Shown: in pieces, positions 1-64,000 of the stretch
Layout of the letters: every line of letters begins with the position of its first letter
How positions within the stretch are numbered: the first letter of the stretch is position 1
Source of the DNA: Verrucomicrobiia bacterium
Lineage (GTDB): Bacteria > Verrucomicrobiota > Verrucomicrobiia > Limisphaerales > Palsa-1400
Reading direction: 5' to 3'
Assembly: GCA_036501665.1 (NCBI GenBank)
Contig: DASXZW010000104.1
Coordinates: 12,902-76,901, forward strand
Length of the DNA stretch: 64,000 nt
Notes under the pieces: generated by a model
The model's input: the letters and a program-made list of their open reading frames with translations, nothing else
Database searches by the model: none
What the model was told of the DNA's origin: nothing
Translations under genes and position numbers: made by a program

Positions 1-3000
1 GCGTCATCAGAAGTGGAAGGACGAGGCTCGTGACCGTAGGCTTGGTCATCCATCCCTCGAAACGGCAAAGGCTCAACCGACCATCCGTGCCCAACATGGA
101 AATCCGCGTCCTTGTCCCAACCGACGACATGCAGGAAAAAATCGCGCCTAAATCCCGGCGGTATCGACGGAAGCCGGCTCGCCGCAAAACTCAGCGCCAA
201 TTCGTCGCCCCCATTCAACAGCGCCAATTTGTCATCGCGTTCGCCCACCAACTCGCCGACATCGCCATAACGCGTACACCAACCCGAGGGCGTGCGGTCC
301 CACGGCGGTGTGGAAAACACATTGTCGTATTCGGGAGTCAGCGGCAGCGAATCGGGCAAGTTCGCGTATCGACTAAATCCGCGCCAATGCAAATCCGCGT
401 TGTCCGGCTTGATCGTCGCTTCCCGATTCTGTTCGCCGGCAATTCTTTCGCACAACGCAGCGCAATCCCAATGAATTTCAAAAGCAGTGGTGAGCCTGAG
501 CCACTGCGAACCAGATGGAAGCTTGCCCTCCAAATCCACAAGGATCGTTTTCGTCTTTCCCGCAGGAGCGCCAACATCAGCGGAGACAGTCTTCCACGAG
601 CCATCGGGAAGTTGCGCCTCAAGCGTCGGAAAAGGGAAAGGCAGAGAAGAGTCCAGGGAAGCCGCGACATTCGCCATCCCTCCGCCAAATCGCAACCAGC
701 CAGTCAAAACTAGAACCAACGGACGCTCAACCGCCAGCGGACCAAAATCCATCGTGACCGAGTAAGGTTCAGCCAGCCCGCGAAGTTGCGCCTGGCGCAA
801 ATGCACCGGCGAAACCATTTTCTCATCCACCCGCGAAAGAGCCTCAGTCACATCAAGACCGTCGCTGCGTGTTGCCTTTCGGAGCGCCGCCGACGGACAA
901 AGCGTCCAAAGTTCATGCGGCGGGAACGGCTTGCTCGCGTGCATTTTGCTGGTGGGAAAAACCAGCGTCCCCTCGGGATGATCAACAGCCACCAGGCTTG
1001 CGCTGTCCAGATAAAGAACCTCCCGCAATTCTTCCGTGACCCGCACTTCGTATTTCCCGTCGCGCGTCGGAAACCGTTGATTGTCGCCCAAAGATAAAAA
1101 CTCCTCCGGGTCCGCCTCGATGAAACGGCTTTCAGTCAGCGGCAGTCCCAGCGGCGCCGCGCCGAGAATGTCGGTCACGAACTTGAATCGGTGGCCGTCC
1201 CAAGCGTAAAGATTGGGACAAGAGCCGGAAGGAAGCGTCAATTCGTCCAAAGTCAAAATATTCGTATTGACCGGCACATCGACGAGTGTGCTTGCCAGGT
1301 CAAACCAATGAATTTTCACCGAGTCGAGCTTGTCGTGCTGGCCAACGCCAATCTCAAAAGGCAGCTCGTGCAACGTCCGGCTCGTCCGCCAATTGCCCGC
1401 GGCCAATTCCGCGCGGACACCGAGCGCGCTGGAATTCGAGCGGTGCCCCGCGAGGCGAAGTTTCAATTGCCGGTTGGCGTTGCCGCCGTCATTGCGAAAA
1501 TATCGAAGCCCGCCCGCTGAACTGACAATAAGATCAGTGTCTCCATCATCGTCGAAGTCAGCGGCCACAATTCCACTCACCGAAGAAACAGAGTCAAGAC
1601 CAAGTTCTTTGGTGACATCGAGAAAGCCCATGCGTCCGCGATTCCGCCAGGCGCGCACACCGTTGTCGCCGTAAGCGAACACGTCGAGCCAGCCATCGTT
1701 GTCATAATCGAACAACAACAGTCCTTTGACGTGAAGACCTTTGAGCGAAAGCCTTGCCCGTTCTTTCGTACCGTCGAAGACAACTATAATCTCGCTCTCA
1801 CCTGCAACGATCAAGTCGGGCTGAAGATCATTGTTCAAATCACCCGTCGCAACGACCGAACCGGACGGCCAATCGCTCGCTAAATTCGTTTCTACAAACG
1901 CTCCGGCGCGTTGTTTGGCAAAGTAAGACGGAGGTTTTCCGGCTCGCGCCGAAAAAATTCCCGGCAACCCCTCGTTGTTCCAATCTTCCGACGTGACGTC
2001 CGTAACGCCCGGCCACGTCAGAGGCAGGCCGGAATTGGTTTCCTTGTCTGCGAAGTAGAAATTTCCAAGATTGCGATACACGCGCAATCCGTTGCCTTCC
2101 GGGAGAACCGCCAGCAGATCAAGCTTTCCGGTGAAATCCAGGTCCGCCAAAATTCCATCGCGCGCTTTCAGGTTCTGCAAGCCCGATGCCCTTGTGAAAT
2201 CGCGGAATTGTCCGTTGGTCTCGAACTTGAAAGCGCGCGAATCCTGTTCGCCCAGCATGACCACATCCTCGAATCCGTCGTTATCAAGGTCGCCGGACAA
2301 ACACTTAAGGTAAGTTGCGTTTGATTTGAGTGTCAGCAAATTGCCCAACGGCTCAAAGCGGCCCTGATTATTGACAAGCAAACGAAATCCGTTGCTTTCC
2401 ACAACAAACAAACTGTTGCGCCCGTCATGGTTGAAATCCAACACAGTCATTGGCCCGTGAAAATCCGACGCGCGCTGGCCGAATGCCGTCGCCGTCGCCT
2501 CGACAAAACGGACAAGCGCGCCGCGTTCCGACGGTTGTTCCAAAACAAACGCCACTTGAGGCTGCGTGTATTTGCATCGTTCCTGCGCCGCCGCGCCGCC
2601 TCCCGTCAGATTGGGATTTTTGGCCAACAACTCTTGATGCTTCTTGAGCTCGCTTGCCGCCTCATCCGTCTGGCCCGCCTGCTGAAGCAACCGGCTGAGT
2701 TGGTAATGGGCCGAGGGATGGTCCGGGTCAAATTGCACCACCGACTCAAGATTTTGAATCGCTTCGTCGTTGTGCCCGAGGCGCGCCTGCGCCATCGCTA
2801 GCTGAAAATTGAGCGCGGTAACGGCGGGATCAATTTTTTGGGATTGTTCAAACGCCTGAACCGCCGGTTCCGGCTGCTCCAAATGCATGTAAGCCAGCCC
2901 CATCAGGTAATACGCCGCCGCGCTATTGTGATCGAGCTTCAACGCAAGTTGGCAGGAGTCAATTGCCGCCGAGTTGCTCTCCGCGAGCAAATAGGCATTC

Positions 3001-3218
3001 GCGAGATTCAGATGAAGATTGAGGTCCTCGGGAGCAATCCGCATCGCCCGTTCATAAACCGCAATCGCGTTGGTGGCCTCTTGCTTTTCAAGATAGCCGT
3101 TGCCCCGGCTCATCAAAACCGTGAAAGAATCGCCGGTCGAAGCGGAATGGCACCCAAATTGAATCGCCGCAACGACTGCTACAACTCCCAAACAAACCCA
3201 GGAAAGGCGTCGGGACAT
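1..3218 (-). CDS. TPR + FG-GAP/VCBS-repeat + ASPIC/UnbV (CRTAC1-family) secreted protein; C-terminus runs off the left edge
   Basis: Absent from the ORF track because there is no stop inside the window. My own translation of the minus strand from the ATG at 3218 stays open to position 1 (about 1072 codons). It shows a signal-like MSRRLSWVCLGVVAVVAAIQFG and TPR-like helices (AIAVYERAMRIAPEDLNLHLNLANAYL; AAYYLMGLAYMHLEQPEPAVQAFEQS). FG-GAP/VCBS motifs are DFNHDGRNSLFVV, GDLDNDGFEDVV, DYDNDGWLDVFAYG and ADFDDDGDTDLIV. UnbV/ASPIC-like stretch: GHRSNSSALGVRAEL...GVGQHDKLDSVKIHWFD. The + strand ORFs here are Arg-rich antisense shadows. Confidence 0.85.
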   Translation of the reverse strand, partial: MSRRLSWVCLGVVAVVAAIQFGCHSASTGDSFTVLMSRGNGYLEKQEATNAIAVYERAMRIAPEDLNLHLNLANAYLLAESNSAAIDSCQLALKLDHNSAAAYYLMGLAYMHLEQPEPAVQAFEQSQKIDPAVTALNFQLAMAQARLGHNDEAIQNLESVVQFDPDHPSAHYQLSRLLQQAGQTDEAASELKKHQELLAKNPNLTGGGAAAQERCKYTQPQVAFVLEQPSERGALVRFVEATATAFGQRASDFHGPMTVLDFNHDGRNSLFVVESNGFRLLVNNQGRFEPLGNLLTLKSNATYLKCLSGDLDNDGFEDVVMLGEQDSRAFKFETNGQFRDFTRASGLQNLKARDGILADLDFTGKLDLLAVLPEGNGLRVYRNLGNFYFADKETNSGLPLTWPGVTDVTSEDWNNEGLPGIFSARAGKPPSYFAKQRAGAFVETNLASDWPSGSVVATGDLNNDLQPDLIVAGESEIIVVFDGTKERARLSLKGLHVKGLLLFDYDNDGWLDVFAYGDNGVRAWRNRGRMGFLDVTKELGLDSVSSVSGIVAADFDDDGDTDLIVSSAGGLRYFRNDGGNANRQLKLRLAGHRSNSSALGVRAELAAGNWRTSRTLHELPFEIGVGQHDKLDSVKIHWFDLASTLVDVPVNTNILTLDELTLPSGSCPNLYAWDGHRFKFVTDILGAAPLGLPLTESRFIEADPEEFLSLGDNQRFPTRDGKYEVRVTEELREVLYLDSASLVAVDHPEGTLVFPTSKMHASKPFPPHELWTLCPSAALRKATRSDGLDVTEALSRVDEKMVSPVHLRQAQLRGLAEPYSVTMDFGPLAVERPLVLVLTGWLRFGGGMANVAASLDSSLPFPFPTLEAQLPDGSWKTVSADVGAPAGKTKTILVDLEGKLPSGSQWLRLTTAFEIHWDCAALCERIAGEQNREATIKPDNADLHWRGFSRYANLPDSLPLTPEYDNVFSTPPWDRTPSGWCTRYGDVGELVGERDDKLALLNGGDELALSFAASRLPSIPPGFRRDFFLHVVGWDKDADFHVGHGWSVEPLPFRGMDDQAYGHEPRPSTSDD

Positions 3219-3373
3219 CGTAAATCCTCAGGCGATTGGGAACGCCGCTTTGATCAACCCTGCGCAAAAGGTTTTCCACGCGCAAGACTCGTTATAATTG
3301 ACTACTTTGTCGGTCGGATTCAATAACCCAATGATGGGACAAACCACGTTCCGTTCGCAAGAGCGTGATCGTC

Positions 3374-4834
3374 TTAAAAATTGAACGACAATTGCGCGTA
3401 AGCGTAATCGGCATCCGCCCTCCCGCCGTGACCGTTGAGCGATTCCCGAATGTAATCACCCGCGAAGAAGTGCGCGAACCCGCCTTGCAGCGAAGCAAAG
3501 CTCGCCATCATCCAAGTCGCTGTGAGGTCCAGTTCCTCTCCAACAAAACTTCCGTAACCAGGATGAATTCCATAACCGCCAGTCGAACGCGCCCCGCCAT
3601 TGCCCTGATAAAAGAAATCCGACGTGGTCGCGAGCCAATACGCATACCCATCAATGCTCAACGTCACCGGTTTTACTGGCTTAATCGAACCAGACAGATG
3701 CAAGTCCTGCATATTCTGTAAAGAAAAGAAATCCATGATGCCGTAAAGGCCGTGTTGGGAGGGGAAAAGGTTATCAAACGTCCCATGATGCCCATCCTTC
3801 GCATTGCTGTCGCCCGAACCATAATTATATTCCAATCCCACTCGAGGAGACATCATAACATCCTTCCAAGTGTAGCCCCCCACTGCGTGAATGGCGAAGG
3901 CTGACTGCGTCATGCTGGGCGTAGTCGTGCTCGATTCAAACCGGCCAAATTGATAAACCCCTTCCGCGTTATAATCCCACCCGTGCAGCGCATTCGGAAG
4001 CGACTTCACACGCGCCCCAATGCTGTAAATATCCCGTGGCGATGCCGGAGCGTATTGCACCGGCTTTTCAGCCGCTTCATAAGCCGGATGCCCATCCGTA
4101 TTTCGCGCCAGAACATAAAACTGCGATTCCTGAACCGGAATCAAAGTCCTCGTCGAAGCGTAGATTCCCGAAAACTTGTCGTGACTGTCCGAGGTGTCAA
4201 ACCCATGCAAATCAGGAAGAACCGGCTGGCTGACAAATGCATCCACCCAAAAACTGGAAGTCTGGTAGCGAAGCTTGGCCGCATCGTAAGACCGACCGAA
4301 ATTCAACCAGTCCGCGACCCCGATAAACCGCTGATCCCCATAAATTAATTCCTGGCGCCCCACCTTCGCGACAAGTGGAAATTCCGCGGCATTCCCCAAG
4401 GCAACCCACGCCTGTCGCAACGAATAATGATCATTGTCAGGACTGGGAACGCGATCGTCATCGAACGATGTTGCGTCCTGCATCTCGCCATAAACTTCAA
4501 TCCACGGGCAAGGCAGCCAGCCCAGATGCACCCGTTCCCGCATCAATTCGTACGAGTTTTCCGAATCGCCCGTATGCTGGAAATCGGCGTTCTTCCGATT
4601 CGGAACGGCAAAATAAGCCTTGTCCTCATACCGCGCGCGCACCTGTCCGCCGATGTCCCAATTGCCAAACCCGCTGTTCTGCTGGCGCAGCCAATCATTC
4701 AACAAGCCCGGCTGCGGTGCGGGCGGCATCGTGAAAGTGGACAGGTTAGTTTGAGCAAACGCCGTCCTCTCCATGCTGAAAAGCAGACCGAGTCCGGCGA
4801 CGAGAATTCCTAGTGGTTTGATGTTGTTGGGCAT
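3374..4834 (-). CDS. Outer-membrane beta-barrel porin, alginate-export (AlgE-like) family
   Basis: ORF 3374..4870 begins at a TTG. The ATG at 4834 gives MPNNIKPLGILVAGLGLLFSMERTAFAQ, a good signal peptide. The body has alternating beta-strand character, and the C-terminal ...YAYAQLSFNF ends in an aromatic residue as in OM barrels. WDIGGQVRARYE and GRQELIYGDQRFIG resemble alginate_exp family motifs (recalled, not searched). Confidence 0.7.
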   Translation of the reverse strand: MPNNIKPLGILVAGLGLLFSMERTAFAQTNLSTFTMPPAPQPGLLNDWLRQQNSGFGNWDIGGQVRARYEDKAYFAVPNRKNADFQHTGDSENSYELMRERVHLGWLPCPWIEVYGEMQDATSFDDDRVPSPDNDHYSLRQAWVALGNAAEFPLVAKVGRQELIYGDQRFIGVADWLNFGRSYDAAKLRYQTSSFWVDAFVSQPVLPDLHGFDTSDSHDKFSGIYASTRTLIPVQESQFYVLARNTDGHPAYEAAEKPVQYAPASPRDIYSIGARVKSLPNALHGWDYNAEGVYQFGRFESSTTTPSMTQSAFAIHAVGGYTWKDVMMSPRVGLEYNYGSGDSNAKDGHHGTFDNLFPSQHGLYGIMDFFSLQNMQDLHLSGSIKPVKPVTLSIDGYAYWLATTSDFFYQGNGGARSTGGYGIHPGYGSFVGEELDLTATWMMASFASLQGGFAHFFAGDYIRESLNGHGGRADADYAYAQLSFNF

Positions 4835-4929
4835 GACCCGGATATTTCCAAATAATCGTTTTGACGCCAACGATTAGGGGACAAGCGGTGGGATTTTTGG
4901 TGCGAATGGCAAAGGAAACCGTGGTTTGA

Positions 4930-4942
4930 CAGGGAATCCCTG
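4930..4942. promoter_or_regulatory. 13-bp perfect palindrome CAGGGA-A-TCCCTG in a divergent promoter region
   Basis: Read directly: cagggaatccctg lies between the divergently transcribed porin (start 4834) and oxidoreductase (start 5087). Its function is not known. Confidence 0.2.
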
Positions 4943-5086
4943 ACAAACTCCGTTAAAGGCGCGCTTGGGCCGGGTTCCGCCTGATCGCTTTCAATTAATA
5001 TCTGGCAAAGGGTCGGAATGAAATCGTCGGGCTGAATTACTGCTTGCCATTTTTCGTCCAATCATGGCTTCCTTTAGGGATTATTC

Positions 5087-6457
5087 ATGAATGATATTCA
5101 TCCATTGCAGGACTCGAACCGCCGCGAGTTCCTGAAAAATACTTCGTTGGCTACTTTGATGGCCGTGATGGGCGGCGTCGAGTTGCGCGCAGCGGACGCT
5201 CCCGCATCCGCCACTCCTCTTACGAAGATTCCGCCTCCGCCCTCGGTCAATTTCGGCGTCATCGGCCTTAACGAATGGGGCCGCGAAATTCTTCACCAAC
5301 TTTCACTCATGTCCTACGCGCCGGTCGTCGCAATCTGCGACACCTACGAGCACGCCTTCCGCAAGGCCGCTGAAGAAGCGCCCAAAGCCAAGCAATACAA
5401 GGATTACAAGGAACTCCTCGCCGACCCCAATGTCCAGGCCGTCATCATCGCAACGCCCACTGGCACGCATAAAGAAATCGTGCTCGCCGCCCTCGCGGCA
5501 AATAAGCACGTCTATTGCGAAGCCCCGCTGGCCAACACCATGGACGACGCAAAGGTCATCGCCAAGGCGGCGAAGGCCGCAACGAAGGTCGTCTTCCAAC
5601 CCGGTTTGCAGGAGCGTTCGCATCCGCAACGGCATTTTTTGATTCCGTTCATTCGCGGTGGCGCGCTCGGGAAAGATGTCATGGCCCGCGCCCAATGGCA
5701 CAAACACGGCGGCTGGCGTCGCGAATCGCCAAACGAAGAACGTTCAACCCAATTGAACTGGCGCCTTCACCAGAAAACCAGCACCGGCCTGATCGGCGAA
5801 GAAGGCATCCACGAAGTCGATGCCACCGCGTGGTTCTTGAAGAATCGCCCGGTTGCCGTGACCGGTTTCAGCGCCATGCGTTTATGGGGCGAAGATGGCC
5901 GCGATGTCCCGGACACGATCCAGGCCGTCTATGAATTTCCCCACAGCGTCAATTTTGTATTTGACGCCACGCTGTGCGCTTCATTCGACGCCGCATACGA
6001 GATGTATTACGGGACCGACTCCACCATCATGGTGCGCGATTCCAAAGCCTGGCAATTCAAGGAAGCTGGCTCCCCCCTACAAGGCTGGGAGGTCTATTCC
6101 CGAAAAGACATGTTCTACAAGGAATCCGGCATCCAAATCGTCGCCAACGGCAGCCATCAATCCGCGCTCACGGCCGGGGCGACAGCAGACGCCTATCCAA
6201 ACACGCCGCTCTGGTACGCGCTCGACGCCTTCACCCGAAATGTCAGCCTGGTCGGCGGCGCGGTCAAAGACTTCACCGATCTTTATGGTGACAACGGCAG
6301 CGCCAAGGATTTGGCGGATAGCCTTGCCGCCTTGAAAACTTACCCTGCCGCGACCTGGCAGGACGGCCTCGATGCGACCGTCATGGCGATCGTCGGCAAT
6401 GAAGCCACAATTAAGAAACAGAAAATTGCGTTCGAAAAAGATTGGTTTGAAATATGA
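5087..6457 (+). CDS. Gfo/Idh/MocA-family NAD(P)-dependent oxidoreductase with Tat signal
   Basis: N-terminus has the twin-arginine motif SNRREFLKNTSLATLMAVMGG. Rossmann-type FGVIGLNEWGRE... and the Gfo/Idh/MocA-like VYCEAPLA segment are present. The stop overlaps the next gene as ATGA. Confidence 0.85.
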   Translation: MNDIHPLQDSNRREFLKNTSLATLMAVMGGVELRAADAPASATPLTKIPPPPSVNFGVIGLNEWGREILHQLSLMSYAPVVAICDTYEHAFRKAAEEAPKAKQYKDYKELLADPNVQAVIIATPTGTHKEIVLAALAANKHVYCEAPLANTMDDAKVIAKAAKAATKVVFQPGLQERSHPQRHFLIPFIRGGALGKDVMARAQWHKHGGWRRESPNEERSTQLNWRLHQKTSTGLIGEEGIHEVDATAWFLKNRPVAVTGFSAMRLWGEDGRDVPDTIQAVYEFPHSVNFVFDATLCASFDAAYEMYYGTDSTIMVRDSKAWQFKEAGSPLQGWEVYSRKDMFYKESGIQIVANGSHQSALTAGATADAYPNTPLWYALDAFTRNVSLVGGAVKDFTDLYGDNGSAKDLADSLAALKTYPAATWQDGLDATVMAIVGNEATIKKQKIAFEKDWFEI

Positions 6458-7137
6458 AATTTCCCGCGAAGCTTTCCCTGCAAAAAATTAAATCAGCCGC
6501 GTTTACGACCGTTTGCGGAACGCTCCTGGTCGCCGCCACTCTGCCCGCCGTCGCCCAGACCAAATACACCAGCACGCCAAAAGGATGCGACGTCAAGATC
6601 GAAGGCACCTCCAGCCTCCACGATTGGGAAATGGAAGGCAGCTTGATCGGCGGATTCCTTGAATTCGGACCCGGCGTCCAGTTGGATCCGGCGCAAGCCA
6701 CCGTCGGCGGCATCACCGGCGACAAAGTGCCCGCCACCGGGCGCGTGATTATTCCTGTCCGCAGCGTTCACAGCAAAGCCGACCACCTGCCGGACGTCAT
6801 GGAACACCTCATGCAGGACGCGTTGAAGGAACCGCAATTTCCGAGGATTGAATTCAACCTCAAGGAAATGGCCTTCAAAGGCCCGCACGAAGCCGGCAAA
6901 CCGTTCAACTTCGAAGTGACGGGAGACCTGTCAATTTCAGGCGTGACCAATGCCGCAACATTCCCCATCACAATCACGCAAGTCGATGCCGACACCATCA
7001 AAGTCAGCGGGACCGCCCCGGTAAACCTCCCGCAATACAACATCACCCCGCCCGCCCCAAGTTTTGGTTTGGGCCTGATGAAAACCGGCCCTGACGTAAA
7101 AATCATCTTCGACTGGTCCCTGCACAAAAAACAATAG
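6454..7137 (+). CDS. YceI-like periplasmic (polyisoprenoid-binding) domain protein
   Basis: Signal peptide ...LVAATLPAVAQ. YceI-like pattern: KIEGTSSLHDWEMEG ... IPVRSVHSK ... FEVTGDLSISGVT. ATGA overlap with the upstream oxidoreductase. Confidence 0.8.
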   Translation: MKFPAKLSLQKIKSAAFTTVCGTLLVAATLPAVAQTKYTSTPKGCDVKIEGTSSLHDWEMEGSLIGGFLEFGPGVQLDPAQATVGGITGDKVPATGRVIIPVRSVHSKADHLPDVMEHLMQDALKEPQFPRIEFNLKEMAFKGPHEAGKPFNFEVTGDLSISGVTNAATFPITITQVDADTIKVSGTAPVNLPQYNITPPAPSFGLGLMKTGPDVKIIFDWSLHKKQ

Positions 7138-7166
7138 CATCGCCCAAGCCCCCGTTGTCCTAATCC

Positions 7167-7212
7167 TAATCTTAATCATAATCCTAATCGATGAGGAGCA
7201 AGATTAAGATTA
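7167..7212. terminator. Hairpin (11-bp stem TAATCTTAATC/GATTAAGATTA) downstream of the yceI-like gene
   Basis: Inverted repeat 7167-7177 / 7202-7212 read directly, inside a TAATC-rich low-complexity tract. There is no clear T-run, so terminator function is uncertain. Confidence 0.3.
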
Positions 7213-7507
7213 AGAGGAAATCCGCACCGCAAAGGCACCCCCTCCGCCACAAATACCATTGAAACCTCGCTGCTTGTAGGGAATAAAACACTATGTGGGA
7301 TAGGTAATCCTTATCCTGTCCATCCTGTCCAAGGCTTTTGACTTTCTCATCCATCCTTCCACACCAATGTTTCCCTTCGTTTCCTTAGTTCCCTTGGTGT
7401 AAAAAATCTTCTGTTTTAATCCTTTTCCACTCCTCCGACGCGGTGAAAAAACCTTTGTCGTTCGCAAATACCATTGCAACCGCCCTCCTTTTCAGGAATA
7501 AAGCGAT

Positions 7508-8698
7508 ATGCGCGTGCGGGTGATTTGGCTCGTCGTATCGATTGTTTTCAACGTGTTCCTCGGGGTGTGTCTTTATGTCGCCACGGAACCGTTGCATGAG
7601 GAGTTGCCTCCCGAGTCCCCCGGCTACGTTGGCACCGTCACCAGGACGAACGTCGTCGTTCGCCACGAAAATTTCACATGGGAACAAGTCACCTCCACCA
7701 ATTACCTCGAATTTGTAAAAAATCTCCGCGCCATCGGCTGTCCCGAGCAGACGGTTCGCGACATTGTCACTTCCGAGATCAACCGCGTCTATGCCCGGCG
7801 ACGCGTGATGGATGTCGTTTATCCCAATTATCAATGGTGGCGCTCCGAACCCGATCCTGAGCTAGTCCAGACGGCAAACAACAAAATCCAGGCCATCGAA
7901 GCCGAGCGCCGAAACGTGCTGACTTCGATTCTTGGCACAGGTTGGGACAACGAAAACAAAGCGCTCGTTGCAGCGCGCGCCGGCATCACCTTGACCGGCC
8001 CCGTGCTCGGCGATTTGTCCGCCGCGGTGAAAGAAGCTGTGTACATCCTCATCGCGCAAGGCCAGGAAAAAATCGAATCCTACCAGGAAGAACAAGCCCG
8101 CCAGGGCAAAGCCGTCGATCCCATGGAAATGGCGCGGCTGCGCGAGGAGCCGTTTGTTTCGCTCGTCAGGATTCTTCAACCGCCGGAATACGATGAATTT
8201 GTCCTTCGCTATTCGCCCGCCGCCCAGCAATTGCGCGACGAACTGCGCTCGGTCGAATTGAACCCCGATCAATTCCGCGGCGTGTTCAATGCCGTCGGAG
8301 CCATCATGGGCCAGCCGGTTTACTATTACGCGGGCGAAGACACCCAAATGCTCCTGCAACAAAAACAATTGCAGGCCCAAAGCCAGTCACTCATAAAAAC
8401 CGCCCTCGGCCCGGCAATCTACAACGCCTACCTGCTGAATCTCGACCCGCTCTATCGCGCCTCGCGGCAGACAGTCGAACAATTGGGCGTCCCCGCTGCA
8501 AATATTTCGCCCCTCTACGAAATCAACCGCGCAACACAGGCGGAGATGAATCGAATTCGCAACGACGCCACCTTGAGCAACGACGAAAAAGTCGAAGCGC
8601 TCGCCCAAACCCAGGTCCAGCAACAACAATCCTTGGAGCAACTCCTCGGCGCAGCCGCCTTTCAGAAATGGCTCCAATCCCAAGCCCAGTCAAAATGA
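7508..8698 (+). CDS. Hypothetical membrane-anchored protein, helical, Gln-rich C-terminus
   Basis: 396-aa ORF starting at an ATG. N-terminal TM segment MRVRVIWLVVSIVFNVFLGVCLYV. Composition looks coding, and I recognise no family. Confidence 0.6.
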   Translation: MRVRVIWLVVSIVFNVFLGVCLYVATEPLHEELPPESPGYVGTVTRTNVVVRHENFTWEQVTSTNYLEFVKNLRAIGCPEQTVRDIVTSEINRVYARRRVMDVVYPNYQWWRSEPDPELVQTANNKIQAIEAERRNVLTSILGTGWDNENKALVAARAGITLTGPVLGDLSAAVKEAVYILIAQGQEKIESYQEEQARQGKAVDPMEMARLREEPFVSLVRILQPPEYDEFVLRYSPAAQQLRDELRSVELNPDQFRGVFNAVGAIMGQPVYYYAGEDTQMLLQQKQLQAQSQSLIKTALGPAIYNAYLLNLDPLYRASRQTVEQLGVPAANISPLYEINRATQAEMNRIRNDATLSNDEKVEALAQTQVQQQQSLEQLLGAAAFQKWLQSQAQSK

Positions 8699-8703
8699 CC
8701 CCT

Positions 8704-8728
8704 GGTAGGGCGTCGGTGCCCTGACGCC
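8704..8728 (+). repeat. REP-like element, variant (GGTAGGG + short palindrome GGCGTC..GACGCC)
   Basis: ggtagggcgtcggtgccctgacgcc sits directly after the stop of the 7508..8698 gene. It shares the 5' GGTAGGG with the 28-mer family at 23203, 47637 and 51754. Confidence 0.5.
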
Positions 8729-9032
8729 ACTGAATTCTCCCTCCCCTCCGATTTGTGTCAATATTAAGGACTGACACCGGTCTGACGTGACGCTTACTAA
8801 AAACTTCCATACCTATTTTAATGAATTCTGGATGAGTTTAGGAACTCTGCTCAATATGGAGCCGTAGTCATGCCGTCATAACGAAATTGGGCGCTAGACC
8901 GGGATGAGGTTGGCAAAGTTGTAAGAGGACGCCCCGAGGTTGATCGAGGACAGTACAGGAAATGGAATTGCAACATTTGTTTAGGCCACCAATCGTTGAG
9001 AATAAGATAGAAAAGAGCTTAAAAAAGCGCAA

Positions 9033-9898
9033 TCATCGTTCCAAATTACGCGATCCGGAAGGGTTAATCGAGGAGTCCCACAGCAAAACGGTTGGCTGCG
9101 GACGGTGCCCTGCATCCCACGTTACAGAAATACGCCCATAATGTCCCTCCGCCGTTTTAACATAGAATTCCTGGTCAACTCCCGCCCTCCAGCCGGGGTC
9201 GCCAGGCTTGCGTTCAATCGTTACACTCGGTGAGTAACCCCCATTTGGAGCCAGGTGCGTAAACTCGTCTGCCGTTGGTTGAACACCACCACCGATGACA
9301 GAAATCACAAATTTATAGGTGAAAGACGGCCCGTTAGTGCGTTCGTAATTGAGTGGCGTTCGCGTACATGCAATTTCAAGATCGGCCGGACTGCCAGACA
9401 CCAGGGAAAACCGGTTTGTCCTACTGTCGCAAAAAACCTTTCCCTGCCATGCCCCTCCAACTAGAGGTTCCTTGCCGACCATTTTCCACATTTTAAAAAT
9501 CACAGGACTGCCCGGATTTGGCTTATAATCAGCTTTTAGCCCAAAAACAAAGCTTCGTTGTGCTTTTGGCGAAAGCTCATAGCCCTTCTTAAGGATAGAA
9601 ATCTTATCAATCGCATACCCAGTAATTCCGGTCAGCGCGAAGTTCCCATCAGAATCCGTTTGCACGTTTGCAACACCACCTCAGAAGTTTTGGTTCTGTT
9701 TTCTGCCATGTAGCTCATAATAAAATCAAACGTGACTCTCGCTTCGGTTACGGGGTTCCCATCCTGATCCAAGACCTTTGCATAAAAGCCTACTGGAACA
9801 TTTTCGCTAACACGTAGCTGGGCAATCCCAGAAACAACGATTAAAAACAAAACGGCCGTTGCTGCTATTATTTTATCGCGCAAGCATATTATTTTCAT
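9033..9898 (-). pseudogene. Carboxypeptidase-regulatory-like domain secreted protein, frameshifted by an 8-bp tandem duplication
   Basis: ORFs 9632..9898 (signal peptide plus FYAKVLDQDGNPVTEARVTF...SEVVLQT) and 9033..9665 (QTDSDGNFALTGITGY...) overlap in different frames. On the coding strand the junction reads TGCAAACG-TGCAAACG (9657..9672). Removing one copy gives a continuous ...SEVVLQTDSDGNFALTG.... Confidence 0.7.
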
Positions 9899-10196
9899 AA
9901 TGCAATCATCCCGGTGTCAAAGGCTGGTGTAAGTCTCACTATTGACACAATCTGTTCTTTTCGGACGTCAGTTTGGGGAAGTTCGCGGTACAACGTTCGG
10001 ATCGTACTTTCCTAATTTCATATTTGTGACCGCCAGTATGGAACGCGGGTGTCACGCCGTTGACGGCACGCTGCCGGCTGGTGAGGTCGTTGTTCCCATG
10101 ACCGTGAGCCTGCCACTGTTGAAATTCGTCGTCAATTCATTGCCAAAATCCGCCTCATACCGCTACGCGCCAGAATCCACCCCGCACCACTCATCT

Positions 10197-10225
10197 CCCT
10201 CTCCTCCACAATGTGGAGGAGAGGG
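10197..10225. repeat. Palindromic element CCCTCTCCTCCACA-A-TGTGGAGGAGAGGG
   Basis: 14-bp perfect arms read directly. It is embedded in purine/pyrimidine-skewed sequence (ggccggggagaggagg). Confidence 0.5.
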
Positions 10226-10249
10226 CCGGGGAGAGGAGGCACCATCTAC

Positions 10250-10275
10250 GGTAGGGCGGTGCTGCGTCGCCGCCC
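10250..10275 (+). repeat. REP-like element, variant (GGTAGGG + GGGCGG..CCGCCC hairpin)
   Basis: ggtagggcggtgctgcgtcgccgccc, starting 25 nt after the previous palindrome ends, with the same 5' GGTAGGG. Confidence 0.45.
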
Positions 10276-10427
10276 ACTTTTTTCGATGGAGTTACTGGAC
10301 AAATTAACCAAATACCACACTTATGCAGAGAATCGTCCCGACGTTATGATGTGCCCGAGCCGAGCAGATTGTCATGCGACGTTTATTAACGTGAAATTAT
10401 TCCGAACCCTAAATAACCTGTCCGCAG

Positions 10428-10514
10428 ATGATCCAAAAACGTCTGGGCGATTTATCGCCGCTCCAATGGAAATCCGGCTTCGCAGCGTGGATGGGCTGGT
10501 TTTTTGACGTATAA
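10428..10514 (+). pseudogene. Truncated pseudo-copy of an MFS transporter 5' end (28 codons), broken at the inverted-repeat/rayT junction
   Basis: It translates to [28 protein letters not shown], versus [30 protein letters not shown] of the intact MFS at 14319. By hand count, 71/82 nt are identical over the coding part. Upstream homology also exists (10367.. vs 14181..). Homology stops at 10509, exactly where the 26-bp repeat begins. Confidence 0.65.
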
Positions 10515-11548
10515 GGGGTCAGAACATAGTATTCATGCATATTGCTTGACATAGAGGCTGGGCATCGGGCAGGTTGCGCGGCAGAAATGGCCAGAAAGCT
10601 TCGAGTGCAGTATCCGGGGGCGATCTATCATGTGCTCAGTCGCGGGGATCGCCGGGAGGCCATTTTCAAGGACGACACCGACCGGGAGATGTTTTTGCAG
10701 ACGCTCGAGCAAGCCTGCGAAAAGGCCGGTTGGCAGGTTCATGCGTGGGTTTTGATGTCCAATCACTTTCATCTGGTCATTGAGACGCCCGGGGGCAACC
10801 TTGTGGCGGGAATGAAGTGGCTCCTGGGGACCTATACGTCGCGGTTCAATCGCCGGCACAAGGAGTTTGGCCACTTATTCAGCGGTCGATATAAGGCGCT
10901 CATCGTGGACGGCAGCGGCGATGGCTATCTCAAAACCGTGTGCGATTACGTGCATTTGAACGCGGCACGAGCCGGTTTGCTGGGGCCCCGGCAACGGCTG
11001 GCGAGTTATCGCTGGAGCAGCCTGGGCCAATATTTATCCCAGCCCGGCCGCCGGCCAAGGTGGTTGCGTGTGGACCGGTTGCTGGGAGAATGGAGAATTC
11101 CCAAAGACAGTCCGGCGGGACGCCGAATGCTGGGCGAGCAAATGGAACGGCGGCGATGGGAGGGAATGAGCCAGGAGTTCAAGCCCATCGAGCGGGGCTG
11201 GTGTTTGGGCGGAGAAGAGTTCAAGCGCGAGCTCCTGGAGCAAGTCAGCCGCCGGGCAGGGCCAGGGCATAAGGAGCCGGAAGTGCGTGAGGCGGCTGAA
11301 GCCAAGGCGCAGCGGCTGGCGCAAGAGGGATTGGCGCGGCTGGGCTGGGGCGAGGCGGAGTTGGAAGCGCGGCGCAAAGGCGACCCGGCAAAGGTGGATC
11401 TGGCGGCCGAGTTAAGGCGGCAGACGACCATGACCCTAAGATGGATCGCCCAGCGGCTGCGGATGGGGACGACCGGCCACTTGGCGCATCTGCTGTATTG
11501 GAAAGAACGAAATGAAAAACAATAAATACTATCTTCTGACCCCTTTAT
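10511..11548 (+). mobile_element. RayT/IS200-like HUH transposase unit bounded by inverted 26-28-bp repeats (REPtron-like)
   Basis: Left end: ATAAGGGGTCAGAACATAGTATTCAT (10511-10536). Right end: AATAAATACTATCTTCTGACCCCTTTAT (11521-11548), whose reverse complement is ATAAAGGGGTCAGAAGATAGTATTTATT. The two ends enclose a single Y1-transposase-like gene. Confidence 0.6.
10587..11525 (+). CDS. rayT: REP-associated tyrosine (Y1/HUH) transposase-like protein, IS200/RayT family, with C-terminal HTH-like tail
   Basis: The track ORF starts at the TTG at 10542; the ATG at 10587 gives MARKLRVQYPGAIYHVLSRGDRREAIF. HUH motif in WVLMSNHFHLVIETP. Tyr motif CDYVHLNAARAGL matches the YxHxNP-type of COG1943 proteins. 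The C-terminal RQTTMTLRWIAQRLRMGTTGHLAHLL resembles a DnaA-C-like HTH (recalled). Confidence 0.85.
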   Translation: MARKLRVQYPGAIYHVLSRGDRREAIFKDDTDREMFLQTLEQACEKAGWQVHAWVLMSNHFHLVIETPGGNLVAGMKWLLGTYTSRFNRRHKEFGHLFSGRYKALIVDGSGDGYLKTVCDYVHLNAARAGLLGPRQRLASYRWSSLGQYLSQPGRRPRWLRVDRLLGEWRIPKDSPAGRRMLGEQMERRRWEGMSQEFKPIERGWCLGGEEFKRELLEQVSRRAGPGHKEPEVREAAEAKAQRLAQEGLARLGWGEAELEARRKGDPAKVDLAAELRRQTTMTLRWIAQRLRMGTTGHLAHLLYWKERNEKQ

Positions 11549-11565
11549 GTGCATTGGCTCCCAAT

Positions 11566-12120
11566 ATGTCGCCTATTTATGGGCCTGGGGCCAGTGGATA
11601 CAGCTTTCCCAATTATTCGGTCACCTTTATTCGTAATTCTGTGACGGGCAATGCATTTGGAGCAGTCAATGACGCTCAAAGCCTTCAGGGGCCATACTCC
11701 CTCAATTTCTCCGGAAACTCGCTCTCGTTATTTTTGCCAACTTCAGACCCAGCCACCAACGCATTCAATTGTTCGTCAGCGTTGGTCTGGGGCTGCCAGA
11801 ATTTAAACTTTTCTGGGAACACCATGCCCAGCGGCGGAACAGGAATTATTTTTTGGGGAAGTTGTTCCAACTCAGTGATTCTGGACAATAATTTCAGCGG
11901 TTTAACGCGCATGGGTGTATTGGATGGGGGAGCGGGACCAGAGACCGCTGAGCAGATGATTGGAAACATTCTGGGCTGTGGGTATAGCTACCATCTGAAG
12001 TCGATTTTCCAGGAGGGGCCGAATTGGTTTTTGTACAACAATCAGTATTTGGATGCGCATTCCAACTACGTGCCGCCATTTACGGACGCGGCGAGTCTGT
12101 GGGCGCACATTTCACCATGA
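11566..12120 (+). CDS. Probable N-terminally truncated right-handed beta-helix-like protein fragment
   Basis: The track ORF 11512..12120 begins inside the rayT 3' end and repeat. The first ATG after the repeat is 11566. There is no signal peptide. Periodic NxxFSGN motifs (LNFSGNSL, LNFSGNTM, LDNNFSGL) suggest parallel beta-helix turns. ATGA overlap with the next gene. Confidence 0.4.
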   Translation: MSPIYGPGASGYSFPNYSVTFIRNSVTGNAFGAVNDAQSLQGPYSLNFSGNSLSLFLPTSDPATNAFNCSSALVWGCQNLNFSGNTMPSGGTGIIFWGSCSNSVILDNNFSGLTRMGVLDGGAGPETAEQMIGNILGCGYSYHLKSIFQEGPNWFLYNNQYLDAHSNYVPPFTDAASLWAHISP

Positions 12121-13622
12121 TTCAAGTTATGAAAAGTTTATTACTAATTCTTAGAGCCTTAAGCGCGTCGATTGTCTGCGCAACTGTTACGGTTTCGGCA
12201 CAGACACAGCAAGCGTGGATTGTAAAGTATAACAATGGAATAATGAGTGGTAACCATCAAGCATTAAAAATGGTGTTGGATTCGAGAGGAAATATTTACG
12301 TACTGGGGGATTCGGCGAATGCCAACACTAACACGGGTTATGTGGTTGCAAAATATGCGTCGAACGGAAACCAGGTTTGGGCAGCGCGGTATGACTCAAC
12401 TAACTTTCCAACTGCGAGTGCGACTGGATTTGCGCTGGATTTGAGCAACAATATCGTTGTGACCGGAAGCGCGGTGACGGTGAAATTTGATGCTAACGGG
12501 AGTCTTTTGTGGACGGAGCCGTATAGTGGGATAGCTATTGCCGTTGATCAGGGGCAAAATGTTTATATTACCGGGGTATCAGGAAATTTCACTACGTCGA
12601 AACTCAATCCTACAGGAAGTAACCTGTGGTCGCAAACGTGGGTTTATCAAGGATTGCCAAATATTTCACAAGCGATAGCTATTGATTCTTCAACAAATGT
12701 TTACGTGGGAGGAAGGGAGACGGCGCAAGCTCCAAGGGGGAGTAGCGAAGTGCATATAGGTATATTAAAGTATGACGTAAACGGCAACCAGCTTTGGGAG
12801 GTGGATACATCTTATGGCCTCGGCGATTATGATGTTCAAGTAGTTGGATTTCAACTGGACCCGTTCAATAAACTCTACATCGAGGCAAATTATCTGGGCA
12901 CCCTACCAGCGCCTTATTCTACATACGTATACAACAGCAATGGAGTCGGTTTAGCCGTTGCTGGTAATCCGACGGGAAGCCTCGGTAGTATGTCTCGGGG
13001 CCTCGCGGTCGACAATCAAAGGAACATTCTTATTACGGGAGGAAATGGTTACGCAGCCCCTATGGCCTATACTTGTGGAACTTACAAGCTCAGCACCAAT
13101 GGAAGTTATATTTGGACGAATTTGTATCCAACGACTCCCGTTGGGAATAGCATCGCCAGTTCCATTGCCGTGGACCAGGCCAATAGTGCCTATGTGACGG
13201 GGTTCTCCACTAATGCGGCAACGGGCAATGACATTATTACGATTAAGTATGACAGCGATGGCAATCAAGTTTGGTTGCAACGCTATGACGGGCCAGCCCA
13301 CGGGAATGATGCAGGCAAAGCCATCGCCGTGGACAATTCCGGCAACGTCTATGTAGCCGGATACGAAACCGAAACCAACGGCTTCACCTCCATGATCCTC
13401 ATCAAATACTCGCCAGTCGTTGGGCAAAAGCAATCCAATGGGAACTTTATCCTTCACGCTGCCGGTTCTCCTGGTGAGAGCTTTGAGATTCAGGCGAGCA
13501 CCAACCTCCAAACATGGCAAGACCTCGGCACCATTCTTGCCGACACCAACGGCCTCGCCCTCTTTGAAGACACCAACGCCCCTCTTTTCCCTAATCGCTT
13601 CTACTATACCGTACCGCAATAG
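12117..13622 (+). CDS. SBBP (beta-propeller) repeat secreted protein with about 60-aa conserved C-terminal domain
   Basis: The ATG at 12117 gives MIQVMKSLLLILRALSASIVCATVTVSAQ (signal peptide). Repeated units of the form GNxVWxxxY...A..IAVDxxGNVYVTG match SBBP repeats. The C-terminal FILHAAGSPGESFEIQASTNLQTWQDLG...NRFYYTVPQ is homologous to the C-terminus of the giant subtilase. Confidence 0.8.
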   Translation: MIQVMKSLLLILRALSASIVCATVTVSAQTQQAWIVKYNNGIMSGNHQALKMVLDSRGNIYVLGDSANANTNTGYVVAKYASNGNQVWAARYDSTNFPTASATGFALDLSNNIVVTGSAVTVKFDANGSLLWTEPYSGIAIAVDQGQNVYITGVSGNFTTSKLNPTGSNLWSQTWVYQGLPNISQAIAIDSSTNVYVGGRETAQAPRGSSEVHIGILKYDVNGNQLWEVDTSYGLGDYDVQVVGFQLDPFNKLYIEANYLGTLPAPYSTYVYNSNGVGLAVAGNPTGSLGSMSRGLAVDNQRNILITGGNGYAAPMAYTCGTYKLSTNGSYIWTNLYPTTPVGNSIASSIAVDQANSAYVTGFSTNAATGNDIITIKYDSDGNQVWLQRYDGPAHGNDAGKAIAVDNSGNVYVAGYETETNGFTSMILIKYSPVVGQKQSNGNFILHAAGSPGESFEIQASTNLQTWQDLGTILADTNGLALFEDTNAPLFPNRFYYTVPQ

Positions 13623-13675
13623 GTCGTCAGCGCTACATTAAAGCGCCTCTTGCCAGTTCTATGATGGTGGAGTTG

Positions 13676-13707
13676 TAAGTGTCGTACTATATAGGGTACG
13701 ACACTTA
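13676..13707. terminator. Perfect 12-bp-stem hairpin TAAGTGTCGTAC-(8 nt)-GTACGACACTTA after the SBBP gene
   Basis: Read directly, 54 nt downstream of the stop at 13622. There is no strong T-run. Confidence 0.35.
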
Positions 13708-13875
13708 TGATGCAATTTGCGTTGCGATTGCACTTACGGTTGCTCGCGCTCGGTTTACCCGCGGACTAAGAGCGGCGGCTTTCGCTCCAACTCCGCTCCC
13801 CGCATCCCCCAGCTTCGCTCCGCAAAACCCACCGCACTTAGTCCGCCCCGATTCCAGTCCGTCACTCCGCCAGAA

Positions 13876-13923
13876 CGTAAAGGGGTCACGTAAAGGGGTC
13901 ATAAAGGGGTCATAAAGGGGTCA
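13876..13923 (+). repeat. Tandem array, 4 copies of (CG)TAAAGGGGTCA
   Basis: cgtaaaggggtca cgtaaaggggtca taaaggggtca taaaggggtca. The last unit is the start of the third copy of the 28-bp rayT-flanking repeat. Confidence 0.75.
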
Positions 13924-13979
13924 GAACATAGTATTTATTATTTTTCATTTCATTCCTTCCAATACAGCAAATGCGCCAA
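13912..13979 (-). mobile_element. Third copy of the 28-bp repeat plus remnant of a second rayT 3' end (inverted relative to 11481..11548)
   Basis: The reverse complement of 13912..13979 aligns with 11481..11548 (TTGGCGCATCTGCTGTATTGGAAAGAACGAAATGAAAAACAATAAATACTATCTTCTGACCCCTTTAT) with about 6 mismatches in 68. The remnant encodes LAHLLYWKE*. Confidence 0.65.
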
Positions 13980-14128
13980 TAAGCGAAGGAAATGGACGGC
14001 GCGGATGCGATGGAACTGAGGAGATTGAGGTAATCATACTGTTTGACCGTCGTCATCCGCGTCGTTCCGCCCTGGGCAAAGGCAATTTGCCCCACCAACG
14101 GCGAATTGGCAACATACCGATACATCAC
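13980..14128 (-). pseudogene. Fragment resembling the N-terminal region of RHS/YD-repeat proteins
   Basis: ORF 13910..14128 reads YRYVANSPLVGQIAFAQGGTTRMTTVKQYDYLNLLSSIASAPS, then runs into the rayT remnant. The YDxLNxLxSI pattern is YD-repeat-like (recalled). There is no plausible full-length context. Confidence 0.35.
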
Positions 14129-14318
14129 GCTTGTTCTTCAATAAGAAAATCGCCGCAGGGTCAAGGCACCCATCTCAAACGAATGGTCATCGGGACTTAT
14201 TGACGTGAAATTCTTCTGAACCCTATACTGTCAAACTCTCGATGAATCCCGACGACGATCAGACGTGGCACAGACGAAATTCGCCTGAAGTGAGCAGCTT
14301 CGGAATAACCACCTGTCC

Positions 14319-15566
14319 ATGACCCAAAAACGTCTCAGCGACCTGTCATCGCTCCAATGGAAATCCGGCATCGCCGCGTGGATGGGCTGGTTTTTCGACG
14401 GGCTGGACATTCATCTTTACACGCTGGTCGCCGCCCCGTTCGTGGCGCATTTGCTCAACGTCGCCAATCCCGGGGATCCGCTCGTAAAAAAATACAGTTC
14501 GTGGATACAGGCTTCGTTTCTCATCGGCTGGGCGGTCGGCGGCGGATTTTTTGGGCGGCTCGGAGATCGCATTGGACGCAGTCGCGCGTTGGGCCTGACC
14601 ATTCTGACTTACGCCGCCTTCACGGGGCTTTCCGTCTTTGCGCAAACCTGGTGGCAGTTATTGATCTTTCGATTTGTGTCCGCGCTTGGAATCGGCGGCG
14701 AATGGGCCGTCGGCGCCTGCCTGCTTTCAGAAACGTGGCCGAGACGCTGGGGCCCGTGGATTGCGGCGGTGCTGCAATGCGGGGTCAATGTCGGAATCCT
14801 CTGCGCGTGCCTCTTCAATTACGCATTGGCGGCGTATCCGGCGAAGTATCTTTTCCTCGTCGGAATTATTCCCGCGCTGATCGTCTTCTGGATTCGCAAG
14901 CACGTCCCCGAACCCGACGAATGGCGCGCCGCCCAAAAATCCTCAGTGGCCAAACCCTCCATCGGTGAGTTATTCCGTGGCGACCAGGCCCGCATCACCC
15001 TCCTGACAACAATTGTTTGTTCTCTGACGCTGACTGGCTGGTGGGCATTCTTATTTTGGAACCCCCAACATCTGCAAAGCCTCCCCGAACTCGCCTCCTG
15101 GGCTCCCGCCGCAAAACGGCAATTGGTGACGAAGTCGTTTTTCCTCGTCATTTTTGTGTCGATGGCAGGGAATTATTTCTTTTCATGGCTCGCCACATTT
15201 TTCGGCTACCGCCGCGTCATCCTCGGAGGCTCCCTGGCCTTCGCCGCGTCGTTTTACTTGACATACCACACCCCGCGCGGCCACGAGACGCTAATGGTTC
15301 TGTTGCCCGTAATCGGCTTCTGTTCAGGAATCTTCGGTTTATTCACAATGTACCTGCCGCCGCTATTCCCCACCTTGCTCCGCACCACAGGAGCCGGCTT
15401 CTGTTTCAACATCGGCCGCATCGCCGCCGCCATCGGCACAGTCGTTTTCGGCCTCTACCTCCAAATCGGCGATTTCCGCCCAGCCTTGATGTCCATCGGC
15501 GCGCTATTTGTGCTCGCCGCCATCGTCTCAATTTTCCTCCCGGAGGAAAATCCTGATATCTCTTAG
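14319..15566 (+). CDS. MFS transporter
   Basis: 415 aa with about 12 hydrophobic segments. The MFS loop motif [11 protein letters not shown] lies between TM2 and TM3. Confidence 0.85.
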
Positions 15567-17620
15567 GACTCCGAAGCCATCGCTTTCTTGACGGATTCCG
15601 CATCCCCTGCCGGAGGCAAACAGGCGTTCCCTGTACAGACAAAAACAACAGGCCCGCTTTTTCCAATGAGCGACTTCGCGAATTCCTCAACAGCCCCGGA
15701 ATTTCCAAGAACAACTTTGTTCGGATGATAAACTCCATGCACCGCCCGCAACAAAATCTTCGTTTCAGCATGGCTCGGATCGCCAGCGACAACAGCGCGC
15801 CTCACGCCTTGTAAATGAAATGCAAGCCCGATGAGCATATGAGGCACCGCCTGCGGCAATTGGTTCAAGCGCGGAGCAAAAAGCCGCAGAGTCTTTTCAG
15901 CGGCCTCCGCGAATGCCTTCCGCCCCGAAATTTCCGCAAGCCTCAGCAATGCCAACGCCGCAACGGAATTTCCCGAAGGCTCCGCGCCGTCGTAATCATC
16001 CTTCAAACGTAGAATCAATTCATGGTCGCCCGCCGCGCTGTCGTAAAAGCCGCCGTTTTCCGCATCGAAAAATTTGGCCAGCATAGTTTCCACCAGCGCA
16101 ATGGCGAAATCCAAATGCCCCGGCTCCAGCGTCGCTTCGTAGAGATCAATCGTCCCCGCGCAAAGATTCGCATACGCGCTCAGAAGTTGCACAGAGTCCC
16201 GCTTGCCGTCTCTCCACCGGTGATAAAGCGTGCGCGTCTTTTCGTCCCAAAGTTCTCTTCGCAGAAACGCAATATTCCTCTCCGCCGCGGTGCGGAAGGA
16301 TTCGTCACCAAGCACGGAATAAGCGCGAGCCAACGCGCCCAACATCATCCCGTTCCACGAAGCCAGCACTTTGTCGTCCAGATGCGGACGGACCCGTTTT
16401 GCCCGAGCCTCAAACATTTTCCACTTCGCCGAAGCCAGTAATTTTTCTTCATCCTCCGTCAAATCCGGCGTCACAATGCTCAAGACATTCTGATTCGGCA
16501 ACGGGTCGGGGTCGCTGTGATCGACAAAATTTCCCTGTGGCGTCAATCCAAAATATCTTGCGGCGACTTCTGTTTCTTCTTTTGTCAAAACTTGGGAAAG
16601 ATCGTTCGTCGTCCAGCAATAAAACTTTCCTTCCTTGCCTTCGCTGTCGGCGTCTTCCGCGGAATAAAATCCGCCGCCGGGATGCGTCATATCGCGCAGG
16701 AGATATTGAATAATGCCGCGGGCCGTTTCGGCGTGGTGCGAATCTCCGCTCACAAGCCACGCGTCAAGATAAAGATTCAGCAGTTGCGCATTGTCGTAGA
16801 GCATTTTCTCGAAATGCGGCACCAGCCATTGCGCATCGACCGAATAACGCGCAAACCCGCCGCCAAGTTGATCATAAATCCCGCCCGCCGCCATGCGCTC
16901 GCAAGTGGTGAGCACCATGTTGACGCCCTCCTTGTCTCCGGTTCGCATGGCATGGTTCAGTAGAAACAGCGGCTCGCTGGGCCGGGGAAACTTCGGCGCG
17001 TTGCCAAATCCGCCGTTGTGGTAATCATATTGACGCTTGAAGATGATGGCGACGTTGTCGAGCACTGCGGGTGAAAGCTCCGGATCGCCGGCATCTTGCG
17101 TCGTCAGCGAAGAAAGTTGTTCATAAAAGCTCGCGGAGGTTTCCAGAACTTTGTCGCGCCGATCCTCCCAAAGCTTCGCGATCTGCCGCAACACATCAAT
17201 AAAACTCGCCATGCCGTGTCGGGCTTGCGGCGGGAAGTATGTTCCGCCATAAAACGGCTTCAGGTCTGGCGCCAAAAAACAATTCAACGGCCAACCTCCC
17301 TGGCCGGAAAGCGCCTGGACCGCCGTCATGTAAATTTTATCCACGTCGGGCCGCTCCTCCCGGTCCACTTTAATGCTGACGAAATGGGCGTTGAGAAAAT
17401 CGGCGATTTTCTGGTCCTCAAAAGATTCCCGCTCCATGACGTGACACCAATGACAGGTTGAATAGCCAATGCTCAGGAAAATCGGCTTGTTCTCAGAGCG
17501 GGCTTTTGCGAACGCCTCTTCGCCCCACGCAAACCAATCCACCGGATTGTGTTGGTGTTGTAATAAGTAAGGCGATTTCTCGCGCGATAAACGGTTCGTA
17601 TGGGCGGGCTGAGCCGACAT
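15563..17620 (-). CDS. Thioredoxin-domain protein, YyaL/SSP411 (DUF255 + six-hairpin glycosidase-like) family
   Basis: [56 protein letters not shown] is the hallmark N-terminus. I prefer the ATG at 17620 ([11 protein letters not shown]) over the track start at 17671. Confidence 0.9.
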
Positions 17621-17694
17621 GAGCGCAACATACCGTTGCCCAATTGCCACGCAACCCTTTTGCGTACGCACCGGTTTTGCCCTACAGTGGCCGG

Positions 17695-18954
17695 ATGGGT
17701 TCGGAAACGATTGCGGCGCCGGAAGCAGCCGCCAGACTAGAAGCGGAGAGGACAGTGATGTCCGTTCTGCTGGCGATCAGTTTTTGCCACATGCTCAACG
17801 ACACGATTCAGTCGCTAATTTCAGCGATATATCCCGTCGTGAAGGAAACGTTTCACCTCAATTACACCCAGGTCGGCCTCATCACGTTGACGTTCCAAAT
17901 GACCGCGTCGTTGCTGCAACCGCTGGTGGGATTCTACACCGACAAGCGCCCGCATCCGTATTCGCTCGCAATCGGCATGTGTTTAACTTTGTGCGGATTG
18001 GTGTTGCTCTCGATGGCAGGAAGTTTCCATGTCTTGCTGATTTCGGTGGCGTTGGTGGGAATGGGATCATCGGTCTTCCATCCCGAAGCGTCGCGAATGG
18101 CGTATATGGCGGCAGGCGTCCGGCACGGATTTGCGCAAGCGGTTTTTCAAGTCGGCGGAAATACCGGCAGTTCGCTGGGACCGCTTATGGCCGCGCTCAT
18201 TGTCGTCGGGCCGAGTGCTCAGTCGCGTGTGTTGTGGTTTTCGGTGGCAGCGGTAATCGCGATTGTCGTTCTCTGGAACATCGGCCATTGGTACAAGCAG
18301 AATACTTTTCGGCTCAAACCAAAGCCTCGCAAAGCAGCCTCGCAAGGCCACGTCGAATTGTCGCGACGCAAAGTGGCTTTCTCCATCGCGATTTTGGTCA
18401 TTTTGATCTTCTCAAAATATTTTTATCTCGTGAGCCTGAGCAGCTATTACACATTTTATCTCATCTCGAAGTTCCATGTCTCGATTCAAAGCGCGCAGAT
18501 TTATCTGTTCGTGTTCCTGCTGTCAGTCGCGGCGGGGACATTCATCGGCGGGCCGGTCGGCGACCGCATCGGGCGCAAATACGTGATCTGGGTGTCAATA
18601 CTCGGTGTGGCGCCATTCACATTGATCCTCCCGCACGTTGGCCTCGCATGGACCGCCGTTCTATCGGTGGTGATTGGCCTTGTCCTGTCGTCCGCGTTTA
18701 CGGCGATCCTTGTTTTCGCGCAGGAGTTGGTTCCGGGCAAAGTCGGTATGATCGCGGGCTTGTTCTTCGGCCTGGCTTTTGGAATGGGCGGACTCGGTTC
18801 CGCAGTCTTGGGCCACCTGGCCGACAAGACCAGCATCGAGTTTGTCTATAAAGTCTGCGCGTTCCTGCCCTTGATTGGACTTTTGGCCGGGTTCCTGCCG
18901 AACCTCGCGCCGCCAGCCAAGGCAAATCACCACCCAGAGCCTGCTACTGATTAA
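17695..18954 (+). CDS. MFS transporter, Fsr (fosmidomycin-resistance-like) family
   Basis: [57 protein letters not shown] is typical of the Fsr family. The ATG at 17695 ([10 protein letters not shown]) is preferred. Confidence 0.85.
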
Positions 18955-19546
18955 GTCTAGTTCGTCGCATGGGGCCTGCAAAACCGCCGGAAGCCCTCTG
19001 ACCCGCGCCGGGAAATTGGTACGCCGACCTTCTCGGAACCTCTTCCGCCGCATGATTAAAAGCAGTTCCCGGAAACAGGCGGGACTTCGCGGGGACGCTA
19101 TTTTTCGGCGGCGCTCCGGCCAGCTTAAGGGAATCATTTTTCAACGTGAGCGTCGCAGGCGTCCCGCTGTTCAAAATATCAACTTCGCCCGCGTCCTCGC
19201 GAATCTGTAGAACTTCGAGGATGCCGTCCTTTTGGCCCTCGGACAAATCGTAATAGATCGGTTCCTTTTTCTTGTCCTTCGAGATGCAGGCAAATAGAGC
19301 GTGCGTTGATTTCCCAATTTTTAGAAAGCCGGAGAGCTTGATGTCCGGAAGTTCCGTCTTTGGAAACACAAGCGCAGGCGGAGGAGGAAGCGGCCTTAAA
19401 TGAAAGACGTTCCTTTCGCTGATCACGGTGTAAGGATTGGCTTCGTCAACACGACGAGGTGTCGTGGCTCGAAGCGTCCCGCCCAGCACGAAAAAAGGGA
19501 GCCACACCAGTAACCGTGATGCTGCTCTGACATTCATCGTCATCAA
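18944..19546 (-). CDS. Hypothetical secreted protein
   Basis: 200-aa ORF with N-terminal hydrophobic segment RLLVWLPFFVLGGTLRA. I recognise no family. Its 3' end overlaps the convergent MFS gene by 11 nt. Confidence 0.5.
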   Translation of the reverse strand: MMTMNVRAASRLLVWLPFFVLGGTLRATTPRRVDEANPYTVISERNVFHLRPLPPPPALVFPKTELPDIKLSGFLKIGKSTHALFACISKDKKKEPIYYDLSEGQKDGILEVLQIREDAGEVDILNSGTPATLTLKNDSLKLAGAPPKNSVPAKSRLFPGTAFNHAAEEVPRRSAYQFPGAGQRASGGFAGPMRRTRLNQ

Positions 19547-19654
19547 ATATATTCGACCTCCTCTCCAACACCAACGGATAATTAAAGTTGCGGCCCCGTA
19601 CTTTGCTCTTTGAACTCCGTGCCTGCGCCGGTATAACCACCGCGGTATTCATAT

Positions 19655-22600
19655 ATGAGCGTTCCTCCAAACAGTGGTGTCTCAGCCCCCGGCAACGCGC
19701 GACCGCGCGGCGCAAAAAAGCTGATGGCCGCGAATCGCAACGAAATTGCGGTCCGCGTCTTTCGCGCTGCGACCGAACTCGGTTTGCGCACTGTCGCGAT
19801 CTACGCGCAGGAAGACCGGCTGAGCATCCACCGGTTCAAGGCAGACGAAGCTTATCTTGTCGGCCAGGGGAAAGGGCCCGTCAGCGCGTACCTCGATGTC
19901 GAGGGAATTGTCGCGCTGGCAAAGGAAAAGGAAGTCGATCTCATCCATCCGGGTTACGGGTTCCTGGCGGAAAATGCCGATTTCGCCCGCGCTTGCGCGG
20001 CAGCGGGGATTACTTTTGTCGGTCCCCGTCCGGAAATTATCGAGTTGATGGGCAACAAGGTCGCGGCCCGCGCGCTCGCCCAGAAGATCAATGTCTCGAC
20101 GCTGCCGGGAACCGAGGAACCAGTGAAGGACCGCGCCGCCGCCCTCAAGATCGCGCAGGAAATCGGTTACCCGCTGATCATCAAGGCGGCTTTTGGCGGC
20201 GGCGGACGCGGAATGCGCGTCGTGCATAAGGCATCGGAACTTGGCCATTTGCTCGATGAAGCCCAGGGCGAGGCAGGACGGGCCTTTGGCAATTCCGCCG
20301 TCTTTCTGGAAAAATACATCCCGCGCACAAAGCATATTGAAGTTCAAATTCTAGGCGACAAGCACGGGAATGCGGTTCATTTGCACGAGCGCGATTGCTC
20401 CGTGCAGCGACGGCATCAAAAAGTCATCGAAATCGCGCCTTCGAGCGGACTCGACGACGCTGTTCGCAAAGACCTGTGCGACGCCGCTGTCAGCATGGCG
20501 CGGGCTGTCAAGTATGACAATGCCGGGACGGTTGAATTTCTTTATGACCTCGACAAACACCAATGGTTTTTCATCGAGGTCAATCCGCGCATCCAGGTCG
20601 AGCACACAGTAACCGAAGTCATCACCGGTATTGATCTGGTGCGTTCACAAATTCTCATCGCGCAAGGCCACGCCTTGCACGGCGGCGAAGTTAATTTGCC
20701 GCCTCAGGCGGAGATTCCACGGATCGGCTTCGCAGTTCAGGCGCGCGTAACAACCGAGGACCCGGAAAATAAATTCACTCCCGACTACGGCAAAATCCTG
20801 ACGTATCGCTCGACGGGCGGTTACGGTGTGCGCCTTGACGGCGGCATGGGTTACGCGGGCGCGGTGGTCACGCCATTTTACGATTCGCTCCTTGTCAAGA
20901 TCACCGGCTACGGGCGCACTTTCGATCATGCTCTGCAACGGGTGGATCGGGCTTTGCGGGAATTCCGAATTCGAGGCGTCAAAACGAATATTCCATTTCT
21001 CGAAAACGTCATTGCCAATCCCGTTTTCCGATCCGGCCAGGCGACCACCACTCTGATTGACACGACGCCTGAGCTTTTCCAATTCAAGTCGCGCCGCGAC
21101 CGCGCCACAAAATTGCTTTCGTTCCTTAGCGATGTCATCGTCAACGGCAATCCTCAAGCCAAGGGACATCGGCTCAAGGCGCCGTTTCTCCCGGTCGCCC
21201 TCCCCGCCTACGACAAAAAGGCCGCTCCTCCTCCAGGCTCGCGCCAGTTGCTTCTCAAAATGGGCGCGAAGAAATTCGCCCAATGGACCCGCGATCAAAA
21301 ACGGTTGCTCGTCACTGACACAACTTCCCGCGACGCACACCAATCGTTGCTCGCGACGCGCGTTCGCTCTTTCGACATGCTCGCCATCGCCCCGGCAGTT
21401 GCCCGGCGCACACCGGAACTTTTCAGTTTGGAAATGTGGGGCGGAGCGACGTTTGACACCGCCATGCGGTTCCTGCACGAGGACCCTTGGACGCGTTTGC
21501 GGGAATTACGCGAACAAATTCCAAACATCTGTTTTCAGATGCTTTTTCGCGGGGCCAACGCGGTCGGATATTCCAATTACCCCGACAATGCGGTGGCCGG
21601 ATTTGTCAAACATTCGGCGGCATCCGGCATGGATATCTTTCGCGTTTTCGATTCGCTTAATTACACGCCCAACCTGAAAGTCGCGATGGAAGCGGTGCAG
21701 GATACGCACGCAATTTGCGAAGCCGCGATCTGCTACACCGGCGACATCCTGGATCCTTCGCGGACAAAATATTCGCTCAAATACTATGTCAAACTCGCCC
21801 GCGAATTGGAAAAAATGGGCGCGCATTTTCTGGCGATCAAAGATATGGCGGGCCTTTGCCGTCCGTTCGCAGCACGCGCTTTGGTTAAGGCGCTCAAGGA
21901 GGAATTGGATATCCCGATTCATTTCCACACGCACGACACCAGCGGTGTGAATTCCGCTTCCGTGCTTCAAGCCAGCGAGGCTGGGGTCGATGTGGTTGAT
22001 CTCGCCATTGCTTCTATGAGCGGTTCGACCAGCCAGCCAAATCTCAATTCGATTGTCGCCGCACTTCTTCACACACCGCGCGAAACCGGATTGGACCTCA
22101 CAACCCTCAACGAATTTTCCGATTATTGGGAAAACGTCTGCGCCTATTACGCGCCGTTCAACACCGCGCCCCGCAGCGGCACTGCGGATGTTTATAGCCA
22201 CGAAATGCCCGGCGGCCAATACACCAATCTTAAGGAGCAAGCTGCGAGCATGGGCCTGGCGCATCGCTGGCAGGAAATCGCCCGCACTTACACAGAGGTC
22301 AACGCGCTTTTCGGCGACATCGTCAAAGTCACCCCGAGCAGCAAAGTGGTCGGGGATATGGCGATGTTTTTGATTTCGCGCGGCATCCGTCCCGCCGACG
22401 TGTTGAACCTTGAGCCTGGCGAGACGCCATTTCCCGCTTCTGTAATTGACATGCTTATTGGGAATCTCGGCCAGCCTTCCGGCGGCTGGCCAAAGAAATT
22501 GCAGAAGATCGTTCTCGGCGATCAAAAGCCGATTCGCGGTCGCCCTGGCGCGGGGTTGAAGCCGTTGAACCTCAAGAAAATCAAAGACGACGTTTCGCAG

Positions 22601-23152
22601 AAAATTAAGCACGAAGCCACGGACGATGATCTCTTCAGTCATCTGATGTATCCGGAGGTTTTTGCGGAATTCGTGAAGTTCAAGCGCGATTACAGTGATG
22701 TGTCGGTGCTCCCGACGCCGGCTTTCTTTTACGGCCTCAAACCGGGCGAGGAAATTTCGGTTGATATCGAGACTGGCAAAACGCTCTTTATCAAACTGAT
22801 TCATGTCGGCAACATTGACATTGATGGCCGCCGCACCGTGACCTTTGAGTTGAACGGCATGACACGCGAAGCGACCGTTGCCGATCGTTCCGTTCAATCG
22901 AAGGCGAAAACTCGTGCCAAGGCCGACCCTGCCGATCCGCTGCAAGTCGGCGCTCCGATTCCGGGTTTGATTACCGCAGTCGCGGTCAGCGTCGGAGCCA
23001 AGGTTGCTAAAGGCGACAAACTGGTTACGTTGGAAGCAATGAAAATGCAAAGCACCATCTACGCTTCGGGCGATGGAACGGTGGACAGCATTTTTGCGCA
23101 AGTCGGAGACAAGGTGGAAAGCAAGGACTTGCTGATGAAGCTGCGAAAATAA
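19655..23152 (+). CDS. pyc: Pyruvate carboxylase
   Basis: 1165 aa. Biotin carboxylase N-terminus (ANRNEIAVRVFRAATELG, ATP-grasp), carboxyltransferase TIM barrel (HFHTHDTSG) and a C-terminal biotinyl domain with LEAMKMQ. The true start may be the internal Met at 19724. Confidence 0.95.
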   Translation: MSVPPNSGVSAPGNARPRGAKKLMAANRNEIAVRVFRAATELGLRTVAIYAQEDRLSIHRFKADEAYLVGQGKGPVSAYLDVEGIVALAKEKEVDLIHPGYGFLAENADFARACAAAGITFVGPRPEIIELMGNKVAARALAQKINVSTLPGTEEPVKDRAAALKIAQEIGYPLIIKAAFGGGGRGMRVVHKASELGHLLDEAQGEAGRAFGNSAVFLEKYIPRTKHIEVQILGDKHGNAVHLHERDCSVQRRHQKVIEIAPSSGLDDAVRKDLCDAAVSMARAVKYDNAGTVEFLYDLDKHQWFFIEVNPRIQVEHTVTEVITGIDLVRSQILIAQGHALHGGEVNLPPQAEIPRIGFAVQARVTTEDPENKFTPDYGKILTYRSTGGYGVRLDGGMGYAGAVVTPFYDSLLVKITGYGRTFDHALQRVDRALREFRIRGVKTNIPFLENVIANPVFRSGQATTTLIDTTPELFQFKSRRDRATKLLSFLSDVIVNGNPQAKGHRLKAPFLPVALPAYDKKAAPPPGSRQLLLKMGAKKFAQWTRDQKRLLVTDTTSRDAHQSLLATRVRSFDMLAIAPAVARRTPELFSLEMWGGATFDTAMRFLHEDPWTRLRELREQIPNICFQMLFRGANAVGYSNYPDNAVAGFVKHSAASGMDIFRVFDSLNYTPNLKVAMEAVQDTHAICEAAICYTGDILDPSRTKYSLKYYVKLARELEKMGAHFLAIKDMAGLCRPFAARALVKALKEELDIPIHFHTHDTSGVNSASVLQASEAGVDVVDLAIASMSGSTSQPNLNSIVAALLHTPRETGLDLTTLNEFSDYWENVCAYYAPFNTAPRSGTADVYSHEMPGGQYTNLKEQAASMGLAHRWQEIARTYTEVNALFGDIVKVTPSSKVVGDMAMFLISRGIRPADVLNLEPGETPFPASVIDMLIGNLGQPSGGWPKKLQKIVLGDQKPIRGRPGAGLKPLNLKKIKDDVSQKIKHEATDDDLFSHLMYPEVFAEFVKFKRDYSDVSVLPTPAFFYGLKPGEEISVDIETGKTLFIKLIHVGNIDIDGRRTVTFELNGMTREATVADRSVQSKAKTRAKADPADPLQVGAPIPGLITAVAVSVGAKVAKGDKLVTLEAMKMQSTIYASGDGTVDSIFAQVGDKVESKDLLMKLRK

Positions 23153-23202
23153 ATCAACAAAATCCCGTGCGTTTCAACAAACACCGCAGCCGCGAATTTC
23201 AG

Positions 23203-23230
23203 GGTAGGGACGCCTCGCCGAGGCGTCCGC
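23203..23230 (+). repeat. REP-like 28-mer GGTAGGGACGCCTCGCCGAGGCGTCCGC (copy 1 of 3)
   Basis: Intergenic between pyc and fabI. A GTAG tetranucleotide is followed by a palindrome GGACGCCTCG-C-CGAGGCGTCC (10-bp arms). It is identical to the copies at 47637 and 51754. Confidence 0.75.
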
Positions 23231-23268
23231 GATCTGCAGATTAACTTAACCGCTTTAACTCGAAAATT

Positions 23269-24039
23269 ATGTCATTGCTCGCTGGAAAAATCGGATTGGT
23301 TGCAGGCGTCGCCAATAAACGTTCCATCGCTTGGGCCATCGCGCAGGCCTGGCATAAAGCAGGCGCGACGCTGGTTTTCACTTACCAGGGCGAACGCCTC
23401 AAGGAAAATGTCGAGGAACTGGCTGGAACTTTTGGGCCGGACACCTTGATTTTGCCTTGCGACGTTTCACGCGACGAGGACATCACCGCGACATTTTCAA
23501 AAGTCAAAGAAAAATTCGGCAAACTTCATTTGCTTCTGCATTCCGTGGCATTTGCGCCGAAGGAATCGCTGGAAGGCGTTTTTGTCAATACAACGCGTGA
23601 AGCGTTCCGGGTGGCGCACGATGTCAGCGCGTATTCGCTGGTTGCCCTGGCGCGCGAAGCCGCTCCGCTAATGACCGAAGGCGGCAGCATCCTCGCAATG
23701 AGTTATTACGGAGCGGAAAAAGTTGTCCCGCATTACAATGTCATGGGGGTCGCCAAAGCCGCTCTGGAGGCAAGCACGCGTTATCTCGCTTACGATCTCG
23801 GTTCGAAGAAAATCCGCGTCAACTGCATCAGCGCCGGCCCTGTCAATACTTTGGCTGCGCGCGGCATTTCAGGCTTTACCGAAATGCTGAAGATATACGA
23901 GGCCCACTCGCCCTTGAAACGCAATGTTCTCCCCGATGAACTGGGTTCCACCGGAACATTCCTCGCGAGCGATGGCGCAGCCGCCATCACGGGACAAGTC
24001 ATCTACGTCGATTGCGGCTACCAGATCATGGGGATGTGA
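23269..24039 (+). CDS. fabI: Enoyl-[acyl-carrier-protein] reductase (NADH) FabI
   Basis: GKIGLVAGVANKRSIAWAIA N-terminus, catalytic Y-x6-K (YNVMGVAK) and ISAGPVNTLAA. Confidence 0.95.
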   Translation: MSLLAGKIGLVAGVANKRSIAWAIAQAWHKAGATLVFTYQGERLKENVEELAGTFGPDTLILPCDVSRDEDITATFSKVKEKFGKLHLLLHSVAFAPKESLEGVFVNTTREAFRVAHDVSAYSLVALAREAAPLMTEGGSILAMSYYGAEKVVPHYNVMGVAKAALEASTRYLAYDLGSKKIRVNCISAGPVNTLAARGISGFTEMLKIYEAHSPLKRNVLPDELGSTGTFLASDGAAAITGQVIYVDCGYQIMGM

Positions 24040-24050
24040 TCCCTCTTCGG

Positions 24051-25082
24051 TCACTCCACTGGCAGGGCGTAATAGTTGTCGAGTAAAAGTTTGAATAACG
24101 CCGTTGCCGGAATCGCCACAAGCAATCCGAGGATTCCGAACAAAACTCCGCCCGCGAGAAACGCAAAAATCACCGCCACAGGCGGTAGCCGCACGGCTCG
24201 TCCAAGAACAATGGGGCCGACGACCTGATCGATGGTCTGTCGAAGCCCAAACCAAAATGCGCCAAGTCCCAGCAAATTCCAGATCGTCCCCCCATGCATC
24301 GCCACTGATCCAAACAGCAAAAAAGCCGCTACGGTCGGACCAAGCACCGGCAGCAGTTCCAGAATTCCCAGCGCGACTCCAAGCAACATCGGATGCCCCA
24401 CATGAAAAAGTGTCCCCAAGCCAATGGAAACTACCACAGCCGTGAAAAGAACAATGATCAGCAGTCCGCGAACATAACGTAGCATAATTGGATTCGCCTG
24501 GGCCGCAAATGCGCCGATTGCCGGACGATACTCCGGCGGCGCGAGTTGAAGAAGGCCGGTGGCCAGTTCACGCCCTTGAATCAAAAAGTAAAAAAGCAAA
24601 ACCAGAAACAGCACCGCCGTGAATGCCGCGCCCACTGCCAGGCCGCCTAACTTCATGATTTGCGGTTGCGCAAAGCCGATCTGCACCAAACCGGCGACCT
24701 GTTCCGAAATCTCCCTGGCGTCAAGATGAATGCCGAAGAGGTCTGAGTGTTCACCCCCGAGCAGTCGCGCCACCAGAATGTGTGTGTTCGCAGACACATC
24801 GGTCGAAAATTGCATCGCCTCGGTATAGACATTCGTCCCCACCTTCCACGCTCCTCCAAGCACCGCGCCTGCCACTGCCAAGTAGGTCAGGACAGCAGCT
24901 GTAATGCGCGAAAGGAGCGCCCGTTTGTGAAGAAACTCAATCAGCGGCGTCAAAACGTACGCCCCGCCTGCGGCCAATGCAAAGGGAACGAGAATATTCC
25001 GCAGCAGATGCACCATTAAAATGACCAACGCCAACATCAGGCCGAGGGCCCAACCGGAGAGTCTTCGTCTTGTTTGAATCAT
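24051..25082 (-). CDS. AI-2E family transporter (PerM/UPF0118)
   Basis: Multi-TM protein with the conserved C-terminal LPVLGPTVAAF...IDQVVGPIVLG...LPPVAVIFAFLAGGVLFGILGLLVAIP. The ATG at 25082 (MIQTRRRLSGW) is preferred over 25232. Confidence 0.85.
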   Translation of the reverse strand: MIQTRRRLSGWALGLMLALVILMVHLLRNILVPFALAAGGAYVLTPLIEFLHKRALLSRITAAVLTYLAVAGAVLGGAWKVGTNVYTEAMQFSTDVSANTHILVARLLGGEHSDLFGIHLDAREISEQVAGLVQIGFAQPQIMKLGGLAVGAAFTAVLFLVLLFYFLIQGRELATGLLQLAPPEYRPAIGAFAAQANPIMLRYVRGLLIIVLFTAVVVSIGLGTLFHVGHPMLLGVALGILELLPVLGPTVAAFLLFGSVAMHGGTIWNLLGLGAFWFGLRQTIDQVVGPIVLGRAVRLPPVAVIFAFLAGGVLFGILGLLVAIPATALFKLLLDNYYALPVE

Positions 25083-26238
25083 GTCGCGCTTGCTTGATAA
25101 GACCCGATACCGGCTCGATTGCCAAAATAAAATTTGGCCAATTGCTGGAGTCGGTATAGATTCCCTCGCCCTTCCCCCGGGCAAAAAAAGAGTTTTGCGT
25201 TTTTGGAAAGGAAGCCAATTTGGAGGGCGCATACCGCTGCTGGTGTGCCTCTTTTGCTTTTTTCAAACGGCGCTCGGGGTCGAGGAAAAGCCCGTTACTT
25301 TGCGCCTCGGTTTTTTTCCGAATATTACTCATGCCCAGGCTCTGTATGCCCGCGCCACGGGCTACTTTGACAAAAAACTTCCGATCCGGTGGACCGCCTT
25401 TAACGCCGGGCCAACTGCCATCGAGGCTCTGTTTGCGGGCGAGATTGACGCCACGTTCATTGGCCCCGGCCCGACAATCAATGGATATGTCAAATCGCAC
25501 GGCGAAAATTTTGTGATCGTGTCCGGCGCAGCGTCCGGCGGCGCAGCCCTTGTCGTTCGCGGTGATTCCGGGATTGTTAACGATCGTGATTTCGTCGGAA
25601 AAACAATAGCCACCCCGCAACTTGGCAACACGCAGGACATCTCCGCGCGAGCCTGGTTGCGTCAAAAAGGCTATCGCGCAACGGCATCAGGCGGGACGGT
25701 GAACTTGATCGCGCTCTCGAATCCGGATCAATTGACCATGTTCAAGGAAAAACAAATCGACGCCGCATGGACAATCGAACCGTGGGTCTCACGGCTCACC
25801 CTCGAGGCGGGCGGCAAAGTGTTTCTCGACGAGAAGGATATTTGGCCCGAAGGAAAATATGTGACAACGCACCTTGTCGTGAGCCGGAATTTTTTGCAAA
25901 GACACAGCGAGGAAGTGAAGACCCTATTGCGCGCGCACGTCGAAGTAACTCGACTGATCGCGACCAATCCGGCGGCAGCAATGACAATTTTGAACGAACA
26001 AATCCGCAAGGAAACTGGGCGGGCGCTAAAACCCGACGTGATCCAGGAGTCCTTGCGCCGGGTGCAATTGACCTGGGACCCCATCGCGCCTTCGCTCTAC
26101 AAAGACGCCGAGGGCGCGCACGAAATCCATTTTCTGAGAAAACCCGCCGATCTGACTGGTATTTATGACTTGACGCTTTTGAACGAAGTGCTTGCCGAGG
26201 ACCATTTGCAGATGATTACGAATCAGACGCCGCGATGA
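25081..26238 (+). CDS. ABC transporter substrate-binding protein, NitT/TauT (aliphatic sulfonate/nitrate/taurine) family
   Basis: LRLGFFPNITHAQALYA...FNAGPTAIEALFAGEIDATFIGPGP is typical of SsuA/TauA-like SBPs. The start is uncertain; a TTG near 25195 would put it just before the hydrophobic signal IPLLVCLFCFF. Confidence 0.75.
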   Translation: MSRLLDKTRYRLDCQNKIWPIAGVGIDSLALPPGKKRVLRFWKGSQFGGRIPLLVCLFCFFQTALGVEEKPVTLRLGFFPNITHAQALYARATGYFDKKLPIRWTAFNAGPTAIEALFAGEIDATFIGPGPTINGYVKSHGENFVIVSGAASGGAALVVRGDSGIVNDRDFVGKTIATPQLGNTQDISARAWLRQKGYRATASGGTVNLIALSNPDQLTMFKEKQIDAAWTIEPWVSRLTLEAGGKVFLDEKDIWPEGKYVTTHLVVSRNFLQRHSEEVKTLLRAHVEVTRLIATNPAAAMTILNEQIRKETGRALKPDVIQESLRRVQLTWDPIAPSLYKDAEGAHEIHFLRKPADLTGIYDLTLLNEVLAEDHLQMITNQTPR

Positions 26239-26999
26239 AGCTCGCCATCGAAAACGTTTCCAAATCGTACGAAAACGTCGCCGGAAAAAACGCAGTGGCG
26301 CTGGAGCCTGTCAATATGGAAATCAGCGAAGGCGAGTTTGTCGTTTTTGTTGGGCCGTCGGGTTGTGGGAAAACGACCTTGCTCAATCTCATCGCCGGCT
26401 TCGCCCGGCCCAGCGCGGGACGAATTCTTCTTGATGGGAAAGAGGTTGAAAGGCCGGGCCGCGACCGCCTGATGATGTTCCAGGAACCGGCGCTTTTTCC
26501 TTGGCTCAATGTGCTTGACAACGTCAGTTACGGTTTGCCGCGAAATTGGCTGCGCCTTTCAGCCCGGAAGGAAAAGGCCCGCGCGTTCCTGCGAATGGTC
26601 CATTTGGAAAACGCCGAAAAATCCCTGATCCATCAACTCTCAGGCGGGATGAAACAGCGGGTCGCGCTCGCCCGCGCGCTGGCCCCGGACCCGCGCGTGC
26701 TTTTGATCGACGAGCCTTTCACCGGTTTGGACGCAATGGTGAAGCTGGAACTGTATTTGGAATTGCAGCGCATTCATCAGGAGACGCGCAAGACAATCAT
26801 ATTTGTCACGCACGAAATGCAGGAAGCCGCGTGTCTTGGAGATCGGATTTTTATTTTTTCCGGCAGCCCGGGGCGATTGATGCACGAAGTCCGTATCGAC
26901 CTTCCCCGCCCCCGGGATTTTAACGATCCCAAGGTGATGGGTTTTGCCAGCGAATTGATGGAAAAATTGAAGCAAAACACACGCAGCCCCGCCGCATGA
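26235..26999 (+). CDS. ABC transporter ATP-binding protein (NitT/TauT family)
   Basis: Walker A GPSGCGKTT, signature LSGGMKQRVALARAL and Walker B LLIDEPF. ATGA overlaps on both sides. Confidence 0.9.
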   Translation: MKLAIENVSKSYENVAGKNAVALEPVNMEISEGEFVVFVGPSGCGKTTLLNLIAGFARPSAGRILLDGKEVERPGRDRLMMFQEPALFPWLNVLDNVSYGLPRNWLRLSARKEKARAFLRMVHLENAEKSLIHQLSGGMKQRVALARALAPDPRVLLIDEPFTGLDAMVKLELYLELQRIHQETRKTIIFVTHEMQEAACLGDRIFIFSGSPGRLMHEVRIDLPRPRDFNDPKVMGFASELMEKLKQNTRSPAA

Positions 27000-27787
27000 A
27001 ACAGCCGTCAAAAAAATCCGGCGTCGTGCTTGTGCCGCTCTTTTACCTGTTGCTGCTGGCAGCTTGGCAAAGCCTGGCATCGTTGACTCACGCTCGCGAC
27101 TACGTTTTTCCTTCGCCGTGGCAAGTGGCTCAGCGCATGGTGGAACTGGGTCGTGATCACTTGCTCCTCCCCAGCCTCCTGGCGACGCTTAAGCGGATGA
27201 GCATCGGTTTCGCCATTTCGGCAGCGATTGGCCTGGTGATCGGCGCGGCGATGGGAACTTCCTGGATGATCAACAAAACCTTGAAGTCGCTGTTCCTCGG
27301 ACTGCAAACATTGCCGACGGCAGCATGGGCGCCGGTCTCGGTGCTGATTTTCGGGTTAAGCGATCGCGGCATTTATTTCGTCGTTGTCATGAGTTCAATG
27401 TCCGCGGTCGCCATTGCGACGGCCGACGGCATACTCAACATTCCGCCAATTTATCTTCGCGCCGCCCGAACGCTCGGCACCCCGTCCTGGGCAATGTACG
27501 AACGAGTCATCATGCCCGCCGCGCTGCCGGGAATTGTGACGGGTCTCAAGCTCGGCTGGACACTCGGGTGGCACGGCGCAGTTTCAGCCGAATTGATCAA
27601 ATCCAGCGTTGGCCTCGGATTTTTACTTTACATGGGACGCGAATTGAATGACGCCGCGCAAGTTATAGGGATTATGTTATTGACGATCCTTTTTGGCCTG
27701 CTGCTGGATCAATTCCTCTTCGGGTTGATCGAGCGCAAGATCCGCCATCGCTGGGGCCTGACCGCCGAACAGGATTTGGAGCAATAG
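26996..27787 (+). CDS. ABC transporter permease (NitT/TauT family)
   Basis: Six-TM BPD-type permease with the EAA-like loop YLRAARTLGTPSWAMYERVIMPAALP. Confidence 0.9.
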   Translation: MKQPSKKSGVVLVPLFYLLLLAAWQSLASLTHARDYVFPSPWQVAQRMVELGRDHLLLPSLLATLKRMSIGFAISAAIGLVIGAAMGTSWMINKTLKSLFLGLQTLPTAAWAPVSVLIFGLSDRGIYFVVVMSSMSAVAIATADGILNIPPIYLRAARTLGTPSWAMYERVIMPAALPGIVTGLKLGWTLGWHGAVSAELIKSSVGLGFLLYMGRELNDAAQVIGIMLLTILFGLLLDQFLFGLIERKIRHRWGLTAEQDLEQ

Positions 27788-27808
27788 CCCGATCGGTGGC
27801 AATATTCT

Positions 27809-29041
27809 TTATTGCACCGTGTGAGTTGCGGGACGAACGTCCGCCTTCCAAACCGCGCGAATCGCTTCTTCATCGCCAAGCCCATCCGGCACGGCGGAAC
27901 TCGGATTATTTGCGTAATACCAGCGCCGTCCATCCAAGGGCGATCTCTCCGTGCGGCTTCCCGGCATTTCCAAGTGAGCGTTCGTATCCGTCTCGCTGAG
28001 CCAATGCCAGGCGTAACGCAGCCAGTCAGCGCGGTATTCGCGCGTTTGATGCGCAAACCACGTAATTTCGTCGTAGCCCCAGACCCAGATGGTTCCCGCT
28101 TTGGCCTGTCCCGGCTGACGGCTGGCGCCGAAATTATCCAACTCCACAAGGTAAGGGAGATGATCGCATTTCCATCCGCTGTAAGTCGTGCCGCCTTTGC
28201 TACGTCCGTAAAGTCCGTCGGAAAATCCCACCTTCAAGATCGCTTCCTGCGGGCGCTCCGGTGTCTCCATGATCCGCAACGGAAACGAATGAAAATCGAG
28301 AAGCAATTGCCCGTCCCGCACCATCCCGCCGCTGGGAACATGACCATCGCAAAGAATCATATGCCGCCGGGCGTGTTCAGACGCATAGGTGCGAACCAGC
28401 GTCAAGACTTGGGACCAATTCGCGCGATCCGGGTCGCCACGTCCCATCAGCTCCACCTGCCCCCAATGGATCGCTTCGAATCCCAGGTCGATGTAAGACC
28501 TCGCCAGAAAATAAAACCATAGCTTCGTCTCCGGGCGTGTGACATCGGGAACCGAAGCATTGGCGCCCCAATTATGGCCCTTATCAGGCGGAAAGATCAT
28601 ATCGGCATAACGGAAATTCCTCTTCTCGACAGGCTCGCCCATTGCGACAAATGCCCAATCCGGCACAGGCACCTGTTCAACCTGCTTGCTGACGATTTCA
28701 AAAATGCACGCCTGCAGAATCATCTCTGGATCGGTCTCCCTGACTTTGGGAATTTCCTCCTTCGCGCGTTGAAAGTTCTTAAGCAAATTGGACTCGCCTC
28801 CCCAAAGACAAATGCTCCGGCCAATGAATTTCGCCCCGGTATTCTTGAGCATCCGCAGATTGTCATCAAAGTCGCCCCGTCCATTGAGCAAACCCTCCAT
28901 CGTGATCGAACGCGACAAATAATTTTCCAAAACTTCCCGGGAAATCGCGCGGTCGAACTGATAATCGGCAGCCGGCACAGGCAGCGCCGCGTGACAATAA
29001 AAGACGATTGCAAGAACCCCGATGACAAGACGATTTTTCAT
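27809..29041 (-). CDS. Hypothetical secreted protein (possibly TIM-barrel glycosidase-like)
   Basis: 410 aa with signal peptide MKNRLVIGVLAIVFYCHAALPVPAA. I recognise no family with confidence. Confidence 0.55.
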   Translation of the reverse strand: MKNRLVIGVLAIVFYCHAALPVPAADYQFDRAISREVLENYLSRSITMEGLLNGRGDFDDNLRMLKNTGAKFIGRSICLWGGESNLLKNFQRAKEEIPKVRETDPEMILQACIFEIVSKQVEQVPVPDWAFVAMGEPVEKRNFRYADMIFPPDKGHNWGANASVPDVTRPETKLWFYFLARSYIDLGFEAIHWGQVELMGRGDPDRANWSQVLTLVRTYASEHARRHMILCDGHVPSGGMVRDGQLLLDFHSFPLRIMETPERPQEAILKVGFSDGLYGRSKGGTTYSGWKCDHLPYLVELDNFGASRQPGQAKAGTIWVWGYDEITWFAHQTREYRADWLRYAWHWLSETDTNAHLEMPGSRTERSPLDGRRWYYANNPSSAVPDGLGDEEAIRAVWKADVRPATHTVQ

Positions 29042-29049
29042 GGGAATAT

Positions 29050-29487
29050 TTACAAGGGTTTAACACCGCATCGTTTGGCGGCGTTTCTGAGTGTCTGGTC
29101 TCGCGACGCAAGAGGCAATGAAAGTCGCAAAGCCAGTTCGAGGTATGTGGCATCGTAGATCGTAAGACCGTGTTTTTCGGCGAGTTCGCTGATATTGCCG
29201 AAAGCATTTCGAGTCCCCTCCTCGTCCACACTGAATTGCATGTCGGCCAGTTTTTCCAGGGCCGCCCTCCTCTCCATCGACGTCAAACGGCGTCTGCGTT
29301 GCGCGACCATGAGGATATTCGCCATTTCCAGGAACCACAGAGGTGGAACAACAACTCTTGATCCCCCGTCGATCTGGCTAAGCAATTCATCCGTCTCGGG
29401 CGTCGCTTGACCTTGATAGACCCACGCAAACCCGACCGACGCATCCACGATGAAACTCGCGCTCAACGCCGTCCCTCGCTGATCCAT
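29050..29487 (-). CDS. vapC: PIN-domain toxin, VapC family
   Basis: FIVDASVGFAWV (first acidic residue) ... TIYDATYLELALRLSLPLASRDQTL. An alternative TTG start at 29466 would give a TTGA overlap with the antitoxin stop. Confidence 0.8.
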   Translation of the reverse strand: MDQRGTALSASFIVDASVGFAWVYQGQATPETDELLSQIDGGSRVVVPPLWFLEMANILMVAQRRRRLTSMERRAALEKLADMQFSVDEEGTRNAFGNISELAEKHGLTIYDATYLELALRLSLPLASRDQTLRNAAKRCGVKPL

Positions 29488-29726
29488 GACTTGACTTCGG
29501 CAGATGTGAGCTTGGGCTTTGCTTTGTTCCGCTTGGAAATTTGCGCGCGTAATTCAAGAATCCCAGCGACCGCCTTGCGCACAGACTTTAGATTCCGGCG
29601 ACCTTCAGGCACCAAACGAGCGACCGGCCTTTCATGCCTGGTAATGATGACCTCCTCGCCCAGCGCAACTCTCTTCAGAAGTTGACCGAACCGGGTCTTT
29701 GCCTCCAATGCAGTGACAGTTTCCAT
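29463..29726 (-). CDS. Phd/YefM-family antitoxin
   Basis: METVTALEAKTRFGQLLKRVALGEEVIITRHERPVARLVP is a typical Phd/YefM N-terminal fold. It sits upstream of, and overlaps, the PIN toxin. Confidence 0.8.
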   Translation of the reverse strand: METVTALEAKTRFGQLLKRVALGEEVIITRHERPVARLVPEGRRNLKSVRKAVAGILELRAQISKRNKAKPKLTSAEVKSWISEGRR

Positions 29727-29754
29727 AAATTCGCCTCACGTAAAATGACCAGTT

Positions 29755-29764
29755 AATAGCTATT
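29755..29764. promoter_or_regulatory. 10-bp perfect palindrome AATAGCTATT in the shared TA promoter region
   Basis: Read directly, 29 nt upstream of the phd-like start (29726). It is flanked by TAAAAT...ATTTTA. It is a candidate antitoxin operator only. Confidence 0.2.
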
Positions 29765-29950
29765 TTAGCATGTTTTGGAGCCAATGAAAGTTTTTAATGA
29801 CCAGAAGTTCGGGGTGATTTCTGACCACAGTGGAAGGAATTCGGTGGATGCAAGATTCTTAATGAAGAAGGCTGGCGATGCATTCAATGCGAACTTCAAC
29901 CACAATGCAGTCGCTTGTCACAAGGCAGACTTCTGTGGTATGCTAGAGAC

Positions 29951-30208
29951 ATGGAACAGTCCACGATCACGGATAAATTTCAGACGACCATCCCATTGGA
30001 GGTTCGCCGAGCGCTGAAACTGGAGCCTCGCCAGCGGGTTTCATACGAGGTGCGCTCCGACGGCTCGGCAATAATTCGCCCCGTTCCACGCCTGGACGAA
30101 CTGTTCGGCAGCATCAAATTAAACCAACCAGTCGCCTCCACTCAAAAGGAAAAGCAGGCGGCCCGCCTCGCCATGGCTCGGGAAGCGTCCGCTGAAGGCC
30201 GTCGATGA
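29951..30208 (+). CDS. AbrB/MazE/SpoVT-family antitoxin
   Basis: The ATG at 29951 gives MEQSTITDKFQTTIPLEVRRALKLEPRQRVSYEVRSDGSAIIRPVP, a swapped-hairpin AbrB-like motif. ATGA overlap with the downstream PIN gene. Confidence 0.75.
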   Translation: MEQSTITDKFQTTIPLEVRRALKLEPRQRVSYEVRSDGSAIIRPVPRLDELFGSIKLNQPVASTQKEKQAARLAMAREASAEGRR

Positions 30209-30618
30209 GCGCCACGCGTTATCTCGTTGATACCAATGTTTTGTTGCGTTTCCTTTCTGGTGAATCACCGGCGCAAGCTGCTGCTGTCAAAAAACTTTTT
30301 CTGCGGGCAGCGCAAGGGGAAGTAGTGCTCGATGTTTCTCCTGTCATCGTAGCGGAAGCTTTTTACACATTGGTTTCGTTTTACGGAGTCGACAGGCCGC
30401 TTGCTTCCGAAAAACTTTCTATTTTGCTTAAACAACACGGGGTACGAACGCGAGATTCCAATCAGGTTTTTGCAGCCCTTGACGAATTGCAGAATTCCAA
30501 TATCGGATTCGCTGACGCCTTTTTGGCAGCTGGCGCTAAAGAAGAAGGTGTTGCAGTCGCATCATTCGACCGCGATTTCGACAAGCTCAAAGTCCCTCGA
30601 TACGTACCCGTTGATTAG
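30205..30618 (+). CDS. vapC: PIN-domain toxin, VapC family
   Basis: YLVDTNVLLRFL ... GFADAFLAAGAKEEGVAVASFDRDFDKL shows the acidic PIN residues in the expected spacing. Confidence 0.85.
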   Translation: MSATRYLVDTNVLLRFLSGESPAQAAAVKKLFLRAAQGEVVLDVSPVIVAEAFYTLVSFYGVDRPLASEKLSILLKQHGVRTRDSNQVFAALDELQNSNIGFADAFLAAGAKEEGVAVASFDRDFDKLKVPRYVPVD

Positions 30619-30650
30619 CTCGCTTCGCCAAAGATGTCCTGCACTCTACC

Positions 30651-31979
30651 TCAATAAATCAGCACCATTGCGATGGCATTTTCGACGGACTGAATCGGGT
30701 CGGAGGCTTTTTGGTTTTGGGGCGGCATCAGTTCGATCCCTTTTACCGTTTTCAGCAACTGCCGCACGGGCCGCGCCTTCACGGCATAATTGACATTCTG
30801 CGGAACCGCCCCGGAAATCTTCATCGCCGCCATGTCGCTCAATCGCGCGACAACAACACCGACGACCTGCCCGTTCGCATCGCACAGCGGTCCGCCGGAA
30901 TTCCCAGGCTGGACGGGCACACTGATTTGATACTCCGTTTCATCGTCCTCCATTCCCGCAAGACTGCTGATCTTGCCGTCAGTGTATTTCGGTTCAAGCC
31001 CCTGCATTTGGATGTTGGGAAAGCCGATGGTAAAAACCTCCTGGCCCAAAGTTACGGAATCCTTCGCGGCAATGGCAATTGCTGGAAAAGTTCGGCCATC
31101 CACTTTAAGAACGGCTAGGTCGTCCAATGTATCGGTTTCAATCACCTTGGCGTCGAGCGTGGATTCCTTGTATTTGACTTTTACGGAATCAGCATCTTTG
31201 ACGACGTGAAAATTGGTCAGCAAATAGCCGTCCCGCGTTATGAAAAATCCCGAGCCGATCGCGCGTAGTCGATTGGAATCCGGCAATGACATTACGAATC
31301 GTGGATGAGGCCGTTGCGCCTCCGGAAGCGCGGCGAAGGGAGCGCCGCTTTTCAGAATGGCGGCGGGTATCTCGCTCCGCGCGCACACGCGACCTGCATC
31401 GTAAGCGCGAATGGTTCCCTCGAAATTAACCCTCGCATACGTGAAATTTCCCGTGAATTTCGCCATCACCGTAATCGTATCATTATCCGCGAACACTTGT
31501 GGAAGGTTTCGCACAAAGATCATCGTCGGGTCGGTCTGGCCGGGATTAGGTTCAATCAAAGCGCCATCGTTGACCGACATGATCACTTTAGCGCCAGTGA
31601 AACGAATCCAGCCCGCCTGCGGTTTGCGCAAGTCATAAACGACGCCATCCACTTCACGAAAATACCCGGCGCGAATGGCTTGATCGAGAGATTGTTCGGC
31701 GCCCCGTTGCGCATCGACTTTCGACTTGGCAACTGCGTTCGTCGTAATTCCCCACGACTCCAAAAAGTCCTTCGGCAATTTGTCCAAAGTCACCGTCGTT
31801 CCGCCGGTTGGATAAAGAAGAACGATGCGCCCTCCGCTGACAACATGCGCATCCTGTATTCCCACATAAGAAACACCGTCGATGGTGACGGCGGTAATTT
31901 TCTCTGCGGCCAATGCAGGCAGCAACGAGAGCGCCAGGAAAATCGCCGACAGCCGAATCATGCAGATAGTATTCCACAA
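30651..31979 (-). CDS. Trypsin-like serine protease (S1C/DegP-like catalytic domain, no PDZ) with about 230-aa N-terminal domain of unknown function
   Basis: GSGFFITRDGYLLTNFHVV (His), DDLAVLKV (Asp) and GNSGGPLCDANGQVVGVV (Ser). Signal peptide MIRLSAIFLALSLLPALAA. Confidence 0.8.
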   Translation of the reverse strand: MWNTICMIRLSAIFLALSLLPALAAEKITAVTIDGVSYVGIQDAHVVSGGRIVLLYPTGGTTVTLDKLPKDFLESWGITTNAVAKSKVDAQRGAEQSLDQAIRAGYFREVDGVVYDLRKPQAGWIRFTGAKVIMSVNDGALIEPNPGQTDPTMIFVRNLPQVFADNDTITVMAKFTGNFTYARVNFEGTIRAYDAGRVCARSEIPAAILKSGAPFAALPEAQRPHPRFVMSLPDSNRLRAIGSGFFITRDGYLLTNFHVVKDADSVKVKYKESTLDAKVIETDTLDDLAVLKVDGRTFPAIAIAAKDSVTLGQEVFTIGFPNIQMQGLEPKYTDGKISSLAGMEDDETEYQISVPVQPGNSGGPLCDANGQVVGVVVARLSDMAAMKISGAVPQNVNYAVKARPVRQLLKTVKGIELMPPQNQKASDPIQSVENAIAMVLIY

Positions 31980-32016
31980 GGTGCGCGCGGTTTCAACGCG
32001 TTCCGCCCGCAGAATA

Positions 32017-32757
32017 TTACCTACCTTCCACCGTCAATAGATGAGTGCGTTTCTTGAGTGTGCGCAGTGTCGCAAAAATCACGAAGCCGCCCACGAAAAC
32101 GATAAACCATCCAACGTCGATTTTAAACCGCCGCTCCGTGATGGAATCGCCAACGAGATCAAGAAGGAAAAAGGCGGAAATGATCATGAAAAATGCGTTG
32201 TATTCCCGTTGCAACACAGTGCGCCAGCAAAATGGCACCGGCGAAGGCTTCCATCCGCGAAACCTTGGAATGAATGCGGGCGTGGCAGCGGCCCACTGTT
32301 CAAAAAGCTCCCCAAACCGGCCACGAAGGAATGCTTCCTCCGCCAGCATGATCCTCTCGTAATACAGAGCGTAAAAACACGTCAGAAGCAGGACGAGCCA
32401 CCAGACGTGCAACTCCATCGTTAACCCCAGAAAGATGATATAATTTCCGACGTAGAGCGGGTGGCGAACCAAAGAGTACAAACCTGTCGTTGTCAACGTA
32501 TTGGCCGCCTGCTCGCGGGTGTTTCGGCCGGAAGTCCCAATTGGCGCGCGCCCAACGATCATGATTCTCACGAATAATCCAAAAAACGAAATCATCATGC
32601 AACCGGCCTGCCAGATTTCATTGACCGTATGACTTTGGTCCAGGTAACTCGTCGAAGCCAGGCAGATCAAAAAAATAGGCAAAATTGCCAGCGGAAGATA
32701 GCTTCGGTATTTAAAAAGCCACGCGCCCGAAGATTCAAGTTGATCGCGTAAGGCCAT
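32017..32757 (-). CDS. Isoprenylcysteine carboxyl methyltransferase (ICMT/PEMT-like) family membrane protein
   Basis: Multi-TM protein with the family motif TTGLYSLVRHPLYVGNYIIFLG ... EEAFL. Confidence 0.75.
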   Translation of the reverse strand: MALRDQLESSGAWLFKYRSYLPLAILPIFLICLASTSYLDQSHTVNEIWQAGCMMISFFGLFVRIMIVGRAPIGTSGRNTREQAANTLTTTGLYSLVRHPLYVGNYIIFLGLTMELHVWWLVLLLTCFYALYYERIMLAEEAFLRGRFGELFEQWAAATPAFIPRFRGWKPSPVPFCWRTVLQREYNAFFMIISAFFLLDLVGDSITERRFKIDVGWFIVFVGGFVIFATLRTLKKRTHLLTVEGR

Positions 32758-32851
32758 TAGGTTGTGTCGTATTGTTTAGCAGCAAAGTCAATTTCATCTG
32801 CAATGGGTTGTAATATACAAAACTATCTTCAGGTCGGTAAATAATTTCTCT

Positions 32852-32867
32852 ATGACAGTATTGTCAT
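32852..32867. promoter_or_regulatory. Inverted repeat ATGACA-GTAT-TGTCAT upstream of the RND operon
   Basis: Read directly, about 90 nt upstream of the TolC-like start at 32958. It has operator-like architecture, but no regulator gene is adjacent. Confidence 0.25.
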
Positions 32868-32957
32868 CTTATAGACCTTTCGACGCTTATTTGAATACTG
32901 TTATATGCAGAAAGGCGGAGTTCAAATGCTCAGCCGCGCCGCTGAAGGTGAACCGCA

Positions 32958-34379
32958 ATGAAGATCAAAAAGTTTGTCTTTACAGTGCAAGTTGCCGGGT
33001 TGCTGACCGGTTGCGTCCATTACCAACCGCAGCCGCTTTCACCCAAAGAGACTGCCGATCGCCTTGAGTCCAGGCGGCTTGACGATCTTGAACTCAAAAA
33101 ATTCCTCGAACAAAACGATGGGCACGATTTTGCAAATTGGCCGAAAAAAAGTTGGGATTTACAGGATCTTACCCTCGTTGCCTTTAATTTTCATCCGAGC
33201 CTGGAAGTTGCCCGCGCGCAATGGCTCGTGGCCTCAGCCGGCCTTAGGACGGCGGGTGCCAGACTGAATCCATCTGTCAGTGTCGCGCCCGGCTATGATT
33301 CCCAAATTCCCGGCAATTTCAGTCCTTGGATCGTCCCGGTGACTTTTGATCTGCCGATTGAAACCGCTGGAAAACGCGCCAAACGAATCGCAGAAGCTGA
33401 AAAAAATTCCGAGGCGGCCCGTTGGAATTTTGCTTCCGCCGCCTGGCAAATTCGTGTCCACGTCCGCTCCAGTCTGTTGGATTTAAAAATTGCGGAACGC
33501 CGCGCAGGGTTGCTGCAAAAGGAGTTTTCCGCCCAAAAACGAATCTCTGAATTGTTGCAACAACGCCTGGCCGCAGGATTGATCACGCGGCCCGATGTGA
33601 CGATTGCGGAAATTGCCCTGAACAAAACGCAACTTGATCTAAGCGATGCGAAATCGCGCCAGGCCGAGGCCCATGCACGGCTGGCGGAATCTCTCGGGTT
33701 AAGCGAAGCCGCGCTCGACGGGGAAGAGTTCACGTTTGATTTTTCCAAGACGGACTTCCAGGCGCTGACGTCGATTGACGCGCGCCGAATTGCTCTCCAA
33801 ACGCGCCCGGACATTCTGGCGGCGCTGGCGGATTATGCGGCGACGGAAGCGGAACTGCGCCTGCAAATCGCAAAGCAGTATCCCGACCTGCATCTGGGGC
33901 CTGGATACATTTGGAACAACGGCAACGCCGGCGACAGTCAATGGACTCTCGGAGCAACGCTCGAATTGCCGATCCTGGACCAAAATCAGGGGCCGATTGC
34001 CGAGGCCGAAGCGCGACGTCATTTGGCAGCGGCAAAATTCGTCGAGTTGCAATCGCAAATTATTGGCGACATAGACCGCGCCGTTGCCGAGTTTCGAGTC
34101 GCGGGCGAACAGTTGGAGAACGGGAAGGAATTGCTTCTCAACGAACAGAAGCAGCAGAAATCCGCCGAAGCGCAGCTTGCAGCCGGTTCCGGAGATCAGC
34201 TCGATCTGGTGAATGCCCAACTGGAATTGAGTAACGCGTCCCTGACCCAACTCGATAACGAAGCAAAACTTCAGGCGGCGCTGGGCGCGCTCGAGGATGC
34301 GCTGCAGCGCCCCGCGGACTCCCTCTCGACAGTCATTGAAAAAATGTCCGCTATGGTCCCCCAACCATTTCATAAATGA
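32958..34379 (+). CDS. TolC-family outer-membrane efflux lipoprotein
   Basis: Lipobox VAGLLTGC. Two coiled OEP repeats, and first in a three-gene operon with ATGA overlaps. Confidence 0.85.
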   Translation: MKIKKFVFTVQVAGLLTGCVHYQPQPLSPKETADRLESRRLDDLELKKFLEQNDGHDFANWPKKSWDLQDLTLVAFNFHPSLEVARAQWLVASAGLRTAGARLNPSVSVAPGYDSQIPGNFSPWIVPVTFDLPIETAGKRAKRIAEAEKNSEAARWNFASAAWQIRVHVRSSLLDLKIAERRAGLLQKEFSAQKRISELLQQRLAAGLITRPDVTIAEIALNKTQLDLSDAKSRQAEAHARLAESLGLSEAALDGEEFTFDFSKTDFQALTSIDARRIALQTRPDILAALADYAATEAELRLQIAKQYPDLHLGPGYIWNNGNAGDSQWTLGATLELPILDQNQGPIAEAEARRHLAAAKFVELQSQIIGDIDRAVAEFRVAGEQLENGKELLLNEQKQQKSAEAQLAAGSGDQLDLVNAQLELSNASLTQLDNEAKLQAALGALEDALQRPADSLSTVIEKMSAMVPQPFHK

Positions 34380-35428
34380 ACGCGAAACAAATCCTGTCGG
34401 GGTTGATCTTCATTTCAATTGCGGCGCTGGGAATTTTCGCCATTGCAAGACATCGCAGCACGGCGACTGAGCCTTCTGAAAGCGACGACGCCCCAACGCA
34501 GACCGTCGTCACAGTTCAAACAGGCGCGCTCAAGATCGCGACTTTGCATCGTTACGTCCAGGGCTACGGAACAGTCGGCCCCGCGCCGGCAACGACCAAC
34601 GCCCCCTCCGCCGACGCAGTTCTTTCGGCGTCTGTCGCGGGAGTCATCACTAAAGTTGCCGTCGTCCAGGGGCAGCATGTGGAAAAAGGAGACTTGCTGA
34701 TGGAATTGAATTCTGGGACGGCGACGGTGGAATACGCCACGCAACAACTGCAACGCCAGAAATCTTTGTACGCGCAGCAAAATACTTCCTTGAAGAATCT
34801 TCAGGATGCCGAGTTGCAGTTGGCCTTGTTGCGCGTCACTTCGCCATTGTCAGGCACGGTGACCCACCTCAACGTGCGAGCCGGTCAGGCTGTGGATTTG
34901 ACCACCGCGGTTGCGGAAGTAATCGACCTTGACCGCCTCGCTGTAAATGCTGAAATTCCGGTGACGGACGCTGCCGAATTGAAACCGGGCGAACCAGTCG
35001 AGATTTTGACTGAGCCTCCTGTCAATACGGAGATTTCCTTCATCAGCCCGGACGTTAATGCCAGCAACGCCACGGTCTTGGTGCGAGCGTTGGTGAACGC
35101 CGGCAGCGCCTTGCGTCCCGGGCAATTCGTCATTTTGCGCGCAGTGACCGCTGTTCATACGAATGTTCTTGCGGCCCCCGCCGAATGCGTCGTGACCGAC
35201 GACGATGGCAAAAGCTTTATCGCGCTGATAAAAGGCGATGAAGCCGCGAGGACGCCCGTCCAAACTGGCTTGCGCGAGGAGGGTTTGGTGGAAATCAGCG
35301 CTCCGGAGCTTAAATCCGGCGATGTTGTTGCGACTGTCGGCGCTTACGGATTGCCGGAAAAGACCAAAATAATTGTGCAAACCAACTCCGTTGATGCGGC
35401 GCCCGCCGATTCGGCCAAAGCCCAATGA
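34376..35428 (+). CDS. Efflux RND periplasmic adaptor (MFP/HlyD family)
   Basis: N-terminal TM, a lipoyl/beta-barrel pattern (VAGVITKVAVVQGQHVEKGDLLMEL ... SPLSGTVTHLNVRAGQAV) and its operon position. Confidence 0.85.
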   Translation: MNAKQILSGLIFISIAALGIFAIARHRSTATEPSESDDAPTQTVVTVQTGALKIATLHRYVQGYGTVGPAPATTNAPSADAVLSASVAGVITKVAVVQGQHVEKGDLLMELNSGTATVEYATQQLQRQKSLYAQQNTSLKNLQDAELQLALLRVTSPLSGTVTHLNVRAGQAVDLTTAVAEVIDLDRLAVNAEIPVTDAAELKPGEPVEILTEPPVNTEISFISPDVNASNATVLVRALVNAGSALRPGQFVILRAVTAVHTNVLAAPAECVVTDDDGKSFIALIKGDEAARTPVQTGLREEGLVEISAPELKSGDVVATVGAYGLPEKTKIIVQTNSVDAAPADSAKAQ

Positions 35429-38400
35429 CGCCTCAGAGCAACTCACCCTTGGGGCGATTTGCCACACGAAACGCGCTGTCAATCGTGTTTATTTCCGCCG
35501 CCTTGTGCCTGGCGGGAATTTATTGCGCGCTTCACATGTCGTCTTCGGTGTTTCCGCAAACTAATTTTCCCCGCGTTGTTATTCTAATTGACAACGGCAT
35601 CATGCCCGCCGATGAAATGATGGCGACCGTGACGCGCCCGATTGAAGAGGTGTTGAAGGATATACCGGGCGCAATCACGGTGCGTTCGGCAACCAAACGC
35701 GGGTCGGCGCAAGTGAATGTCTTGTTTAACTGGAGGGTGGATATGGGACAGGCGGAGTTATACGTGCTGGGCCGGCTCTCGCAAATCCGGGGAGAACTTC
35801 CGGCAACAGCCACCACAGAAATCGAACGCGTGACGTTTTCGGCGTTCCCCATCATCGGCATCAGTCTGACAAGCTCCAATCGCAATATCACTTCGCTCTG
35901 GGAGACTGCGAATTACGAATTGAAGCCGCGCTTTCTCCAGATCCCCGGCGTCGCGCGTGTCGAAATCAAAGGCGGACGCGAACCCGAATATCACGTCGAA
36001 GTCGATCCGCTAAAACTGGAGGCTGCCAGCCTCTCTCTCTCTGAAGTCACCGAAGCATTAACAAACAATAACATCTATGCGCCGGCAGGCATGATGGAAG
36101 AGAACTATCATCTCTATCTGACGACCGTGGACGGCCGCGTTCATTCCGCGGAGGATATCGAAAATCTGGTGGTTGCATTTCACAACGGCCATCCATTGCA
36201 AATCAGAGATGTGGCGTCCGTCAAGCGGGGCGCGGAGCCGGTCTTCCAATCCGTGACGGCGCAAGGTCGCGATGCTGTGCTCTTAAATATCCAAAGCCAG
36301 CCGGAAGGCAGCACCCTCGACATTGCCGCGGCGTTGAAAGAGCAATTGCGCCGGCTCCGGCAAGAACTGCCCCCGGACATGCGCCTCGGTTTTTTCTATG
36401 ACCAATCACTGTTCGTGCGTGATTCAGTCAGCAGTGTTTGGGACGCTATTATTTTTGGACTTATTTTATCGGTGCTGATCCTTTTTTGTTTTCTGAAAAA
36501 TTGGGGAAGCGTCTGGACTGCCATCGTCACAATTCCCATCACCGTCCTCATCACACTCGTGGCAATGAAGATGGCCGGCATGAGTTTCAACATGATGACA
36601 CTGGGCGGCATCGCTGCATCCATCGGCATGGTCATCGACGACGCCATTGTAGTGGTGGAAACGATGTATGTAAAAATCGCCGCCGGACGCCCGCGTTTGG
36701 CGGGAATACAAGAAGCCATCGGCGAGATTCTCAGACCTCTCGTGGCCTCAACGCTGACTCCCGTGGTCGTTTTTATACCGCTCGCGTTCTTAACTGGAAT
36801 TGCCGGAGTATTTTTCCGCGCTCTTGCGCTGACAATGGTGGTCTCGCTGCTCACTTCTCTGGTGCTCGCGCTAACGCTCACTCCGTCGCTTGCGGCCTGG
36901 TTCATCCGCGAGCGAAAAGGTGACGACCGCGAGGTTTCCGCAGACAATTCGGAGGGCGGATTTCTGCTGACGCGAGTCAATCGTCTCTACGAATGGGCGT
37001 TGCGTGTTGCGTTGCGTCTTCGGTGGATCGCACTGCTGGGCTGCCTCGCATTGGCCGTTGGCTCCCTGTCACTTTACCAACATCTCGAAACCGATTTTCT
37101 TCCTGACTTTGACGAAGGCGGTTTCATCATAGATTTCCACTCCCCGCCGGGCACAAGCCTGACCGAAACCTCCCGGCAACTGGATCAGGTGGAAAAGATT
37201 CTGGCTGCAAATCCCGACATCGAAGGATACTCGCGCCGGCTTGGGGCGGAACTGGGAATGTTTATCACCGAGGCTTATCGCGGAGATTTCGCCGTCAAGC
37301 TCAAGCCGGGCCGCAAACATCCTACGGACGCAGTGATCGCCGCACTTCGCCACACCTTTAACGAACAATTCCCCGCGTTCCACTGGGAATTCCCGGGCAT
37401 CCTGACCGACATGATTGGCGACCTGCAAATGGCCCCGGAACCCATTGAGATCAAACTTTTCTCGCCCGACTTGAAATGGCTGCAAAAAACCGCGCCGCTG
37501 GTGGAAGAAAAAATCAAATCCGTGCATGGCATTGTGGACACTTTCAACGGCCTCACTGAAACTGGACCTTCGTTTAATTTCCGTGTCAATTCCGTTGCTG
37601 CCGCGCAGTTCGGTTTAAGCGTCCAGGACATAGCCAGTACAGTCAATACAGCCTTGCTGGGACAGACCGCGTCGTATGTCCTCGAAGGAGATCGGGTGGT
37701 TAACATCCGCGTCCTTGTAAATCGAGCCAACGTCAACCGCATCGCGACGCTAAAGGAACTGCCCCTTCGCGCGGCCAACGGAAGCATCGTCCGGCTTTCC
37801 CAGGTCGCGGAAATGACCGAAGAACCTAGTCAAGTCGAACTGGACCGGGACGACTTGCGTCAGGACATCGTCGTCACCGCCCGGCTTGAAGGCCGCGATT
37901 TGGGCAGCGCGATGAAAGAGATTCAAGAAAAACTTTCCAAAATCAACGGTATCCCTCGTGGCGCAATTGAATACGGCGGCCTCTATCAACAACAGCAGGA
38001 ATCCTTTCGGAATCTCCTCGCGGTTCTCCTAGCTGCAATTCTGCTTGTATTCATTGTATTGCTGATCGAATTCCGATCTTTCAATGAACCCATTTCGATT
38101 GTTTTCGGCGCAGTCCTCGCGATGTCCGGCACGATTGTCGCATTGTGGCTGACCGACACATCGCTGAATATTGTGTCGTTCCTCGGCGCAATTATCGGCG
38201 TGGGCATAGTCGCCAAGAACGGCATCCTAATGCTGGACTTCGTCCACCAGTTGGAATCGGAAGGCTCGAATTTGGCCGATGCTTTAGTCAAATCCGGTCA
38301 TCGGCGACTTCGGCCAGTGTTGATGACTTCCTGCGCTGCGGCATTGGGAATGTTGCCATTGGCGTGGGGTGTCGGGTCGGGAGCGGAAATGCTGCGTCCA

Positions 38401-38532
38401 CTGGCCATCGCCGTGATCGGAGCATTGTGCATCTCGGTGCTGCTCTCGCTTTTGGCAACGCCGATGATTTATTTTATCCTGCGAAGGCTCCCAACTGGTT
38501 TCACCAGGCCAGTGGAAACCTCAATGTTGTAA
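35425..38532 (+). CDS. Efflux RND permease (AcrB/CzcA superfamily)
   Basis: 1035 aa with 12-TM / two-large-loop topology and the conserved GIAASIGMVIDDAIVVVE motif. The last codons (ETSML*) lie inside repeat copy 38521..38640. Confidence 0.95.
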   Translation: MTPQSNSPLGRFATRNALSIVFISAALCLAGIYCALHMSSSVFPQTNFPRVVILIDNGIMPADEMMATVTRPIEEVLKDIPGAITVRSATKRGSAQVNVLFNWRVDMGQAELYVLGRLSQIRGELPATATTEIERVTFSAFPIIGISLTSSNRNITSLWETANYELKPRFLQIPGVARVEIKGGREPEYHVEVDPLKLEAASLSLSEVTEALTNNNIYAPAGMMEENYHLYLTTVDGRVHSAEDIENLVVAFHNGHPLQIRDVASVKRGAEPVFQSVTAQGRDAVLLNIQSQPEGSTLDIAAALKEQLRRLRQELPPDMRLGFFYDQSLFVRDSVSSVWDAIIFGLILSVLILFCFLKNWGSVWTAIVTIPITVLITLVAMKMAGMSFNMMTLGGIAASIGMVIDDAIVVVETMYVKIAAGRPRLAGIQEAIGEILRPLVASTLTPVVVFIPLAFLTGIAGVFFRALALTMVVSLLTSLVLALTLTPSLAAWFIRERKGDDREVSADNSEGGFLLTRVNRLYEWALRVALRLRWIALLGCLALAVGSLSLYQHLETDFLPDFDEGGFIIDFHSPPGTSLTETSRQLDQVEKILAANPDIEGYSRRLGAELGMFITEAYRGDFAVKLKPGRKHPTDAVIAALRHTFNEQFPAFHWEFPGILTDMIGDLQMAPEPIEIKLFSPDLKWLQKTAPLVEEKIKSVHGIVDTFNGLTETGPSFNFRVNSVAAAQFGLSVQDIASTVNTALLGQTASYVLEGDRVVNIRVLVNRANVNRIATLKELPLRAANGSIVRLSQVAEMTEEPSQVELDRDDLRQDIVVTARLEGRDLGSAMKEIQEKLSKINGIPRGAIEYGGLYQQQQESFRNLLAVLLAAILLVFIVLLIEFRSFNEPISIVFGAVLAMSGTIVALWLTDTSLNIVSFLGAIIGVGIVAKNGILMLDFVHQLESEGSNLADALVKSGHRRLRPVLMTSCAAALGMLPLAWGVGSGAEMLRPLAIAVIGALCISVLLSLLATPMIYFILRRLPTGFTRPVETSML

Positions 38533-38640
38533 TTTTGGTCGGGAGTTGCGGTCCAATACAGACTGAACCCGCTCGAAGGCGAACTAATTCTTGACCCAAT
38601 GAATAATCGCTGAGCCGTTGCAGTGTGATCGTCAACGATG
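38521..38640. repeat. 120-bp direct repeat, copy 1 (decayed antisense copy of the giant subtilase C-terminal-domain coding sequence)
   Basis: Aligns without gaps to 40673..40792. The core 38551-38607 differs at 1 position, and there are about 14 mismatches overall. The minus-strand reading gives IVDDHTATAQRLFIGSRISSPSSGFSLYWTATPDQNYNIEV, versus FIVDDQTATTQPLFIGSRISSPSSGFSLYWTATQGKKYNIEV. Confidence 0.85.
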
Positions 38641-38782
38641 CGCCTATCGAAAGACAGATCCCTGCTCAGTTTCTCATTGCTTGTTTCACCTTTGGCATCC
38701 CCGGCCCGAACTTGGCTTGACCGCGCTTGCCGTTGAACGAGAGGTTGGATTTCTATTTCACGCTGATACGATTCGCACATTG

Positions 38783-40450
38783 ATGACAAGAAATTTATTT
38801 TGCGGGGCCATTTTGCTGATGCTCCCTGTATTGGGCTGCTGGGCCTCGCCGCCGAGTCCCTCGGGACTTGACCAGAACACAAAGCCACTCGGAGGTGACC
38901 AGCCCACGGCAGGCGTTACGGCGGGAGGAATGCTGACGATCCCGCCGACCAATTATGTTTGGATTCCCCCCGGTCGATTCACCATGGGCAGCCCCTTGGC
39001 AGAACAACAGCAAGTCAATTCCGAAGGTTGGTTGAACGCGGCGACAGTGACCGAAGTTGAAGGTCCTCAAACCGAGGTGACGCTGACCAAGGGCTTCTAC
39101 ATGAGCAAGTATTTTGTCACGCAAGGCGAATATCTGGCGCTCATGGGAGTCAACCCGAGTCACTTTGCCGGCGATTTGAATTGCCCGGTTGAGGCCTGCG
39201 GCTGGTTCAATGCCACTAACTATTGCGGCAAACTCACGGCGCGCGAGCAAAAGGCGGGGCGATTGCCCACAAGCTGGTCTTACCGATTGCCGACCGAGGC
39301 GGAGTGGGAATACGCCTGCCGGGCCGGAACCACCACTCGCTTTAGTTATGGCGATGATCCGGGCTATGCGAAGCTGCCCAATTATGGGTGGTATGACGGG
39401 AACAGCTACACCAGCAATAAGCCGCCGGGAATATTCTACTTTGTGCAAGGCCGTTACTTTGCGACCCGTCCGGTCGGTCAAAAACTGCCAAATCCCTGGG
39501 GACTCTACGACATGCACGGACTTCTCAGCGAATGGTGCCAGGATTGGTTTGGCCCTTTATCTGGAGGCTCAGTGACCGATCCTCAGGGTCCTGCAACCGG
39601 GACGGAACGCGTGATTCGCAATGGAAGCTGGCTGGATGATGCTTATACCCTCCGATCTGCGATGCGCTATAGCACCGAACCGGAAGGCGCCGGTGGGATC
39701 TACGGGTTTCGAGCGGCGCTTGGCCCAAATCCACCAGTGAAACAAACGCAGGTTGCGACAATACCGCCACCCAAACGCAAGATCATACTTAAGGACGAGA
39801 AAGAGGATTTTAGTTATGGCCTGGGCGCAGCATTGGGAAATCGAATCAGGCGCGGCAACATCGACCTGAACCTGGAAATGTTGATTCAAGCGATTCGGGA
39901 CGCGGCGGCGGGTAAACCCCTCAGAATGAACGAGCAGCAAGCCATGGCGGCCGAAAAGGCATTTGCGGTGGAATCGCGCGTGAAAACGGAAGAGAAGGCG
40001 GCGGCTCTGCTTGAAAAAAACGAAAAAGAAGGCGAAGCGTTTCTCGCGGCAAACAAGAAAAGAGCGGGAATCAAGACCCAGACTTACTTGCTGGAACTCG
40101 GAAAAACCGCCGAAGCGCAATACGAAGTCATCAGGGAAGGCACAGGCCCGCTTCCGGGCACAAACGACATGGTCACTGTCAATTATCGCGGCACTCTGCT
40201 CAATGGCAAAGAGTTCGATAGTTCTGCAAAGCGCGGGCCAAAACCGGCCAAATTTTTTATTCTCTATGGCGTCAAGGGATGGAGAGACGCCTTGCCGATG
40301 ATGAAGGTGGGATCAAAATGGAAAGTATATCTACCCTCCGATCTGGCGTACGGAGATAAAGGAGACCCAAGCGGCCTGGTTGAACCTGGCTCCGCGTTGA
40401 TTTTTGAAATTGAACTGATCGGCACCGAGCCGCGCCGAACCCGACGTTGA
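38783..40450 (+). CDS. Fusion protein: FGE/SUMF1-family (FGE-sulfatase, C-type-lectin-fold) domain + FkpA-like FKBP_N/FKBP-type peptidyl-prolyl isomerase
   Basis: The ATG at 38783 gives the signal peptide MTRNLFCGAILLMLPVLGCWA. FGE-family motifs: RLPTEAEWEYACRAGTTTRFSYGDD, NPWGLYDMHGLLSEWCQDWF and RVIRNGSWLDDAYTLRSAMR. C-terminal FKBP: VTVNYRGTLLNGKEFDSS...VKGWRDALPMMKVGSKWKVYLPSDLAYGDKG...ALIFEIELIG. Confidence 0.8.
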   Translation: MTRNLFCGAILLMLPVLGCWASPPSPSGLDQNTKPLGGDQPTAGVTAGGMLTIPPTNYVWIPPGRFTMGSPLAEQQQVNSEGWLNAATVTEVEGPQTEVTLTKGFYMSKYFVTQGEYLALMGVNPSHFAGDLNCPVEACGWFNATNYCGKLTAREQKAGRLPTSWSYRLPTEAEWEYACRAGTTTRFSYGDDPGYAKLPNYGWYDGNSYTSNKPPGIFYFVQGRYFATRPVGQKLPNPWGLYDMHGLLSEWCQDWFGPLSGGSVTDPQGPATGTERVIRNGSWLDDAYTLRSAMRYSTEPEGAGGIYGFRAALGPNPPVKQTQVATIPPPKRKIILKDEKEDFSYGLGAALGNRIRRGNIDLNLEMLIQAIRDAAAGKPLRMNEQQAMAAEKAFAVESRVKTEEKAAALLEKNEKEGEAFLAANKKRAGIKTQTYLLELGKTAEAQYEVIREGTGPLPGTNDMVTVNYRGTLLNGKEFDSSAKRGPKPAKFFILYGVKGWRDALPMMKVGSKWKVYLPSDLAYGDKGDPSGLVEPGSALIFEIELIGTEPRRTRR

Positions 40451-40461
40451 ACCACAAGTTT

Positions 40462-40497
40462 GGGGAGGGAAATTCATGGCACCCCTCCTCCGGTTTT
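40462..40497 (+). terminator. Candidate intrinsic terminator after the FGE-FKBP gene
   Basis: GGGGAGGG...CCCTCCTC hairpin followed by CGGTTTT, beginning 12 nt after the stop. The stem is short, so support is weak. Confidence 0.3.
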
Positions 40498-40542
40498 CAA
40501 AGTTATCCGGCGACCTCGAAAGACAACTCCCAGCTCAGTTCC

Positions 40543-43500
40543 TCACTGAGTTGTAATTCGGAAAAAGCGTCCCGGTTCCTGGCTCACCGGTATCGAATCA
40601 GTAAAGGCAGCCGTGTTCGATTCGGCAACAACCGTCGTCACCACAGACCAATTCACCAGGTCGGTGGAGACTTCGATGTTGTATTTTTTCCCTTGCGTTG
40701 CAGTCCAATACAAACTGAACCCGCTCGAAGGCGAACTAATTCTTGACCCAATGAATAATGGCTGAGTCGTTGCAGTTTGATCGTCAACAATGAAGGGTGT
40801 GGTCGTCACCGGCCCAGTGGTAAGTGCCGTCCCCGTGATCGTATAAGATATCGGCGTGGACGCTGTATTGGCGATCGCCAGATACCACGTTCCATTGACG
40901 GACGGCAACGCTGCGCCCTTCCCGACGACAATGGAAAGCGGCGATGTGGTGGTTGTGGAATTGGCATCGTACGAATGTCCCGGAGTTGGAATAGCCCCAA
41001 GTTCCGCGAGCAGTTGCAACCCTCCAACCGCGGACTTATTCGCGAGGGTAAATTGCACCCCCGCCGGGTTATTCAGCACAGTCAACGCGTAAATGATATT
41101 CGTGGTGAAACCCGGTTGGGCAATGCCCGTTTTCACAAAACCCGGCTTTAATTGCATCACATCCAAAGCTCCTGGAGCGCCGCTCGGCCCGTTGGTCGCA
41201 ACTGTCGCAAGGATCGTATAATTCGCGGCCCCCGCAGTGTTGTTGTAAACAGCCAGATACCACGTCGTCGGCCCGGCTGGGGCAGGATTGTTGGTTGTTG
41301 GCGTCGGCAGGGCAAGAGGGGTCGAGTTAGTGGTGACAACAACAAACTGATCAGCCGCGCCGGTCACGCTGCTTGTATAATCATACGAGAGCGGACCGGG
41401 AACAGGCAATCCTGCCCGGGCAAAAAGACTCAATGGTGTGGATGCGCCGAGAATTTGGAAAGTCGCCAGCGTTGTGTTGCCTGGCACCTTGACCGAATAA
41501 TATTCCACGCTGCCACCCGAAATATTTGTCGCCACGGACATTTGATTTGTCAGCGCCCGGACTACGCTGGCATTAGTGCTCACATCGAACTGGACTTCCA
41601 GATTGAAGGTCGCCTGTTTAGGCCCGCTGTTTTGAACGGCCAGGAAATAACGCCTTCCCGGAAGCAACGGCGGAGGCGGCCCTTGCGCAGCCAGCGTATT
41701 GGTGCCGAAGGTTCCCGCCTTAAGACCTGAGATCATGGTTACATCGCCAGGCAAACCTCCCGTCGGCAAAGCGTCCTGATCGAAGAGAAGGTTCAATGGA
41801 TGACTGCCCTTCGAAAGAATATTAGTCGCGAAACTGGCCGTCGGCGGCACATCCACGGCAAAATAAGTAACCGAATCACCCGCCACAAATCCGCTCGTGT
41901 AAAGAACATCATTGCTCAGAACAATCAGACTGACATTTGTGGAAGAAATCGTCGTCTGTAAGTCCCAGCTTAGGAGTGATCCATCACTCGGCAGAGGCGA
42001 ATCGGTGCGCGTGTCCCAAACATCAAGCGTCCAGCATCCCTGCGGATTTTCGCCGATAAACGGCGTGAGCGGTTCCTCGGGCAGAAAGTAATTGTTGAAG
42101 TTGGTCTCGGGAAGCTGAGTAAACTGAATGTCGTCAAAAAGTGTGCTCATTGTATTGCCCGAGAACTCCACCACCACCTGATTATTGGTCGCAATAAAAC
42201 TGTTGGTGAACGCCTGCCAGGGCCCGCTGAAATTCGCTAAAATCTCCGTGTTGGTGGAATATCCGTCCAACTGTACAACAAAGTTGGGCAATAGCGAAAT
42301 GCTGTTGTACTTCCCGGCGCTGCCCGCACTGTAGATGGTTTGTATTTCCACAGGAGACAACGCGCGACCATATAGTGTATCCTCATCAATCTTCCCATCA
42401 AATTTCTGAACGGGAGTAAAGTCATCCATTTCCGTTCCAATAAATACCGGATTGGAATCGTAGCCGATCGTGAGATTCGCTGCTCCCCCCAAGACCTTCG
42501 CTCCATTAAGGTAAAGCGCCTGAGTTTTTGAATCATTGTCAAAGGTATAAGCAGCGTAGTACCAAACACCCGGAACCGGAGTTAAAGGATAGCTCAATTC
42601 AGGCCCGATTCCTGCGATGTTGCAAATAATTCCATTGAGATTTCCTTCTGTCAGCCACATCTGGTATGAGTCAAAATACGAGCTTCCCAAAGTTTTGCTG
42701 AAAAGATTGCCCTCCTGGACGGCAATGGCGCCGTCGAACCAACACTCAATTGTCACACTCGGTGCTCGAAACGCCGTCGAATCCGCAATTTTCACGTATT
42801 GGCCTGAGCCGTCAAAATTAAAAGCGCTGCCCACTTCGCCATCGGCGTATGAAGCTCCGTTTACCAAGGTTCCATTATGCCCGCCTGCAATATCAGTTGT
42901 ATTCCGATCACCAGGCCACCAACCAAGGATTCCCGGTCCTCGCGCCCAATATATCAATTCGTATTTCTTGCCCACGATTGTCGGATAGGTGTTCGTGATC
43001 CGCCCCGTGGTCAAAGCCAGGAAATTATTCCCCGTGTGCGCAAGAGTCGCGTCTTTCACCACGCCGACCTGGTTGGACTCCACTTTCCAGGTTCCTCCAA
43101 CTACTTGTCCAACTGTATAGGTGTTGACAGCAGATCCTTCAAATCCGTCCGCCGTGATGACCGCCGCCGAGGGCGCTGGGGACGCAAATTTTGAGGCAAA
43201 CTTCACCGGTGTCTGGGTCAAACTGGTGTCTTCCGTGAAAACAGTATAAATCAGATTGCTGTCAGCTCGCGATCCCAAGCCCAGATTTTGAGCGGCCAGA
43301 CCCCCGCGATTTTCAAAAAGGAGCACGCTCGTCCCTTGCGGACTTGTCAAGTGAATCGACAGGTCGTCCAAATTCGTATCGCTGATCCTCAACCCGACGC
43401 TCAAGTCCACCACTTGCTGGCCGCTGGTTATGCAGATCTGCGACTGTGTGTGTCCCGCAGTTAACAATGGCGTGGCCGTGTTGTTGCTGAAAGTTTGCAC

Positions 43501-46500
43501 CAGATCGGGCGTCAGACTCTCTTGTATTTGTATGAGCACGTTAAGAGTCACAGGCGTCGTGTCATTAAAGTTGTAAATTCCATAATACCAATTGCCCCCG
43601 CTTAACGGCGGAAACGGTTTGGGTGGATTGGTGCTTAAGCTTAACGAACCTCCAGGCGGATTAATTTTGTTTGTGGTGTAGTCTGAAAAATTCACGTCGT
43701 CGAAGTTGGTCAGGTATATCCCAATCGGGCCGCCTCCCTGGCTTGCGTATGTCGTGAAGATGGTCAGGTTGGTCGCGTCGTTGGGGATGGGCACGTACCC
43801 TTTGTACCACGAGTTGGGCTGCAAAGTGATCGTAAATCCCAGTCCTTGAGGCTGCGGGGTTCCAGTGACGCTGAAAGTTTCCACTTCACCGGTCTGTCCC
43901 AACGCGTTGTCTGCCTCGGTCAACATCCATAATCCCTGCCCGGCTTGCCCAATGAAATTTTTTAAACTTCCCGGTCCGTCGCTCAGCGCGTCTCCTGAAC
44001 TGGCTTGTTCCTGCAAGTCGTCATAGGTAACGCTGAATCCTCCCGGCGCGCCGGAATTGTGGTTGAGGACCGTGCTGACTCCGTTGTGCGTCAGCGTCCC
44101 GTATAAATCGCTCGGATTGCCGTGTTGTATCCCAAGACTCACGGTAACGTCCTGAATTCTCATCGCCGGGTTGAGCGGATCAATCAGGAAAGCGAACACG
44201 AATGCCGGCGCTCCCGCCGCCGCATCCGGGATGAACACCGGCAACGCCGTTCCTGTCGCCGTCACGCTTCCGTTGGGATTCTGAACGCTGAAAGGCGCTT
44301 GCTGGGCTACGGCATAAAATCCAAAATCCGCCGCCTGCTGGTCTTCGGACTTGATGCCGATATACCAGGTTTTGGCAAGGGAGTTGGTCACGAACGTTTC
44401 AGTGCCTCCGCGCCCCACCGATTTGAACGCCTGGAGAACCGCCAGCTTGTCCAATTGCAACAGCTTCGGGTTTGTTGAAACATACATGTCAATATCCGAC
44501 TGAGTATTGCGCGGCGCTGAGAGATTGGGCGGCAAAAAGGTCGCAAAAGCCACGTTAGTCGCAGTGCCGTTGGCGTTGGTGTAAAGCGATAGGTTGGTGA
44601 ACACGAAGAAGTGCCATTGAGTCAGGCTTCCGTTAGTCCCGCCGGTAACGAAGTTCCAAAGCGTCGGTTGATTCGCGCCCACTCTTTCATGCAAGAGCGG
44701 CACACCGCTGCTGACTTGTGTCACCAATGCCGTCGGCGGCACGGACAATACCGAGTTGCTAACCACACTCAACGGAACCGTCGGATCGTCGCCGGAGATC
44801 ACCAGCGCGTAGTCTTGCCCGATAATGTTGGTCCGGGCGGTTACGGCGTTGACGTTCACCCGCGCTCCACCCACCGTCACTGTCAACGGATAAGTCAACG
44901 GCGTAAAGGCCGGGTCGATGTAAATGTTCTGGACATTGTTGACGGCATCCGGCGCGTTCCCAGTGTTGGCTTCGGAGAAGATGTCGCCGCCCAGGAAATC
45001 GTTTCCAATGAAAACGTTGGTTCCAGTATGGTCAGTGACCGTCAAGCTGAGTTGGTTGACCAGCGCAACGCCCGCCGCAGGGTCTCCGGGCGGATCGGTC
45101 CACACCAGACTGATTCGGATTGGCGCGTTGGAGGCTTTTCCGCTAGGGTCGGTGATGATGTAATTTTGGTATTGCCCGGTGGCCAGGGCATTGGCTGGCG
45201 ATTGATCGAAGAACGCCAACGACCGCGCGCTTGCGCCATTGGTAAAGGAGGACGGGATGCTGTTGGGCAGGAAAGGCATTCCCCATCCTTGCTCGTTTGC
45301 GCCCAATGTTTTGACATCAAAGTCGTATTCCAGCCCGATGCTTCGAGATCCATTGATCAAAAGCGCTTTAAGCAACGCCGGGCTGGGCGTGATATTCAAC
45401 CGGTGCTCCAAAAAATCCTGCATCAGCGCCAACACTCCGGAAACCGCCGCCGCCGACATGCTCGTTCCTGATTCGTAACGGTAGGCAGGCTTCAGTATCG
45501 AGTTCATGTTGCTCAAAACTTGGAAGTAATCTCCAGAACTATTGGTTTCCAGCATGAAGATATGAAGGTCATACGTTACCGGCTGGACAACTCCTTTTGC
45601 CGCCGCTACTCCCACGTAAATCGGTCCAGGAACGATTTGGTTCGTTAAGATTACCACATTCGCACCAAGAATGTCGGTCCCGCGAATAGTCACCGGCGGA
45701 TTTTTTCCATCCGCTCTCACGATAAATCCATTGGTGTAACCGGCGGGCGATCCCGAGTTGGTCACGATTTGGATAATAAGCGCTGATCCGTCGTTCTGAT
45801 AGAGGATCGGATAATAGTTGGTCTTGCCGGGAGCGACACTTTGATTGGTTACGGCGTCGTCGGTTACAAGCGTCTCGTTGGTCGGATCCACGTAATTATG
45901 GGACCGGGCAGAGACGATGAAAACGCCTGGGGCGACAACGTCGGGCTTAAACCGTCCCGTAATCCCTTCCACTCCCAATCCGACATTCCCAACGCCGGAA
46001 AAGTAAGTGACCAGATTGCTGTTGTCCGTTTCACCGAGAAACACTTGATTGGTGCTCTGGCCGTCAAAGCTGACTAGATTCGTGAGAAAGCGCGGCGTAT
46101 CGGTCGCCCCCACCGTGATCACGTTCTTGGCCGATCCTGGCGAGTTGATTGTACCTCCCTGTCCATCAACTCCGCTGTCCGTCCCATTCCCGCCGTCGCC
46201 AGAAGCGAAAACAAACAGCAACGGCTGATCTCCTTTCAACATCGGCTGGGCATCGCGCGTGGCTGCATCGTAGCTTGCCGCGTGGATATCGTAGGACTGG
46301 CTGCTGTAACCCCAACTGTTGTTGGAAATCAAATTCGTCGGTCCGAGGTTGGATGAGGCGTTTATCTGCAACTGGTTGTCCGACACAAACGGGCCAGTGA
46401 TCAAATCCAGGTTTTGCACGTACAACGTGGCATTGGTCGCTTTCCCGCGAAAATCTGCTCCCACCACCGAGCCGGGGACCTGGTTGGTCACTTTGCTCGA

Positions 46501-47523
46501 CTGGCTGCCGTTGCCGATGATAATTCCCGCCACGTGTGTGCCGTGCCCATCGTCATCCTCCAATGCTCCCGCAGCGCCCTTGAGCCGGATTGATGCTCCC
46601 GCTCCAGTAAAATCCTTGTGAGTCGAGTCCACTCCGGTGTCGTTCAAACTCACCACGACGTTGGAGCCGGAAAGGTTCAGGTAATCTGGCGTGTTGGTCA
46701 GGGTGTCTGCCGTAACTCCCAATTGCACCCGCGAAATATCGTTGAGCATTCGGCGCCGGGCATAAGTCTCCACTTCCTGCGCCAAAGGCAACTGCGCAAT
46801 CGCCGCCACGCTGTCCGGCGGCGCGCTGACCACCAGGCTCGGTCCGAACGGCCCGCTGTCTTCGCCCACCAACTTTGCGCCCAGATCGGTCAATGCGGCC
46901 AAAGCGGCGTCCCGCTGTCCAGGGAAAGTGGTCACGCTCAAAAGATTGGTTTGCGATTCGCCTTCCACCGCACCGGGAAGCAATGACCCATCGAGCTTGT
47001 AATACGGTTCGTACGGCAAGACCGCCTGGAAAGTCGGGTCTGCCTCCAATGCTTTGGCCTGCTCGGCATCTGCCTTGACCAAACCGGCGTTGTTCGGAAT
47101 GTAACTGACAAACTCCCCGCCGTCCTTCTTCACCGCCTGGTAAAACTCCCGGTCCAACGGTCGGTCAAATTGGACAATGTAACTTCCCGCCGGCCCTTTC
47201 GTCCGCAATTGCGGCGGAATATCCAGATGCAACGGGCGCGTCGTGTCAATCAACGCATTGCGCAGGATGATCGCATGATCGCTGCGCAGAAGCTGCTTCG
47301 CAGTCTGCCGCGTATTGCTCAAATGGTAACTTTTTCGGCCCGCGCTCGCATTGGTCCCGACCGCGTTGATCAATGCCGGATGCGCTGGAGTGGAGGACGA
47401 AGGGGTTGTCGTTTCGCTGTGTTCCTGGTTGAGCCGAACTTTCTCCGCATAATGCCACATCCACCCTCCCGCCGCAAACAGCGCCAGGCTAATGACAAAC
47501 CATCCTCGCGGCTTAAGACTCAT
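40543..47523 (-). CDS. Giant (2326-aa) secreted S8 subtilase with two I9-like propeptide modules, an insert in the catalytic domain, two proprotein-convertase P-domains, a LamG (Laminin_G_3) domain, multiple beta-sandwich modules and a conserved C-terminal domain
   Basis: The ATG at 47523 gives MSLKPRGWFVISLALFAAGGW. Catalytic triad: SLNDTGVDSTH (Asp), DDDGHGTHVAGII (His), NNSWG (Asn) and ESGTSMSAAAVSGVLALM (Ser). P-domain-like segments: VTVSLGIQHGNPSDLYGTLTHNG and LSVGLRISDTNLDDLSIHLTSPQGTSVLLFENRGG. LamG-like: FNFDGSGQYVKIADS...VTIECWF...LYLNGAKV...GKIDEDTLYGRALSPVEIQ. Confidence 0.9.
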   Translation of the reverse strand: MSLKPRGWFVISLALFAAGGWMWHYAEKVRLNQEHSETTTPSSSTPAHPALINAVGTNASAGRKSYHLSNTRQTAKQLLRSDHAIILRNALIDTTRPLHLDIPPQLRTKGPAGSYIVQFDRPLDREFYQAVKKDGGEFVSYIPNNAGLVKADAEQAKALEADPTFQAVLPYEPYYKLDGSLLPGAVEGESQTNLLSVTTFPGQRDAALAALTDLGAKLVGEDSGPFGPSLVVSAPPDSVAAIAQLPLAQEVETYARRRMLNDISRVQLGVTADTLTNTPDYLNLSGSNVVVSLNDTGVDSTHKDFTGAGASIRLKGAAGALEDDDGHGTHVAGIIIGNGSQSSKVTNQVPGSVVGADFRGKATNATLYVQNLDLITGPFVSDNQLQINASSNLGPTNLISNNSWGYSSQSYDIHAASYDAATRDAQPMLKGDQPLLFVFASGDGGNGTDSGVDGQGGTINSPGSAKNVITVGATDTPRFLTNLVSFDGQSTNQVFLGETDNSNLVTYFSGVGNVGLGVEGITGRFKPDVVAPGVFIVSARSHNYVDPTNETLVTDDAVTNQSVAPGKTNYYPILYQNDGSALIIQIVTNSGSPAGYTNGFIVRADGKNPPVTIRGTDILGANVVILTNQIVPGPIYVGVAAAKGVVQPVTYDLHIFMLETNSSGDYFQVLSNMNSILKPAYRYESGTSMSAAAVSGVLALMQDFLEHRLNITPSPALLKALLINGSRSIGLEYDFDVKTLGANEQGWGMPFLPNSIPSSFTNGASARSLAFFDQSPANALATGQYQNYIITDPSGKASNAPIRISLVWTDPPGDPAAGVALVNQLSLTVTDHTGTNVFIGNDFLGGDIFSEANTGNAPDAVNNVQNIYIDPAFTPLTYPLTVTVGGARVNVNAVTARTNIIGQDYALVISGDDPTVPLSVVSNSVLSVPPTALVTQVSSGVPLLHERVGANQPTLWNFVTGGTNGSLTQWHFFVFTNLSLYTNANGTATNVAFATFLPPNLSAPRNTQSDIDMYVSTNPKLLQLDKLAVLQAFKSVGRGGTETFVTNSLAKTWYIGIKSEDQQAADFGFYAVAQQAPFSVQNPNGSVTATGTALPVFIPDAAAGAPAFVFAFLIDPLNPAMRIQDVTVSLGIQHGNPSDLYGTLTHNGVSTVLNHNSGAPGGFSVTYDDLQEQASSGDALSDGPGSLKNFIGQAGQGLWMLTEADNALGQTGEVETFSVTGTPQPQGLGFTITLQPNSWYKGYVPIPNDATNLTIFTTYASQGGGPIGIYLTNFDDVNFSDYTTNKINPPGGSLSLSTNPPKPFPPLSGGNWYYGIYNFNDTTPVTLNVLIQIQESLTPDLVQTFSNNTATPLLTAGHTQSQICITSGQQVVDLSVGLRISDTNLDDLSIHLTSPQGTSVLLFENRGGLAAQNLGLGSRADSNLIYTVFTEDTSLTQTPVKFASKFASPAPSAAVITADGFEGSAVNTYTVGQVVGGTWKVESNQVGVVKDATLAHTGNNFLALTTGRITNTYPTIVGKKYELIYWARGPGILGWWPGDRNTTDIAGGHNGTLVNGASYADGEVGSAFNFDGSGQYVKIADSTAFRAPSVTIECWFDGAIAVQEGNLFSKTLGSSYFDSYQMWLTEGNLNGIICNIAGIGPELSYPLTPVPGVWYYAAYTFDNDSKTQALYLNGAKVLGGAANLTIGYDSNPVFIGTEMDDFTPVQKFDGKIDEDTLYGRALSPVEIQTIYSAGSAGKYNSISLLPNFVVQLDGYSTNTEILANFSGPWQAFTNSFIATNNQVVVEFSGNTMSTLFDDIQFTQLPETNFNNYFLPEEPLTPFIGENPQGCWTLDVWDTRTDSPLPSDGSLLSWDLQTTISSTNVSLIVLSNDVLYTSGFVAGDSVTYFAVDVPPTASFATNILSKGSHPLNLLFDQDALPTGGLPGDVTMISGLKAGTFGTNTLAAQGPPPPLLPGRRYFLAVQNSGPKQATFNLEVQFDVSTNASVVRALTNQMSVATNISGGSVEYYSVKVPGNTTLATFQILGASTPLSLFARAGLPVPGPLSYDYTSSVTGAADQFVVVTTNSTPLALPTPTTNNPAPAGPTTWYLAVYNNTAGAANYTILATVATNGPSGAPGALDVMQLKPGFVKTGIAQPGFTTNIIYALTVLNNPAGVQFTLANKSAVGGLQLLAELGAIPTPGHSYDANSTTTTSPLSIVVGKGAALPSVNGTWYLAIANTASTPISYTITGTALTTGPVTTTPFIVDDQTATTQPLFIGSRISSPSSGFSLYWTATQGKKYNIEVSTDLVNWSVVTTVVAESNTAAFTDSIPVSQEPGRFFRITTQ
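40673..40792. repeat. 120-bp direct repeat, copy 2 (inside the 3' end of the giant subtilase gene)
   Basis: See copy 1. The spacing between copies is 2152 bp. Confidence 0.85.
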
Positions 47524-47636
47524 GTATCTTCCCTCCCTGCGTCTCGATTGAACACGCGAGGTAGCATACCAGAATGCCCGCCCCTTTGCCAGTGAAATTC
47601 CATCTTCGGCACAGGGCAAAGGACCCTAAACTCCGA

Positions 47637-47664
47637 GGTAGGGACGCCTCGCCGAGGCGTCCGC
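47637..47664 (+). repeat. REP-like 28-mer GGTAGGGACGCCTCGCCGAGGCGTCCGC (copy 2 of 3)
   Basis: Lies in the 243-nt gap between the GspK-like stop (47767) and the subtilase start (47523). The flank CCTAAACTCCGA resembles CCTAAATTTCGA at copy 3. Confidence 0.75.
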
Positions 47665-47766
47665 GGACAGATCAACAGGCCATTCCTTTCAGTCAATAAT
47701 AAAATTCGAGAATTGATGTTCAAAGAGTCGATTTCATTTAGGCGCATTTGCCCTGATGTCGGAAGG

Positions 47767-50700
47767 TTAGTTTGCCGGCTCAACATTGTAACTATCAACG
47801 ACCATTCTGGGCGGCCCGTTCGTATGCACCACATGGCAAACTGTGCGGCTCAAAAATTCACCGGTGATCTCGTAATTTGTGCAAAGGTTGTTGTTCGGCG
47901 ACGAAAGATAAAGGTTCTTTGGCCGGAGCGATTGTCCCCATGCGTAAATAACAAATTGCGGCTCGCCCACCTTCAGCAATCCCATGATCTGCTGCGGAAT
48001 GCGCTCCACTACCTGGTCGGAAACATCCGTCGCAGTGATATTGGTCAGGAAAGGCGACTTGACTGTGAGCGCCGGCGCGGCAAGGACCTGGCCGATCTTG
48101 TGGAACAACCCGTTGGCGTTCGTGGAACGAAACGCGTTTATCCCGTTCGTGGGATCATCCACGAATTGATACACAGCAGTTGGATCAATCGGGACGCCCC
48201 CGTTGACGTTGGTCAATGCGATGACCCCCCCCAAAGCCGCCGCCCACGCGCCATCGTTCGTTTGATTGACAGAAAGCAGTCCGCGCGCGGAATTCGCGCT
48301 CAGCGCAGCTGTAAACACGTCCGCCAAAGCCCAATCGTTGGTCGGGTAAGTGTCCGGTTGCTGATTTCCCGTAGAGTTCCACGGCGAACTCGTCCAGGTG
48401 GACCACGCGTTTCCAGGCAACGACTCCGCAACAGGGTTGTCCGACTTGAAATAAACCGTCTGCCACGGCGTTCCGCGATGAACGCGCCCAAGCCAGCCTG
48501 TGCTTGGGAATTTGTTGGCCGGAAATTGCCACATGTCCGCCGACGTTATACCGGGGTCCTTGAGCAGCATGTCAGTATCCGAGGTTCCAGTTCGCAACCA
48601 CGGATCGTAACGCTTGCTGATGCCGCCCACGCTGTTTGTCATGGGAAGCAACAAATACGCTCCAACTCCGGTGCCCGAATAAATCTCCACGCCGTCCGAC
48701 TGTGGCGCCGGCGGCGGCGGCGGCCATTTCAAATCGCCAACTGTGTAATGCACCAACGGATCATTGGCGACCCAACTGAGACTTTGCTCGAGCACGTTGC
48801 TGGGGCTGTTGCCCGGCGAGAATGTCCACCCTCCTTGATGCTGTTGGGAGCCATTGCCGAAAAGGCTGTTGGCGAAAACCTGATCGCTAATTTCTGCCTG
48901 GCCAATTTGGTTAATCATCCCTAAAGACATTGGCGAACCCGGAAACGAGGTCGCGTTGCCAATAGCCCACACGCTGCTTGCGAAGGAACTTCCTGCCCCT
49001 GGAAGCCCCCCGGAGCTTTGTTGCAATATTGAATTCGTAATGGAAACGGCGCTCCCAAAAGGCCCAAGGTTTACGTAATCGAGCAGAGCAGTACCCGGAC
49101 TTGGGGGGCCGTCAAACAGAGCATACACGACATGATTTGTAACGGTCAGGGTCCAATTATGCAGCGGCCAGGACGTCTGATTGGTGTCCTGCGGCAGGAA
49201 CGAATTGCTCGAAATCACATTATTCGTGAAAAATATCAGCCGCCGCTGCGATTCAGAAAAATAGCAAGGCGGAAGGCCAACGAGATTAATTGAGTTCAAC
49301 GTCACAAAGCCCTTGGTGCTGGCATTCGGGATGCCACTCCATGCGGGCCAATTGATTAACTTGCCGTTGTTCGGGCTTACTGTGGGATCATAAACGTAGG
49401 AAAAATTCGTAACGTAGCCGTAAGAAAAAAGGCTTTGATCATTTGTCAATTCTATGGTGACGTAGTTTGAAATGTAGTATGAGGTTCCTCCACCGGCTGC
49501 GGAGGACCCGGAGTATTGACTCGTATAGGGATTCCAGGCGCCGATTCCAAAACTGTTTGAAACGGCCATGACATAAAACTGGTTCGTGAACTGCGGAGCG
49601 CGATTGGTATCCGGTTGCCCCTCCCCGTTGGCGAATCTGGAGAAAAGAACTTTCCGCGTATATAAAATCCGATTGTTAAAGGCATATTGGTAAAATTGAG
49701 GAGTGCCCTTCTCCGCGGATACGACCCACGGTATGCCTTCAACATTGAAACCCAATGATCCGCGCTTTGCAAAGTCGTTGATGAACCCCTTAACAACGTT
49801 GTTGCTGTTAAGCTGGTAGTAGATCTGCCTCATCTGGTTCAGCGCGACACTTGCGTTGGTGACGTCGTTGGTCCATCCGACGATGTCGATGCCGTCGTTA
49901 ATCGTATTAGGATTGACACGGGCAAATAGCGGACGGAAAACAAATGGATGTCGCACTGGCGGCAACGGGTTTTTGGCTGGGTAAGTGTTTGTGATCGTTG
50001 AACTGTAAATATTCGCCGCCACTTGCAGAATCCGATGGACAGCCTGGTTGTATTGGATTCCGGGGTTATTAAATCGGAAAATAGGAATGTTGGTCACGCC
50101 GAAATAACCAGTCAGAAGCCCCGACTGTTGATAAACCCCGTTGACAGGGACATAATTGGTAAATGTGAACCCTTGCGAACGCAGCAGCAATTCCGCCGCG
50201 TTCGTAAAAAATCCCAGCGGCGTCCAATCCACAAAATTTGTCGGCATCGGGGTGTAAGGCCCCCTCTGGATTTGAGTGGTGTTGTCAAAATTGACGTTGA
50301 CCTTCGTCCGCAAGGTCGGCTGCCCCGCGTCGTTATAAACCCAGACGCCGTATTCCGGTTCAGACCCCGTGCCGATATTCTGCAACAACCGCTCGAAAGC
50401 ATACCGGTCCTCAGTATTGGTGTGAAACCCCGCCCTCAACATCCGGTTTGTAAACGCCACGGAAGTCTTGGCTGGATTAAACAAATCCTGCGGATCATAA
50501 AACATGTTCAAGGAATAACTGCCCGGCCATGGGAGACTCGGCGCGATAATTCGCGTTTGAATGTTGTTTGTAGGGTCAAACGGAGGCTCCGTATTTGCTG
50601 TCAATAAATAAGCATCGATTCCGCGTTGATCAAAGCTCGGGTAGAGACTGGGAAGGAGTCCGTCCAACGACCCGAATCCAATATACTTCGCGGTTTTATA

Positions 50701-51978
50701 ACCATTGTCAGGCCAGTTCCCATACCTAAAATGTAAAATCGCCTCTGCGTCATCAAAGGCAAAGCCCGTATTGGCCCTGCTGCTTGCGCCAAATGGAGGA
50801 TAATACCGGTATTGCAGCGACGGTTTTACGACGTAATAAGGATCGTCAAGAAGGAGTCCGGGCTGATAAAAATCTGGAGAGACAACATCCAGCAATGCGG
50901 CAAGGTTCAGTTCATACGAGGCTATGCCCTGGTCTCGCGCAAATCCATCAGTCTCCGTGAACGGCAACGCATTATTCAGGGCGTTGACATAGTCGCCCTT
51001 TGCGTAGTTGTGAATGTAGTTAAAATCCAGCGTCTTTCCAATCGGAAGCACCATGTAGGCATAGCGCCCGACGAAAATATTCGTCGCGGAATGGCGGTTC
51101 AAAGGATCGCGCAAAACCCCGATCCATTCCGGCTCGCCGTTCATATAATTTACCTGGGCAAATCCCGTTGGAAAATCAAAGTTTGCGGGAGCCTGCAAAC
51201 CGTTCTCCATGATGTAAGGCAAAACCCCGTTAGTCTCAAAACGTCCGTTGCGATTGACGTCCACCCAAAATCGAAAATCGCTGTTATTGGGAAAAGCAGG
51301 ATTGGTGACCACGAACACCGGCGGACGCGGGTCATAGTAAAGATTGGCAATGTTTTGCGCCCAGCCAGCAGGGTCCTTCTGCATGTTGAAAGGCGGCGCG
51401 TTAAACTGGGAGATCGTATAAGAATCGTAATTGACGTTCGTTGTGTCTTTGTTCCCCTTGTTGTAGCCGAACGGGCTGATATAATTCCGCGAAACCATGT
51501 AATCATAACTCAGCGCGTCGCCCCGCGCCTCCATCTGCGCAACGATCTCCGCCTGCGCGCGGTTCAACGCCGCATCGCTCATGTTACGCGCGCTGTCGGC
51601 ATCCAGCGTCGAAGTCACCGCCGCCCGGTCGCGCCGCGACATGGACAAAAATGCCACAGCCAAAAACGTAATGGCCGACAACATCAACAACGTGATGACA
51701 AGGGCCACCCCACGCTCCGAACGTTGAGATGAAGCGCCGCTCCTAAATTTCGAGGTAGGGACGCCTCGCCGAGGCGTCCGCAAACGGCCCAAAGTCAGAA
51801 TAGAGAGGGATGCTCTCGCGGTTGCTCCGCCCTCCGAAAAATTGCGGGGCACTCCAGGACGCTGTGATTCATGCGGTTGATTTACCGCGCATTCACAGCG
51901 TCCCGGAGCGCGCCAGATCCCTGGCGCTTTGGGATTGCCCCTCCCCCACCTCCTGGGCGGTTTTACTGAAAAATTCAT
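47767..51978 (-). CDS. Giant GspK-like minor pseudopilin (1314-1403 aa depending on start)
   Basis: Prepilin-like segment ERG|VALVITLLMLSAITFLAVAFL lacks Glu at +5, as in canonical GspK. It is the last gene in a G-H-I-J-K-ordered set. The ATG at 51978 makes an ATGA overlap with the upstream gene, but it puts a 90-aa Arg-rich leader containing a REP copy (51754-51781) before the TM. An alternative in-frame GTG lies at 51708. Confidence 0.7.
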   Translation of the reverse strand: MNFSVKPPRRWGRGNPKAPGIWRAPGRCECAVNQPHESQRPGVPRNFSEGGATARASLSILTLGRLRTPRRGVPTSKFRSGASSQRSERGVALVITLLMLSAITFLAVAFLSMSRRDRAAVTSTLDADSARNMSDAALNRAQAEIVAQMEARGDALSYDYMVSRNYISPFGYNKGNKDTTNVNYDSYTISQFNAPPFNMQKDPAGWAQNIANLYYDPRPPVFVVTNPAFPNNSDFRFWVDVNRNGRFETNGVLPYIMENGLQAPANFDFPTGFAQVNYMNGEPEWIGVLRDPLNRHSATNIFVGRYAYMVLPIGKTLDFNYIHNYAKGDYVNALNNALPFTETDGFARDQGIASYELNLAALLDVVSPDFYQPGLLLDDPYYVVKPSLQYRYYPPFGASSRANTGFAFDDAEAILHFRYGNWPDNGYKTAKYIGFGSLDGLLPSLYPSFDQRGIDAYLLTANTEPPFDPTNNIQTRIIAPSLPWPGSYSLNMFYDPQDLFNPAKTSVAFTNRMLRAGFHTNTEDRYAFERLLQNIGTGSEPEYGVWVYNDAGQPTLRTKVNVNFDNTTQIQRGPYTPMPTNFVDWTPLGFFTNAAELLLRSQGFTFTNYVPVNGVYQQSGLLTGYFGVTNIPIFRFNNPGIQYNQAVHRILQVAANIYSSTITNTYPAKNPLPPVRHPFVFRPLFARVNPNTINDGIDIVGWTNDVTNASVALNQMRQIYYQLNSNNVVKGFINDFAKRGSLGFNVEGIPWVVSAEKGTPQFYQYAFNNRILYTRKVLFSRFANGEGQPDTNRAPQFTNQFYVMAVSNSFGIGAWNPYTSQYSGSSAAGGGTSYYISNYVTIELTNDQSLFSYGYVTNFSYVYDPTVSPNNGKLINWPAWSGIPNASTKGFVTLNSINLVGLPPCYFSESQRRLIFFTNNVISSNSFLPQDTNQTSWPLHNWTLTVTNHVVYALFDGPPSPGTALLDYVNLGPFGSAVSITNSILQQSSGGLPGAGSSFASSVWAIGNATSFPGSPMSLGMINQIGQAEISDQVFANSLFGNGSQQHQGGWTFSPGNSPSNVLEQSLSWVANDPLVHYTVGDLKWPPPPPAPQSDGVEIYSGTGVGAYLLLPMTNSVGGISKRYDPWLRTGTSDTDMLLKDPGITSADMWQFPANKFPSTGWLGRVHRGTPWQTVYFKSDNPVAESLPGNAWSTWTSSPWNSTGNQQPDTYPTNDWALADVFTAALSANSARGLLSVNQTNDGAWAAALGGVIALTNVNGGVPIDPTAVYQFVDDPTNGINAFRSTNANGLFHKIGQVLAAPALTVKSPFLTNITATDVSDQVVERIPQQIMGLLKVGEPQFVIYAWGQSLRPKNLYLSSPNNNLCTNYEITGEFLSRTVCHVVHTNGPPRMVVDSYNVEPAN
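51754..51781 (+). repeat. REP-like 28-mer GGTAGGGACGCCTCGCCGAGGCGTCCGC (copy 3 of 3), inside the 5' end of the longest GspK-like ORF
   Basis: Identical 28-mer. On the minus strand it is read in frame as ...LRTPRRGVPTSKF.... Confidence 0.75.
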
Positions 51979-52895
51979 CGTGCCACCACCGGAATGCTGA
52001 CCCGGCGACGGAAAATTTCCATCGTGGTCGGCGCGTTAGTACCCATGTAACGAAGAAAAGCTGGCGAAGGACTCGGAATGCTTGCCAGGGCCCGCGCCCG
52101 AATCAAAGCGTCCGGCTCCAAAATGGCCAACTCGACATCCACCGCATTCGGCAGAGTGTTGATCTCCCCATCGACATTGTTCGGCAAGCGAAACCCATTG
52201 GTGGACAATGGATAGGAAAACGATCCTTGAGGCTCCCAATCTCCATAATATGCTTCAACACCCGGCTCTCTGCCATTTTGGTCATAAGCAAAAAGCTTCA
52301 AGCTGACGACTCCGTCCGCCACTCGATGCCAGTAAGCCATATTTGTAAAATTCTGAGTGGCCACAGAGGTCTCAAACGGAACGAAAAGATTATTGGTCAG
52401 TAGGTAAGGAGCGCTGAAATTGGTTTCGAAGCGATAGAGCGTTCCCACAGTGGCGCCGGAATTGGGAACCAGGTTCTGCACCGCGTAACCGACTCCCATC
52501 CACATGGTGTTGGTGTGTTCCAGAATGTATATGGCATCGACCTGGTTCGTGCGAAACGCCAGTGGAGGGTTAAATTGCGCGTTTGACTGCACACTGTTTC
52601 CCGACCAGGACCAGTAAAGGTTCGTGATGCCGGGGTTATTTCCGTCGCTCATGTGGCGCATGTCCGCCGCAATCATGTCCATGACCGTTCGTCCTGCGTC
52701 AGTGACCGTCGCGGCCTTGATGCCGGTCTTGAAAGCCTTTTGCGTCTGAATAAACATCGCCGTCAAGCCCAGCACGATAAAGCTCAGCATCGCCGTCGAA
52801 ACGAGCATTTCCAGAATTGTCAAACCGCGAATACGAAGCCGTTTTCCTGCGGCGTCGCTTGGCCTCTCAACGTATTGTGGCTTTACTCGCTTCAT
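51975..52895 (-). CDS. GspJ-like prepilin-type protein (306 aa)
   Basis: The ATG at 52895 gives MKRVKPQYVERPSDAAGKRLRIRG|LTILEMLVSTAMLSFIVLGL, with Gly at -1 and Glu at +5. ATGA overlaps at both ends. Confidence 0.65.
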   Translation of the reverse strand: MKRVKPQYVERPSDAAGKRLRIRGLTILEMLVSTAMLSFIVLGLTAMFIQTQKAFKTGIKAATVTDAGRTVMDMIAADMRHMSDGNNPGITNLYWSWSGNSVQSNAQFNPPLAFRTNQVDAIYILEHTNTMWMGVGYAVQNLVPNSGATVGTLYRFETNFSAPYLLTNNLFVPFETSVATQNFTNMAYWHRVADGVVSLKLFAYDQNGREPGVEAYYGDWEPQGSFSYPLSTNGFRLPNNVDGEINTLPNAVDVELAILEPDALIRARALASIPSPSPAFLRYMGTNAPTTMEIFRRRVSIPVVAR

Positions 52896-53860
52896 CTGAG
52901 GAATTGGTAGCCTTGAGTCAAGTAGGACTGCGGCTGGAAAAACCACAGTTGCTGCCCGTTGATATGATAAGGAGCACCCGAAGGCAACGTCGCGAACTGA
53001 ACGCCTGACGACACCGTCGTTCTGTAAGTCTGGTGATTCGGTCCCACGGTATAAGTGCCGTTCCCCGTATCAATAACCGGCCAGCTAAAACGCATCTTGA
53101 CGTCAAAACTGCTGTACGCCAGCGACCCGACCGCGTAGGGAAGGTTCGTTATCGTCTGTGGCGTCAACGTAAAAGAGGGAAATGGATTTGCTTCCAGATA
53201 TCGATAATAACGTGTCTGCACGTCAGGACTATTCGTCGCTTCGCCTCGGTTTAGATAAAATTGGTAATTGGTGCTGTCCGGCGCAAAATCGACGAGCGGC
53301 ACTATCTCAATATCCATCTGATACCGGAATGCAGTTAATCGGTTCGCTCCGTTTTGCTGCACTGCCGCCCCGCTCAACGAACGCACGATGGCCCGGGTTA
53401 TTGTAAAATTGCTCAAAGTGACGAAGGAAGGTTCAGGAGTGGAGAGCAACCCCAATATCTCCAGGCCAACGCCAAAATTAGTAAAAGTCGCGGTCGTAAC
53501 CGTCTTAATTGTGCCGCTCGCGACGTAATTGCTGATGATCGAAATGCTCTCCACGTAATTCGTCAGAAAATCCAGGCCCGAAAACGGAAGAGTATCATTT
53601 GCGCCGTTGTTTATAACGGTCAGGTTCGTGCTCCCATTCCGAATTGCATCGAGGAAAAACGGCGCATCCTGGCTGATCGTTGTGTCCTCGCGATTATCCT
53701 TTTGCACACTCATTCCCGCCGGAAGAATGCCAATGACCGCCACCAGGGCGAAACCGATTACACCGATGGCGATGGCTATCTCGACCATGGTGAATGCTCG
53801 TTCGCCCTGGCGGCGCTCTTCCTTGGCGTCTGCTAACAGGTTGTGCGGATAAAGGTTCAT
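52892..53860 (-). CDS. GspI-like prepilin-type protein (322 aa)
   Basis: The ATG at 53860 gives MNLYPHNLLADAKEERRQGERA|FTMVEIAIAIGVIGFALVAVIG. The longer track ORF (to 54265) overlaps the upstream gene, so I rejected it. Confidence 0.6.
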   Translation of the reverse strand: MNLYPHNLLADAKEERRQGERAFTMVEIAIAIGVIGFALVAVIGILPAGMSVQKDNREDTTISQDAPFFLDAIRNGSTNLTVINNGANDTLPFSGLDFLTNYVESISIISNYVASGTIKTVTTATFTNFGVGLEILGLLSTPEPSFVTLSNFTITRAIVRSLSGAAVQQNGANRLTAFRYQMDIEIVPLVDFAPDSTNYQFYLNRGEATNSPDVQTRYYRYLEANPFPSFTLTPQTITNLPYAVGSLAYSSFDVKMRFSWPVIDTGNGTYTVGPNHQTYRTTVSSGVQFATLPSGAPYHINGQQLWFFQPQSYLTQGYQFLR

Positions 53861-54807
53861 TGAAATTGGTTCTGCACAATCGTGGGCCGCGCCGTCAGCC
53901 AATCGATCTTGATCATACACGGATTGTTCGATTCGTTCCCAGGCGGCGCTTCTGTAATGAGCGGCGTCGGCGGCTGGTAAGGCCCGGTGGCAGTTTCCGG
54001 ATAAAAAATGCTTCCCCGAGTCAGCGTAATGTATTGGTTCGTGGATGTCAGCAGCGTCCCTTGCGGCGTAAAACCAATGTAAGGCAGGTTCATGTAAGTG
54101 CCCGCGTTGATGGACGGAAATGGAAACGAATTGCTGGCAAAGCCATACACATAATCGGCATTCGTTGTATTGTTTATTGTATTGGTTGTGCGAATCGTCG
54201 CGCCGCGAAATTGTGAGTTGAATTGCATGGGCCAGATGAAAACGCCGCTGGGCAGCGTCTGCCATTCCGTCAGATAATGTGGATAATGTTGGCCGGGTTG
54301 GTCGCCAACTGTTCGGTCGCTTATGATTGCATACGATACAAATTGATGTTCCAACAAGTTTGTTAGTTGCGGCGTGAGCTGCGCCTTTTCCTGGATGACA
54401 CTATTAAAATCACCCGAATAAGAAGGAACGAAAACCATATATACCGTGGAACGGTTCACCAGCGCCCGGTTGCGCGCCCGCGCCACGTCGTCCATCAATT
54501 GCCGTGTCGCCGCAGTAACGCCGTTGGCGCGGTTAAATCCGCCCACATGAGGCAGCGCCATCGCCGCGATAAACCCGATGATCGCCATGACCACCAGCAG
54601 TTCCAACAACGTGAACGCGCTTAACCTCCCCAACCGCCGATCTCCCCGCAAACCACGCCCGCGCAAGCCAAACCCGCGTCGCGCTTCTGGAAAACTTGTC
54701 CGGCGCGCCTTCCGCATCCCAACAATCATCGGCTGCGCCCCCGGCTGCTCAAGCCACTCGACAACGAGGCGCTTGATAACGGGTTTATTTTTTGCAGTGA
54801 CGCGCAT
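53857..54807 (-). CDS. GspH/FimT-like prepilin-type protein (up to 316 aa)
   Basis: ...GRLSA|FTLLELLVVMAIIGFIAAMALP, followed by TAATRQLMDDVARARNRALVNRSTVYMVF, which matches the GspH/FimT-like pattern. It has a long Arg/Gly-rich leader, and the start could also be at 54729 or 54717. Confidence 0.65.
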   Translation of the reverse strand: MRVTAKNKPVIKRLVVEWLEQPGAQPMIVGMRKARRTSFPEARRGFGLRGRGLRGDRRLGRLSAFTLLELLVVMAIIGFIAAMALPHVGGFNRANGVTAATRQLMDDVARARNRALVNRSTVYMVFVPSYSGDFNSVIQEKAQLTPQLTNLLEHQFVSYAIISDRTVGDQPGQHYPHYLTEWQTLPSGVFIWPMQFNSQFRGATIRTTNTINNTTNADYVYGFASNSFPFPSINAGTYMNLPYIGFTPQGTLLTSTNQYITLTRGSIFYPETATGPYQPPTPLITEAPPGNESNNPCMIKIDWLTARPTIVQNQFQ

Positions 54808-54815
54808 GAAAGTGG

Positions 54816-55499
54816 TTACCAGTTTCCGTTCGTTTCAATCACAGCCTGGCCGCTCTTTGTACCGACTTGAAATTCCGCCCACAAATCATAGCTGTTCTGG
54901 TTGTGGCGCCTCGGACTGGAAGCGTCATAATGCCAGAAATTTGGTTGGGTCTTGACCAATTGCGCGGGCACCAGCAGGCCCAGCACCGCTTGCGGCCCGG
55001 TCGCGCTGGTTCCGGGGTAATTCGTGTAATCCTGCTTTTTCGGTGCGGGTCTGAAGAAATTCTGCGGCTCAGAAGAGTCGGCATTGGCAATGCCATTGCG
55101 GTTCAGATACTTGGCAAATGGCCCTCCAGCGCTCAGCGAAATAAGATCGCCGGTAAAAATGATCGCCTGGGTGGAGTTCGTATTAGTAACCCCGGTCAAT
55201 TCATATATTAAGGCATTTGAAGCGGTAAGGCTCTCGTAAGTTTGCGGTGTAACGGCAGGAACCAATCCGGCAAGGTTTCCATTGTCCGGCGGATAAAAAT
55301 TCAACTTCGCCTGATAATTATCGATCATCGTCTGGAGCTTTTCCCGCTCCGCCTTGACCGCCGTTTCCATTTTGATCTTCGCCGCATATTGCCCGCCCGT
55401 AAGGATCATCGCCGCGATGATCCCCATGATCGCGATGACCGTAAGGATTTCGATCAGCGTAAACGCCTCTTGCCCCGATTTTGTATGATTAAGCTTCAT
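54816..55499 (-). CDS. GspG-like major pseudopilin (227 aa)
   Basis: MKLNHTKSGQEA|FTLIEILTVIAIMGIIAAMIL, then KAEREKLQTMIDNYQAKLNFYPPDN, which resembles the GspG-type 'Y..d.G.YP' segment. The start is separated from the brnA-like stop by 1 nt. Confidence 0.75.
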   Translation of the reverse strand: MKLNHTKSGQEAFTLIEILTVIAIMGIIAAMILTGGQYAAKIKMETAVKAEREKLQTMIDNYQAKLNFYPPDNGNLAGLVPAVTPQTYESLTASNALIYELTGVTNTNSTQAIIFTGDLISLSAGGPFAKYLNRNGIANADSSEPQNFFRPAPKKQDYTNYPGTSATGPQAVLGLLVPAQLVKTQPNFWHYDASSPRRHNQNSYDLWAEFQVGTKSGQAVIETNGNW

Positions 55500-55500
55500 G

Positions 55501-55800
55501 CTATCCGTTTTGAGCCCGCGCGCCCGACTTCTGTTCGCGCATTTCCTGTTCCATCCGTTCGCTCAGCCATTGCTTGATCATGCTTTGATAATTTAAAAAC
55601 CGTGTTCTGGCCAGCCGCTTAATTCGTGCCAACATTCGCGGATCCATCCGAAGACTGATCGCCACTGAGTCCGCCAGCTCATTTGACATCACCGACGACT
55701 CCATCAGCCGGACCTCAATTCGGTTCTCAGCCCAGAACGCCGCCTCGGATTCTTCGCGGTCGAACAGCGGAACTTCTTCCCAATTTGCGATGGCATTCAT
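55501..55800 (-). CDS. brnA: BrnA-like (CopG/RHH) antitoxin
   Basis: VAISLRMDPRMLARIKRLARTRFLNYQSMIKQWLSERME matches the BrnA_antitoxin pattern (isiRld...lk..A...g.gYQtlik.wl.erl). It lies downstream of the DUF497 gene, as in BrnTA. Confidence 0.7.
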   Translation of the reverse strand: MNAIANWEEVPLFDREESEAAFWAENRIEVRLMESSVMSNELADSVAISLRMDPRMLARIKRLARTRFLNYQSMIKQWLSERMEQEMREQKSGARAQNG

Positions 55801-55810
55801 GGTATTGAAA

Positions 55811-56098
55811 CTATTGCGCCAGCGTTTGATTTAATTTTCGTTGATAGAGATATTTCTCTTCAACCTCAAAAGGACGCGCGAAAATCACGCGCGCCTGCTT
55901 GCCGTTCGTGCGGTAAACGGTAAAAATCCCCGTCCCGTCGGACGCTGTCCCCAAGTTAAAAAACCGAGCCTGAACCGCAAACCGGGGCGAATCCGGCAAC
56001 AAACGCACAGCAAAAGGATCCTCAAAAGACTCTTCAATCGCCTGCAAAGTCAGCGTCCGAGCTAAATTGAACGGCGGATTGTTCCAGTCAAATTCCAT
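55811..56098 (-). CDS. brnT: BrnT-like (DUF497) toxin
   Basis: MEFDWNNPPFNLA...IEESFEDPFAVRLLPD...ARFFNLGTASDGTGIFTVYRTNGKQARVIFARPFEVEEKYLY follows the DUF497 layout (FEWD..., F.DP, ...R...iG..., iRiIsAR.a...E...Y). Confidence 0.7.
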   Translation of the reverse strand: MEFDWNNPPFNLARTLTLQAIEESFEDPFAVRLLPDSPRFAVQARFFNLGTASDGTGIFTVYRTNGKQARVIFARPFEVEEKYLYQRKLNQTLAQ

Positions 56099-56124
56099 AC
56101 TTTGTAAACCTTTTGGCCATGCAA

Positions 56125-56144
56125 TGTATTTACGTTGTATTTAC
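56125..56144. promoter_or_regulatory. Direct repeat TGTATTTAC-GT-TGTATTTAC upstream of brnT
   Basis: Read directly, 27-46 nt upstream of the brnT-like ATG (56098). It is a candidate BrnA operator or promoter element. Confidence 0.25.
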
Positions 56145-56251
56145 TACACGCAAAACGGTCGGTCAAGGGCTTTTTGCTGAAATTGGAGTTTTTCCAAAAA
56201 ATCAGGGAAACCCTGACTAAAAGTGCTCGTAGAAAAAAGAATTTCAACCGT

Positions 56252-56307
56252 CTGAAATCTGATTTCTGAGTTCTGGATTCTGTATTCTACCTCCCGATTT
56301 CTGAAGA
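56252..56307. repeat. Heptad-periodic tract (CTGnnTT)n
   Basis: ctgaaat ctgattt ctgagtt ctggatt ctgtatt ctacctc ccgattt ctgaaga. Five clean CTGnnTT units are followed by three degenerate ones. It lies in the divergent intergenic region between brnT and the DUF3857-like gene. Confidence 0.5.
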
Positions 56308-56351
56308 TTTTAGGGTTGATTGTGACAATCGTTGGAGGTATTCAACATCAG

Positions 56352-58619
56352 ATGCTGAGCGACAGCGCCCCCTCCGGCAAAGGGAGCTCCGCCGATGCTG
56401 CCAGGGAGCGCATCGAACAAGGACCACTCCCAGTTTGGGCGGTGCCGTGTACATTTGCCCCCGATTTCAAGCCGGATTTGCCCGCGCAAGTGACCCATTT
56501 GCTGTTTGACCAACAGTTGCACTCCGAAAAGCACCTCGAATACAACCACATAGCCATCCGCCTCGAAACCGTCCAGGCCGTCCGCCGCGAATCCGAATGG
56601 CGCATCGAAATCGACCCACGTCACCAGAAGATCACCGTCCATTTCATCAAGGTTCATCGCGCTGGCCAGCAATTCGATCAAACGCGCCTCAACCACCTCC
56701 ATCCCGCCTCCGCAGCAACCGACGGCCGACAAACGTTACTGTTGCTTCTCGAAGACGTGCGACCCGGCGATATTATCGAGTGGGCGTACACCCTCGAAGC
56801 GCGTCCGGCCATCATGGCGGATCATTGCGCCCATTTTTTCAAACTCCCTGAAAAGTCTTCGCTTGGAAAAATGTTCCTTTCCGTGCGCTTCAATGAATCG
56901 CGCCCGATGAAATGGAAATCTTCCGCCAAGGATTTGGCCCCGAACGAGACGCGCGCCAACGGCGAAGTCCATTGGGTTTGGACACGCGAAAACCTCCCCG
57001 CCGCGATACCCGAAGACAACGCGCCGGAACGGCATCTTGCCGGACCGTGGATGCAAGTATCGGATTGCGCCGATTGGCAGACTGTTGCCGCGGACTTTGC
57101 AAAGGCTTGGAACGAAGACGAAGAAGACGCCGCCATAAAAGCAATTGCCTCTGAACTTGCCGCTGGCTCGCCCGAATTGCTGGGTCAAGCCGAAAAGGCG
57201 ATCCACATGGTGCAGGACGAATATCGCCACTTGGATGAGGATGTGGAACTCGAAGGCGCACCGCCAGCCAGGCCGGGGATCGTCGCGCGGCGTAGATTCG
57301 GCAATGCCAAAGACCTTTCCTTCGTGCTGGTCCAATTGCTGCGCGGCCTGGGAATGAGCGCTCGCCTCGTCCTTGTAAATACGAAGTTGCAGAAATCGGT
57401 GTCAGACTTTCTTCCCGATCCCGGTTTATTCAACCACGTCGTTGTTGAATTTGAATTGAGCGGCCAGCGGCGTTGGATCGATGCGACCACCAAGGGGCAG
57501 GGAGGCGGCTTGCTGAACCGTGTCATTCGCGATTATGGCGTCGGTCTTCCCATTTCCAAAACCTCGTCCGGATTGATTCCCGCTCCGCCGCCAATAGTTT
57601 CGGCAAGCGCTTTTGAGATCAAGGAAGTCATTCTGTTGGACACTGCTGAGTCCTCGTCCTTGCTGGGAGTCGTCGTATCCGCGCGCGGCAGCTATGCCGA
57701 GGACCTTCACCGTGAATTTGAGAGCAAAGGCGTCGAAGCTGTCTCCAGGGAGCGATTAGTTTCGGCGAATGAGCGATTTGTATCCGCCACGAGAGTCGGG
57801 CCGCTCCAGTATCGCGACGACCGGAAGTCGAACGAGTTCTTTCTGGCAGAGATTTTTGAAATTCGGAAGTTCCTCAAATCCGGCGGAAAACCCGGATTGT
57901 TTCAACTCGAGGTAACTGACAACCCCGTGCTGGGTCTCCTCAAGACTCCGCCCTCGGCCGACCGGCGTTCCCCTCTGGCGATTCTGTTTCCGTGCGATGC
58001 CGTGCATACGTTCGAGGTTTATTGCGTGGCTCTCGCGCCCGGGGTTTCGCCAGAAAAGACGATTGACAATTCTTGGCTCCAATTCACCCTGAATCGCAAA
58101 TTGCTGGCCGGAAATTGGGTCTTTCAATCGTCGCTTTGGACATTGACCGACGAGGTTCCGCCCAGTTCGATGGAAGAATATCAGGAAACGGTGCAGGAAA
58201 TCCGGGCCCAATCGGCGTGGTCGCTGTTGGTGCCGGCTGGAATTCAACGCCCGCACCAACGAAATGATTTTGGAACGCTGCCGCCTTCCTGGGAAAGCGC
58301 GGGAGCCGAAAAGAGAACGCCCTTGAAACCAACGCACGACACCAATCAGGATTCGCCAGGCAACGGCAATGACCAACCTTCCGCGACGCCCACCGGACAA
58401 TCCGGTTTTGTCGGCCATACCGGCGAAGTCCGATACAAACGGAGAAAGCGGCATCGACGCAAGCGCCGCGACAGCAAGTACACGTTGATTTGGGGAGCAA
58501 TTGTGGCAGGCCTGATGTTGGTGGGTCTCATTTTCCTGATTATCGCGCTGGCGCGCGGAGCGGAAAAAGCAGTTCCCGAGAAGCAAGCGCTGCCCACTCC
58601 GCCTGCCGTCCAGCAATAA
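56352..58619 (+). CDS. DUF3857 + transglutaminase-like-core protein with C-terminal poly-basic stretch and TM anchor
   Basis: The first ATG is at 56352 (the track starts at the TTG at 56316). Transglutaminase-core-like segment: RRRFGNAKDLSFVLVQLLRGLGMSARLVLVNT ... FNHVVVEFELSGQRRWIDAT. C-terminus: YKRRKRHRRKRRDSKYTLIWGAIVAGLMLVGLIFLIIAL. Confidence 0.7.
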   Translation: MLSDSAPSGKGSSADAARERIEQGPLPVWAVPCTFAPDFKPDLPAQVTHLLFDQQLHSEKHLEYNHIAIRLETVQAVRRESEWRIEIDPRHQKITVHFIKVHRAGQQFDQTRLNHLHPASAATDGRQTLLLLLEDVRPGDIIEWAYTLEARPAIMADHCAHFFKLPEKSSLGKMFLSVRFNESRPMKWKSSAKDLAPNETRANGEVHWVWTRENLPAAIPEDNAPERHLAGPWMQVSDCADWQTVAADFAKAWNEDEEDAAIKAIASELAAGSPELLGQAEKAIHMVQDEYRHLDEDVELEGAPPARPGIVARRRFGNAKDLSFVLVQLLRGLGMSARLVLVNTKLQKSVSDFLPDPGLFNHVVVEFELSGQRRWIDATTKGQGGGLLNRVIRDYGVGLPISKTSSGLIPAPPPIVSASAFEIKEVILLDTAESSSLLGVVVSARGSYAEDLHREFESKGVEAVSRERLVSANERFVSATRVGPLQYRDDRKSNEFFLAEIFEIRKFLKSGGKPGLFQLEVTDNPVLGLLKTPPSADRRSPLAILFPCDAVHTFEVYCVALAPGVSPEKTIDNSWLQFTLNRKLLAGNWVFQSSLWTLTDEVPPSSMEEYQETVQEIRAQSAWSLLVPAGIQRPHQRNDFGTLPPSWESAGAEKRTPLKPTHDTNQDSPGNGNDQPSATPTGQSGFVGHTGEVRYKRRKRHRRKRRDSKYTLIWGAIVAGLMLVGLIFLIIALARGAEKAVPEKQALPTPPAVQQ

Positions 58620-58649
58620 AGCGCTCTAAACGCAAGCCGACTTTCCCGC

Positions 58650-59048
58650 TCAGGGATATTGGCGGCGATAGTTTAGCAGTGTGTCAATAGGAGTTTTGGC
58701 ATTCGCAGAGGTTCCGGTTGGCCTTTGTTCCAGCGAACTTCCTTCATTTCCGATGGCTATTTCCTGGCCTCCTGCATCCGATAAAATAGATTTGACAAAA
58801 GTCGCCCCTTCCGAATCATCCGCATGTACCGAGATGGCGATGCTTCCAGTTTTTTCCGGGAGCCGAACCTTGATTTCATTATCCGCAAAACCGGCTTCCA
58901 TCAGATCGACGATAATCGTCTCGGCTTCAAATTCATCAATTGCGGTGCAGAAAACTTCCATGCTCAAACCATCCTGTCTTTTAAATTGCGACCAGAGTGC
59001 GCCGGCCAATTCATCAATTACCAAACCAGAAATCGGAAGCGCTGGCAA
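58650..59048 (-). CDS. Hypothetical acidic protein
   Basis: 132-aa ORF with coding-like composition. I recognise no family. Confidence 0.45.
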   Translation of the reverse strand: MPALPISGLVIDELAGALWSQFKRQDGLSMEVFCTAIDEFEAETIIVDLMEAGFADNEIKVRLPEKTGSIAISVHADDSEGATFVKSILSDAGGQEIAIGNEGSSLEQRPTGTSANAKTPIDTLLNYRRQYP

Positions 59049-59056
59049 TTAGTGTG

Positions 59057-59081
59057 AAACCCGTTTGCGCCTTGCGGGTTT
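59057..59081. terminator. Hairpin AAACCCG-(11 nt)-CGGGTTT directly after the tsaC/sua5 stop
   Basis: Read directly. The flanking T/A runs are short, so the terminator call is weak. Confidence 0.3.
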
Positions 59082-60098
59082 TCATGGAGTCGATTGGGCC
59101 GCCCGCGAAAACCGGTCAGCAATTCCCCGCCACTCCCGGCCATCCGGCACAGCTTCAACGACGATCAGTTCCGCGCCCGCCTCATCGCACTGGTGAAGTT
59201 CAGCGTAAATCGCCCGCGCATAAGCTTCGGCGTCGTGAGGAATGACCGCGACTCTGCCAAATTTCCCGCCCAACGGAATATGCGTGTGCGCCACGACATG
59301 AATTTTCTCGAGTGGGAACCCCTTATCTGCAACACGCGCCAAAAGCGCTTTCTCGTCTGCCCAGGCCGCGACAATTAACATCGCTTTTGGCGAATAATGT
59401 CGCGGCAGCAAGCCGGGACTACGCAATTTCCCAACAGCCCCAGCGTCAGTTTCGAGGCCGCCCGCCCCAATGACTCCAAGCAGCGATTCCGCGTGAATCA
59501 TTCCCGGTCGCAGCAGACGCGGAGGCGAACACGAAATGTCCAGCACTGTCGATTCAATTCCCACTTGCGACTGGCTTCCGTCAATAATAAGAGGAATTTT
59601 TGTTCCGAGACTTTTTCGGACGTGTTCGGCATTGGTTGGAGAAAGCTCATTGGCGCGGTTTGCGCTCGGCGCAGCGAGGGGAAAACCGCAGGCGGCAATC
59701 ACCGCTTGAATGAATGGATGGCTCGGCCAGCGCACGCCAACGGTCACGCCACCCGCCGTCACAATAGACGGAATTTCCGGGGAGCGCGGCAATACCAGCG
59801 TCAATGGCCCCGGCCAAAATGCCGCCGCCATTTTACTTGCCAGAGGAGGCCAATCCGACACACAGCGCCGCGCCAAATCGATCCCCGCCACATGGACGAT
59901 AATGGGATTCTCCGCCGGTCGCCCCTTGATTTCGTAAATGCGCCGGACCGCATCCGCATTCCAGGCGTTTGCGGCGAGGCCATAAACCGTTTCCGTCGGA
60001 AGCGCTACCACCTGTCCTGCCCGCAACAGCTCCGCCGCGCGCGCAACGCCCTCGGCAAACAACTTTGCCGTGTGAATTGAAAATACTTCCGAACGCAT
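59082..60098 (-). CDS. tsaC: L-threonylcarbamoyladenylate synthase (Sua5/TsaC, YrdC + Sua5 C-terminal domains)
   Basis: VALPTETVYGLAANAWNADAVRRIYEIKGRPAENPIIVHV ... LAAPSANRANELSPT. At 338 aa it includes the Sua5 C-terminal domain. Confidence 0.9.
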   Translation of the reverse strand: MRSEVFSIHTAKLFAEGVARAAELLRAGQVVALPTETVYGLAANAWNADAVRRIYEIKGRPAENPIIVHVAGIDLARRCVSDWPPLASKMAAAFWPGPLTLVLPRSPEIPSIVTAGGVTVGVRWPSHPFIQAVIAACGFPLAAPSANRANELSPTNAEHVRKSLGTKIPLIIDGSQSQVGIESTVLDISCSPPRLLRPGMIHAESLLGVIGAGGLETDAGAVGKLRSPGLLPRHYSPKAMLIVAAWADEKALLARVADKGFPLEKIHVVAHTHIPLGGKFGRVAVIPHDAEAYARAIYAELHQCDEAGAELIVVEAVPDGREWRGIADRFSRAAQSTP

Positions 60099-60144
60099 CG
60101 AATGGACGCTAGCAAACTTCCTCCGCTCTTCCTACACTTTCCAA

Positions 60145-61200
60145 ATGCTTGAGGCGCTGGCCAGACAACTCGCGGAGAACGAATCGTTGACAGATTCGCA
60201 GGTCTCCAGCGCGGTTGCGGAACTTGCCGATGCCGGCGTTCCAGCCGAACTCAAAGCGGACTTTCTCATGGCTTTGGCCCGAAAAGGGGAAACCGTCACA
60301 GAGCTGGGAGCGTTCGCCAGGGAATTGCGCGCCAGGGCAATTGAACCGCCAATCGACGCCGAGACGCGGTCCCTCCAAATCCTCGATGTCTGCGGCACTG
60401 GCGGCGACCGCCTCAACACTTTCAACATTTCCACGACCGTCGCGATCATCGCAGCGGCGGACGGCGTTCCCGTTGCCAAGCACGGCAATCGCGCCGTCAC
60501 CTCGCAGGCAGGCAGCGCGGATGTTCTTCGCGCGATGGGTGTGAAAATCGACTTGTCACCCGAGGACGCGGCGAGATCATTGCGCGAGCAGCATTTCGCG
60601 TTTTTCTTTGCGCCCGATTATCATCCCGCTTTCAAACAGATCGGTCCCGCCCGTCGCATTTGCAGCGAGCGTGGGCAGAAAACGATTTTCAATTACCTCG
60701 GTCCGCTGCTCAATCCAGCCAAACCCGCGCTTCAACTCATCGGCGTCGCGCATCCGAAACTGTGCCTACCCATCGCCACCGTCCTTCAAACTTTGGAAGT
60801 CCGCCGCGGCATGGTCGTCAGCGGTTCTGTTCCTCCCGAGGGAAGCGCGCCGCGTTTTCTCGACGAGCTGTCAACGTTGGGAGAAAACACGGTTGTCGAA
60901 TTCCACCAGCCGCGCGCGCTGGCGCAATCATCGTTGTTGCCTGAAAATTTTCCGATTCAAGCTGCGACTCTCTCCGACTGGGCTGGAGGCGACAGCCAGG
61001 CGAACGCAAAGATCGTGCGAAAGGTACTCGCGGGAGAAGACCGGGGGCCAAAGCGCGACGCCGTGTTGTTGAACGCCGCCGCTGCTTTATTCGTCGCGGA
61101 AAAAAGCCGGTCGCTGGCCGAAGGCTGGGAACGCGCCGCAGACCTGATCGATTCCGGCAAAGCAATCGCGAAACTCGAAGAGCTTATCGCTTTTCGTTGA
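60145..61200 (+). CDS. trpD: Anthranilate phosphoribosyltransferase
   Basis: LDVCGTGGDRLNTFNISTTVAIIAAADGVPVAKHGNRAVTSQAGSADVL is the TrpD signature. Confidence 0.95.
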   Translation: MLEALARQLAENESLTDSQVSSAVAELADAGVPAELKADFLMALARKGETVTELGAFARELRARAIEPPIDAETRSLQILDVCGTGGDRLNTFNISTTVAIIAAADGVPVAKHGNRAVTSQAGSADVLRAMGVKIDLSPEDAARSLREQHFAFFFAPDYHPAFKQIGPARRICSERGQKTIFNYLGPLLNPAKPALQLIGVAHPKLCLPIATVLQTLEVRRGMVVSGSVPPEGSAPRFLDELSTLGENTVVEFHQPRALAQSSLLPENFPIQAATLSDWAGGDSQANAKIVRKVLAGEDRGPKRDAVLLNAAAALFVAEKSRSLAEGWERAADLIDSGKAIAKLEELIAFR

Positions 61201-61957
61201 ATTCCTTCCGACCGTATTTTGCGGCGCGAAGGTTTTCAGCCAAGTTCTGCAAGGTGACTCTGATCTCCATCGTGTTCCATTTGACGCCGAAGCGCGCTTC
61301 TGCAACCTGGCACATTGCGTCTTCCCAACTTTCCCGCGACAAAGAGATGGGCGGAGGCTGCACCGAACCTTGGATCAGCAATCCATTGCGACTCCGCCGT
61401 TGCGCGGCGCCGGCGATCTTGCGCCCATGCCACAGAAGATCGTCCTTTTCCGCGCCGACAAAACATTGGCCTGGGATTTCTTTTTGACGTTGCGGCGAAA
61501 GCGTAGTGGCCACATTCATCATGCTGAAAGCGTCGCGAAGCCACTCGTGGATGCGTTGATAACTTTCCGTGGCCTTGATGTGATACCACAGATTTTTCGG
61601 CGGGATAACGATGCTGTATGTCCAATCCGCATCGTGCGGAACCAATCCGCCGCCCGTAGGCCGCCGCACCAAGGGCCGCAACATCGTCAACTTTTCGATC
61701 TGGGCATATTCCTGCGAATATCCAAAGCTCGCCGCCGGTTCCGTCCATCCGTAAAATCGCAACACCGGAAATCCCACCTCTGAGGCCGATTCCAGCAACG
61801 CCTCGTCCATCGCCATGTTGTAATCGAAAGCGCACCGTCCCTCGCGCAGAAGTAGCCACTTTGATCGCTCGGCGCTGGCCTGGGGAGCGCGGGCGTCCCC
61901 GCCCGCCGTCTTTGGCGTCTCGCCGAAGACATTCGGAGCTTCGGACGATTCACTCAT
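61184..61957 (-). CDS. Lipoate-protein ligase/octanoyltransferase family protein (BPL_LplA_LipB domain)
   Basis: FDYNMAMDEALLES...VLRFYGW...VRRPTGGGLVPHDADWTYS...GRKIAGAAQRRSRNGLLIQGSV. The ATG at 61957 (MSESSEAPN) avoids overlapping nth. The 3' end overlaps the convergent trpD by 17 nt. Confidence 0.8.
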   Translation of the reverse strand: MSESSEAPNVFGETPKTAGGDARAPQASAERSKWLLLREGRCAFDYNMAMDEALLESASEVGFPVLRFYGWTEPAASFGYSQEYAQIEKLTMLRPLVRRPTGGGLVPHDADWTYSIVIPPKNLWYHIKATESYQRIHEWLRDAFSMMNVATTLSPQRQKEIPGQCFVGAEKDDLLWHGRKIAGAAQRRSRNGLLIQGSVQPPPISLSRESWEDAMCQVAEARFGVKWNTMEIRVTLQNLAENLRAAKYGRKEFNEKR

Positions 61958-62046
61958 TCGTTCCTTGCAAGTTGTGTCGGGATCGTCGGCGAGACGCCGA
62001 CGAAACGCGACCGGGACGGTCGCGCTCCCCAAGCCAAAATACAGAC

Positions 62047-62724
62047 TCACTGCCCATCTCGGTTTTCTTTCAGAATTTTCTGCCCCGTTGGACAATCGCC
62101 AAAAATTTCGCAATGTGCGCAATCAGGATTTCGCGCAAAGCAACGCCGACGTCCATGCCAGATCAGCAAATGGCTTAATACAGTCCACTTGTCCGGCGGA
62201 GTCAGCTTTTGCAAATCCGCCTCGATTTTTTCCGGCGCCTTATGCCGCGTCAAACGCAGCCGCTCCGAAAGCCGCGCCACGTGTGTATCAACAACAATTC
62301 CAACGCTGATATTATAAGCATTACCTAAAACGACGTTGGCCGTCTTGCGTCCGACGCCGGGCAACTCAAGCAATTGCTCCATTGTGCGCGGAACAATCCC
62401 GCGATGTTCTTCGACGAGTTTTCGGCATGCCGCCTGAATATTTTTCGCCTTGTTCCGATAGAGGCCGATGCGCCGAATCGCCGTTTCAAATTCCGCGGCC
62501 GGAGACTGGGCGTAATCTTCGGCACTGCGATATTTTTTGAAAAGGTCAGGCGTGACGATATTGACCTGTTTATCCGTGCATTGCGCGGAAAGAATCGTGG
62601 CGACGAGCAATTGCAGCGGATTCGTATAGGTCAGCTCGCAATGCGCATCAGGATAAGCCGCCTCAAGTCCGCGAATGATTCGCAAAGTCCTCTGCTGCGT
62701 TATTTGAAAGGACTCGCGCGCCAT
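62047..62724 (-). CDS. nth: Endonuclease III
   Basis: HhH-GPD LPGVGRKTANVVLGNAY, catalytic-region VDTHVARLSERL and C-terminal 4Fe-4S Cys cluster CFARNPDCAHCEIFGDC. Confidence 0.95.
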   Translation of the reverse strand: MARESFQITQQRTLRIIRGLEAAYPDAHCELTYTNPLQLLVATILSAQCTDKQVNIVTPDLFKKYRSAEDYAQSPAAEFETAIRRIGLYRNKAKNIQAACRKLVEEHRGIVPRTMEQLLELPGVGRKTANVVLGNAYNISVGIVVDTHVARLSERLRLTRHKAPEKIEADLQKLTPPDKWTVLSHLLIWHGRRRCFARNPDCAHCEIFGDCPTGQKILKENRDGQ

Positions 62725-62776
62725 AGCTGGCTTTTACAGAACAATCAGTTAGCTAGGTCCAACCGGACCGCGCCAA

Positions 62777-64000
62777 TCACTTTTCAAAATTGTCCGTGCG
62801 AAACGGCGATGCGGGCAGTCCGTCTTCGCTCCACAAATTGACGACCGGATAATTGGCCCAACCGAAACGCACCGCGACCGGATGTTGGACTTTTGGGCTG
62901 AACACGACGACTTTGTCTTTGCCTTCAATGTGCGCCACGGCCCAGTGAAATTTCTGGTCTTCACCCGCAATGGCGAAGCCCGTCAAATCGCCGCCGTGCG
63001 AAACCAATCCGCCGCCGACATGGTCGAACTTCACCGTAATGTGCAAATCCTCGATCTTCATTGATCTGTAAGTGGGCGCATAACCTTCGATCGGCTGATG
63101 ATAGGCGATATCATACGCCGCAATTGCCAGACGTTCGCCGACCGGCTTTTTCATCACAGGATGAATATTATGTTCCATGCCGACATCGGTGATGACGGCC
63201 ATCCCGACATTGGGCAGGATTTGCGTCGAATCCATTTGCGCTTCACGCAAGGAAGCCCACGCGCTTTCGCCCGGCTCCTTTTGAATGTCCATGTACGGCG
63301 CGAGCTGAACAAGCAGGAACGGGAAATTTCCCTCGCCCCACTGCGAACGCCAGTCAACAATCAATCCCGGAAACAAAGTGTGATACTGCCAGGCGCGTTC
63401 CTGATTGCCGGCGTTGCTTTCGCCCTGATACCAAATAACTCCGCGCATTCCATAACCGACCAGTGGCGCGATCATCCCGTTGTAAAGCTCCGACGGCGCC
63501 CAAGGACGGCCAGGGGCCTTCGCGGTAAGTTCAGTGTTATTCTCCTTCGCCTTGCGTTTCTCGTCCTCGAAAGCAACAAGTCTCCGGTTGTAACGACCGC
63601 GTTCCACATCCCATTGTTTGAGGACTTCGCTGTGCCAATGCGGATTGTTATCCAGGTAATCGTGATCCATCCACGCCTCCGCCGGCGTTCCTCCCCAATC
63701 AGACTCGATAATTCCAACCGGCACATGCAGGTGCTCCTGGAGGTTTTGCGCAAAATAATATGCGACAGCCGAAAAATTGGCCACGGTCTCTGGTGAAGCT
63801 TCGCTCCAGCTTGCGTTGATGTCGTTCGTCGGCGAATCAAGCCGCGTGTGCGGAATCTTGATGATATGAATCATTGGATTCGCGGCAGACGCAATGTCGC
63901 TCGCGCCAAGAAAAGAATCGCGCAACGGAAATTCCATGTTTGACTGCCCGCTTGCCAGCCAGACTTCGCCGACCAGCACATTCTTAAACTCCAGCGTATT
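62777..64000 (-). CDS. Sialate O-acetylesterase-like (SGNH/DUF303) hydrolase; N-terminus runs off the right edge
   Basis: GEVWLASGQSNMEFPL (catalytic Ser block) and ...GVIWYQGESNA.... The frame stays open upstream of the track start (63979) to position 64000 (..NTLEFKNVLVGEVW..). Confidence 0.8.
   Translation of the reverse strand, partial: NTLEFKNVLVGEVWLASGQSNMEFPLRDSFLGASDIASAANPMIHIIKIPHTRLDSPTNDINASWSEASPETVANFSAVAYYFAQNLQEHLHVPVGIIESDWGGTPAEAWMDHDYLDNNPHWHSEVLKQWDVERGRYNRRLVAFEDEKRKAKENNTELTAKAPGRPWAPSELYNGMIAPLVGYGMRGVIWYQGESNAGNQERAWQYHTLFPGLIVDWRSQWGEGNFPFLLVQLAPYMDIQKEPGESAWASLREAQMDSTQILPNVGMAVITDVGMEHNIHPVMKKPVGERLAIAAYDIAYHQPIEGYAPTYRSMKIEDLHITVKFDHVGGGLVSHGGDLTGFAIAGEDQKFHWAVAHIEGKDKVVVFSPKVQHPVAVRFGWANYPVVNLWSEDGLPASPFRTDNFEK

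Follow-up and report, generated by a model that had tools for sequence, protein, structure and literature searches.

The unit, its gene and its surroundings

In the 64-kb stretch of DNA analysed here (the window), part of a 198-kb contig, a gene for a Y1 HUH protein lies inside a 1.04-kb unit, both ends of which are terminal inverted repeats (TIRs) of about 26 bp, 5'-TAAAGGGGTCRG...(variable)...TATTGACA (Table 1). The right repeat was first delimited as AATAAATACTATCTTCTGACCCCTTTAT, at 11521-11548. The family consensus (TAAA plus GGGG) sets the element ends at 10511 and 11547, so that of the unit as first drawn, 10511-11548, the left end stands and the right end lay 1 base too far out. As the original prediction held, the right repeat is the left repeat inverted with few differences, and it overlaps the stop codon: a repeat search gave 24-nt arms (10513-10536 and 11522-11545) that are 92% complementary, with a further 1-nt difference in length (AAGGGG vs AAAGGGG). 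The inverted repeats, 24-28 nt long, have the common core AAGGGGTCAG, and the reverse complement of GGGGTCAG is found at 11536-11543 in the right arm. With up to 3 mismatches allowed, the 19-mer core occurred 3 times in the window vs 0.02 expected, and 3 occurrences were reached in 0 of 100 shuffles. In scans with a position weight matrix (PWM) the left arm scored 23.7, where 20 shuffles reached at most 11.8, and the right arm 17.6. The repeats had also been predicted to be non-palindromic and to lack GTAG. This was borne out: single arms folded as ssDNA showed no hairpin potential above shuffles (z-scores -0.8 to +0.7), and the GTAG tetranucleotide is absent from both.

Table 1. Features of the unit and of its surroundings in the window
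Feature	Position	Strand	Sequence, basis or remark
Solo TIR-like site, other subtype	8749..8782	-	GGTGTCAGTCCTTAATATTGACAC; PWM score 25.7; aligned to the left ends of loci L084, L062 and L038
Flank outside element	10326..10510	+	Divergent, incomplete copy of an MFS gene's upstream region and first ~80 nt
Left TIR	10511..10536	+	ATAAGGGGTCAGAACATAGTATTCAT; core GGGGTCAG at 10515-10522
-35-like hexamer TTGACA, facing into gene	10546..10551	+	Sequence; putative promoter role
CDS, 312 aa	10587..11525	+	Pfam Y1_Tnp, family alignment, AlphaFold models, Foldseek
Right TIR	11521..11547	-	Reverse complement TAAAGGGGTCAGAAGATAGTATTTATT; spans TAA stop 11523-11525
Tandem iteration (x4) of terminal 11-13-nt unit	13876..13923	+	(CG)TAAAGGGGTCA; leads into third repeat copy
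Third cognate repeat copy	13908..13935	+	ATAAAGGGGTCAGAACATAGTATTTATT; PWM score 26.1; alignment
Paralogous TIRYT 3' coding remnant, last ~40 nt	13936..13975	-	Reverse complement of ...TTGGCGCATTTGCTGTATTGGAAGGAATGAAATGAAAAATAA; alignment with 11480-11548

The listed open reading frame starts at TTG 10542. This codon was rejected in favour of ATG 10587, the best start, because every homologue begins MARKLRVQYPGAIYHV. The product has an N-terminal Y1 HUH nuclease domain, with HUH residues His60 and His62, a catalytic-type Tyr121 and WSS at 143-145, and it matches Pfam Y1_Tnp (PF01797, 'Transposase IS200 like') at E 1.4e-13. The HUH motif NHFHLV and the Tyr motif DYVHLNAARAGL, both read from the letters originally, are present in the product, and an alignment of 23 homologues shows little or no variation at the HUH, Tyr and WSS residues (W143 and S145 invariant, S144 nearly invariant). 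The best Foldseek match in the PDB was 4ER8_A, the E. coli RayT in complex with REP (E 2.9e-6, TM(target) 0.77); the TnpA structures of ISDra2, IS608 and IS200 came next. A linker at about residues 196-235, poorly predicted by AlphaFold, leads to a C-terminal domain (about 231-311) modelled as five helices with an HTH-like arrangement at pLDDT 87.6. Eight C-terminal segments gave no Pfam match at E <= 10, and nothing significant was found among PDB sequence profiles. In Foldseek, the C-terminal model reached TM >0.6 only with DnaA domain IV (1j1v_A and 8btg_A, TMq 0.61-0.63), at non-significant E values of 7-9.

The promoter-like box forms the inner end of the left arm in most relatives, where TTGACA is found in 40 of 69 left arms vs 10 of 69 right arms. 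In the window copy it is shifted away from the left arm by about 13-19 extra nt, and the distance from TTGAC to the start codon is 41 nt, vs 35-36 nt in 58 of 80 relatives. The transcript is predicted to be leaderless, with its 5' end 35-36 nt past TTGAC. The reading frame of the window copy is intact. The copy nevertheless looks old, given the added nucleotides ahead of the -35 box and the 2 mismatches and one indel by which its arms differ; it may be inactive, since it is the sole intact copy in the 64-kb window and its arms are imperfect.

The surroundings of the element are rearranged: a truncated gene fragment adjoins one end, and what appears to be another adjoins the opposite end. The left flank is related to an intact MFS gene at 14319-15566, and the similarity is truncated exactly at the left repeat (...TTTGACG/T, vs ...TTCGACG/GGCTGG in the intact gene, the slash marking the boundary). 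The right flank holds an apparent truncated gene fragment with a weak beta-helix-like match. Remnants of two further elements lie nearby. The repeat at 13908-13935 is the right arm that survives from a second element on the minus strand, most of which is deleted; an iteration comparable to the one that leads into it is seen in several related loci (L010, L011, L034, L076, L082 and others). Behind the solo site at 8749-8782 no coding remnant was recognisable, the alignment there being unconvincing. From 8.7 to 14 kb the window is a patchwork of truncated genes and remains of elements. Neither the third repeat copy nor the solo site had been noticed in the original prediction. The repeats at 10511 and 13908 share one orientation, and a composite transposon bounded by them was rejected for that reason.

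Conservation and mobility among related loci

The family was surveyed in 84 homologous loci, mostly from Verrucomicrobiota metagenome-assembled genomes (MAGs). The core, with consensus GGGGTCRG, was present on the left in 80 of the loci, on the right in 70 and on both sides in 68, and its median distance to the ATG was 53 nt. Information content falls to zero beyond the TAAA at the element ends. Within the arms, positions +6 and +9 to +14 are variable, the major base occurring in only 43-74% of arms. At these positions left and right were the same in 87-97% of 69 elements, vs 34-57% after random re-pairing; in their variable inner parts, the arms of any one element co-vary. Because both arms stand at fixed distances in 68 of 84 loci and the inner sequence is arm-matched per element, the inverted-repeat arrangement is not due to chance.

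The proteins of 22 aligned relatives are 64-80% identical over their full length, and one search returned more than 7,800 proteins at E <= 1e-5, so that a well-populated clade is at hand for the study of elements of this kind. An independent relative is encoded on a plasmid of Legionella adelaidensis (39% identity over residues 1-222). Its gene is bracketed by a 26-nt inverted repeat containing GAGGGTCAGG, and it has a sub-threshold Bac_DnaA_C match; hhalign found no match between its C-terminus and the C-terminal domain of the window protein.

The relatives show clean IS-like behaviour, with sharp ends, near-identical copies and miniatures, and without target duplication. The whole unit is cut exactly at T(A/G)AAGGGG...CCCCTTTA and is found in multiple near-identical copies with unrelated flanks; the MAG MFD05512.bin.2.55 has at least 7 copies with 91-99.3% nucleotide identity, while their flanks are about 50% identical. 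A PWM scan of 948 kb of related loci gave 173 gene-associated sites and only 34 solo sites, and among the latter were counted 7 two-arm miniatures. These MITE-like arm pairs, 92-127 bp long, lie at different sites (two in L059, three in L056 and one each in L065 and L077), and the one in L077 retains the first 14 codons of the gene. No target-site duplication was seen, the length distribution of flanking direct repeats being that expected by chance. A 2-bp CG duplication was considered and rejected: CG stands on both sides of 5 of 76 elements vs 5.7 expected. A search of metagenome contigs with the 21-mer AAGGGGTCAGAASATAGTATT gave 2 matches, neither on the source contig nor beside a homologous gene. 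No empty site was found: when the protein of the neighbouring MFS gene was looked up by exact match, only the source contig (JGI 3300036780 Ga0376652_0000094) was returned.

Relationship to described elements and alternative explanations

The features of the unit recall the TIRtrons of Di Nocera, De Gregorio & Rocco (2013, BMC Genomics 14:522; PMC3733652), in whose account a RAYT-like HUH/Tyr gene, the TIR-associated tyrosine transposase or TIRYT, lies at fixed distances between long TIRs rather than REPs. There the TIRs of the main type carry the motif GGGGWSAS, and one TIR arm extends into the 3' end of the gene; in some genomes cognate TIRs are also described as single, dimeric or clustered, forming moderately abundant families. 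The window protein is likewise RAYT-like, with NHFHLV and DYVHLN, its gene is flanked by inverted repeats that are not REPs, the 3' end of the gene runs into the right arm, and GGGGWSAS is represented by GGGGTCAG. The TIRYT genes named in the text of that account are from Acidobacteria and Proteobacteria, whereas the present clade is from Verrucomicrobiota. Further differences are a C-terminal domain particular to the clade, high copy numbers in some of the MAGs and a terminal 11-mer that is iterated in tandem. We consider it likely that the unit at 10511-11547 is a TIRtron, that is, an insertion-sequence-like element with a single TIRYT gene. The kind is already described but barely studied, and the window unit adds a Verrucomicrobiota member to it.

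TIRYT, named in PMC3733652 and again in PMC6006769, was classified in 2017-2018, and most features of the window protein agree with TnpA_Y1 subclass 2.1 (Quentin, Siguier, Chandler & Fichant 2018; PMC6006769), which is RAYT Group 1 of Bertels, Gallie & Rainey 2017 (PMC5581495) and the most IS-like of the RAYT groups (PMC6006769; PMC5581495). The subclass has the HuH motif NHVH or NH[YF]H and the Y motif YIELNP or Y[IV]HLNP (PMC6006769, Table 1), a W[EQ] or FQ motif, a proximal 'SS' tail motif after the catalytic Tyr, and a C-terminal HTH similar to Bac_DnaA_C, HTH_23 or HTH_28; it has no REP (PMC6006769). The window protein has NHFH at residues 59-62, the SS tail motif as WSS, and a long C-terminal extension predicted to be HTH-like, with no REP nearby. 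The Y motif is YVHLNP in the family and YVHLNA in the window copy (Pro126 to Ala). The fit is incomplete in that the whole clade has FS (GHLFSGRYK), a one-residue departure from W[EQ]/FQ, while the Legionella relative keeps FQ. Further, the Bac_DnaA_C, HTH_23 and HTH_28 profiles do not detect the C-terminal domain, the protein has 312 aa vs a median of 238, and at least 7 copies with up to 99% identity contrast with a survey mean of 1.9 copies at 49%.

The original prediction had left a choice between an atypical REPtron and an element with TIRs around a gene for a Y1 enzyme. The latter is backed by the Y1 HUH protein and by TIRs conserved throughout the family; the former, in which a RayT would spread dispersed high-copy REP or REPIN repeats while its own gene stays put, is very improbable. 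A REPtron does have its gene between inverted cognate repeats, RayT is the closest solved fold to the catalytic domain, and REP_Tyr_transpos is the top-scoring NCBIfam model, but the score with the RayT model NF047646 (54.9 bits) is below its 80-bit cutoff and the window-type protein has an extra C-terminal domain. The two-arm miniatures of the relatives are REPIN-like, and TIR families are moderately abundant in some of the genomes described by Di Nocera et al. (PMC3733652); yet all 3 cognate repeats in the 64-kb window are tied to the gene or to a gene remnant, gene-associated sites far outnumber solo sites in the relatives, and there it is the gene-bearing unit itself that multiplies. In the window, GTAGGGCGG was tried as a dispersed REP core and rejected, its frequency being at chance level. 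Single arms without a hairpin and without GTAG place the unit outside both the REPtrons and the canonical IS200/IS605 elements. An ordinary IS200/IS605-family insertion sequence with incidental inverted repeats would account for the Pfam match, for the IS200, IS608 and ISDra2 TnpA structures among the fold matches and for the lack of a target-site duplication. The unit also shares with IS200/IS605 elements its small size and the Y1 HUH chemistry to be expected. Those elements, IS608 and ISDra2 among them, have asymmetric subterminal hairpins on one strand and no TIRs, and a transposase of about 150 aa with a Y..NQ motif, often accompanied by tnpB. The window protein is twice that length, has the extra domain and reads YVHLN(P/A) rather than Y..NQ (PMC6006769, Table 1), the NCBIfam IS200 model NF033573 gave 22.8 bits vs a 55-bit cutoff, subterminal hairpins are absent, and co-varying inverted repeats are a conserved feature of the whole family. 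This explanation is already contradicted by the defining features of the family, and we give it almost no weight.

A domesticated, immobile RayT-like gene, single-copy at least here, whose repeats serve as operator or terminator sites for autoregulation, is unlikely. It would agree with the single intact copy in 64 kb, with a left arm that overlaps or abuts the -35 box, with the unusually high full-length conservation among the 22 relatives, and with the mostly housekeeping-like RAYT groups, which have 1.3-1.8 copies per replicon (Bertels et al., PMC5581495). An operator needs no matching copy past the stop codon, however, and an immobile gene accords poorly with a MAG that holds 7 near-identical copies, their flanks unrelated, with two-arm miniatures at several sites, with two more element remnants in the same window, and with an element whose left end abuts a truncated MFS 5' fragment and whose right end apparently abuts a beta-helix-like one. 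In sum, a TIRtron remains the likely identity of the unit, and the gene at 10587-11525, being neither RayT nor an IS200 transposase, should be called neither in the annotation of the window.

A possible mechanism

In the literature searched, where only two works use the name, we found no experiments on TIRYT or TIRtrons, and what follows on arm binding and on the site and strand of cleavage by TIRYT is what we infer from the protein and its repeats. The enzyme would recognise the arms, probably through its HTH-like domain, which would read the GGGGTCRG box in double-stranded form. What is read could be either ordinary duplex DNA or, on the model proposed for REPINs, a stem that arises in single-stranded DNA by pairing of the left and right arms of the same strand. 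The HUH/Tyr centre would then nick the outer boundary, giving a 5'-phosphotyrosine link, and the unit would move without duplication, as do the IS200/IS605 Y1 elements. With inverted ends, a Y1 enzyme cannot rely on the same-strand chemistry of IS608 as it stands, and a further, hypothetical step is required.

It is conceivable, with the chances slightly against it, that the Verrucomicrobiota TIRtrons comprise autonomous, currently active insertion sequences together with non-autonomous miniatures, and make up a distinct IS family with an undescribed mechanism, in which an HTH-docked Y1 HUH enzyme acts on inverted ends without target duplication. Were they active in this way, docking might be onto the stem of two arms paired in single-stranded DNA. 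To our knowledge, the Verrucomicrobiota TIRtrons are not catalogued as an IS family. The IS-like relatives make approachable the question of how a single-strand-specific Y1 HUH nuclease works on inverted, non-hairpin ends. Finally, since the left arm carries the putative -35 box of the gene, binding of the enzyme there would also repress its own transcription.

Inverted repeats around the window gene

The inverted repeats predicted around the RayT-like gene were both recovered by the repeat search as arms of 24 nt with 92% complementarity and a spacing of 985 nt, and the TAA stop codon (11523-11525) lies inside the right arm, as the original prediction had it. The window has three occurrences of the 19-nt repeat core, with 0.02 expected, and 0 of 100 shuffles reached that number. 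That the repeats are not palindromic was borne out when single arms of the window copy were folded as ssDNA: on either strand, stability was not above that of shuffled sequences (z -0.8 to +0.7). Because the single-arm folds are no better than shuffles, we take the arms to be terminal inverted repeats (TIRs), not REP hairpins.

The CDS most likely starts at ATG 10587, since MARKLRVQYPGAIYHV opens every homologue, and would then most likely encode 312 aa. The protein carries the HUH and Tyr residues, in the motifs NHFHLV and DYVHLNAARAGL, and matches Pfam Y1_Tnp with an E value of 1.4e-13. The original prediction offered two readings, an atypical REPtron or a TIR-bearing element built around a Y1 enzyme. 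The second reading stood. The first did not, as the element lacks the defining features of a REPtron, having arms without hairpins and scoring 54.9 bits with the NCBIfam RayT model (cutoff 80 bits). A canonical IS200/IS605 element was likewise rejected, given the presence of TIRs and a score of 22.8 bits with the NCBIfam IS200 model (cutoff 55 bits).

The GC content of the element is 58-66%, versus 45-52% for its flanks. To the left, 10326-10510 is an incomplete and diverged duplicate, about 80% identical, of the upstream/promoter region and first ~80 nt (~27 codons) of an MFS transporter gene; aligned to 14140-14400 it has a 77-nt gap, and the homology ends exactly at the left repeat. The intact MFS gene is 3.8 kb downstream of the duplicate, just past the remnant of a second element. 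The arrangement looks like an element-associated rearrangement. On the right, 11551-12120 gives a weak, sub-threshold beta-helix/NosD-like match (E 0.0049, 16.8 bits versus a 23.6-bit cutoff). The sole start codon of this ORF is inside the element's right end and none lies outside the element, so we read the ORF, which extends over the beginning of an SBBP beta-propeller gene, as a gene fragment, probably the 3' part of a gene that was broken or cut short at the right repeat.

The second-element remnant was recognized from the third repeat copy, which in alignment is followed by the end of a paralogous CDS (last ~40 nt) in reverse complement; because this CDS end adjoins it, the copy is read as the right end of a mostly deleted minus-strand element. 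A solo repeat of another subtype scored 25.7 with a position weight matrix (PWM) from relatives, versus a shuffle maximum of 11.8, and alignment found no convincing gene or recognisable gene remnant behind it. This site points antisense into the 3' end of a 396-aa ORF. Near TIR sites, 50-300 nt away at most, there are three further short motifs: a perfect 14+14 palindrome (CCCTCTCCTCCACA/TGTGGAGGAGAGGG) and two short hairpin-like motifs tagged with GTAG (GGTAGGGCGGTGCTGCGTCGCCGCCC and GGTAGGGCGTCGGTGCCCTGACGCC). GTAGGGCGG, a 9-mer, is no more frequent in the window than expected by chance.

Coordinates of repeats and associated features in the window and in homologous loci of related genomes, mostly Verrucomicrobiota MAGs (L numbers)
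Feature	Position	Remarks
Left repeat	10511-10536	ATAAGGGGTCAGAACATAGTATTCAT
Right repeat	11521-11548	AATAAATACTATCTTCTGACCCCTTTAT
Third repeat copy	13908-13935	same orientation as left arm
Four tandem copies of terminal unit	13876-13923	(CG)TAAAGGGGTCA, ahead of third repeat copy
Solo TIR-like site	8749-8782 (-)	GGTGTCAGTCCTTAATATTGACAC, intact TTGACA
396-aa ORF	7508-8698	
Three short motifs	10197-10225, 10249-10276, 8703-8730	
Intact MFS gene	14319-15566	
SBBP beta-propeller gene	12024/12129-13622	
Terminal-unit iteration	window 13876-13923; L010, L011, L034, L076, L082, L037	
L011 terminal iteration	5687-5800	at least 7 units of 18 nt
92-bp miniature	L059 1265-1356, L059 2435-2526, L065 5303-5394	three sites in one MAG
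102-106-bp miniature	L056 5005-5106, 8683-8788, 9392-9497	three sites in another MAG
Miniature with gene start	L077 3403-3529	first 14 codons of gene
TTGAC-to-start spacing	window 10546-10587; L006-L085 left ends	
Clustered copies	L004 2568-4969; L005 4001-6989; L009 4111-6909; L064 6001-7753; L073 3371-6927	

Arms across the family

Among 8,000 candidates scored, 7,886 proteins matched at E <= 1e-5, and identity to the query among the best 120 listed is 64-100%, in nearly all cases over at least 95% of the query length. A scan of GTDB genomes gave at least 596 loci; the best 80, almost all in Verrucomicrobiota MAGs, were examined with three loci from exact-protein look-ups and the window itself. 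The core GG(G/T)GTCRG is found upstream of the gene in 80 of these 84 loci, inverted downstream in 70 and on both sides in 68. The median distance from the left core to the start codon is 53 nt. On the right, the core starts 18 nt (median) beyond the end of the stop codon, and thus the right arm usually begins at the stop or just past it, overlapping it in some copies, including that in the window.

The consensus common to both arms is aAAGGGGTCAGTtC.TagTATTGaca, and the information content of the alignment falls to zero just outside TAAA. At positions +6 and +9 to +14 the major base is present in only 43-74% of arms. At these positions left and right arms agree in 87-97% of 69 elements, versus 34-57% after random re-pairing; the two arms of each element co-vary. 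The arms differ at the inner end, where TTGACA is present in 40/69 left arms and only 10/69 right arms. In right arms the hexamer is typically mutated, to TTGTCA, TTGGCA or TTAACA, as though selection acted against an antisense promoter. A Shine-Dalgarno-like sequence is absent, and in 58 of 80 loci TTGAC is 35-36 nt from the start codon; this constant spacing suggests that the mRNA may be leaderless. The corresponding window region is 10546-10587.

Multiplication and miniatures in relatives

The MAG MFD05512.bin.2.55 has seven copies of the element, 91-99.3% identical in nucleotide sequence, in unrelated flanks (~50% identity); the common sequence starts TGAAGGGGTCAG and ends CTGACCCCTTTA. 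Other MAGs have 2-4 copies each, with 59-95% identity. Since most relatives are MAGs, these are minimum copy numbers, and assembly may account for some of the duplicates. When 948 kb of loci sequence was scanned with the PWM, 173 gene-associated and 34 solo arms were found. Seven solo pairs are MITE-like two-arm miniatures of 92-127 bp, in three MAGs; because one retains the beginning of the gene, we ascribe them to internal deletion. For the family, the multi-copy and miniature data contradict the possibility of a domesticated, immobile gene with operator repeats. For the particular copy in the window that explanation is possible, as its arms are imperfect and there is one intact copy in this 64-kb portion of a 198-kb contig.

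No target-site duplication was detectable at any plausible end offset. CG is preferred next to each element end, and a 2-bp duplication of CG was rejected, as CG is on both sides in 5/76 elements versus 5.7 expected. A look-up via the neighbouring MFS gene found no empty site for the window element. Two loci of one MAG, L007 and L008, have identical left flanks and right flanks inside an RHS/YD-repeat gene, the latter differing by 44 nt starting exactly at the element end; the difference is due either to a deletion next to the element or to variant assembly at the ends of contigs. Element copies are often adjacent or 1-3 kb apart, sometimes beside other transposase genes (IS91 Y2, DDE), an arrangement that points to local hopping, to hot spots of insertion or to nested decay.

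TIRtron assignment and a proposed mechanism

RAYT-like genes flanked by long TIRs have been described as TIRtrons, and their enzymes as TIRYTs (Di Nocera et al. 2013, PMC3733652). GGGGWSAS is common to many of these TIRs, which in some genomes are single, dimeric or grouped (PMC3733652); GGGGTCAG of the window fits this sequence exactly. Twenty of 26 TIRYTs fall in TnpA_Y1 subclass 2.1, equivalent to Group 1 of Bertels et al. 2017 (Quentin et al. 2018, PMC6006769), and of the true RAYT groups, Group 1 resembles insertion sequences most, near-identical duplicates making up 6.3% (Bertels et al. 2017, PMC5581495). Subclass 2.1 is characterized by NH[YF]H and Y[IV]HLNP, together with SS as a tail motif, an HTH at the C terminus and the lack of a REP (PMC6006769). 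The window protein has the NH[YF]H, Y[IV]HLNP-type and SS motifs and no REP, whereas its W[EQ]/FQ motif reads FS and its C-terminal HTH is only predicted. The literature found using the term TIRYT reports no experiments on such an enzyme, and the window element is therefore a new, Verrucomicrobiota-clade member of an already known, mechanistically unexplored kind.

The full-length predicted model has a mean pLDDT of 74. The best structural match of its N-terminal domain is E. coli RayT bound to a REP hairpin (4ER8_A, E 2.9e-6, TM(target) 0.77), followed by the ISDra2, IS608 and IS200 transposases. Residues ~231-311 are predicted to form a five-helix bundle (pLDDT 87.6 when modelled alone), for which Pfam, PDB sequence search and Foldseek gave no significant match. 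Its only matches with TM > 0.6 are to DnaA domain IV (1j1v_A and 8btg_A, Foldseek E 7-9), making a DnaA-IV-like HTH a lead, not a result. A relative on a Legionella adelaidensis plasmid, 39% identical in an alignment over residues 1-222, has sub-threshold matches to Bac_DnaA_C, HTH_38 and HTH_23. It has the same architecture, with a 26-nt inverted repeat containing GAGGGTCAGG and a right arm over the stop codon.

The Y1 HUH fold and motifs, the conserved, co-varying TIRs, and, in relatives, unit-wise multiplication with miniatures but no target-site duplication are directly supported. We propose that the C-terminal domain would read the GGGGTCRG box as a duplex, either ordinary dsDNA or a stem that arises in single-stranded DNA when both arms on one strand pair with each other. 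Such a stem is similar to the hairpin proposed for REPINs and would make inverted ends compatible with a nuclease that is specific for single strands. The HUH/Tyr centre would cut at the outer boundary, and the unit would move without target duplication. Enzyme bound at the left arm would cover the -35 box as well.

Roughly a dozen elements have their outermost 11-13 nt (TAAAGGGGTCR) repeated in tandem 2-7 or more times at the ends, with a period of about one helical turn. The iterated units may serve as additional binding sites, or they may have been left behind by aberrant cleavage and joining.

Follow-up and report, generated by a model that had tools for sequence, protein, structure and literature searches.

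A giant subtilase gene directly behind a conserved set of pilin genes in Verrucomicrobia

We propose that a giant S8 subtilase encoded in the window (the whole 64-kb stretch of DNA analysed here) is encoded by the last structural gene in the operon of a type IV filament and takes the slot of PilY1/PilC and MshQ, a reading whose chances of being right or wrong we regard as evenly balanced. The module to which the gene belongs would be the operon for the structural proteins of a type IVa/MSHA-like filament, and the subtilase does not have the PilY1 or MshQ fold. Judged by its sequences, this operon is shared by soil and freshwater members of Verrucomicrobia subdivision 3 (Pedosphaera/Limisphaerales). 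It would begin with a brnT-like and a brnA-like gene, continue with one or two major-type pilins and the minor pilins H-I-J-K, of which K has 1300 aa, and end with the subtilase. We base the proposal of a shared operon on synteny in both directions, tight packing, shared divergence and neighbouring machinery, and equally on the pilin motifs, the known layout, and the invariant triad, adhesin-like half and conserved C-terminus of the subtilase.

Results

Pilin genes and subtilase form one conserved module

The genes concerned, named G, D, B, C and A for the pilin-like proteins, are as follows:

54816..55499, minus strand: G, GspG/major-pilin-like prepilin, 227 aa (N_methyl/TIGR02532 above cut-off; motif QEAFTLIEIL)
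53857..54807, minus strand: D, GspH/FimU-position minor pilin, 316 aa as called (N_methyl at residues 64-85)
52892..53860, minus strand: B, GspI/PilV-position minor pilin, 322 aa (prepilin motif ERAFTMVEIA)
51975..52895, minus strand: C, GspJ/PilW-position minor pilin, 306 aa (prepilin motif IRGLTILEML)
47767..51708, minus strand: A, pilin-like protein in the GspK/PilX position, 1313 aa from the called start (another possible ATG lies at 51978)
40543..47523, minus strand: S8 subtilase with lectin-like and beta-sandwich modules, 2326 aa (range includes the stop codon)

The earlier note had cast the subtilase as cargo or partner of the pilin set and had named conserved synteny as the test of this idea; synteny is found whether the subtilase or A is used as anchor. 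When related loci were collected by the subtilase, G-D-B-C-A lay directly upstream with order and strand unchanged in 67 of 70 informative loci, at subtilase identities of 36-65% over the syntenic loci. When they were collected by A, the subtilase was the next gene in all loci with at least 1 kb downstream (52/52), at a median gap of about 180 nt. Order, strand and adjacency are thus invariant over about 120 loci at 30-40% protein identity; D, B and C keep their order upstream of the subtilase, more distant loci have two G-type pilin genes, and the genes flanking the module are less conserved than the module itself. The divergence of each module protein follows that of the subtilase (Spearman 0.60-0.77), in part a reflection of phylogeny. 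One genome holds five subtilase paralogues, one of them linked to the cassette, three with no cassette along a full upstream flank and a fifth truncated where its contig ends.

Genes upstream of the subtilase are packed tightly, with gaps of 1-10 nt and 4-nt overlaps (B with D and C with B in the JGI gene calls). The class III signal motif (G/A-F-T-L-x-E plus a hydrophobic helix) scores above the TIGR02532/PF07963 cut-offs in G and D and was found by inspection in B and C; orthologues have it as well. The pilins match the GspG/GspH/GspK models best, yet all matches to the T2SS GspG/H/I/J/K equivalogs of NCBIfam are below cut-off and limited to the N-terminal helices (GspK 15 bits against 130, GspG 28.5 against 88.9). 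D has weak N-terminal matches to GspH and to Verru_Chthon cassette D. With the Verru_Chthon cassette D-B-C-A (TIGR02596/98/99/600) the set has in common four pilin-like genes in this order, an A protein of ~1300 aa and its occurrence in Verrucomicrobia, but we rejected membership: the N-terminal helices alone match, far below the cut-offs (31 of the 332 bits required for A, 17 of 257 for C, 20 of 51 for B and 40 of 70 for D), the cassette is a separate family, and its model names record no link to a subtilase.

The giant protein in the K position

Protein A comes last in the minor pilin cluster and begins with GVALVITLLMLS, an N-terminus without Glu5, as is the case for GspK/PilX. This N-terminus weakly matches TIGR02600 and GspK, and the family of A comprises 1241 proteins and has no Pfam domain. 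The earlier description of A as GspK-like has only gene order and the N-terminal helix in its favour; Pfam, PDB-sequence and Foldseek comparisons lend it no support. A profile of A gave no match in the PDB (hmmsearch), nor did Pfam scans of 31 members give any, and the AF2 model of the homologue P0239 (pTM 0.76) retrieved nothing from the PDB by Foldseek at E<=0.001 in a whole-model query, which a split pilin domain could escape. We therefore do not assign a GspK fold to A. The model has a long N-terminal helix and ends with three long strands of its own, so that A may not need a donated strand; these strands resemble the cis arrangement of T2SS GspK, and the K-like pilin seems, on the model, to be self-complete.

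Filament machinery adjoins the module in related loci

Among the loci with at least 3 kb upstream, 13 of 30 have pilB-pilT-pilB-pilC directly before the module, that is, genes for a pilB-like protein, pilT, a pilB/gspE-like protein and pilC/gspF (T2SSE and T2SSF matches). In related loci, PilT reaches 445 bits on TIGR01420 against a cut-off of 319, and the adjacent ATPase reaches 623 bits on the GspE model against a cut-off of 630; the assembly ATPases of related loci contain an MshEN domain. The window itself has no filament machinery genes (PilT/PilB/PilC included), and no GspC/L/M/D were seen in the readable flanks of related loci. The pilin set, in which the earlier note had seen a pseudopilin operon, is probably not a T2SS pseudopilus: in relatives, pilT, pilB and pilC adjoin the set, which speaks for a retractile filament of type IVa/MSHA-like kind.

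The gap before the subtilase gene

As noted earlier, 243 nt with one REP hairpin (47524-47766) separate the upstream stop codon from the subtilase start. The hairpin recurs within the cassette:

47642..47662, no strand: REP hairpin in the A-subtilase gap, GGACGCCTCGGCGAGGCGTCC, with a 9-bp G+C stem
51759..51779, no strand: exact copy of the 21-nt REP palindrome, lying after C and ahead of the sequence for the pilin N-terminus of A

The window has three copies against none expected by chance, and the copy at 51759..51779 is in frame within the 5' extension of ORF 47767-51978. We rejected the hairpin as a terminator or boundary: the copy at 47642..47662 is not followed by a U-tract, another copy lies within the cassette, and the element is not conserved in the orthologous loci, where the A-subtilase gap ranges from 13 to 1652 nt. 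The fold of the intergenic region as a whole is unremarkable (z = -1.46). It contains a weak promoter-like match (47723-47696, 9/12); promoter-like matches in the region number 18 against a shuffled expectation of 10.9 (sd 3.6), ~2 standard deviations above.

A BrnT/BrnA-like pair heads the module

Two small genes precede the pilins:

55811..56098, minus strand: small BrnT-like protein of 95 aa, with which the conserved module starts (weak Pfam BrnT_toxin)
55501..55800, minus strand: ribbon-helix-helix protein of the BrnA/CopG type, 99 aa, next in the conserved module (Pfam CopG_antitoxin)

The first matches Pfam BrnT_toxin at E 0.0016 (19 bits against a cut-off of 34.5) and no NCBIfam model; the second matches CopG_antitoxin (PF12441) with 38 bits against a cut-off of 28, and only 1 nt separates its stop codon from the start of G. 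Of 76 loci whose sequence reaches 750 nt or more upstream beyond the first pilin gene, 75 have the pair in this position and on this strand, and we therefore rejected a stray toxin-antitoxin insertion at the edge of the operon. The pair is the most conserved part of the module, with median identities of 73% for the BrnT-like protein, the highest of all, and 71% for the BrnA-like one; across the family it has a fixed position and 60-88% identity, unlike mobile toxin-antitoxin pairs. By these sequence criteria it belongs to the pilin-subtilase module, which is consequently larger than the earlier note had it, and it may be a toxin-antitoxin module that was taken over as part of the operon.

The subtilase and its catalytic region

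The gene lies in an ORF at 40543..47619 (minus strand) and starts with the ATG at 47523, preceded by GGAGGG. ORF and Pfam profile agree on the S8 subtilase of 2326 aa that had been read from the letters: PF00082 (Peptidase_S8) matches residues 286-550 and 679-732 with E 3e-34 and 118.9 bits, against a gathering cut-off of 21.8. The database protein P0001, listed by NCBI as 'S8 family serine peptidase [Verrucomicrobiae bacterium]', has the identical sequence. The complete triad sits at exactly the coordinates claimed for it, in the order Asp-His-Ser: Asp295 (46639-46641) in NDTGVD, His327 (46543-46545) in HGTHVAG and Ser688 (45460-45462) in GTSMSAA. All three residues are unchanged in 113/113 homologues, and the oxyanion-hole Asn, residue 401/402, is kept in ~94-95% of these 113 sequences. 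From the intact and invariant triad we infer an active serine protease. Its catalytic part is delimited as follows:

44860..46695, minus strand: catalytic region, residues ~277-888 (Pfam Peptidase_S8 and PDB profile search)

This region consists of an S8 domain with an insertion of ~130 aa (551-678) and a following C-terminal beta-domain of the KP-43 type. The PDB profile search led to KP-43 protease (1wmd, E 3e-51) and SubHal (5fax, E 2e-50), with 677-888 as the best stretch, and catalytic and following beta-domain both align with this S8 subgroup (E 1e-50 to 1e-51). Those proteins are free secreted enzymes of ~430 aa, whereas the protein described here has the 130-aa insertion, an N-terminal region of 280 aa and 1400 further C-terminal residues. 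It also differs from the kexin/furin convertases, in that the domain right after the catalytic domain is of the KP-43 type and not a P-domain, and its P_proprotein domains lie ~390 residues past the end of the catalytic domain.

Accessory domains and termini

Beyond the catalytic region we located the following:

43864..44154, minus strand: P_proprotein domain 1, residues 1124-1220 (Pfam, E 2e-4 on the segment)
43300..43407, minus strand: P_proprotein domain 2, residues 1373-1408 (Pfam, N-terminal half matched)
42340..42813, minus strand: Laminin_G_3 / ConA-like lectin fold, residues 1571-1728 (Pfam E 7e-16)
40546..40755, minus strand: C-terminal beta-sandwich of ~70 aa, ending in ...GRFFRITTQ (AF2 model, six strands)

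The Pfam matches to P_proprotein fit the two nucleotide ranges for which P-domain-like modules had been claimed, and a third, weak match covers residues 1791-1856; the claimed Laminin_G_3 domain was likewise recovered by Pfam. Two I9-like propeptide modules and a DUF642/CBM-like module, also part of the earlier domain assignment, found no Pfam counterpart: sequence profiles of Inhibitor_I9 and of DUF642 gave nothing at E<=1 in the subtilase and nothing at E<=0.1 in 16 homologues. Propeptides of the I9 type are common in S8 subtilases, without being universal. The claimed N-terminal signal/anchor, in turn, corresponds to a conserved hydrophobic segment (residues 8-23), in which W8, S12 and W23 are unusually conserved.

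In the AF2 model, residues 1127-2326 form a row of beta-sandwich beads, and for the Laminin_G_3 domain Foldseek relates the model to lectin-like jelly-rolls (BoNT Hc-N; AbnA domain 4, TM 0.72 on target). The C-terminal half is modular, all-beta and lectin-like, and may be called 'adhesin-like'. An NCBIfam match to fimbrial TafC was set aside: it reflects merely the common LamG fold, shared with a haloarchaeal Tat-fimbria subunit.

The earlier note had described a conserved C-terminal domain. Conservation of the last ~70 aa is confirmed, with [RK][FY][FY]R[LIV]xxxP as the family-wide terminal motif, but the domain is not specific to the subtilase. Its type occurs in ~4000 representative clusters, often with 2-8 copies in tandem, and also ends the protein at 12024-13622 of the window, an SBBP beta-propeller protein; in view of this generic nature we rejected a docking or sorting signal specific to the subtilase. 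The extreme C-terminus is retained as well in three paralogues without a cassette in their full upstream flank. In the monomer model, a linker with pLDDT <50 precedes the domain, and the last strand (RFFRIT) is built into the sandwich of the domain itself, not left over as a free tail.

Discussion

Is a large protein encoded behind a minor pilin cluster without parallel? The arrangement had been put forward as undescribed, but a large non-pilin gene after the minor pilins H-I-J-K is the known pilVWXY1 / mshDOPQ layout (PMC13533445), in which the K pilin is the docking site of the large protein (PMC13533445; bioRxiv 10.64898/2026.09.18.752573). What appears to be new is an active protease in the PilY1/MshQ-type slot. 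Our literature searches on Verrucomicrobia with pseudopilin, subtilisin or PilY1, on 'Verru_Chthon', and on minor pilins with subtilisin-like proteins found nothing relevant and no description of the arrangement.

The likeness to PilY1/PilC with FimU-PilV-PilW-PilX begins with gene order: in the window, in the 67 of 70 and in the 52 of 52 loci, the subtilase lies directly downstream of the K/PilX-position gene, as PilY1/PilC does after its H-I-J-K genes. It extends to a Sec-type N-terminus, a variable N-terminal functional domain combined with a conserved C-terminus, pilT, pilB and pilC as parts of the system, and paralogues that can share one pilin set. The differences are as clear, since the subtilase has at its N-terminus an S8 protease, active to judge by its triad, in place of an adhesin, the beta-propeller (IPR008707/PF05567) has no Pfam or NCBIfam match in the subtilase, its model has no free C-terminal plug, and the K-like pilin, unlike PilX, has 1300 aa and seems to provide its own last strand. 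MshQ carries a ConA/LamG-like module, as does the subtilase, and the mshBACDOPQ operon of Vibrio cholerae likewise has two major-type pilins, minor pilins and a non-pilin last gene of >1000 aa; the MshEN domain of the assembly ATPases in related loci is another trait in common with MSHA. MshQ, however, has no protease domain and no detectable sequence homology with the subtilase (no family named MshQ is among the NCBIfam matches at E<=0.1, a search by name in a collection that may hold no MshQ model), and mshBACDOPQ is not headed by a BrnT/BrnA-like pair.

Several findings weaken the filament-operon proposal: searches detected neither a PilY1/PilC beta-propeller nor homology to MshQ, in the models the A homologue has terminal strands of its own and the last strand of the subtilase lies in its own generic domain, A has no support for a GspK/PilX fold, and the window contains no machinery genes.

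How might a filament carry a protease of this size? By analogy with the tip-protein gene position of other bacteria, which its gene occupies, the subtilase is probably exported by, or displayed on, a type IV filament. We envisage that the preprotein would cross the inner membrane by way of its N-terminal signal/anchor and would join the H-I-J-K priming complex in the periplasm, as the invariant synteny suggests. It might then pass through the outer membrane on the filament tip by PilB/PilC-type assembly, a transport role that the observed adjacency of these genes would suit. The order of the domains is consistent with a distal catalytic domain whose stalk is formed by the P-domain, lectin-like and beta-sandwich modules, and the invariant triad with serine protease activity at the tip. 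The complete picture, a retractile pilus whose tip bears, in place of an adhesin, an active subtilase of ~250 kDa on a lectin-bearing stalk, with its operon under a domesticated BrnT/BrnA-like pair, is a tentative extension that we would sooner doubt than believe.

Alternatively, a T2SS-like pseudopilus or a piston pilus may push the folded subtilase through a secretin into the medium, to act as a free exoprotease with carbohydrate-binding modules, a serious possibility though an unlikely one. Secretion is classic for subtilases, and the closest relatives of known structure are secreted Bacillus proteases. The secreted proteins TcpF and CofJ depend on a type IVb pilus, and Dichelobacter nodosus exports subtilases in a type IV pilus-dependent manner; as analogues of such release they are encoded with, or dependent on, pilin genes and leave by a type IV filament, but they are small or encoded elsewhere, have no homology to the proteins described here, and CofJ binds by an N-terminal peptide. 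T2SS with adjacent cargo (E. coli SslE/YghJ by T2SS-beta; pullulanase with the pul genes) offers the same G-H-I-J-K order and a large hydrolase gene beside secretion genes, and a K protein which, like A, has no Glu5 and probably a cis last strand; the pilins of the module, however, are twice to four times the usual size. Release would equally suit the pilins' best scores on GspG/GspH/GspK models and the ATPase's near-threshold GspE score, both below cut-off, the last subtilase strand buried in its own domain in the model, and the single cassette-linked gene among five paralogues, reminiscent of several cargos sharing one machine. It is at odds with pilT at the locus in relatives, a retraction ATPase normally absent from T2SS, with readable flanks in which no GspC/L/M/D were seen, and with a hydrolase gene locked right behind the K gene over wide divergence and not placed beside a whole operon; to our knowledge, T2SS cargo genes are not normally fixed after gspK over such divergence.

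Common expression alone, for example in a surface-colonisation regulon under the BrnA-like repressor, with export by another route, we hold to be improbable: the order, strand and adjacency kept over about 120 loci are much stronger than is usual for co-regulation, and conservation drops outside the module, even if the C-terminal domain type is common to unrelated proteins and the sequence between A and the subtilase contains the weak promoter-like match. Still further down, and very improbable, is an inner-membrane-anchored processing or turnover enzyme that matures or degrades pilins or the giant K-like protein in the periplasm without being exported, which the conserved W8, S12 and W23, apt for an uncleaved anchor, and the strict co-occurrence with pilins would fit. 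The P-domain, lectin-like and beta-sandwich modules, which make up ~1600 residues and are typical of proteins at the cell surface or outside the cell, are out of place in such an enzyme, it has no precedent that we know of, and type IV filaments known so far need only the aspartic prepilin peptidase.

Returning to the subtilase as terminal component of a type IV filament operon, the tips of such filaments are now seen either as pistons for cargo that is not linked to them or as carriers of adhesins, such as PilY1/PilC, MshQ and CpaL. If true, a giant intact protease in the tip slot across an order would widen what type IV filaments deliver, and such a filament would bind and cut extracellular protein or glycoprotein at a distance and could then be pulled back. 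The module also lends itself as a natural test case for the 2026 model of beta-strand addition, with a K-like pilin that seems self-complete and a large partner gene that is still kept; the BrnT/BrnA-like pair at its head is a separate lead. Verrucomicrobia are abundant polymer degraders of soils, peat and lakes, and the proposed role of the subtilase would offer a first functional handle on their many pilin-like cassettes.

A subtilase gene fixed behind a set of pilin genes

An earlier note on this DNA had paired a giant subtilase with a pilin-like operon, and by its own criterion, conserved synteny in related genomes, the link between the two is now established at the genomic level. The features concerned are:

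40543-47523, minus strand: subtilase, last gene of the pilin operon
47767-51708, minus strand: A, a giant pilin-like protein of about 1300 aa in the GspK position
55501-56098, minus strand: two small genes ahead of the first pilin, resembling a BrnT/BrnA toxin-antitoxin pair
12024-13622, plus strand: SBBP beta-propeller repeat protein
about 38500-38640, minus strand: partial duplicate of the subtilase 3' region
10542-11525, plus strand: IS200/Y1-type transposase gene, in a stretch (10-14 kb) over which the sign of the GC skew reverses

At E<=1e-10 the subtilase family is large, numbering 1423 matches; the full-length ones extend to identities as low as about 37%, and all are in Verrucomicrobiota MAGs bar a few contigs with implausible bin names. 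The pilin-subtilase module is specific to Verrucomicrobia, and contigs bearing it that were deposited in bins labelled Baltobacteraceae, Saccharimonadales, Bifidobacterium, Acidoferrum and Limnocylindria (L001, L012, L029, L034, L036, L060, L061) are probably mis-binned. The 10-kb flanks of 80 genome loci anchored on the subtilase were searched with the window's five pilin-like proteins, here called G, D, B, C and A. A lies directly upstream on the same strand in 67 of the 70 loci with upstream DNA sufficient to judge, and these keep G-D-B-C-A in the window's order as far as the flank extends. The other three all come from one MAG (CAVWZG01, MFD09286.bin.1.251) with five giant-subtilase paralogues (L002, L008, L013, L020, L038). 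Among those judged, L020 is the only one linked to the pilin cassette; it is absent from the complete 10 kb upstream of L002, L013 and L038, and L008 is not judgeable because a contig end cuts its flank. The family-type C-terminal ending is kept in L002, L013 and L008, and the L038 ORF ends early (1401 aa). When A served as the anchor (80 metagenome loci, 30-71% identity), the subtilase was the next gene in 52/52 loci that offered 1 kb or more of downstream sequence, and the median gap was about 180 nt. The corresponding gap in the window is 243 nt and holds one REP copy, as previously described. This REP-like element is palindromic, 21 nt long and rich in G+C (GGACGCCTCGGCGAGGCGTCC); the window contains three copies (23208-23228, 47642-47662, 51759-51779) against none expected by chance. 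Further downstream, uvrA follows the subtilase in 14 related loci (flanks of L001-L080; median distance 1.7 kb), a position held in the window by an FGE-sulfatase/FKBP gene and an RND efflux operon.

The BrnT/BrnA-like pair heads the module in 75 of the 76 loci with enough sequence, which rules it out as a stray toxin-antitoxin system. Its median identities, 73% and 71% (range 60-88%), are the highest in the module; the pilins, A and the subtilase reach 31-41% (pilins 25-50% across related loci). In the window, a single nucleotide separates the BrnA stop from the pilin start, and the D/B and B/C genes overlap by 4 nt. In more distant relatives of the locus, a second GspG-like, major-type pilin is present.

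The description of A as GspK-like draws on gene order and the N-terminal helix and gained no support from sequence, profile and structure searches; Foldseek recognized no pilin fold when given the AF2 model of a homologue of A. The ancestral start of the K-like gene at 51978, ATGA-coupled and overlapping the J-like stop, is still present, and from this ATG the frame runs on for about 270 nt, a REP copy among them, to the pilin N-terminus of A (51708-51978, minus strand). Because JGI instead starts A at the GTG at 51708, with GGAG ahead, A may be made with a leader of about 90 aa or without one.

Architecture of the subtilase

The minus-strand ORF 40543-47619 was confirmed; its ATG at 47523, preceded by a GGAGGG Shine-Dalgarno sequence and also used by the JGI gene calls (198-kb source contig), yields 2326 aa. 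The product is identical to a database protein from a Verrucomicrobiae MAG, named S8 family serine peptidase by NCBI. The catalytic coordinates read from the sequence proved exact (Asp295, His327, Ser688), the oxyanion Asn falls at 401/402, and the triad is invariant in 113/113 sequences. Pfam recovered Peptidase_S8, interrupted by an insertion of about 130 aa, Laminin_G_3 and two P_proprotein domains where the earlier note had placed them, plus a weak third P_proprotein match; the I9 propeptides and the DUF642 module that it had also claimed drew no match in domain searches. When 16 homologues were combined into a profile, two secreted Bacillus proteases, KP-43 (1wmd) and SubHal (5fax), were matched at E 1e-50 to 1e-51; the best stretch, residues 677-888, takes in the part of the catalytic domain around Ser688 together with the beta-domain that follows. 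Residues 1127-2326 were modelled (AF2, mean pLDDT 76) as a chain of all-beta modules, which Foldseek matched to lectin-like jelly-rolls.

The C-terminal domain is indeed conserved, but it is not special to this protein. In the AF2 model, the final RFFRIT strand sits in its own small beta-sandwich after a flexible linker. The SBBP protein closes with the same type of sandwich, about 60 aa long (...NRFYYTVPQ), and a profile built from both copies in the window found 3999 representative clusters, in many of which the module occurs 2-8 times in tandem; the module's Pfam match (F5_F8_type_C_2) is weak and under the gathering score.

The partial duplicate (about 140 nt, about 88% identical) spans the first half of this domain, has the AcrB stop on one side and the FGE-sulfatase/FKBP gene on the other, and coincides with a 103-aa ORF called by JGI. 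About 27 nt found directly past the subtilase stop are repeated directly ahead of it, and the arrangement has the look of a scar left by rearrangement of the DNA around the convergent FGE/FKBP gene.

Filament machinery

In the window, pilB/pilT/pilC-type machinery genes are not adjacent to the module, which is flanked by housekeeping and efflux genes. Of 30 related loci whose upstream sequence reaches 3 kb or more, 13 have a PilB-like ATPase (MshEN), PilT (TIGR01420, 445 bits, exceeding the cut-off), a second PilB/GspE-like ATPase and PilC/GspF directly preceding the module. Arrangements seen in related genomes are:

L162 8244-14147: two PilB/GspE-type ATPases flanking pilT, then pilC
L163 8239-14148: the same arrangement
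L116 655-4813: machinery of which the flank shows only the downstream of the two ATPases

Two such ATPases around pilT suggest that the filament is doubly powered in related genomes. Both carry an MshEN domain in L162 and L163, the two loci checked; MshEN binds c-di-GMP, and the filament is possibly regulated by it.

Discussion

Our functional statements are all inferences from sequence, synteny and predicted structure. By its content, major pilin(s) followed by four minor pilins in canonical H-I-J-K order and then a large non-pilin gene, the set appears to be a type IV filament's structural operon. Among curated concepts the Verru_Chthon cassette (TIGRFAM) comes nearest, but it matches through the pilin helices alone, far under cut-off. 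The layout of minor pilins before a large non-pilin gene is already known; our literature search found no description of a tip-protein slot filled by an active, invariant protease, of a 1300-aa K pilin, or of a fixed BrnT/BrnA-like pair in a pilus operon.

How might such a protease be engaged by the filament? In type IVa systems, PilC/PilY1, a large non-pilin, attaches to the K pilin by contributing its last ~10-12 residues as a beta-strand, and the same strand donation is predicted for MshQ, encoded right after mshDOP, whereas T2SS GspK, ComGG and CpaL provide their own strand (two 2026 papers: PMC13533445; bioRxiv 10.64898/2026.09.18.752573). The subtilase resembles PilY1 and MshQ in occupying the slot behind the K pilin. 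Its C-terminus is conserved and its catalytic domain is N-terminal. No homology to either was detected: domain searches found no beta-propeller in the subtilase, and in the model its last strand lies inside its own domain. In the A-homologue model (pTM 0.76), the chain finishes with three long strands that belong to the protein itself, which suggests that A uses the cis, GspK-like solution.

Given the invariant position, the adjacency of pilB/pilT/pilC in related genomes and the extracellular-type architecture, it is likely that export of the subtilase is physical and filament-dependent, whether the protein is carried on the tip or released as cargo. We slightly favour the former, in the manner of PilY1 or MshQ, on account of the slot, the presence of pilT and the domain polarity. 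Release in the manner of T2SS substrates or TcpF remains close, since nothing in the structural models points to strand donation. A periplasmic processing role, or mere co-regulation with the pilins, is much less likely. If the subtilase is indeed carried on the tip, its N-terminal catalytic domain would be distal.

What the first reader, a model, noticed from the sequence alone, without database searches (positions are those of the whole stretch)
47767..55499. Orphan, hypertrophied GspG-H-I-J-K-ordered pseudopilin operon
Five consecutive minus-strand genes each carry a prepilin-type N-terminus. Their order and diagnostic features match the canonical T2SS pseudopilin set G, H, I, J, K. The first has a GspG-like 'YQAKLNFYPPDN' segment. 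The second has a GspH/FimT-like ARxRA helix. The last lacks Glu+5 (ERG|VALVITLL), as only GspK does. All are far larger than textbook pseudopilins, which run about 120-330 aa: here 227, up to 316, 322, 306 and 1314-1403 aa. Three of the five have Ala rather than Gly at the -1 cleavage position. Three junctions are ATGA start/stop overlaps (53857-60, 52892-95, 51975-78), which implies translational coupling. No GspD/E/F/L/M/O gene occurs anywhere in the 64 kb. A roughly 1400-aa tip-type (K-like) pseudopilin would turn the pseudopilus tip into a very large surface module. That suggests a fibre/adhesin or cargo-presentation role rather than a classical piston.
Basis: partly seen in the sequence, partly recalled or inferred. 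Interest (0 to 1): 0.75.

Follow-up and report, generated by a model that had tools for sequence, protein, structure and literature searches.

The report
Pilus tip-gene cassette with giant protease
The five genes are the pilin and tip-complex part of a conserved, uncharacterised type IV pilus-like system of soil and freshwater Verrucomicrobiota, which always comes with a 1,300-residue cap protein, a giant subtilisin-type protease and a toxin-antitoxin-like regulator pair.

Summary
The five minus-strand pilin-like genes are real. Their order matches G/H/I/J/K. Support differs by gene:
- P4 has a predicted fold whose 11 best PDB matches are all XcpW (GspJ).
- P2 gives repeated sub-threshold GspH hits.
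- P1 resembles GspG only in the N-terminal 70 residues.
- P3 is "I" by position only.
- P5 is K-type only in its Glu5-less N-terminus. The rest of its fold matches nothing solved.

The sizes are conserved family traits, not mis-called ORFs. Two ATGA overlaps hold. The third (51975-78) is spurious, because a structured 266-nt spacer separates P4 from P5 (1313 aa).

"Orphan" is true only locally. In 37 of 61 related genomes the cassette directly follows pilB'-pilT-pilB-pilC, and the PilT is bona fide. This points to a retractile T4aP-like filament rather than a T2SS.

The real unit is larger than the finding. It comprises a conserved promoter/operator, a BrnT-like gene, a BrnA-like gene, the pilins, P5, and a 2,326-aa S8 subtilase. 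The subtilase follows P5 in at least 71 of 72 loci.

I rate it a new variant of a known kind. Interest is moderate, about 0.55.

The parts
56101..56166 (-). Conserved promoter/operator. It holds a -35 box TTGACC (56166-56161) and two tandem boxes GTAAATAC (56144-56137 and 56133-56126); the first contains a -10-like TAAATA. A third inverted half-box TTTAC lies at 56108-56104. The ATG follows at 56098.
   Evidence: In an alignment of 58 upstream regions from related loci, TTGAC and GTA..AC..GTA..AC are invariant, and 70 of 76 non-redundant related loci match the pattern TTGACN-14..20-GTAWHTRC. The box flips to GTATTTAC in L013, L028 and L042, as expected of a palindromic protein-binding site. 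No Rfam family matches it.
55811..56098 (-). BrnT-like (DUF497) 95-aa protein, first gene of the operon.
   Evidence: Pfam BrnT_toxin is sub-threshold (19.1 bits, cut-off 34.5). JGI names its homologs DUF497. It is present directly upstream of the pilins in 64 of 66 loci, with median identity 70%.
55501..55800 (-). BrnA/CopG-type ribbon-helix-helix 99-aa protein. Its stop codon lies one base before the start of P1.
   Evidence: Pfam CopG_antitoxin scores 38.3 bits against a cut-off of 28. It is present in 66 of 66 loci with enough flank, with median identity 71%.
54816..55499 (-). P1, a 227-aa pilin with QEA|FTLIE. It is G-like and a candidate major subunit.
   Evidence: N_methyl scores 25.3 bits, above its cut-off. 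TIGR01710 GspG matches residues 12-83 only (28.5 bits, cut-off 88.85). It is syntenic in 66 loci.
53857..54807 (-). P2, an H/FimU-like minor pilin. The ORF is 316 aa and the mature part about 252 aa (LSA|FTLLE).
   Evidence: Pfam GspH scores 18.3 bits against a cut-off of 21, covering profile positions 1-94 of 108. The same sub-threshold hit appears in 3 of 5 orthologs. NCBIfam hits are Verru_Chthon D at 39.7 bits and GspH at 33.6 bits, both N-terminal.
52892..53860 (-). P3, a 322-aa minor pilin (ERA|FTMVE), 'I/PilV' by position. It shares an ATGA overlap with P2.
   Evidence: Only N-terminal hits were found: Verru_Chthon B, PilV, and N_methyl at 15.5 bits. A family profile finds only pilin N-termini in the PDB. 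It is syntenic in 73 loci.
51975..52895 (-). P4, a 306-aa GspJ/XcpW-like minor pilin (IRG|LTILE). It shares an ATGA overlap with P3.
   Evidence: The AF2 model has pLDDT 82.9 and pTM 0.76. The 11 best Foldseek PDB hits are all XcpW, with probability 0.94-1.0 and TM-score 0.37-0.61 normalised to the target. Some homologs are named PulJ by JGI.
51709..51974 (-). Structured non-coding spacer between P4 and P5. It holds a 22-nt-arm hairpin (51846-51914) and the REP-like palindrome GGACGCCTCGCCGAGGCGTCC (51759-51779).
   Evidence: Repeats were found. The RNA fold is -126.8 kcal/mol with z = -4.86. JGI leaves this stretch uncalled.
47767..51708 (-). P5, a 1313-aa K-type (Glu5-less) cap-like protein with an otherwise unmatched fold. 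It has an invariant DxNxNGxxE loop and a conserved extreme C-terminus.
   Evidence: P0001 is 100% identical over 1313 aa. The family has 1175 clusters at 50% identity, and complete members are mostly about 1150-1400 aa. N-terminal-only hits go to TIGR02600, GspK and ComGG. An AF2 model of homolog P0116 has pLDDT 79, and no PDB match reaches E <= 1e-3.
47524..47766 (-). Spacer between P5 and the subtilase, holding a second copy of the REP-like palindrome (47642-47662).
   Evidence: The fold is not exceptional (z = -1.5).
40543..47523 (-). 2326-aa S8 subtilase. It has an N-terminal signal/anchor, P-domains, a LamG domain and a C-terminal beta-sandwich ending in RFFRITTQ.
   Evidence: Pfam finds Peptidase_S8 (3.4e-34), P_proprotein and Laminin_G_3. 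A subtilase homolog lies directly downstream of P5 in at least 71 of 72 loci. The C-terminal motif RF[YF]R is seen in about 40 of 45 complete orthologs.

Best explanation
The finding is the subunit half of a conserved type IV filament system of Limisphaerales/Pedosphaera-type Verrucomicrobiota.

Proposed parts and roles:
- One operon runs from a conserved sigma70-like promoter. The operon encodes a BrnT-like and a BrnA-like (RHH) protein, one G-like pilin (P1), three minor pilins of H, I and J type (P2-P4), a K-type capping subunit (P5) and a 2,326-aa secreted or anchored S8 subtilase.
- By analogy with GspHIJK and FimU-PilVWX, P2-P5 would form the initiation/tip complex that primes polymerisation of the fibre. 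P5 would sit at the apex. P5 carries about 1,200 residues of novel globular structure, including a likely Ca-binding loop. The tip would therefore be a very large surface module.
- The motor and platform are two PilB/GspE-like ATPases, a PilT retraction ATPase and PilC. They are encoded directly upstream in most relatives and must lie elsewhere in this genome.
- The subtilase is an obligate partner. It is either mounted on or next to the tip, in the position of PilY1/MshQ, or exported with the help of the filament.
- The RHH protein probably binds the tandem GTAAATAC boxes that overlap the -10 region. Expression of the whole operon would then be set by TA-style autoregulation.

Shown: gene content, synteny, the family sizes, the J-like fold, the PilT identity and the conserved cis-element.

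Inferred: filament assembly, tip location of P5, the role of the subtilase and the regulatory role of the BrnT/BrnA-like pair.
For: - Prepilin motifs occur only in these genes in the window.
- P4 matches XcpW in predicted fold.
- P2 gives repeated GspH-like hits.
- P5's N-terminus is K-type across the whole family.
- The cassette is syntenic in 66-75 of 80 species-level genomes. More than 546 stretches of those genomes encode a P5 relative.
- A pilB'-pilT-pilB-pilC block is directly upstream in 37 of 61 loci. Its PilT is above the TIGR01420 cut-off.
- Split loci with the ATPase block alone also exist in metagenomes.
- A subtilase follows P5 in at least 71 of 72 loci.
- The BrnT/BrnA-like pair is present in 64-66 of 66 loci at about 70% identity, against 30-39% for the pilins.
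- The promoter/operator is invariant.
- Published framework: K-family minor pilins are completed by a C-terminal beta-strand. The strand comes in cis (GspK; CpaL of about 600 aa with a dispensable middle) or in trans from a large protein encoded just downstream of the IJK genes (PilY1; MshQ of about 1200 aa) (PMC13533445).
Against: - No protein of the cassette reaches a curated cut-off of any Gsp, Pil or Verru_Chthon model.
- P3 has no support beyond its N-terminus and its position.
- P5's globular part shows no similarity to GspK, PilX, PilY1 or ComZ.
- No secretin, PilMNOP or prepilin peptidase was seen within 10 kb of any locus, so the envelope conduit is unknown.
- P5 in this window may start at the GTG without a leader, and would then not be a prepilin-peptidase substrate.
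- There are no expression or localisation data.
Confidence: 0.7

Rival explanations
1. This is a T2SS-type pseudopilus dedicated to one cargo. The G-K set forms a short periplasmic piston that pushes the co-encoded giant subtilase through a secretin encoded elsewhere.
For: - The gene order is G-H-I-J-K.
- P4's closest solved structures are T2SS XcpW.
- The assembly ATPases score as well on GspE as on PilB, about 619 bits each.
- The subtilase has a Sec-type N-terminus and is always co-encoded.
- A published parallel exists in Omnitrophota, where giant genes, some with an N-terminal S8 domain, follow T2SS-like loci (10.1101/2023.11.21.568195).
Against: - A bona fide PilT-family retraction ATPase sits in the same block. 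By established knowledge, T2SSs lack PilT.
- No GspC, D, L or M was found near any locus.
- A 1,300-aa cap is hard to fit in a periplasmic piston.
- The bias of PDB hits to XcpW may only reflect that, to my knowledge, no PilW structure is solved.
Confidence: 0.2
2. This is a protease-tipped pilus. The subtilase is the PilY1/MshQ-position protein. Its conserved extreme C-terminal strand (..RF[YF]R[LVI]xxxP) completes the beta-sheet of the K-type P5 in trans, so the protease rides on the tip of a retractile fibre.
For: - The subtilase sits immediately downstream of the IJK genes, like pilY1 and mshQ (PMC13533445).
- Its C-terminal motif is conserved in about 40 of 45 orthologs despite lengths of 1.9-3.3 thousand residues.
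Against: - P5 has its own conserved extreme C-terminus (..PRxVVESYNxLPPD) and ends in three long strands. This fits a cis-completed, CpaL-like design.
- From my own recollection, not tested here, an RFYRV-type ending is common in large PVC secreted proteins, so it may be a generic domain end.
- The subtilase N-terminus looks like a membrane anchor.
Confidence: 0.2
3. This is not a filament. The pilin-like proteins are processed, membrane-anchored or periplasmic accessory proteins, as proposed for the many pilin-like proteins of PVC bacteria. They would chaperone or anchor the subtilase.
For: - All Gsp/Pil model scores are sub-threshold.
- There is no machinery in the window.
- The sizes are unusual.
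Against: - The H-I-J-K order is conserved, P4 has a J fold and P5 has a K-type N-terminus.
- The cassette is physically linked to pilB-pilT-pilC in most genomes.
Confidence: 0.07

Closest known systems
T4aP minor-pilin/PilY1 operon (fimU-pilV-pilW-pilX-pilY1-pilE of Pseudomonas; the minor pilin/PilY1 priming complex of Myxococcus xanthus, PMC7541494)
   Same: It has four minor pilins in H-I-J-K order followed by a very large tip-associated gene. It is linked to PilB/PilT/PilC in relatives. The K-type member lacks Glu5.
   Different: The K-type member is 1,313 aa rather than about 200 aa. No PilY1 domain is detected by Pfam. The large downstream protein is an active-looking S8 protease of 2,326 aa. 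A BrnT/BrnA-like pair heads the operon. No pilMNOPQ genes lie nearby.
T2SS pseudopilins GspG-H-I-J-K (XcpT-X)
   Same: The gene order is the same. P4 has the XcpW fold. P2 gives weak GspH-like hits and P1 resembles GspG N-terminally. The K-type N-terminus is shared.
   Different: All curated cut-offs are missed and the proteins are 1.5-4 times larger. P5's globular part is unrelated to GspK. PilT is present in the linked machinery block. No GspC/D/L/M genes are found.
Large K-like tip proteins CpaL/TadG (Tad pili, about 600 aa) and MshQ (MSHA, about 1200 aa) (PMC13533445)
   Same: These are oversized tip components. Either an N-terminal pilin-like part and an extreme C-terminal strand bracket a big middle module (CpaL), or a very large protein is encoded just after the IJK genes (MshQ).
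   Different: No sequence or fold similarity was detected. Here both kinds of large protein occur together. Whether P5's C-terminal strand returns to its N-terminal domain could not be tested.
'Verru_Chthon cassette' proteins D, B, C and A (TIGR02596, TIGR02598, TIGR02599, TIGR02600; uncharacterised)
   Same: The best or near-best NCBIfam hits of P2, P3, P4 and P5 go to D, B, C and A respectively. Model A is 1,296 positions long, like P5. Both come from the same phylum.
   Different: The hits cover only the N-terminal 30-85 residues and score 17-40 bits against cut-offs of 51-332. No family member tested bridges to TIGR02600. P5 therefore belongs to a separate, unnamed family.
Omnitrophota giant genes preceded by T2SS-like loci (10.1101/2023.11.21.568195)
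   Same: Both are in the PVC superphylum. A type IV filament/T2SS-like locus lies directly upstream of a very large protein that can carry an N-terminal S8 domain.
   Different: The Omnitrophota proteins are 10-85 thousand residues and their loci include gspD. No homology was tested here.
BrnT/BrnA type II toxin-antitoxin modules
   Same: The pair comprises a DUF497-like protein followed by a CopG/RHH protein. Tandem operator-like repeats overlap the promoter.
   Different: Its position is fixed at the head of a pilin operon across an order-level clade, with about 70% identity. The BrnT model is missed (19 bits against 34.5). It behaves like a domesticated regulator, not a mobile addiction module.

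Membership tests
T2SS pseudopilin set GspG-K | A class-III signal motif with Glu5 in G, H, I and J, and a K member that lacks Glu5 | tested here: met
   The motifs were read in the sequence. P5 has I or V at +5 in 102 of 102 family members.
T2SS pseudopilin set GspG-K | Each protein reaches the curated cut-off of its Gsp model (Pfam T2SSG/GspH/T2SSI/T2SSJ/T2SSK; TIGR01710, TIGR01708, TIGR01707, TIGR01711, NF037980) | tested here: not met
   P1 scores 28.5 on GspG (cut-off 88.85). P2 scores 18.3 on Pfam GspH (cut-off 21) and 33.6 on TIGR01708 (cut-off 80). P3 and P4 give no I or J hit. P5 scores 15 on GspK (cut-off 130), N-terminus only.
T2SS pseudopilin set GspG-K | GspJ fold for the fourth gene | tested here: met
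   The 11 best Foldseek PDB hits of the P4 model are all XcpW, with probability 0.94-1.0.
T2SS pseudopilin set GspG-K | GspK globular fold for the fifth gene | tested here: not met
   The model of P5 homolog P0116 (pLDDT 79) has no PDB match with E <= 1e-3 and no GspK or XcpX match. The family profile finds nothing among PDB sequences.
T2SS pseudopilin set GspG-K | Co-encoded GspC/D/E/F/L/M and no PilT | tested here: not met
   None is in the window. Related loci carry E/F-like genes together with a true PilT (TIGR01420, 447 bits against a cut-off of 319), and none carries a secretin.
T4aP core minor-pilin / PilY1 initiation module | Four minor pilins in FimU-PilV-PilW-PilX (H-I-J-K) order | tested here: inconclusive
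   The order, the J fold and the K-type N-terminus fit. H is sub-threshold, and I rests on position only.
T4aP core minor-pilin / PilY1 initiation module | A PilY1/PilC protein with a C-terminal beta-propeller, encoded downstream | tested here: not met
   The downstream gene is an S8 subtilase with P-domains and a LamG domain. Neither it nor P5 gives a PilY1 or PilC Pfam hit. No PilY1 fold match was found for P5.
T4aP core minor-pilin / PilY1 initiation module | Linked PilB, PilT and PilC | tested here: inconclusive
   They are absent from the window but directly upstream in 37 of 61 related loci. The rest of the source genome could not be searched.
Verru_Chthon cassette (TIGR02596/98/99/2600) | A score at or above the curated cut-off over the full model | tested here: not met
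   P2 scores 39.7 (cut-off 70), P3 20.8 (cut-off 51.4), P4 17.3 (cut-off 256.5) and P5 31.4 (cut-off 332.3). All hits are N-terminal only. 21 of 31 P5 relatives hit model A only at its N-terminus, and distant relatives do no better.
BrnT/BrnA type II toxin-antitoxin | A BrnA-type CopG/RHH antitoxin domain | tested here: met
   PF12441 scores 38.3 bits against a cut-off of 28.
BrnT/BrnA type II toxin-antitoxin | A BrnT (DUF497) toxin domain above its cut-off | tested here: not met
   PF04365 scores 19.1 bits in the window and 22.2 bits in L067, against a cut-off of 34.5. No PDB sequence match was found. JGI labels its homologs DUF497.
BrnT/BrnA type II toxin-antitoxin | RNase toxicity neutralised by the partner | not testable with these tools
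   This needs an expression or toxicity assay.
K-family minor pilin completed in cis (GspK/CpaL type, PMC13533445) | The extreme C-terminal strand packs into the beta-sheet of the N-terminal pilin-like domain | not testable with these tools
   Only the secondary structure of the model is returned. It shows an N-terminal helix (residues 10-70) and three terminal strands (1121-1182). No coordinates or multimer models are available.

The most novel reading that the evidence does not exclude
A retractile, PilT-powered pilus of soil and freshwater Verrucomicrobiota carries a composite 'working head' at its tip. The head consists of a 1,300-residue K-type cap of novel fold and a 2,300-3,300-residue subtilase locked on by C-terminal beta-strand addition. 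It would act as a protease-armed grappling fibre for attacking proteinaceous particles or other cells. The whole device would be switched by a domesticated BrnT/BrnA toxin-antitoxin pair acting on a conserved operator.
Probability: 0.15. Interest if true: 0.8.

Novelty: new variant of a known kind. Interest (0 to 1): 0.55.

Why it matters
Type IV filaments are usually described from Proteobacteria, where the K-type cap is about 200-330 residues and the tip adhesin is PilY1. This locus differs in four ways:
- An abundant environmental clade has fixed a different design. More than 500 matching stretches were found in species-representative genomes, and the cap family has 1,175 clusters at 50% identity.
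- The cap is four to six times larger and has an unmatched fold.
- A giant subtilase is an obligate partner.
- A toxin-antitoxin-derived pair sits at the operon's conserved promoter.

If the protease is tip-borne or filament-exported, pili would be linked directly to extracellular protein degradation in Verrucomicrobiota, which are known polymer degraders. The BrnT/BrnA-like pair would also be a clear case of a TA module co-opted as a fixed regulator of a surface organelle. None of the component families is covered by Pfam or NCBIfam models above their cut-offs, so the locus is currently annotated as 'hypothetical'.

Tried and rejected
1. Mis-called long ORFs or pseudogenes. Rejected: the lengths are conserved in hundreds of homologs and match JGI's gene calls.
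2. A 1403-aa P5 coupled to P4 by an ATGA overlap. Rejected: the stretch holds a REP-like palindrome and is a highly structured spacer.
3. The BrnT/BrnA pair as an incidental mobile TA insertion. Rejected: it has a fixed position in 64-66 of 66 loci and is better conserved than the pilins.
4. The conserved upstream element as a known RNA. There is no Rfam hit, and the box orientation flips in some loci, which fits a DNA site.
5. Membership of P5 in TIGR02600. Only the N-terminus matches, even for distant relatives.
6. Similarity of P5 to solved structures. Sequence profile and Foldseek both found nothing. The best Foldseek hits were small beta-sandwich pieces with E >= 0.017.
7. The subtilase as a pilin-like subunit. 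Its N-terminus is an ordinary basic-hydrophobic signal/anchor without a prepilin motif.
8. A first search for the subtilase in related loci used a query one base out of frame and gave a false negative. It was corrected.
9. A secretin or PilMNOP near the machinery block. Nothing is conserved upstream of pilB' or downstream of the subtilase.
It was repeated with database homologs.
11. Literature searches for 'Verru_Chthon cassette', Limisphaerales pilins and BrnT with type IV pili found nothing on this locus.

Full report
**Observation.** The region holds five consecutive minus-strand ORFs.
- P1: 54816-55499, 227 aa.
- P2: 53857-54807, 316 aa at most.
- P3: 52892-53860, 322 aa.
- P4: 51975-52895, 306 aa.
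- P5: ends at 47767.

JGI's gene calls on the source contig are 227, 316, 322, 306 and 1313 aa. That contig is Ga0376652_0000094, 198 kb. It is also deposited at NCBI as a 'MAG TPA: Verrucomicrobiae bacterium'.

P1-P4 carry QEA|FTLIE, LSA|FTLLE, ERA|FTMVE and IRG|LTILE. A six-frame scan of the whole 64 kb finds this motif in pilin-type ORFs only in these four genes. The one other pattern match lies inside a thioredoxin-domain ORF. Pfam N_methyl is above its cut-off for P1 and P2 and below it for P3 and P4. P5 has ERG|VALVITLL.

Ala at -1 is not an oddity of this window. It is the majority state in the family: 46/66, 58/72, 53/72 and 47/74 for P1-P4, with Gly in the rest.

**The third overlap is spurious.** Two of the three ATGA junctions hold. 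The one at 51975-78 does not.
- The supposed 90-residue leader of P5 contains a perfect palindrome, GGACGCCTCGCCGAGGCGTCC. The other two copies in the window are intergenic: 23208-28 and 47642-62.
- The 266 nt between P4's stop and GTG 51708 fold at -126.8 kcal/mol, with z = -4.9 against shuffles.
- GGAG lies 6 nt before that GTG.
- The database copy of the protein is 1313 aa.
- In-frame TTG starts 25 or 28 codons upstream remain possible. Most homologs have a leader (median 23 aa) ending in G, A or S.

**Does the set correspond to G-K?** No protein reaches a curated cut-off of any Gsp or Pil model. Support is graded.
- P1 aligns to GspG only over residues 12-83 (28.5 bits).
- P2 hits Pfam GspH at 18.3 bits (cut-off 21) over most of the model. 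Three of five divergent orthologs give the same sub-threshold hit.
- P3 has nothing beyond its N-terminus, even with a family profile against PDB sequences.
- P4 was modelled from 75 homologs (pLDDT 82.9, pTM 0.76). Its 11 best Foldseek matches in the PDB are all XcpW, the Pseudomonas GspJ, with probability 0.94-1.0.
- P5 matches GspK, ComGG and TIGR02600 only over its first 60 residues or so. In 102 of 102 relatives position +5 is I or V.
- A 1186-aa homolog of P5 was modelled with pLDDT 79 and pTM 0.81. The model has a 61-residue N-terminal helix, a large mixed middle and three long terminal strands. It has no PDB match at E <= 1e-3. The family profile finds no solved relative.

In summary, J is supported by structure, H weakly, G and K only by their N-termini, and I by position alone.

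**The sizes are conserved.** P5 has more than 1,000 homologs at 90% clustering, nearly all 1,170-1,400 aa. Its C-terminal half finds 1,175 clusters at 50% identity, 618 of them at E <= 1e-30. Invariant residues include D150, N152, N154 and E158 in the sequence DVNRNGRFE. I read this as a 9-residue Ca-binding-type loop. That reading is an inference from the pattern only.

**Context in relatives.** A pattern scan of one genome per species found at least 546 stretches encoding P5 relatives, essentially all in Verrucomicrobiota MAGs. In the 80 loci fetched:
- The order P1-P2-P3-P4-P5 is kept wherever the flank allows: 66, 72, 73, 75 and 80 loci respectively.
- A homolog of the downstream S8 subtilase begins just after P5 in at least 71 of 72 loci.
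- The more distant loci have a second, canonical GFTLIELLVVIAIIGILA pilin between P1 and P2. The window's clade lacks it.

**'Orphan' is a local state.** In 37 of 61 loci with enough flank the cassette is directly preceded, on the same strand, by four genes:
- a PilB/GspE-like ATPase;
- a PilT-like ATPase;
- a second PilB/GspE-like ATPase;
- PilC/GspF.

The PilT-like protein passes the TIGR01420 cut-off (447 bits against 319). The two assembly ATPases score equally on the GspE and PilB models and carry MshEN domains. This block is present even in L008, a fairly close relative. It is absent in the window and its nearest relatives.

Metagenome loci centred on the first ATPase show both states. 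In some the block is followed by the cassette and in others the block stands alone. Nothing is conserved upstream of the block or downstream of the subtilase, and no secretin or PilMNOP was seen. Within the window there is no machinery gene. The presence of PilT argues for a T4aP-like retractile filament rather than a T2SS.

**The unit is larger than the finding.** The 95-aa and 99-aa ORFs directly upstream of P1 look like a BrnT/BrnA pair.
- CopG_antitoxin scores 38.3 bits, above its cut-off. BrnT_toxin scores 19 bits, below it.
- They are present in 64-66 of 66 loci.
- Their median identity to the window is 70-71%, against 30-39% for the pilins, P5 and the subtilase.
- The BrnT-like family has more than 4,500 clusters at 90% identity, almost all of the listed ones 95 aa long.

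The 100 nt upstream of this pair are conserved at the DNA level in fused and split loci alike. The conserved features are:
- an invariant TTGAC;
- two tandem GTAAATAC boxes about 15-18 nt further on, the first containing a -10-like TAAATA;
- a third inverted half-box.

The box appears as its reverse complement in a few loci. That fits a palindromic protein site rather than an RNA motif, and Rfam has no match. I infer three things. The pilin-cap-subtilase operon has its own promoter. The RHH protein is its repressor. The TA-like pair has been domesticated as a regulator.

**The subtilase.** It is 2,326 aa, starting at ATG 47523.
- The catalytic motifs DTGVD, HGTHVAG and GTSMSAA can be read in the sequence.
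- Pfam finds P-domains and a LamG domain.
- The N-terminus is an ordinary basic-hydrophobic signal/anchor, not a prepilin motif.
- Orthologs vary from 1.9 to 3.3 thousand residues. About 40 of 45 end in RF[YF]R[LVI]xxxP.

**Mechanism.** Ellison et al. (PMC13533445) show that the beta-sheet of the K-family minor pilin is completed by a C-terminal strand. The strand is given in cis in GspK and CpaL. CpaL has about 600 residues, and its middle part is partly dispensable for piliation. The strand is given in trans by the large protein encoded just after the IJK genes: PilY1, or MshQ of about 1,200 residues.

The present locus has candidates for both. P5 has a conserved extreme C-terminus, ..PRxVVESYNxLPPD, after three long strands. 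The subtilase occupies the PilY1/MshQ position.

My best account is that P2-P5 form the initiation/tip complex of a PilB/PilT-driven filament built of P1 or a pilin encoded elsewhere. P5 would be a giant cap. The subtilase would be an obligate partner, either tip-associated or exported. Which of the two holds cannot be decided without multimer models or experiments.

**Comparison and novelty.**
- The kind is known: a type IV filament minor-pilin operon with a large tip partner.
- The closest annotated families are the uncharacterised 'Verru_Chthon cassette' models. P2, P3, P4 and P5 hit D, B, C and A respectively, but only at the N-terminus and far below the cut-offs. This is therefore a separate, unnamed family set.
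- A parallel exists in Omnitrophota, where T2SS-like loci precede giant, sometimes S8-bearing genes.
- No paper on this locus was found.

I rate it a new variant of a known kind, with moderate interest.

Noticed in passing
window 55501-56098 (-): A BrnT-like/BrnA-like pair sits at the head of the pilin operon. It is fixed there in 64-66 of 66 related loci. At about 70% identity it is far better conserved than the pilins (30-39%). It looks like a domesticated toxin-antitoxin module.
   Followed up: partly
window 56101-56166 (-); alignment A6: A DNA-level conserved promoter/operator lies upstream of the BrnT-like gene in all related loci. It has an invariant TTGAC and two tandem GTAAATAC boxes 11 bp apart, plus an inverted half-box. 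The box orientation flips in L013, L028 and L042.
   Followed up: partly
window 23208-23228, 47642-47662, 51759-51779: A REP-like element of about 51 nt with a perfect 21-nt palindrome, GGACGCCTCGCCGAGGCGTCC, occurs three times. Each copy lies between genes. Translated remnants of similar elements (..TPRRGV..) appear in the over-extended 'leaders' of some P5 homologs.
   Followed up: partly
window 51709-51974 (-): The P4-P5 spacer is unusually structured (z = -4.9). Besides the REP palindrome it has a long hairpin at 51846-51914, which gave a spurious mir-138 Rfam hit. It may attenuate or process the transcript ahead of P5 and the subtilase.
   Followed up: partly
L012-L080, between the P1 and P2 orthologs (e.g. 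L067:6423-7427): Most related loci carry a second, canonical pilin (GFTLIELLVVIAIIGILA..; Pfam T2SSG at 23.5 bits). The window and its closest relatives lack it.
   Followed up: partly
L067:22-4937; L083:9518-15469: The machinery block has two PilB/GspE-like ATPases, each with an N-terminal MshEN domain (by established knowledge a c-di-GMP-binding type), plus one PilT. A block with two assembly ATPases is unusual.
   Followed up: no
window 47767-51708 (-), P5 residues 150-158: The loop D-V-N-R-N-G-R-F-E is invariant in the family (D150, N152, N154, E158). It resembles 9-residue integrin/PilY1-type Ca-binding loops.
   Followed up: no
window 40543-40600 (-) and subtilase orthologs: The extreme C-terminus of the subtilase, ..RF[YF]R[LVI]xxxP, is conserved in about 40 of 45 orthologs, although the domain content in front of it varies by more than 1,000 residues.
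   Followed up: partly
L001, L004, L026, L038, L043, L078 (record titles): Several contigs carrying this Verrucomicrobiota-type locus are labelled Baltobacteraceae, Saccharimonadales, Bifidobacterium, Bifidobacteriaceae, Akkermansia muciniphila or Methylomirabilota. These are probably mis-binned or mislabelled MAG contigs.
   Followed up: no
window 10542-11525 (+): An ORF carries an IS200-like Y1 transposase domain (Pfam Y1_Tnp, 1.5e-13).
   Followed up: no
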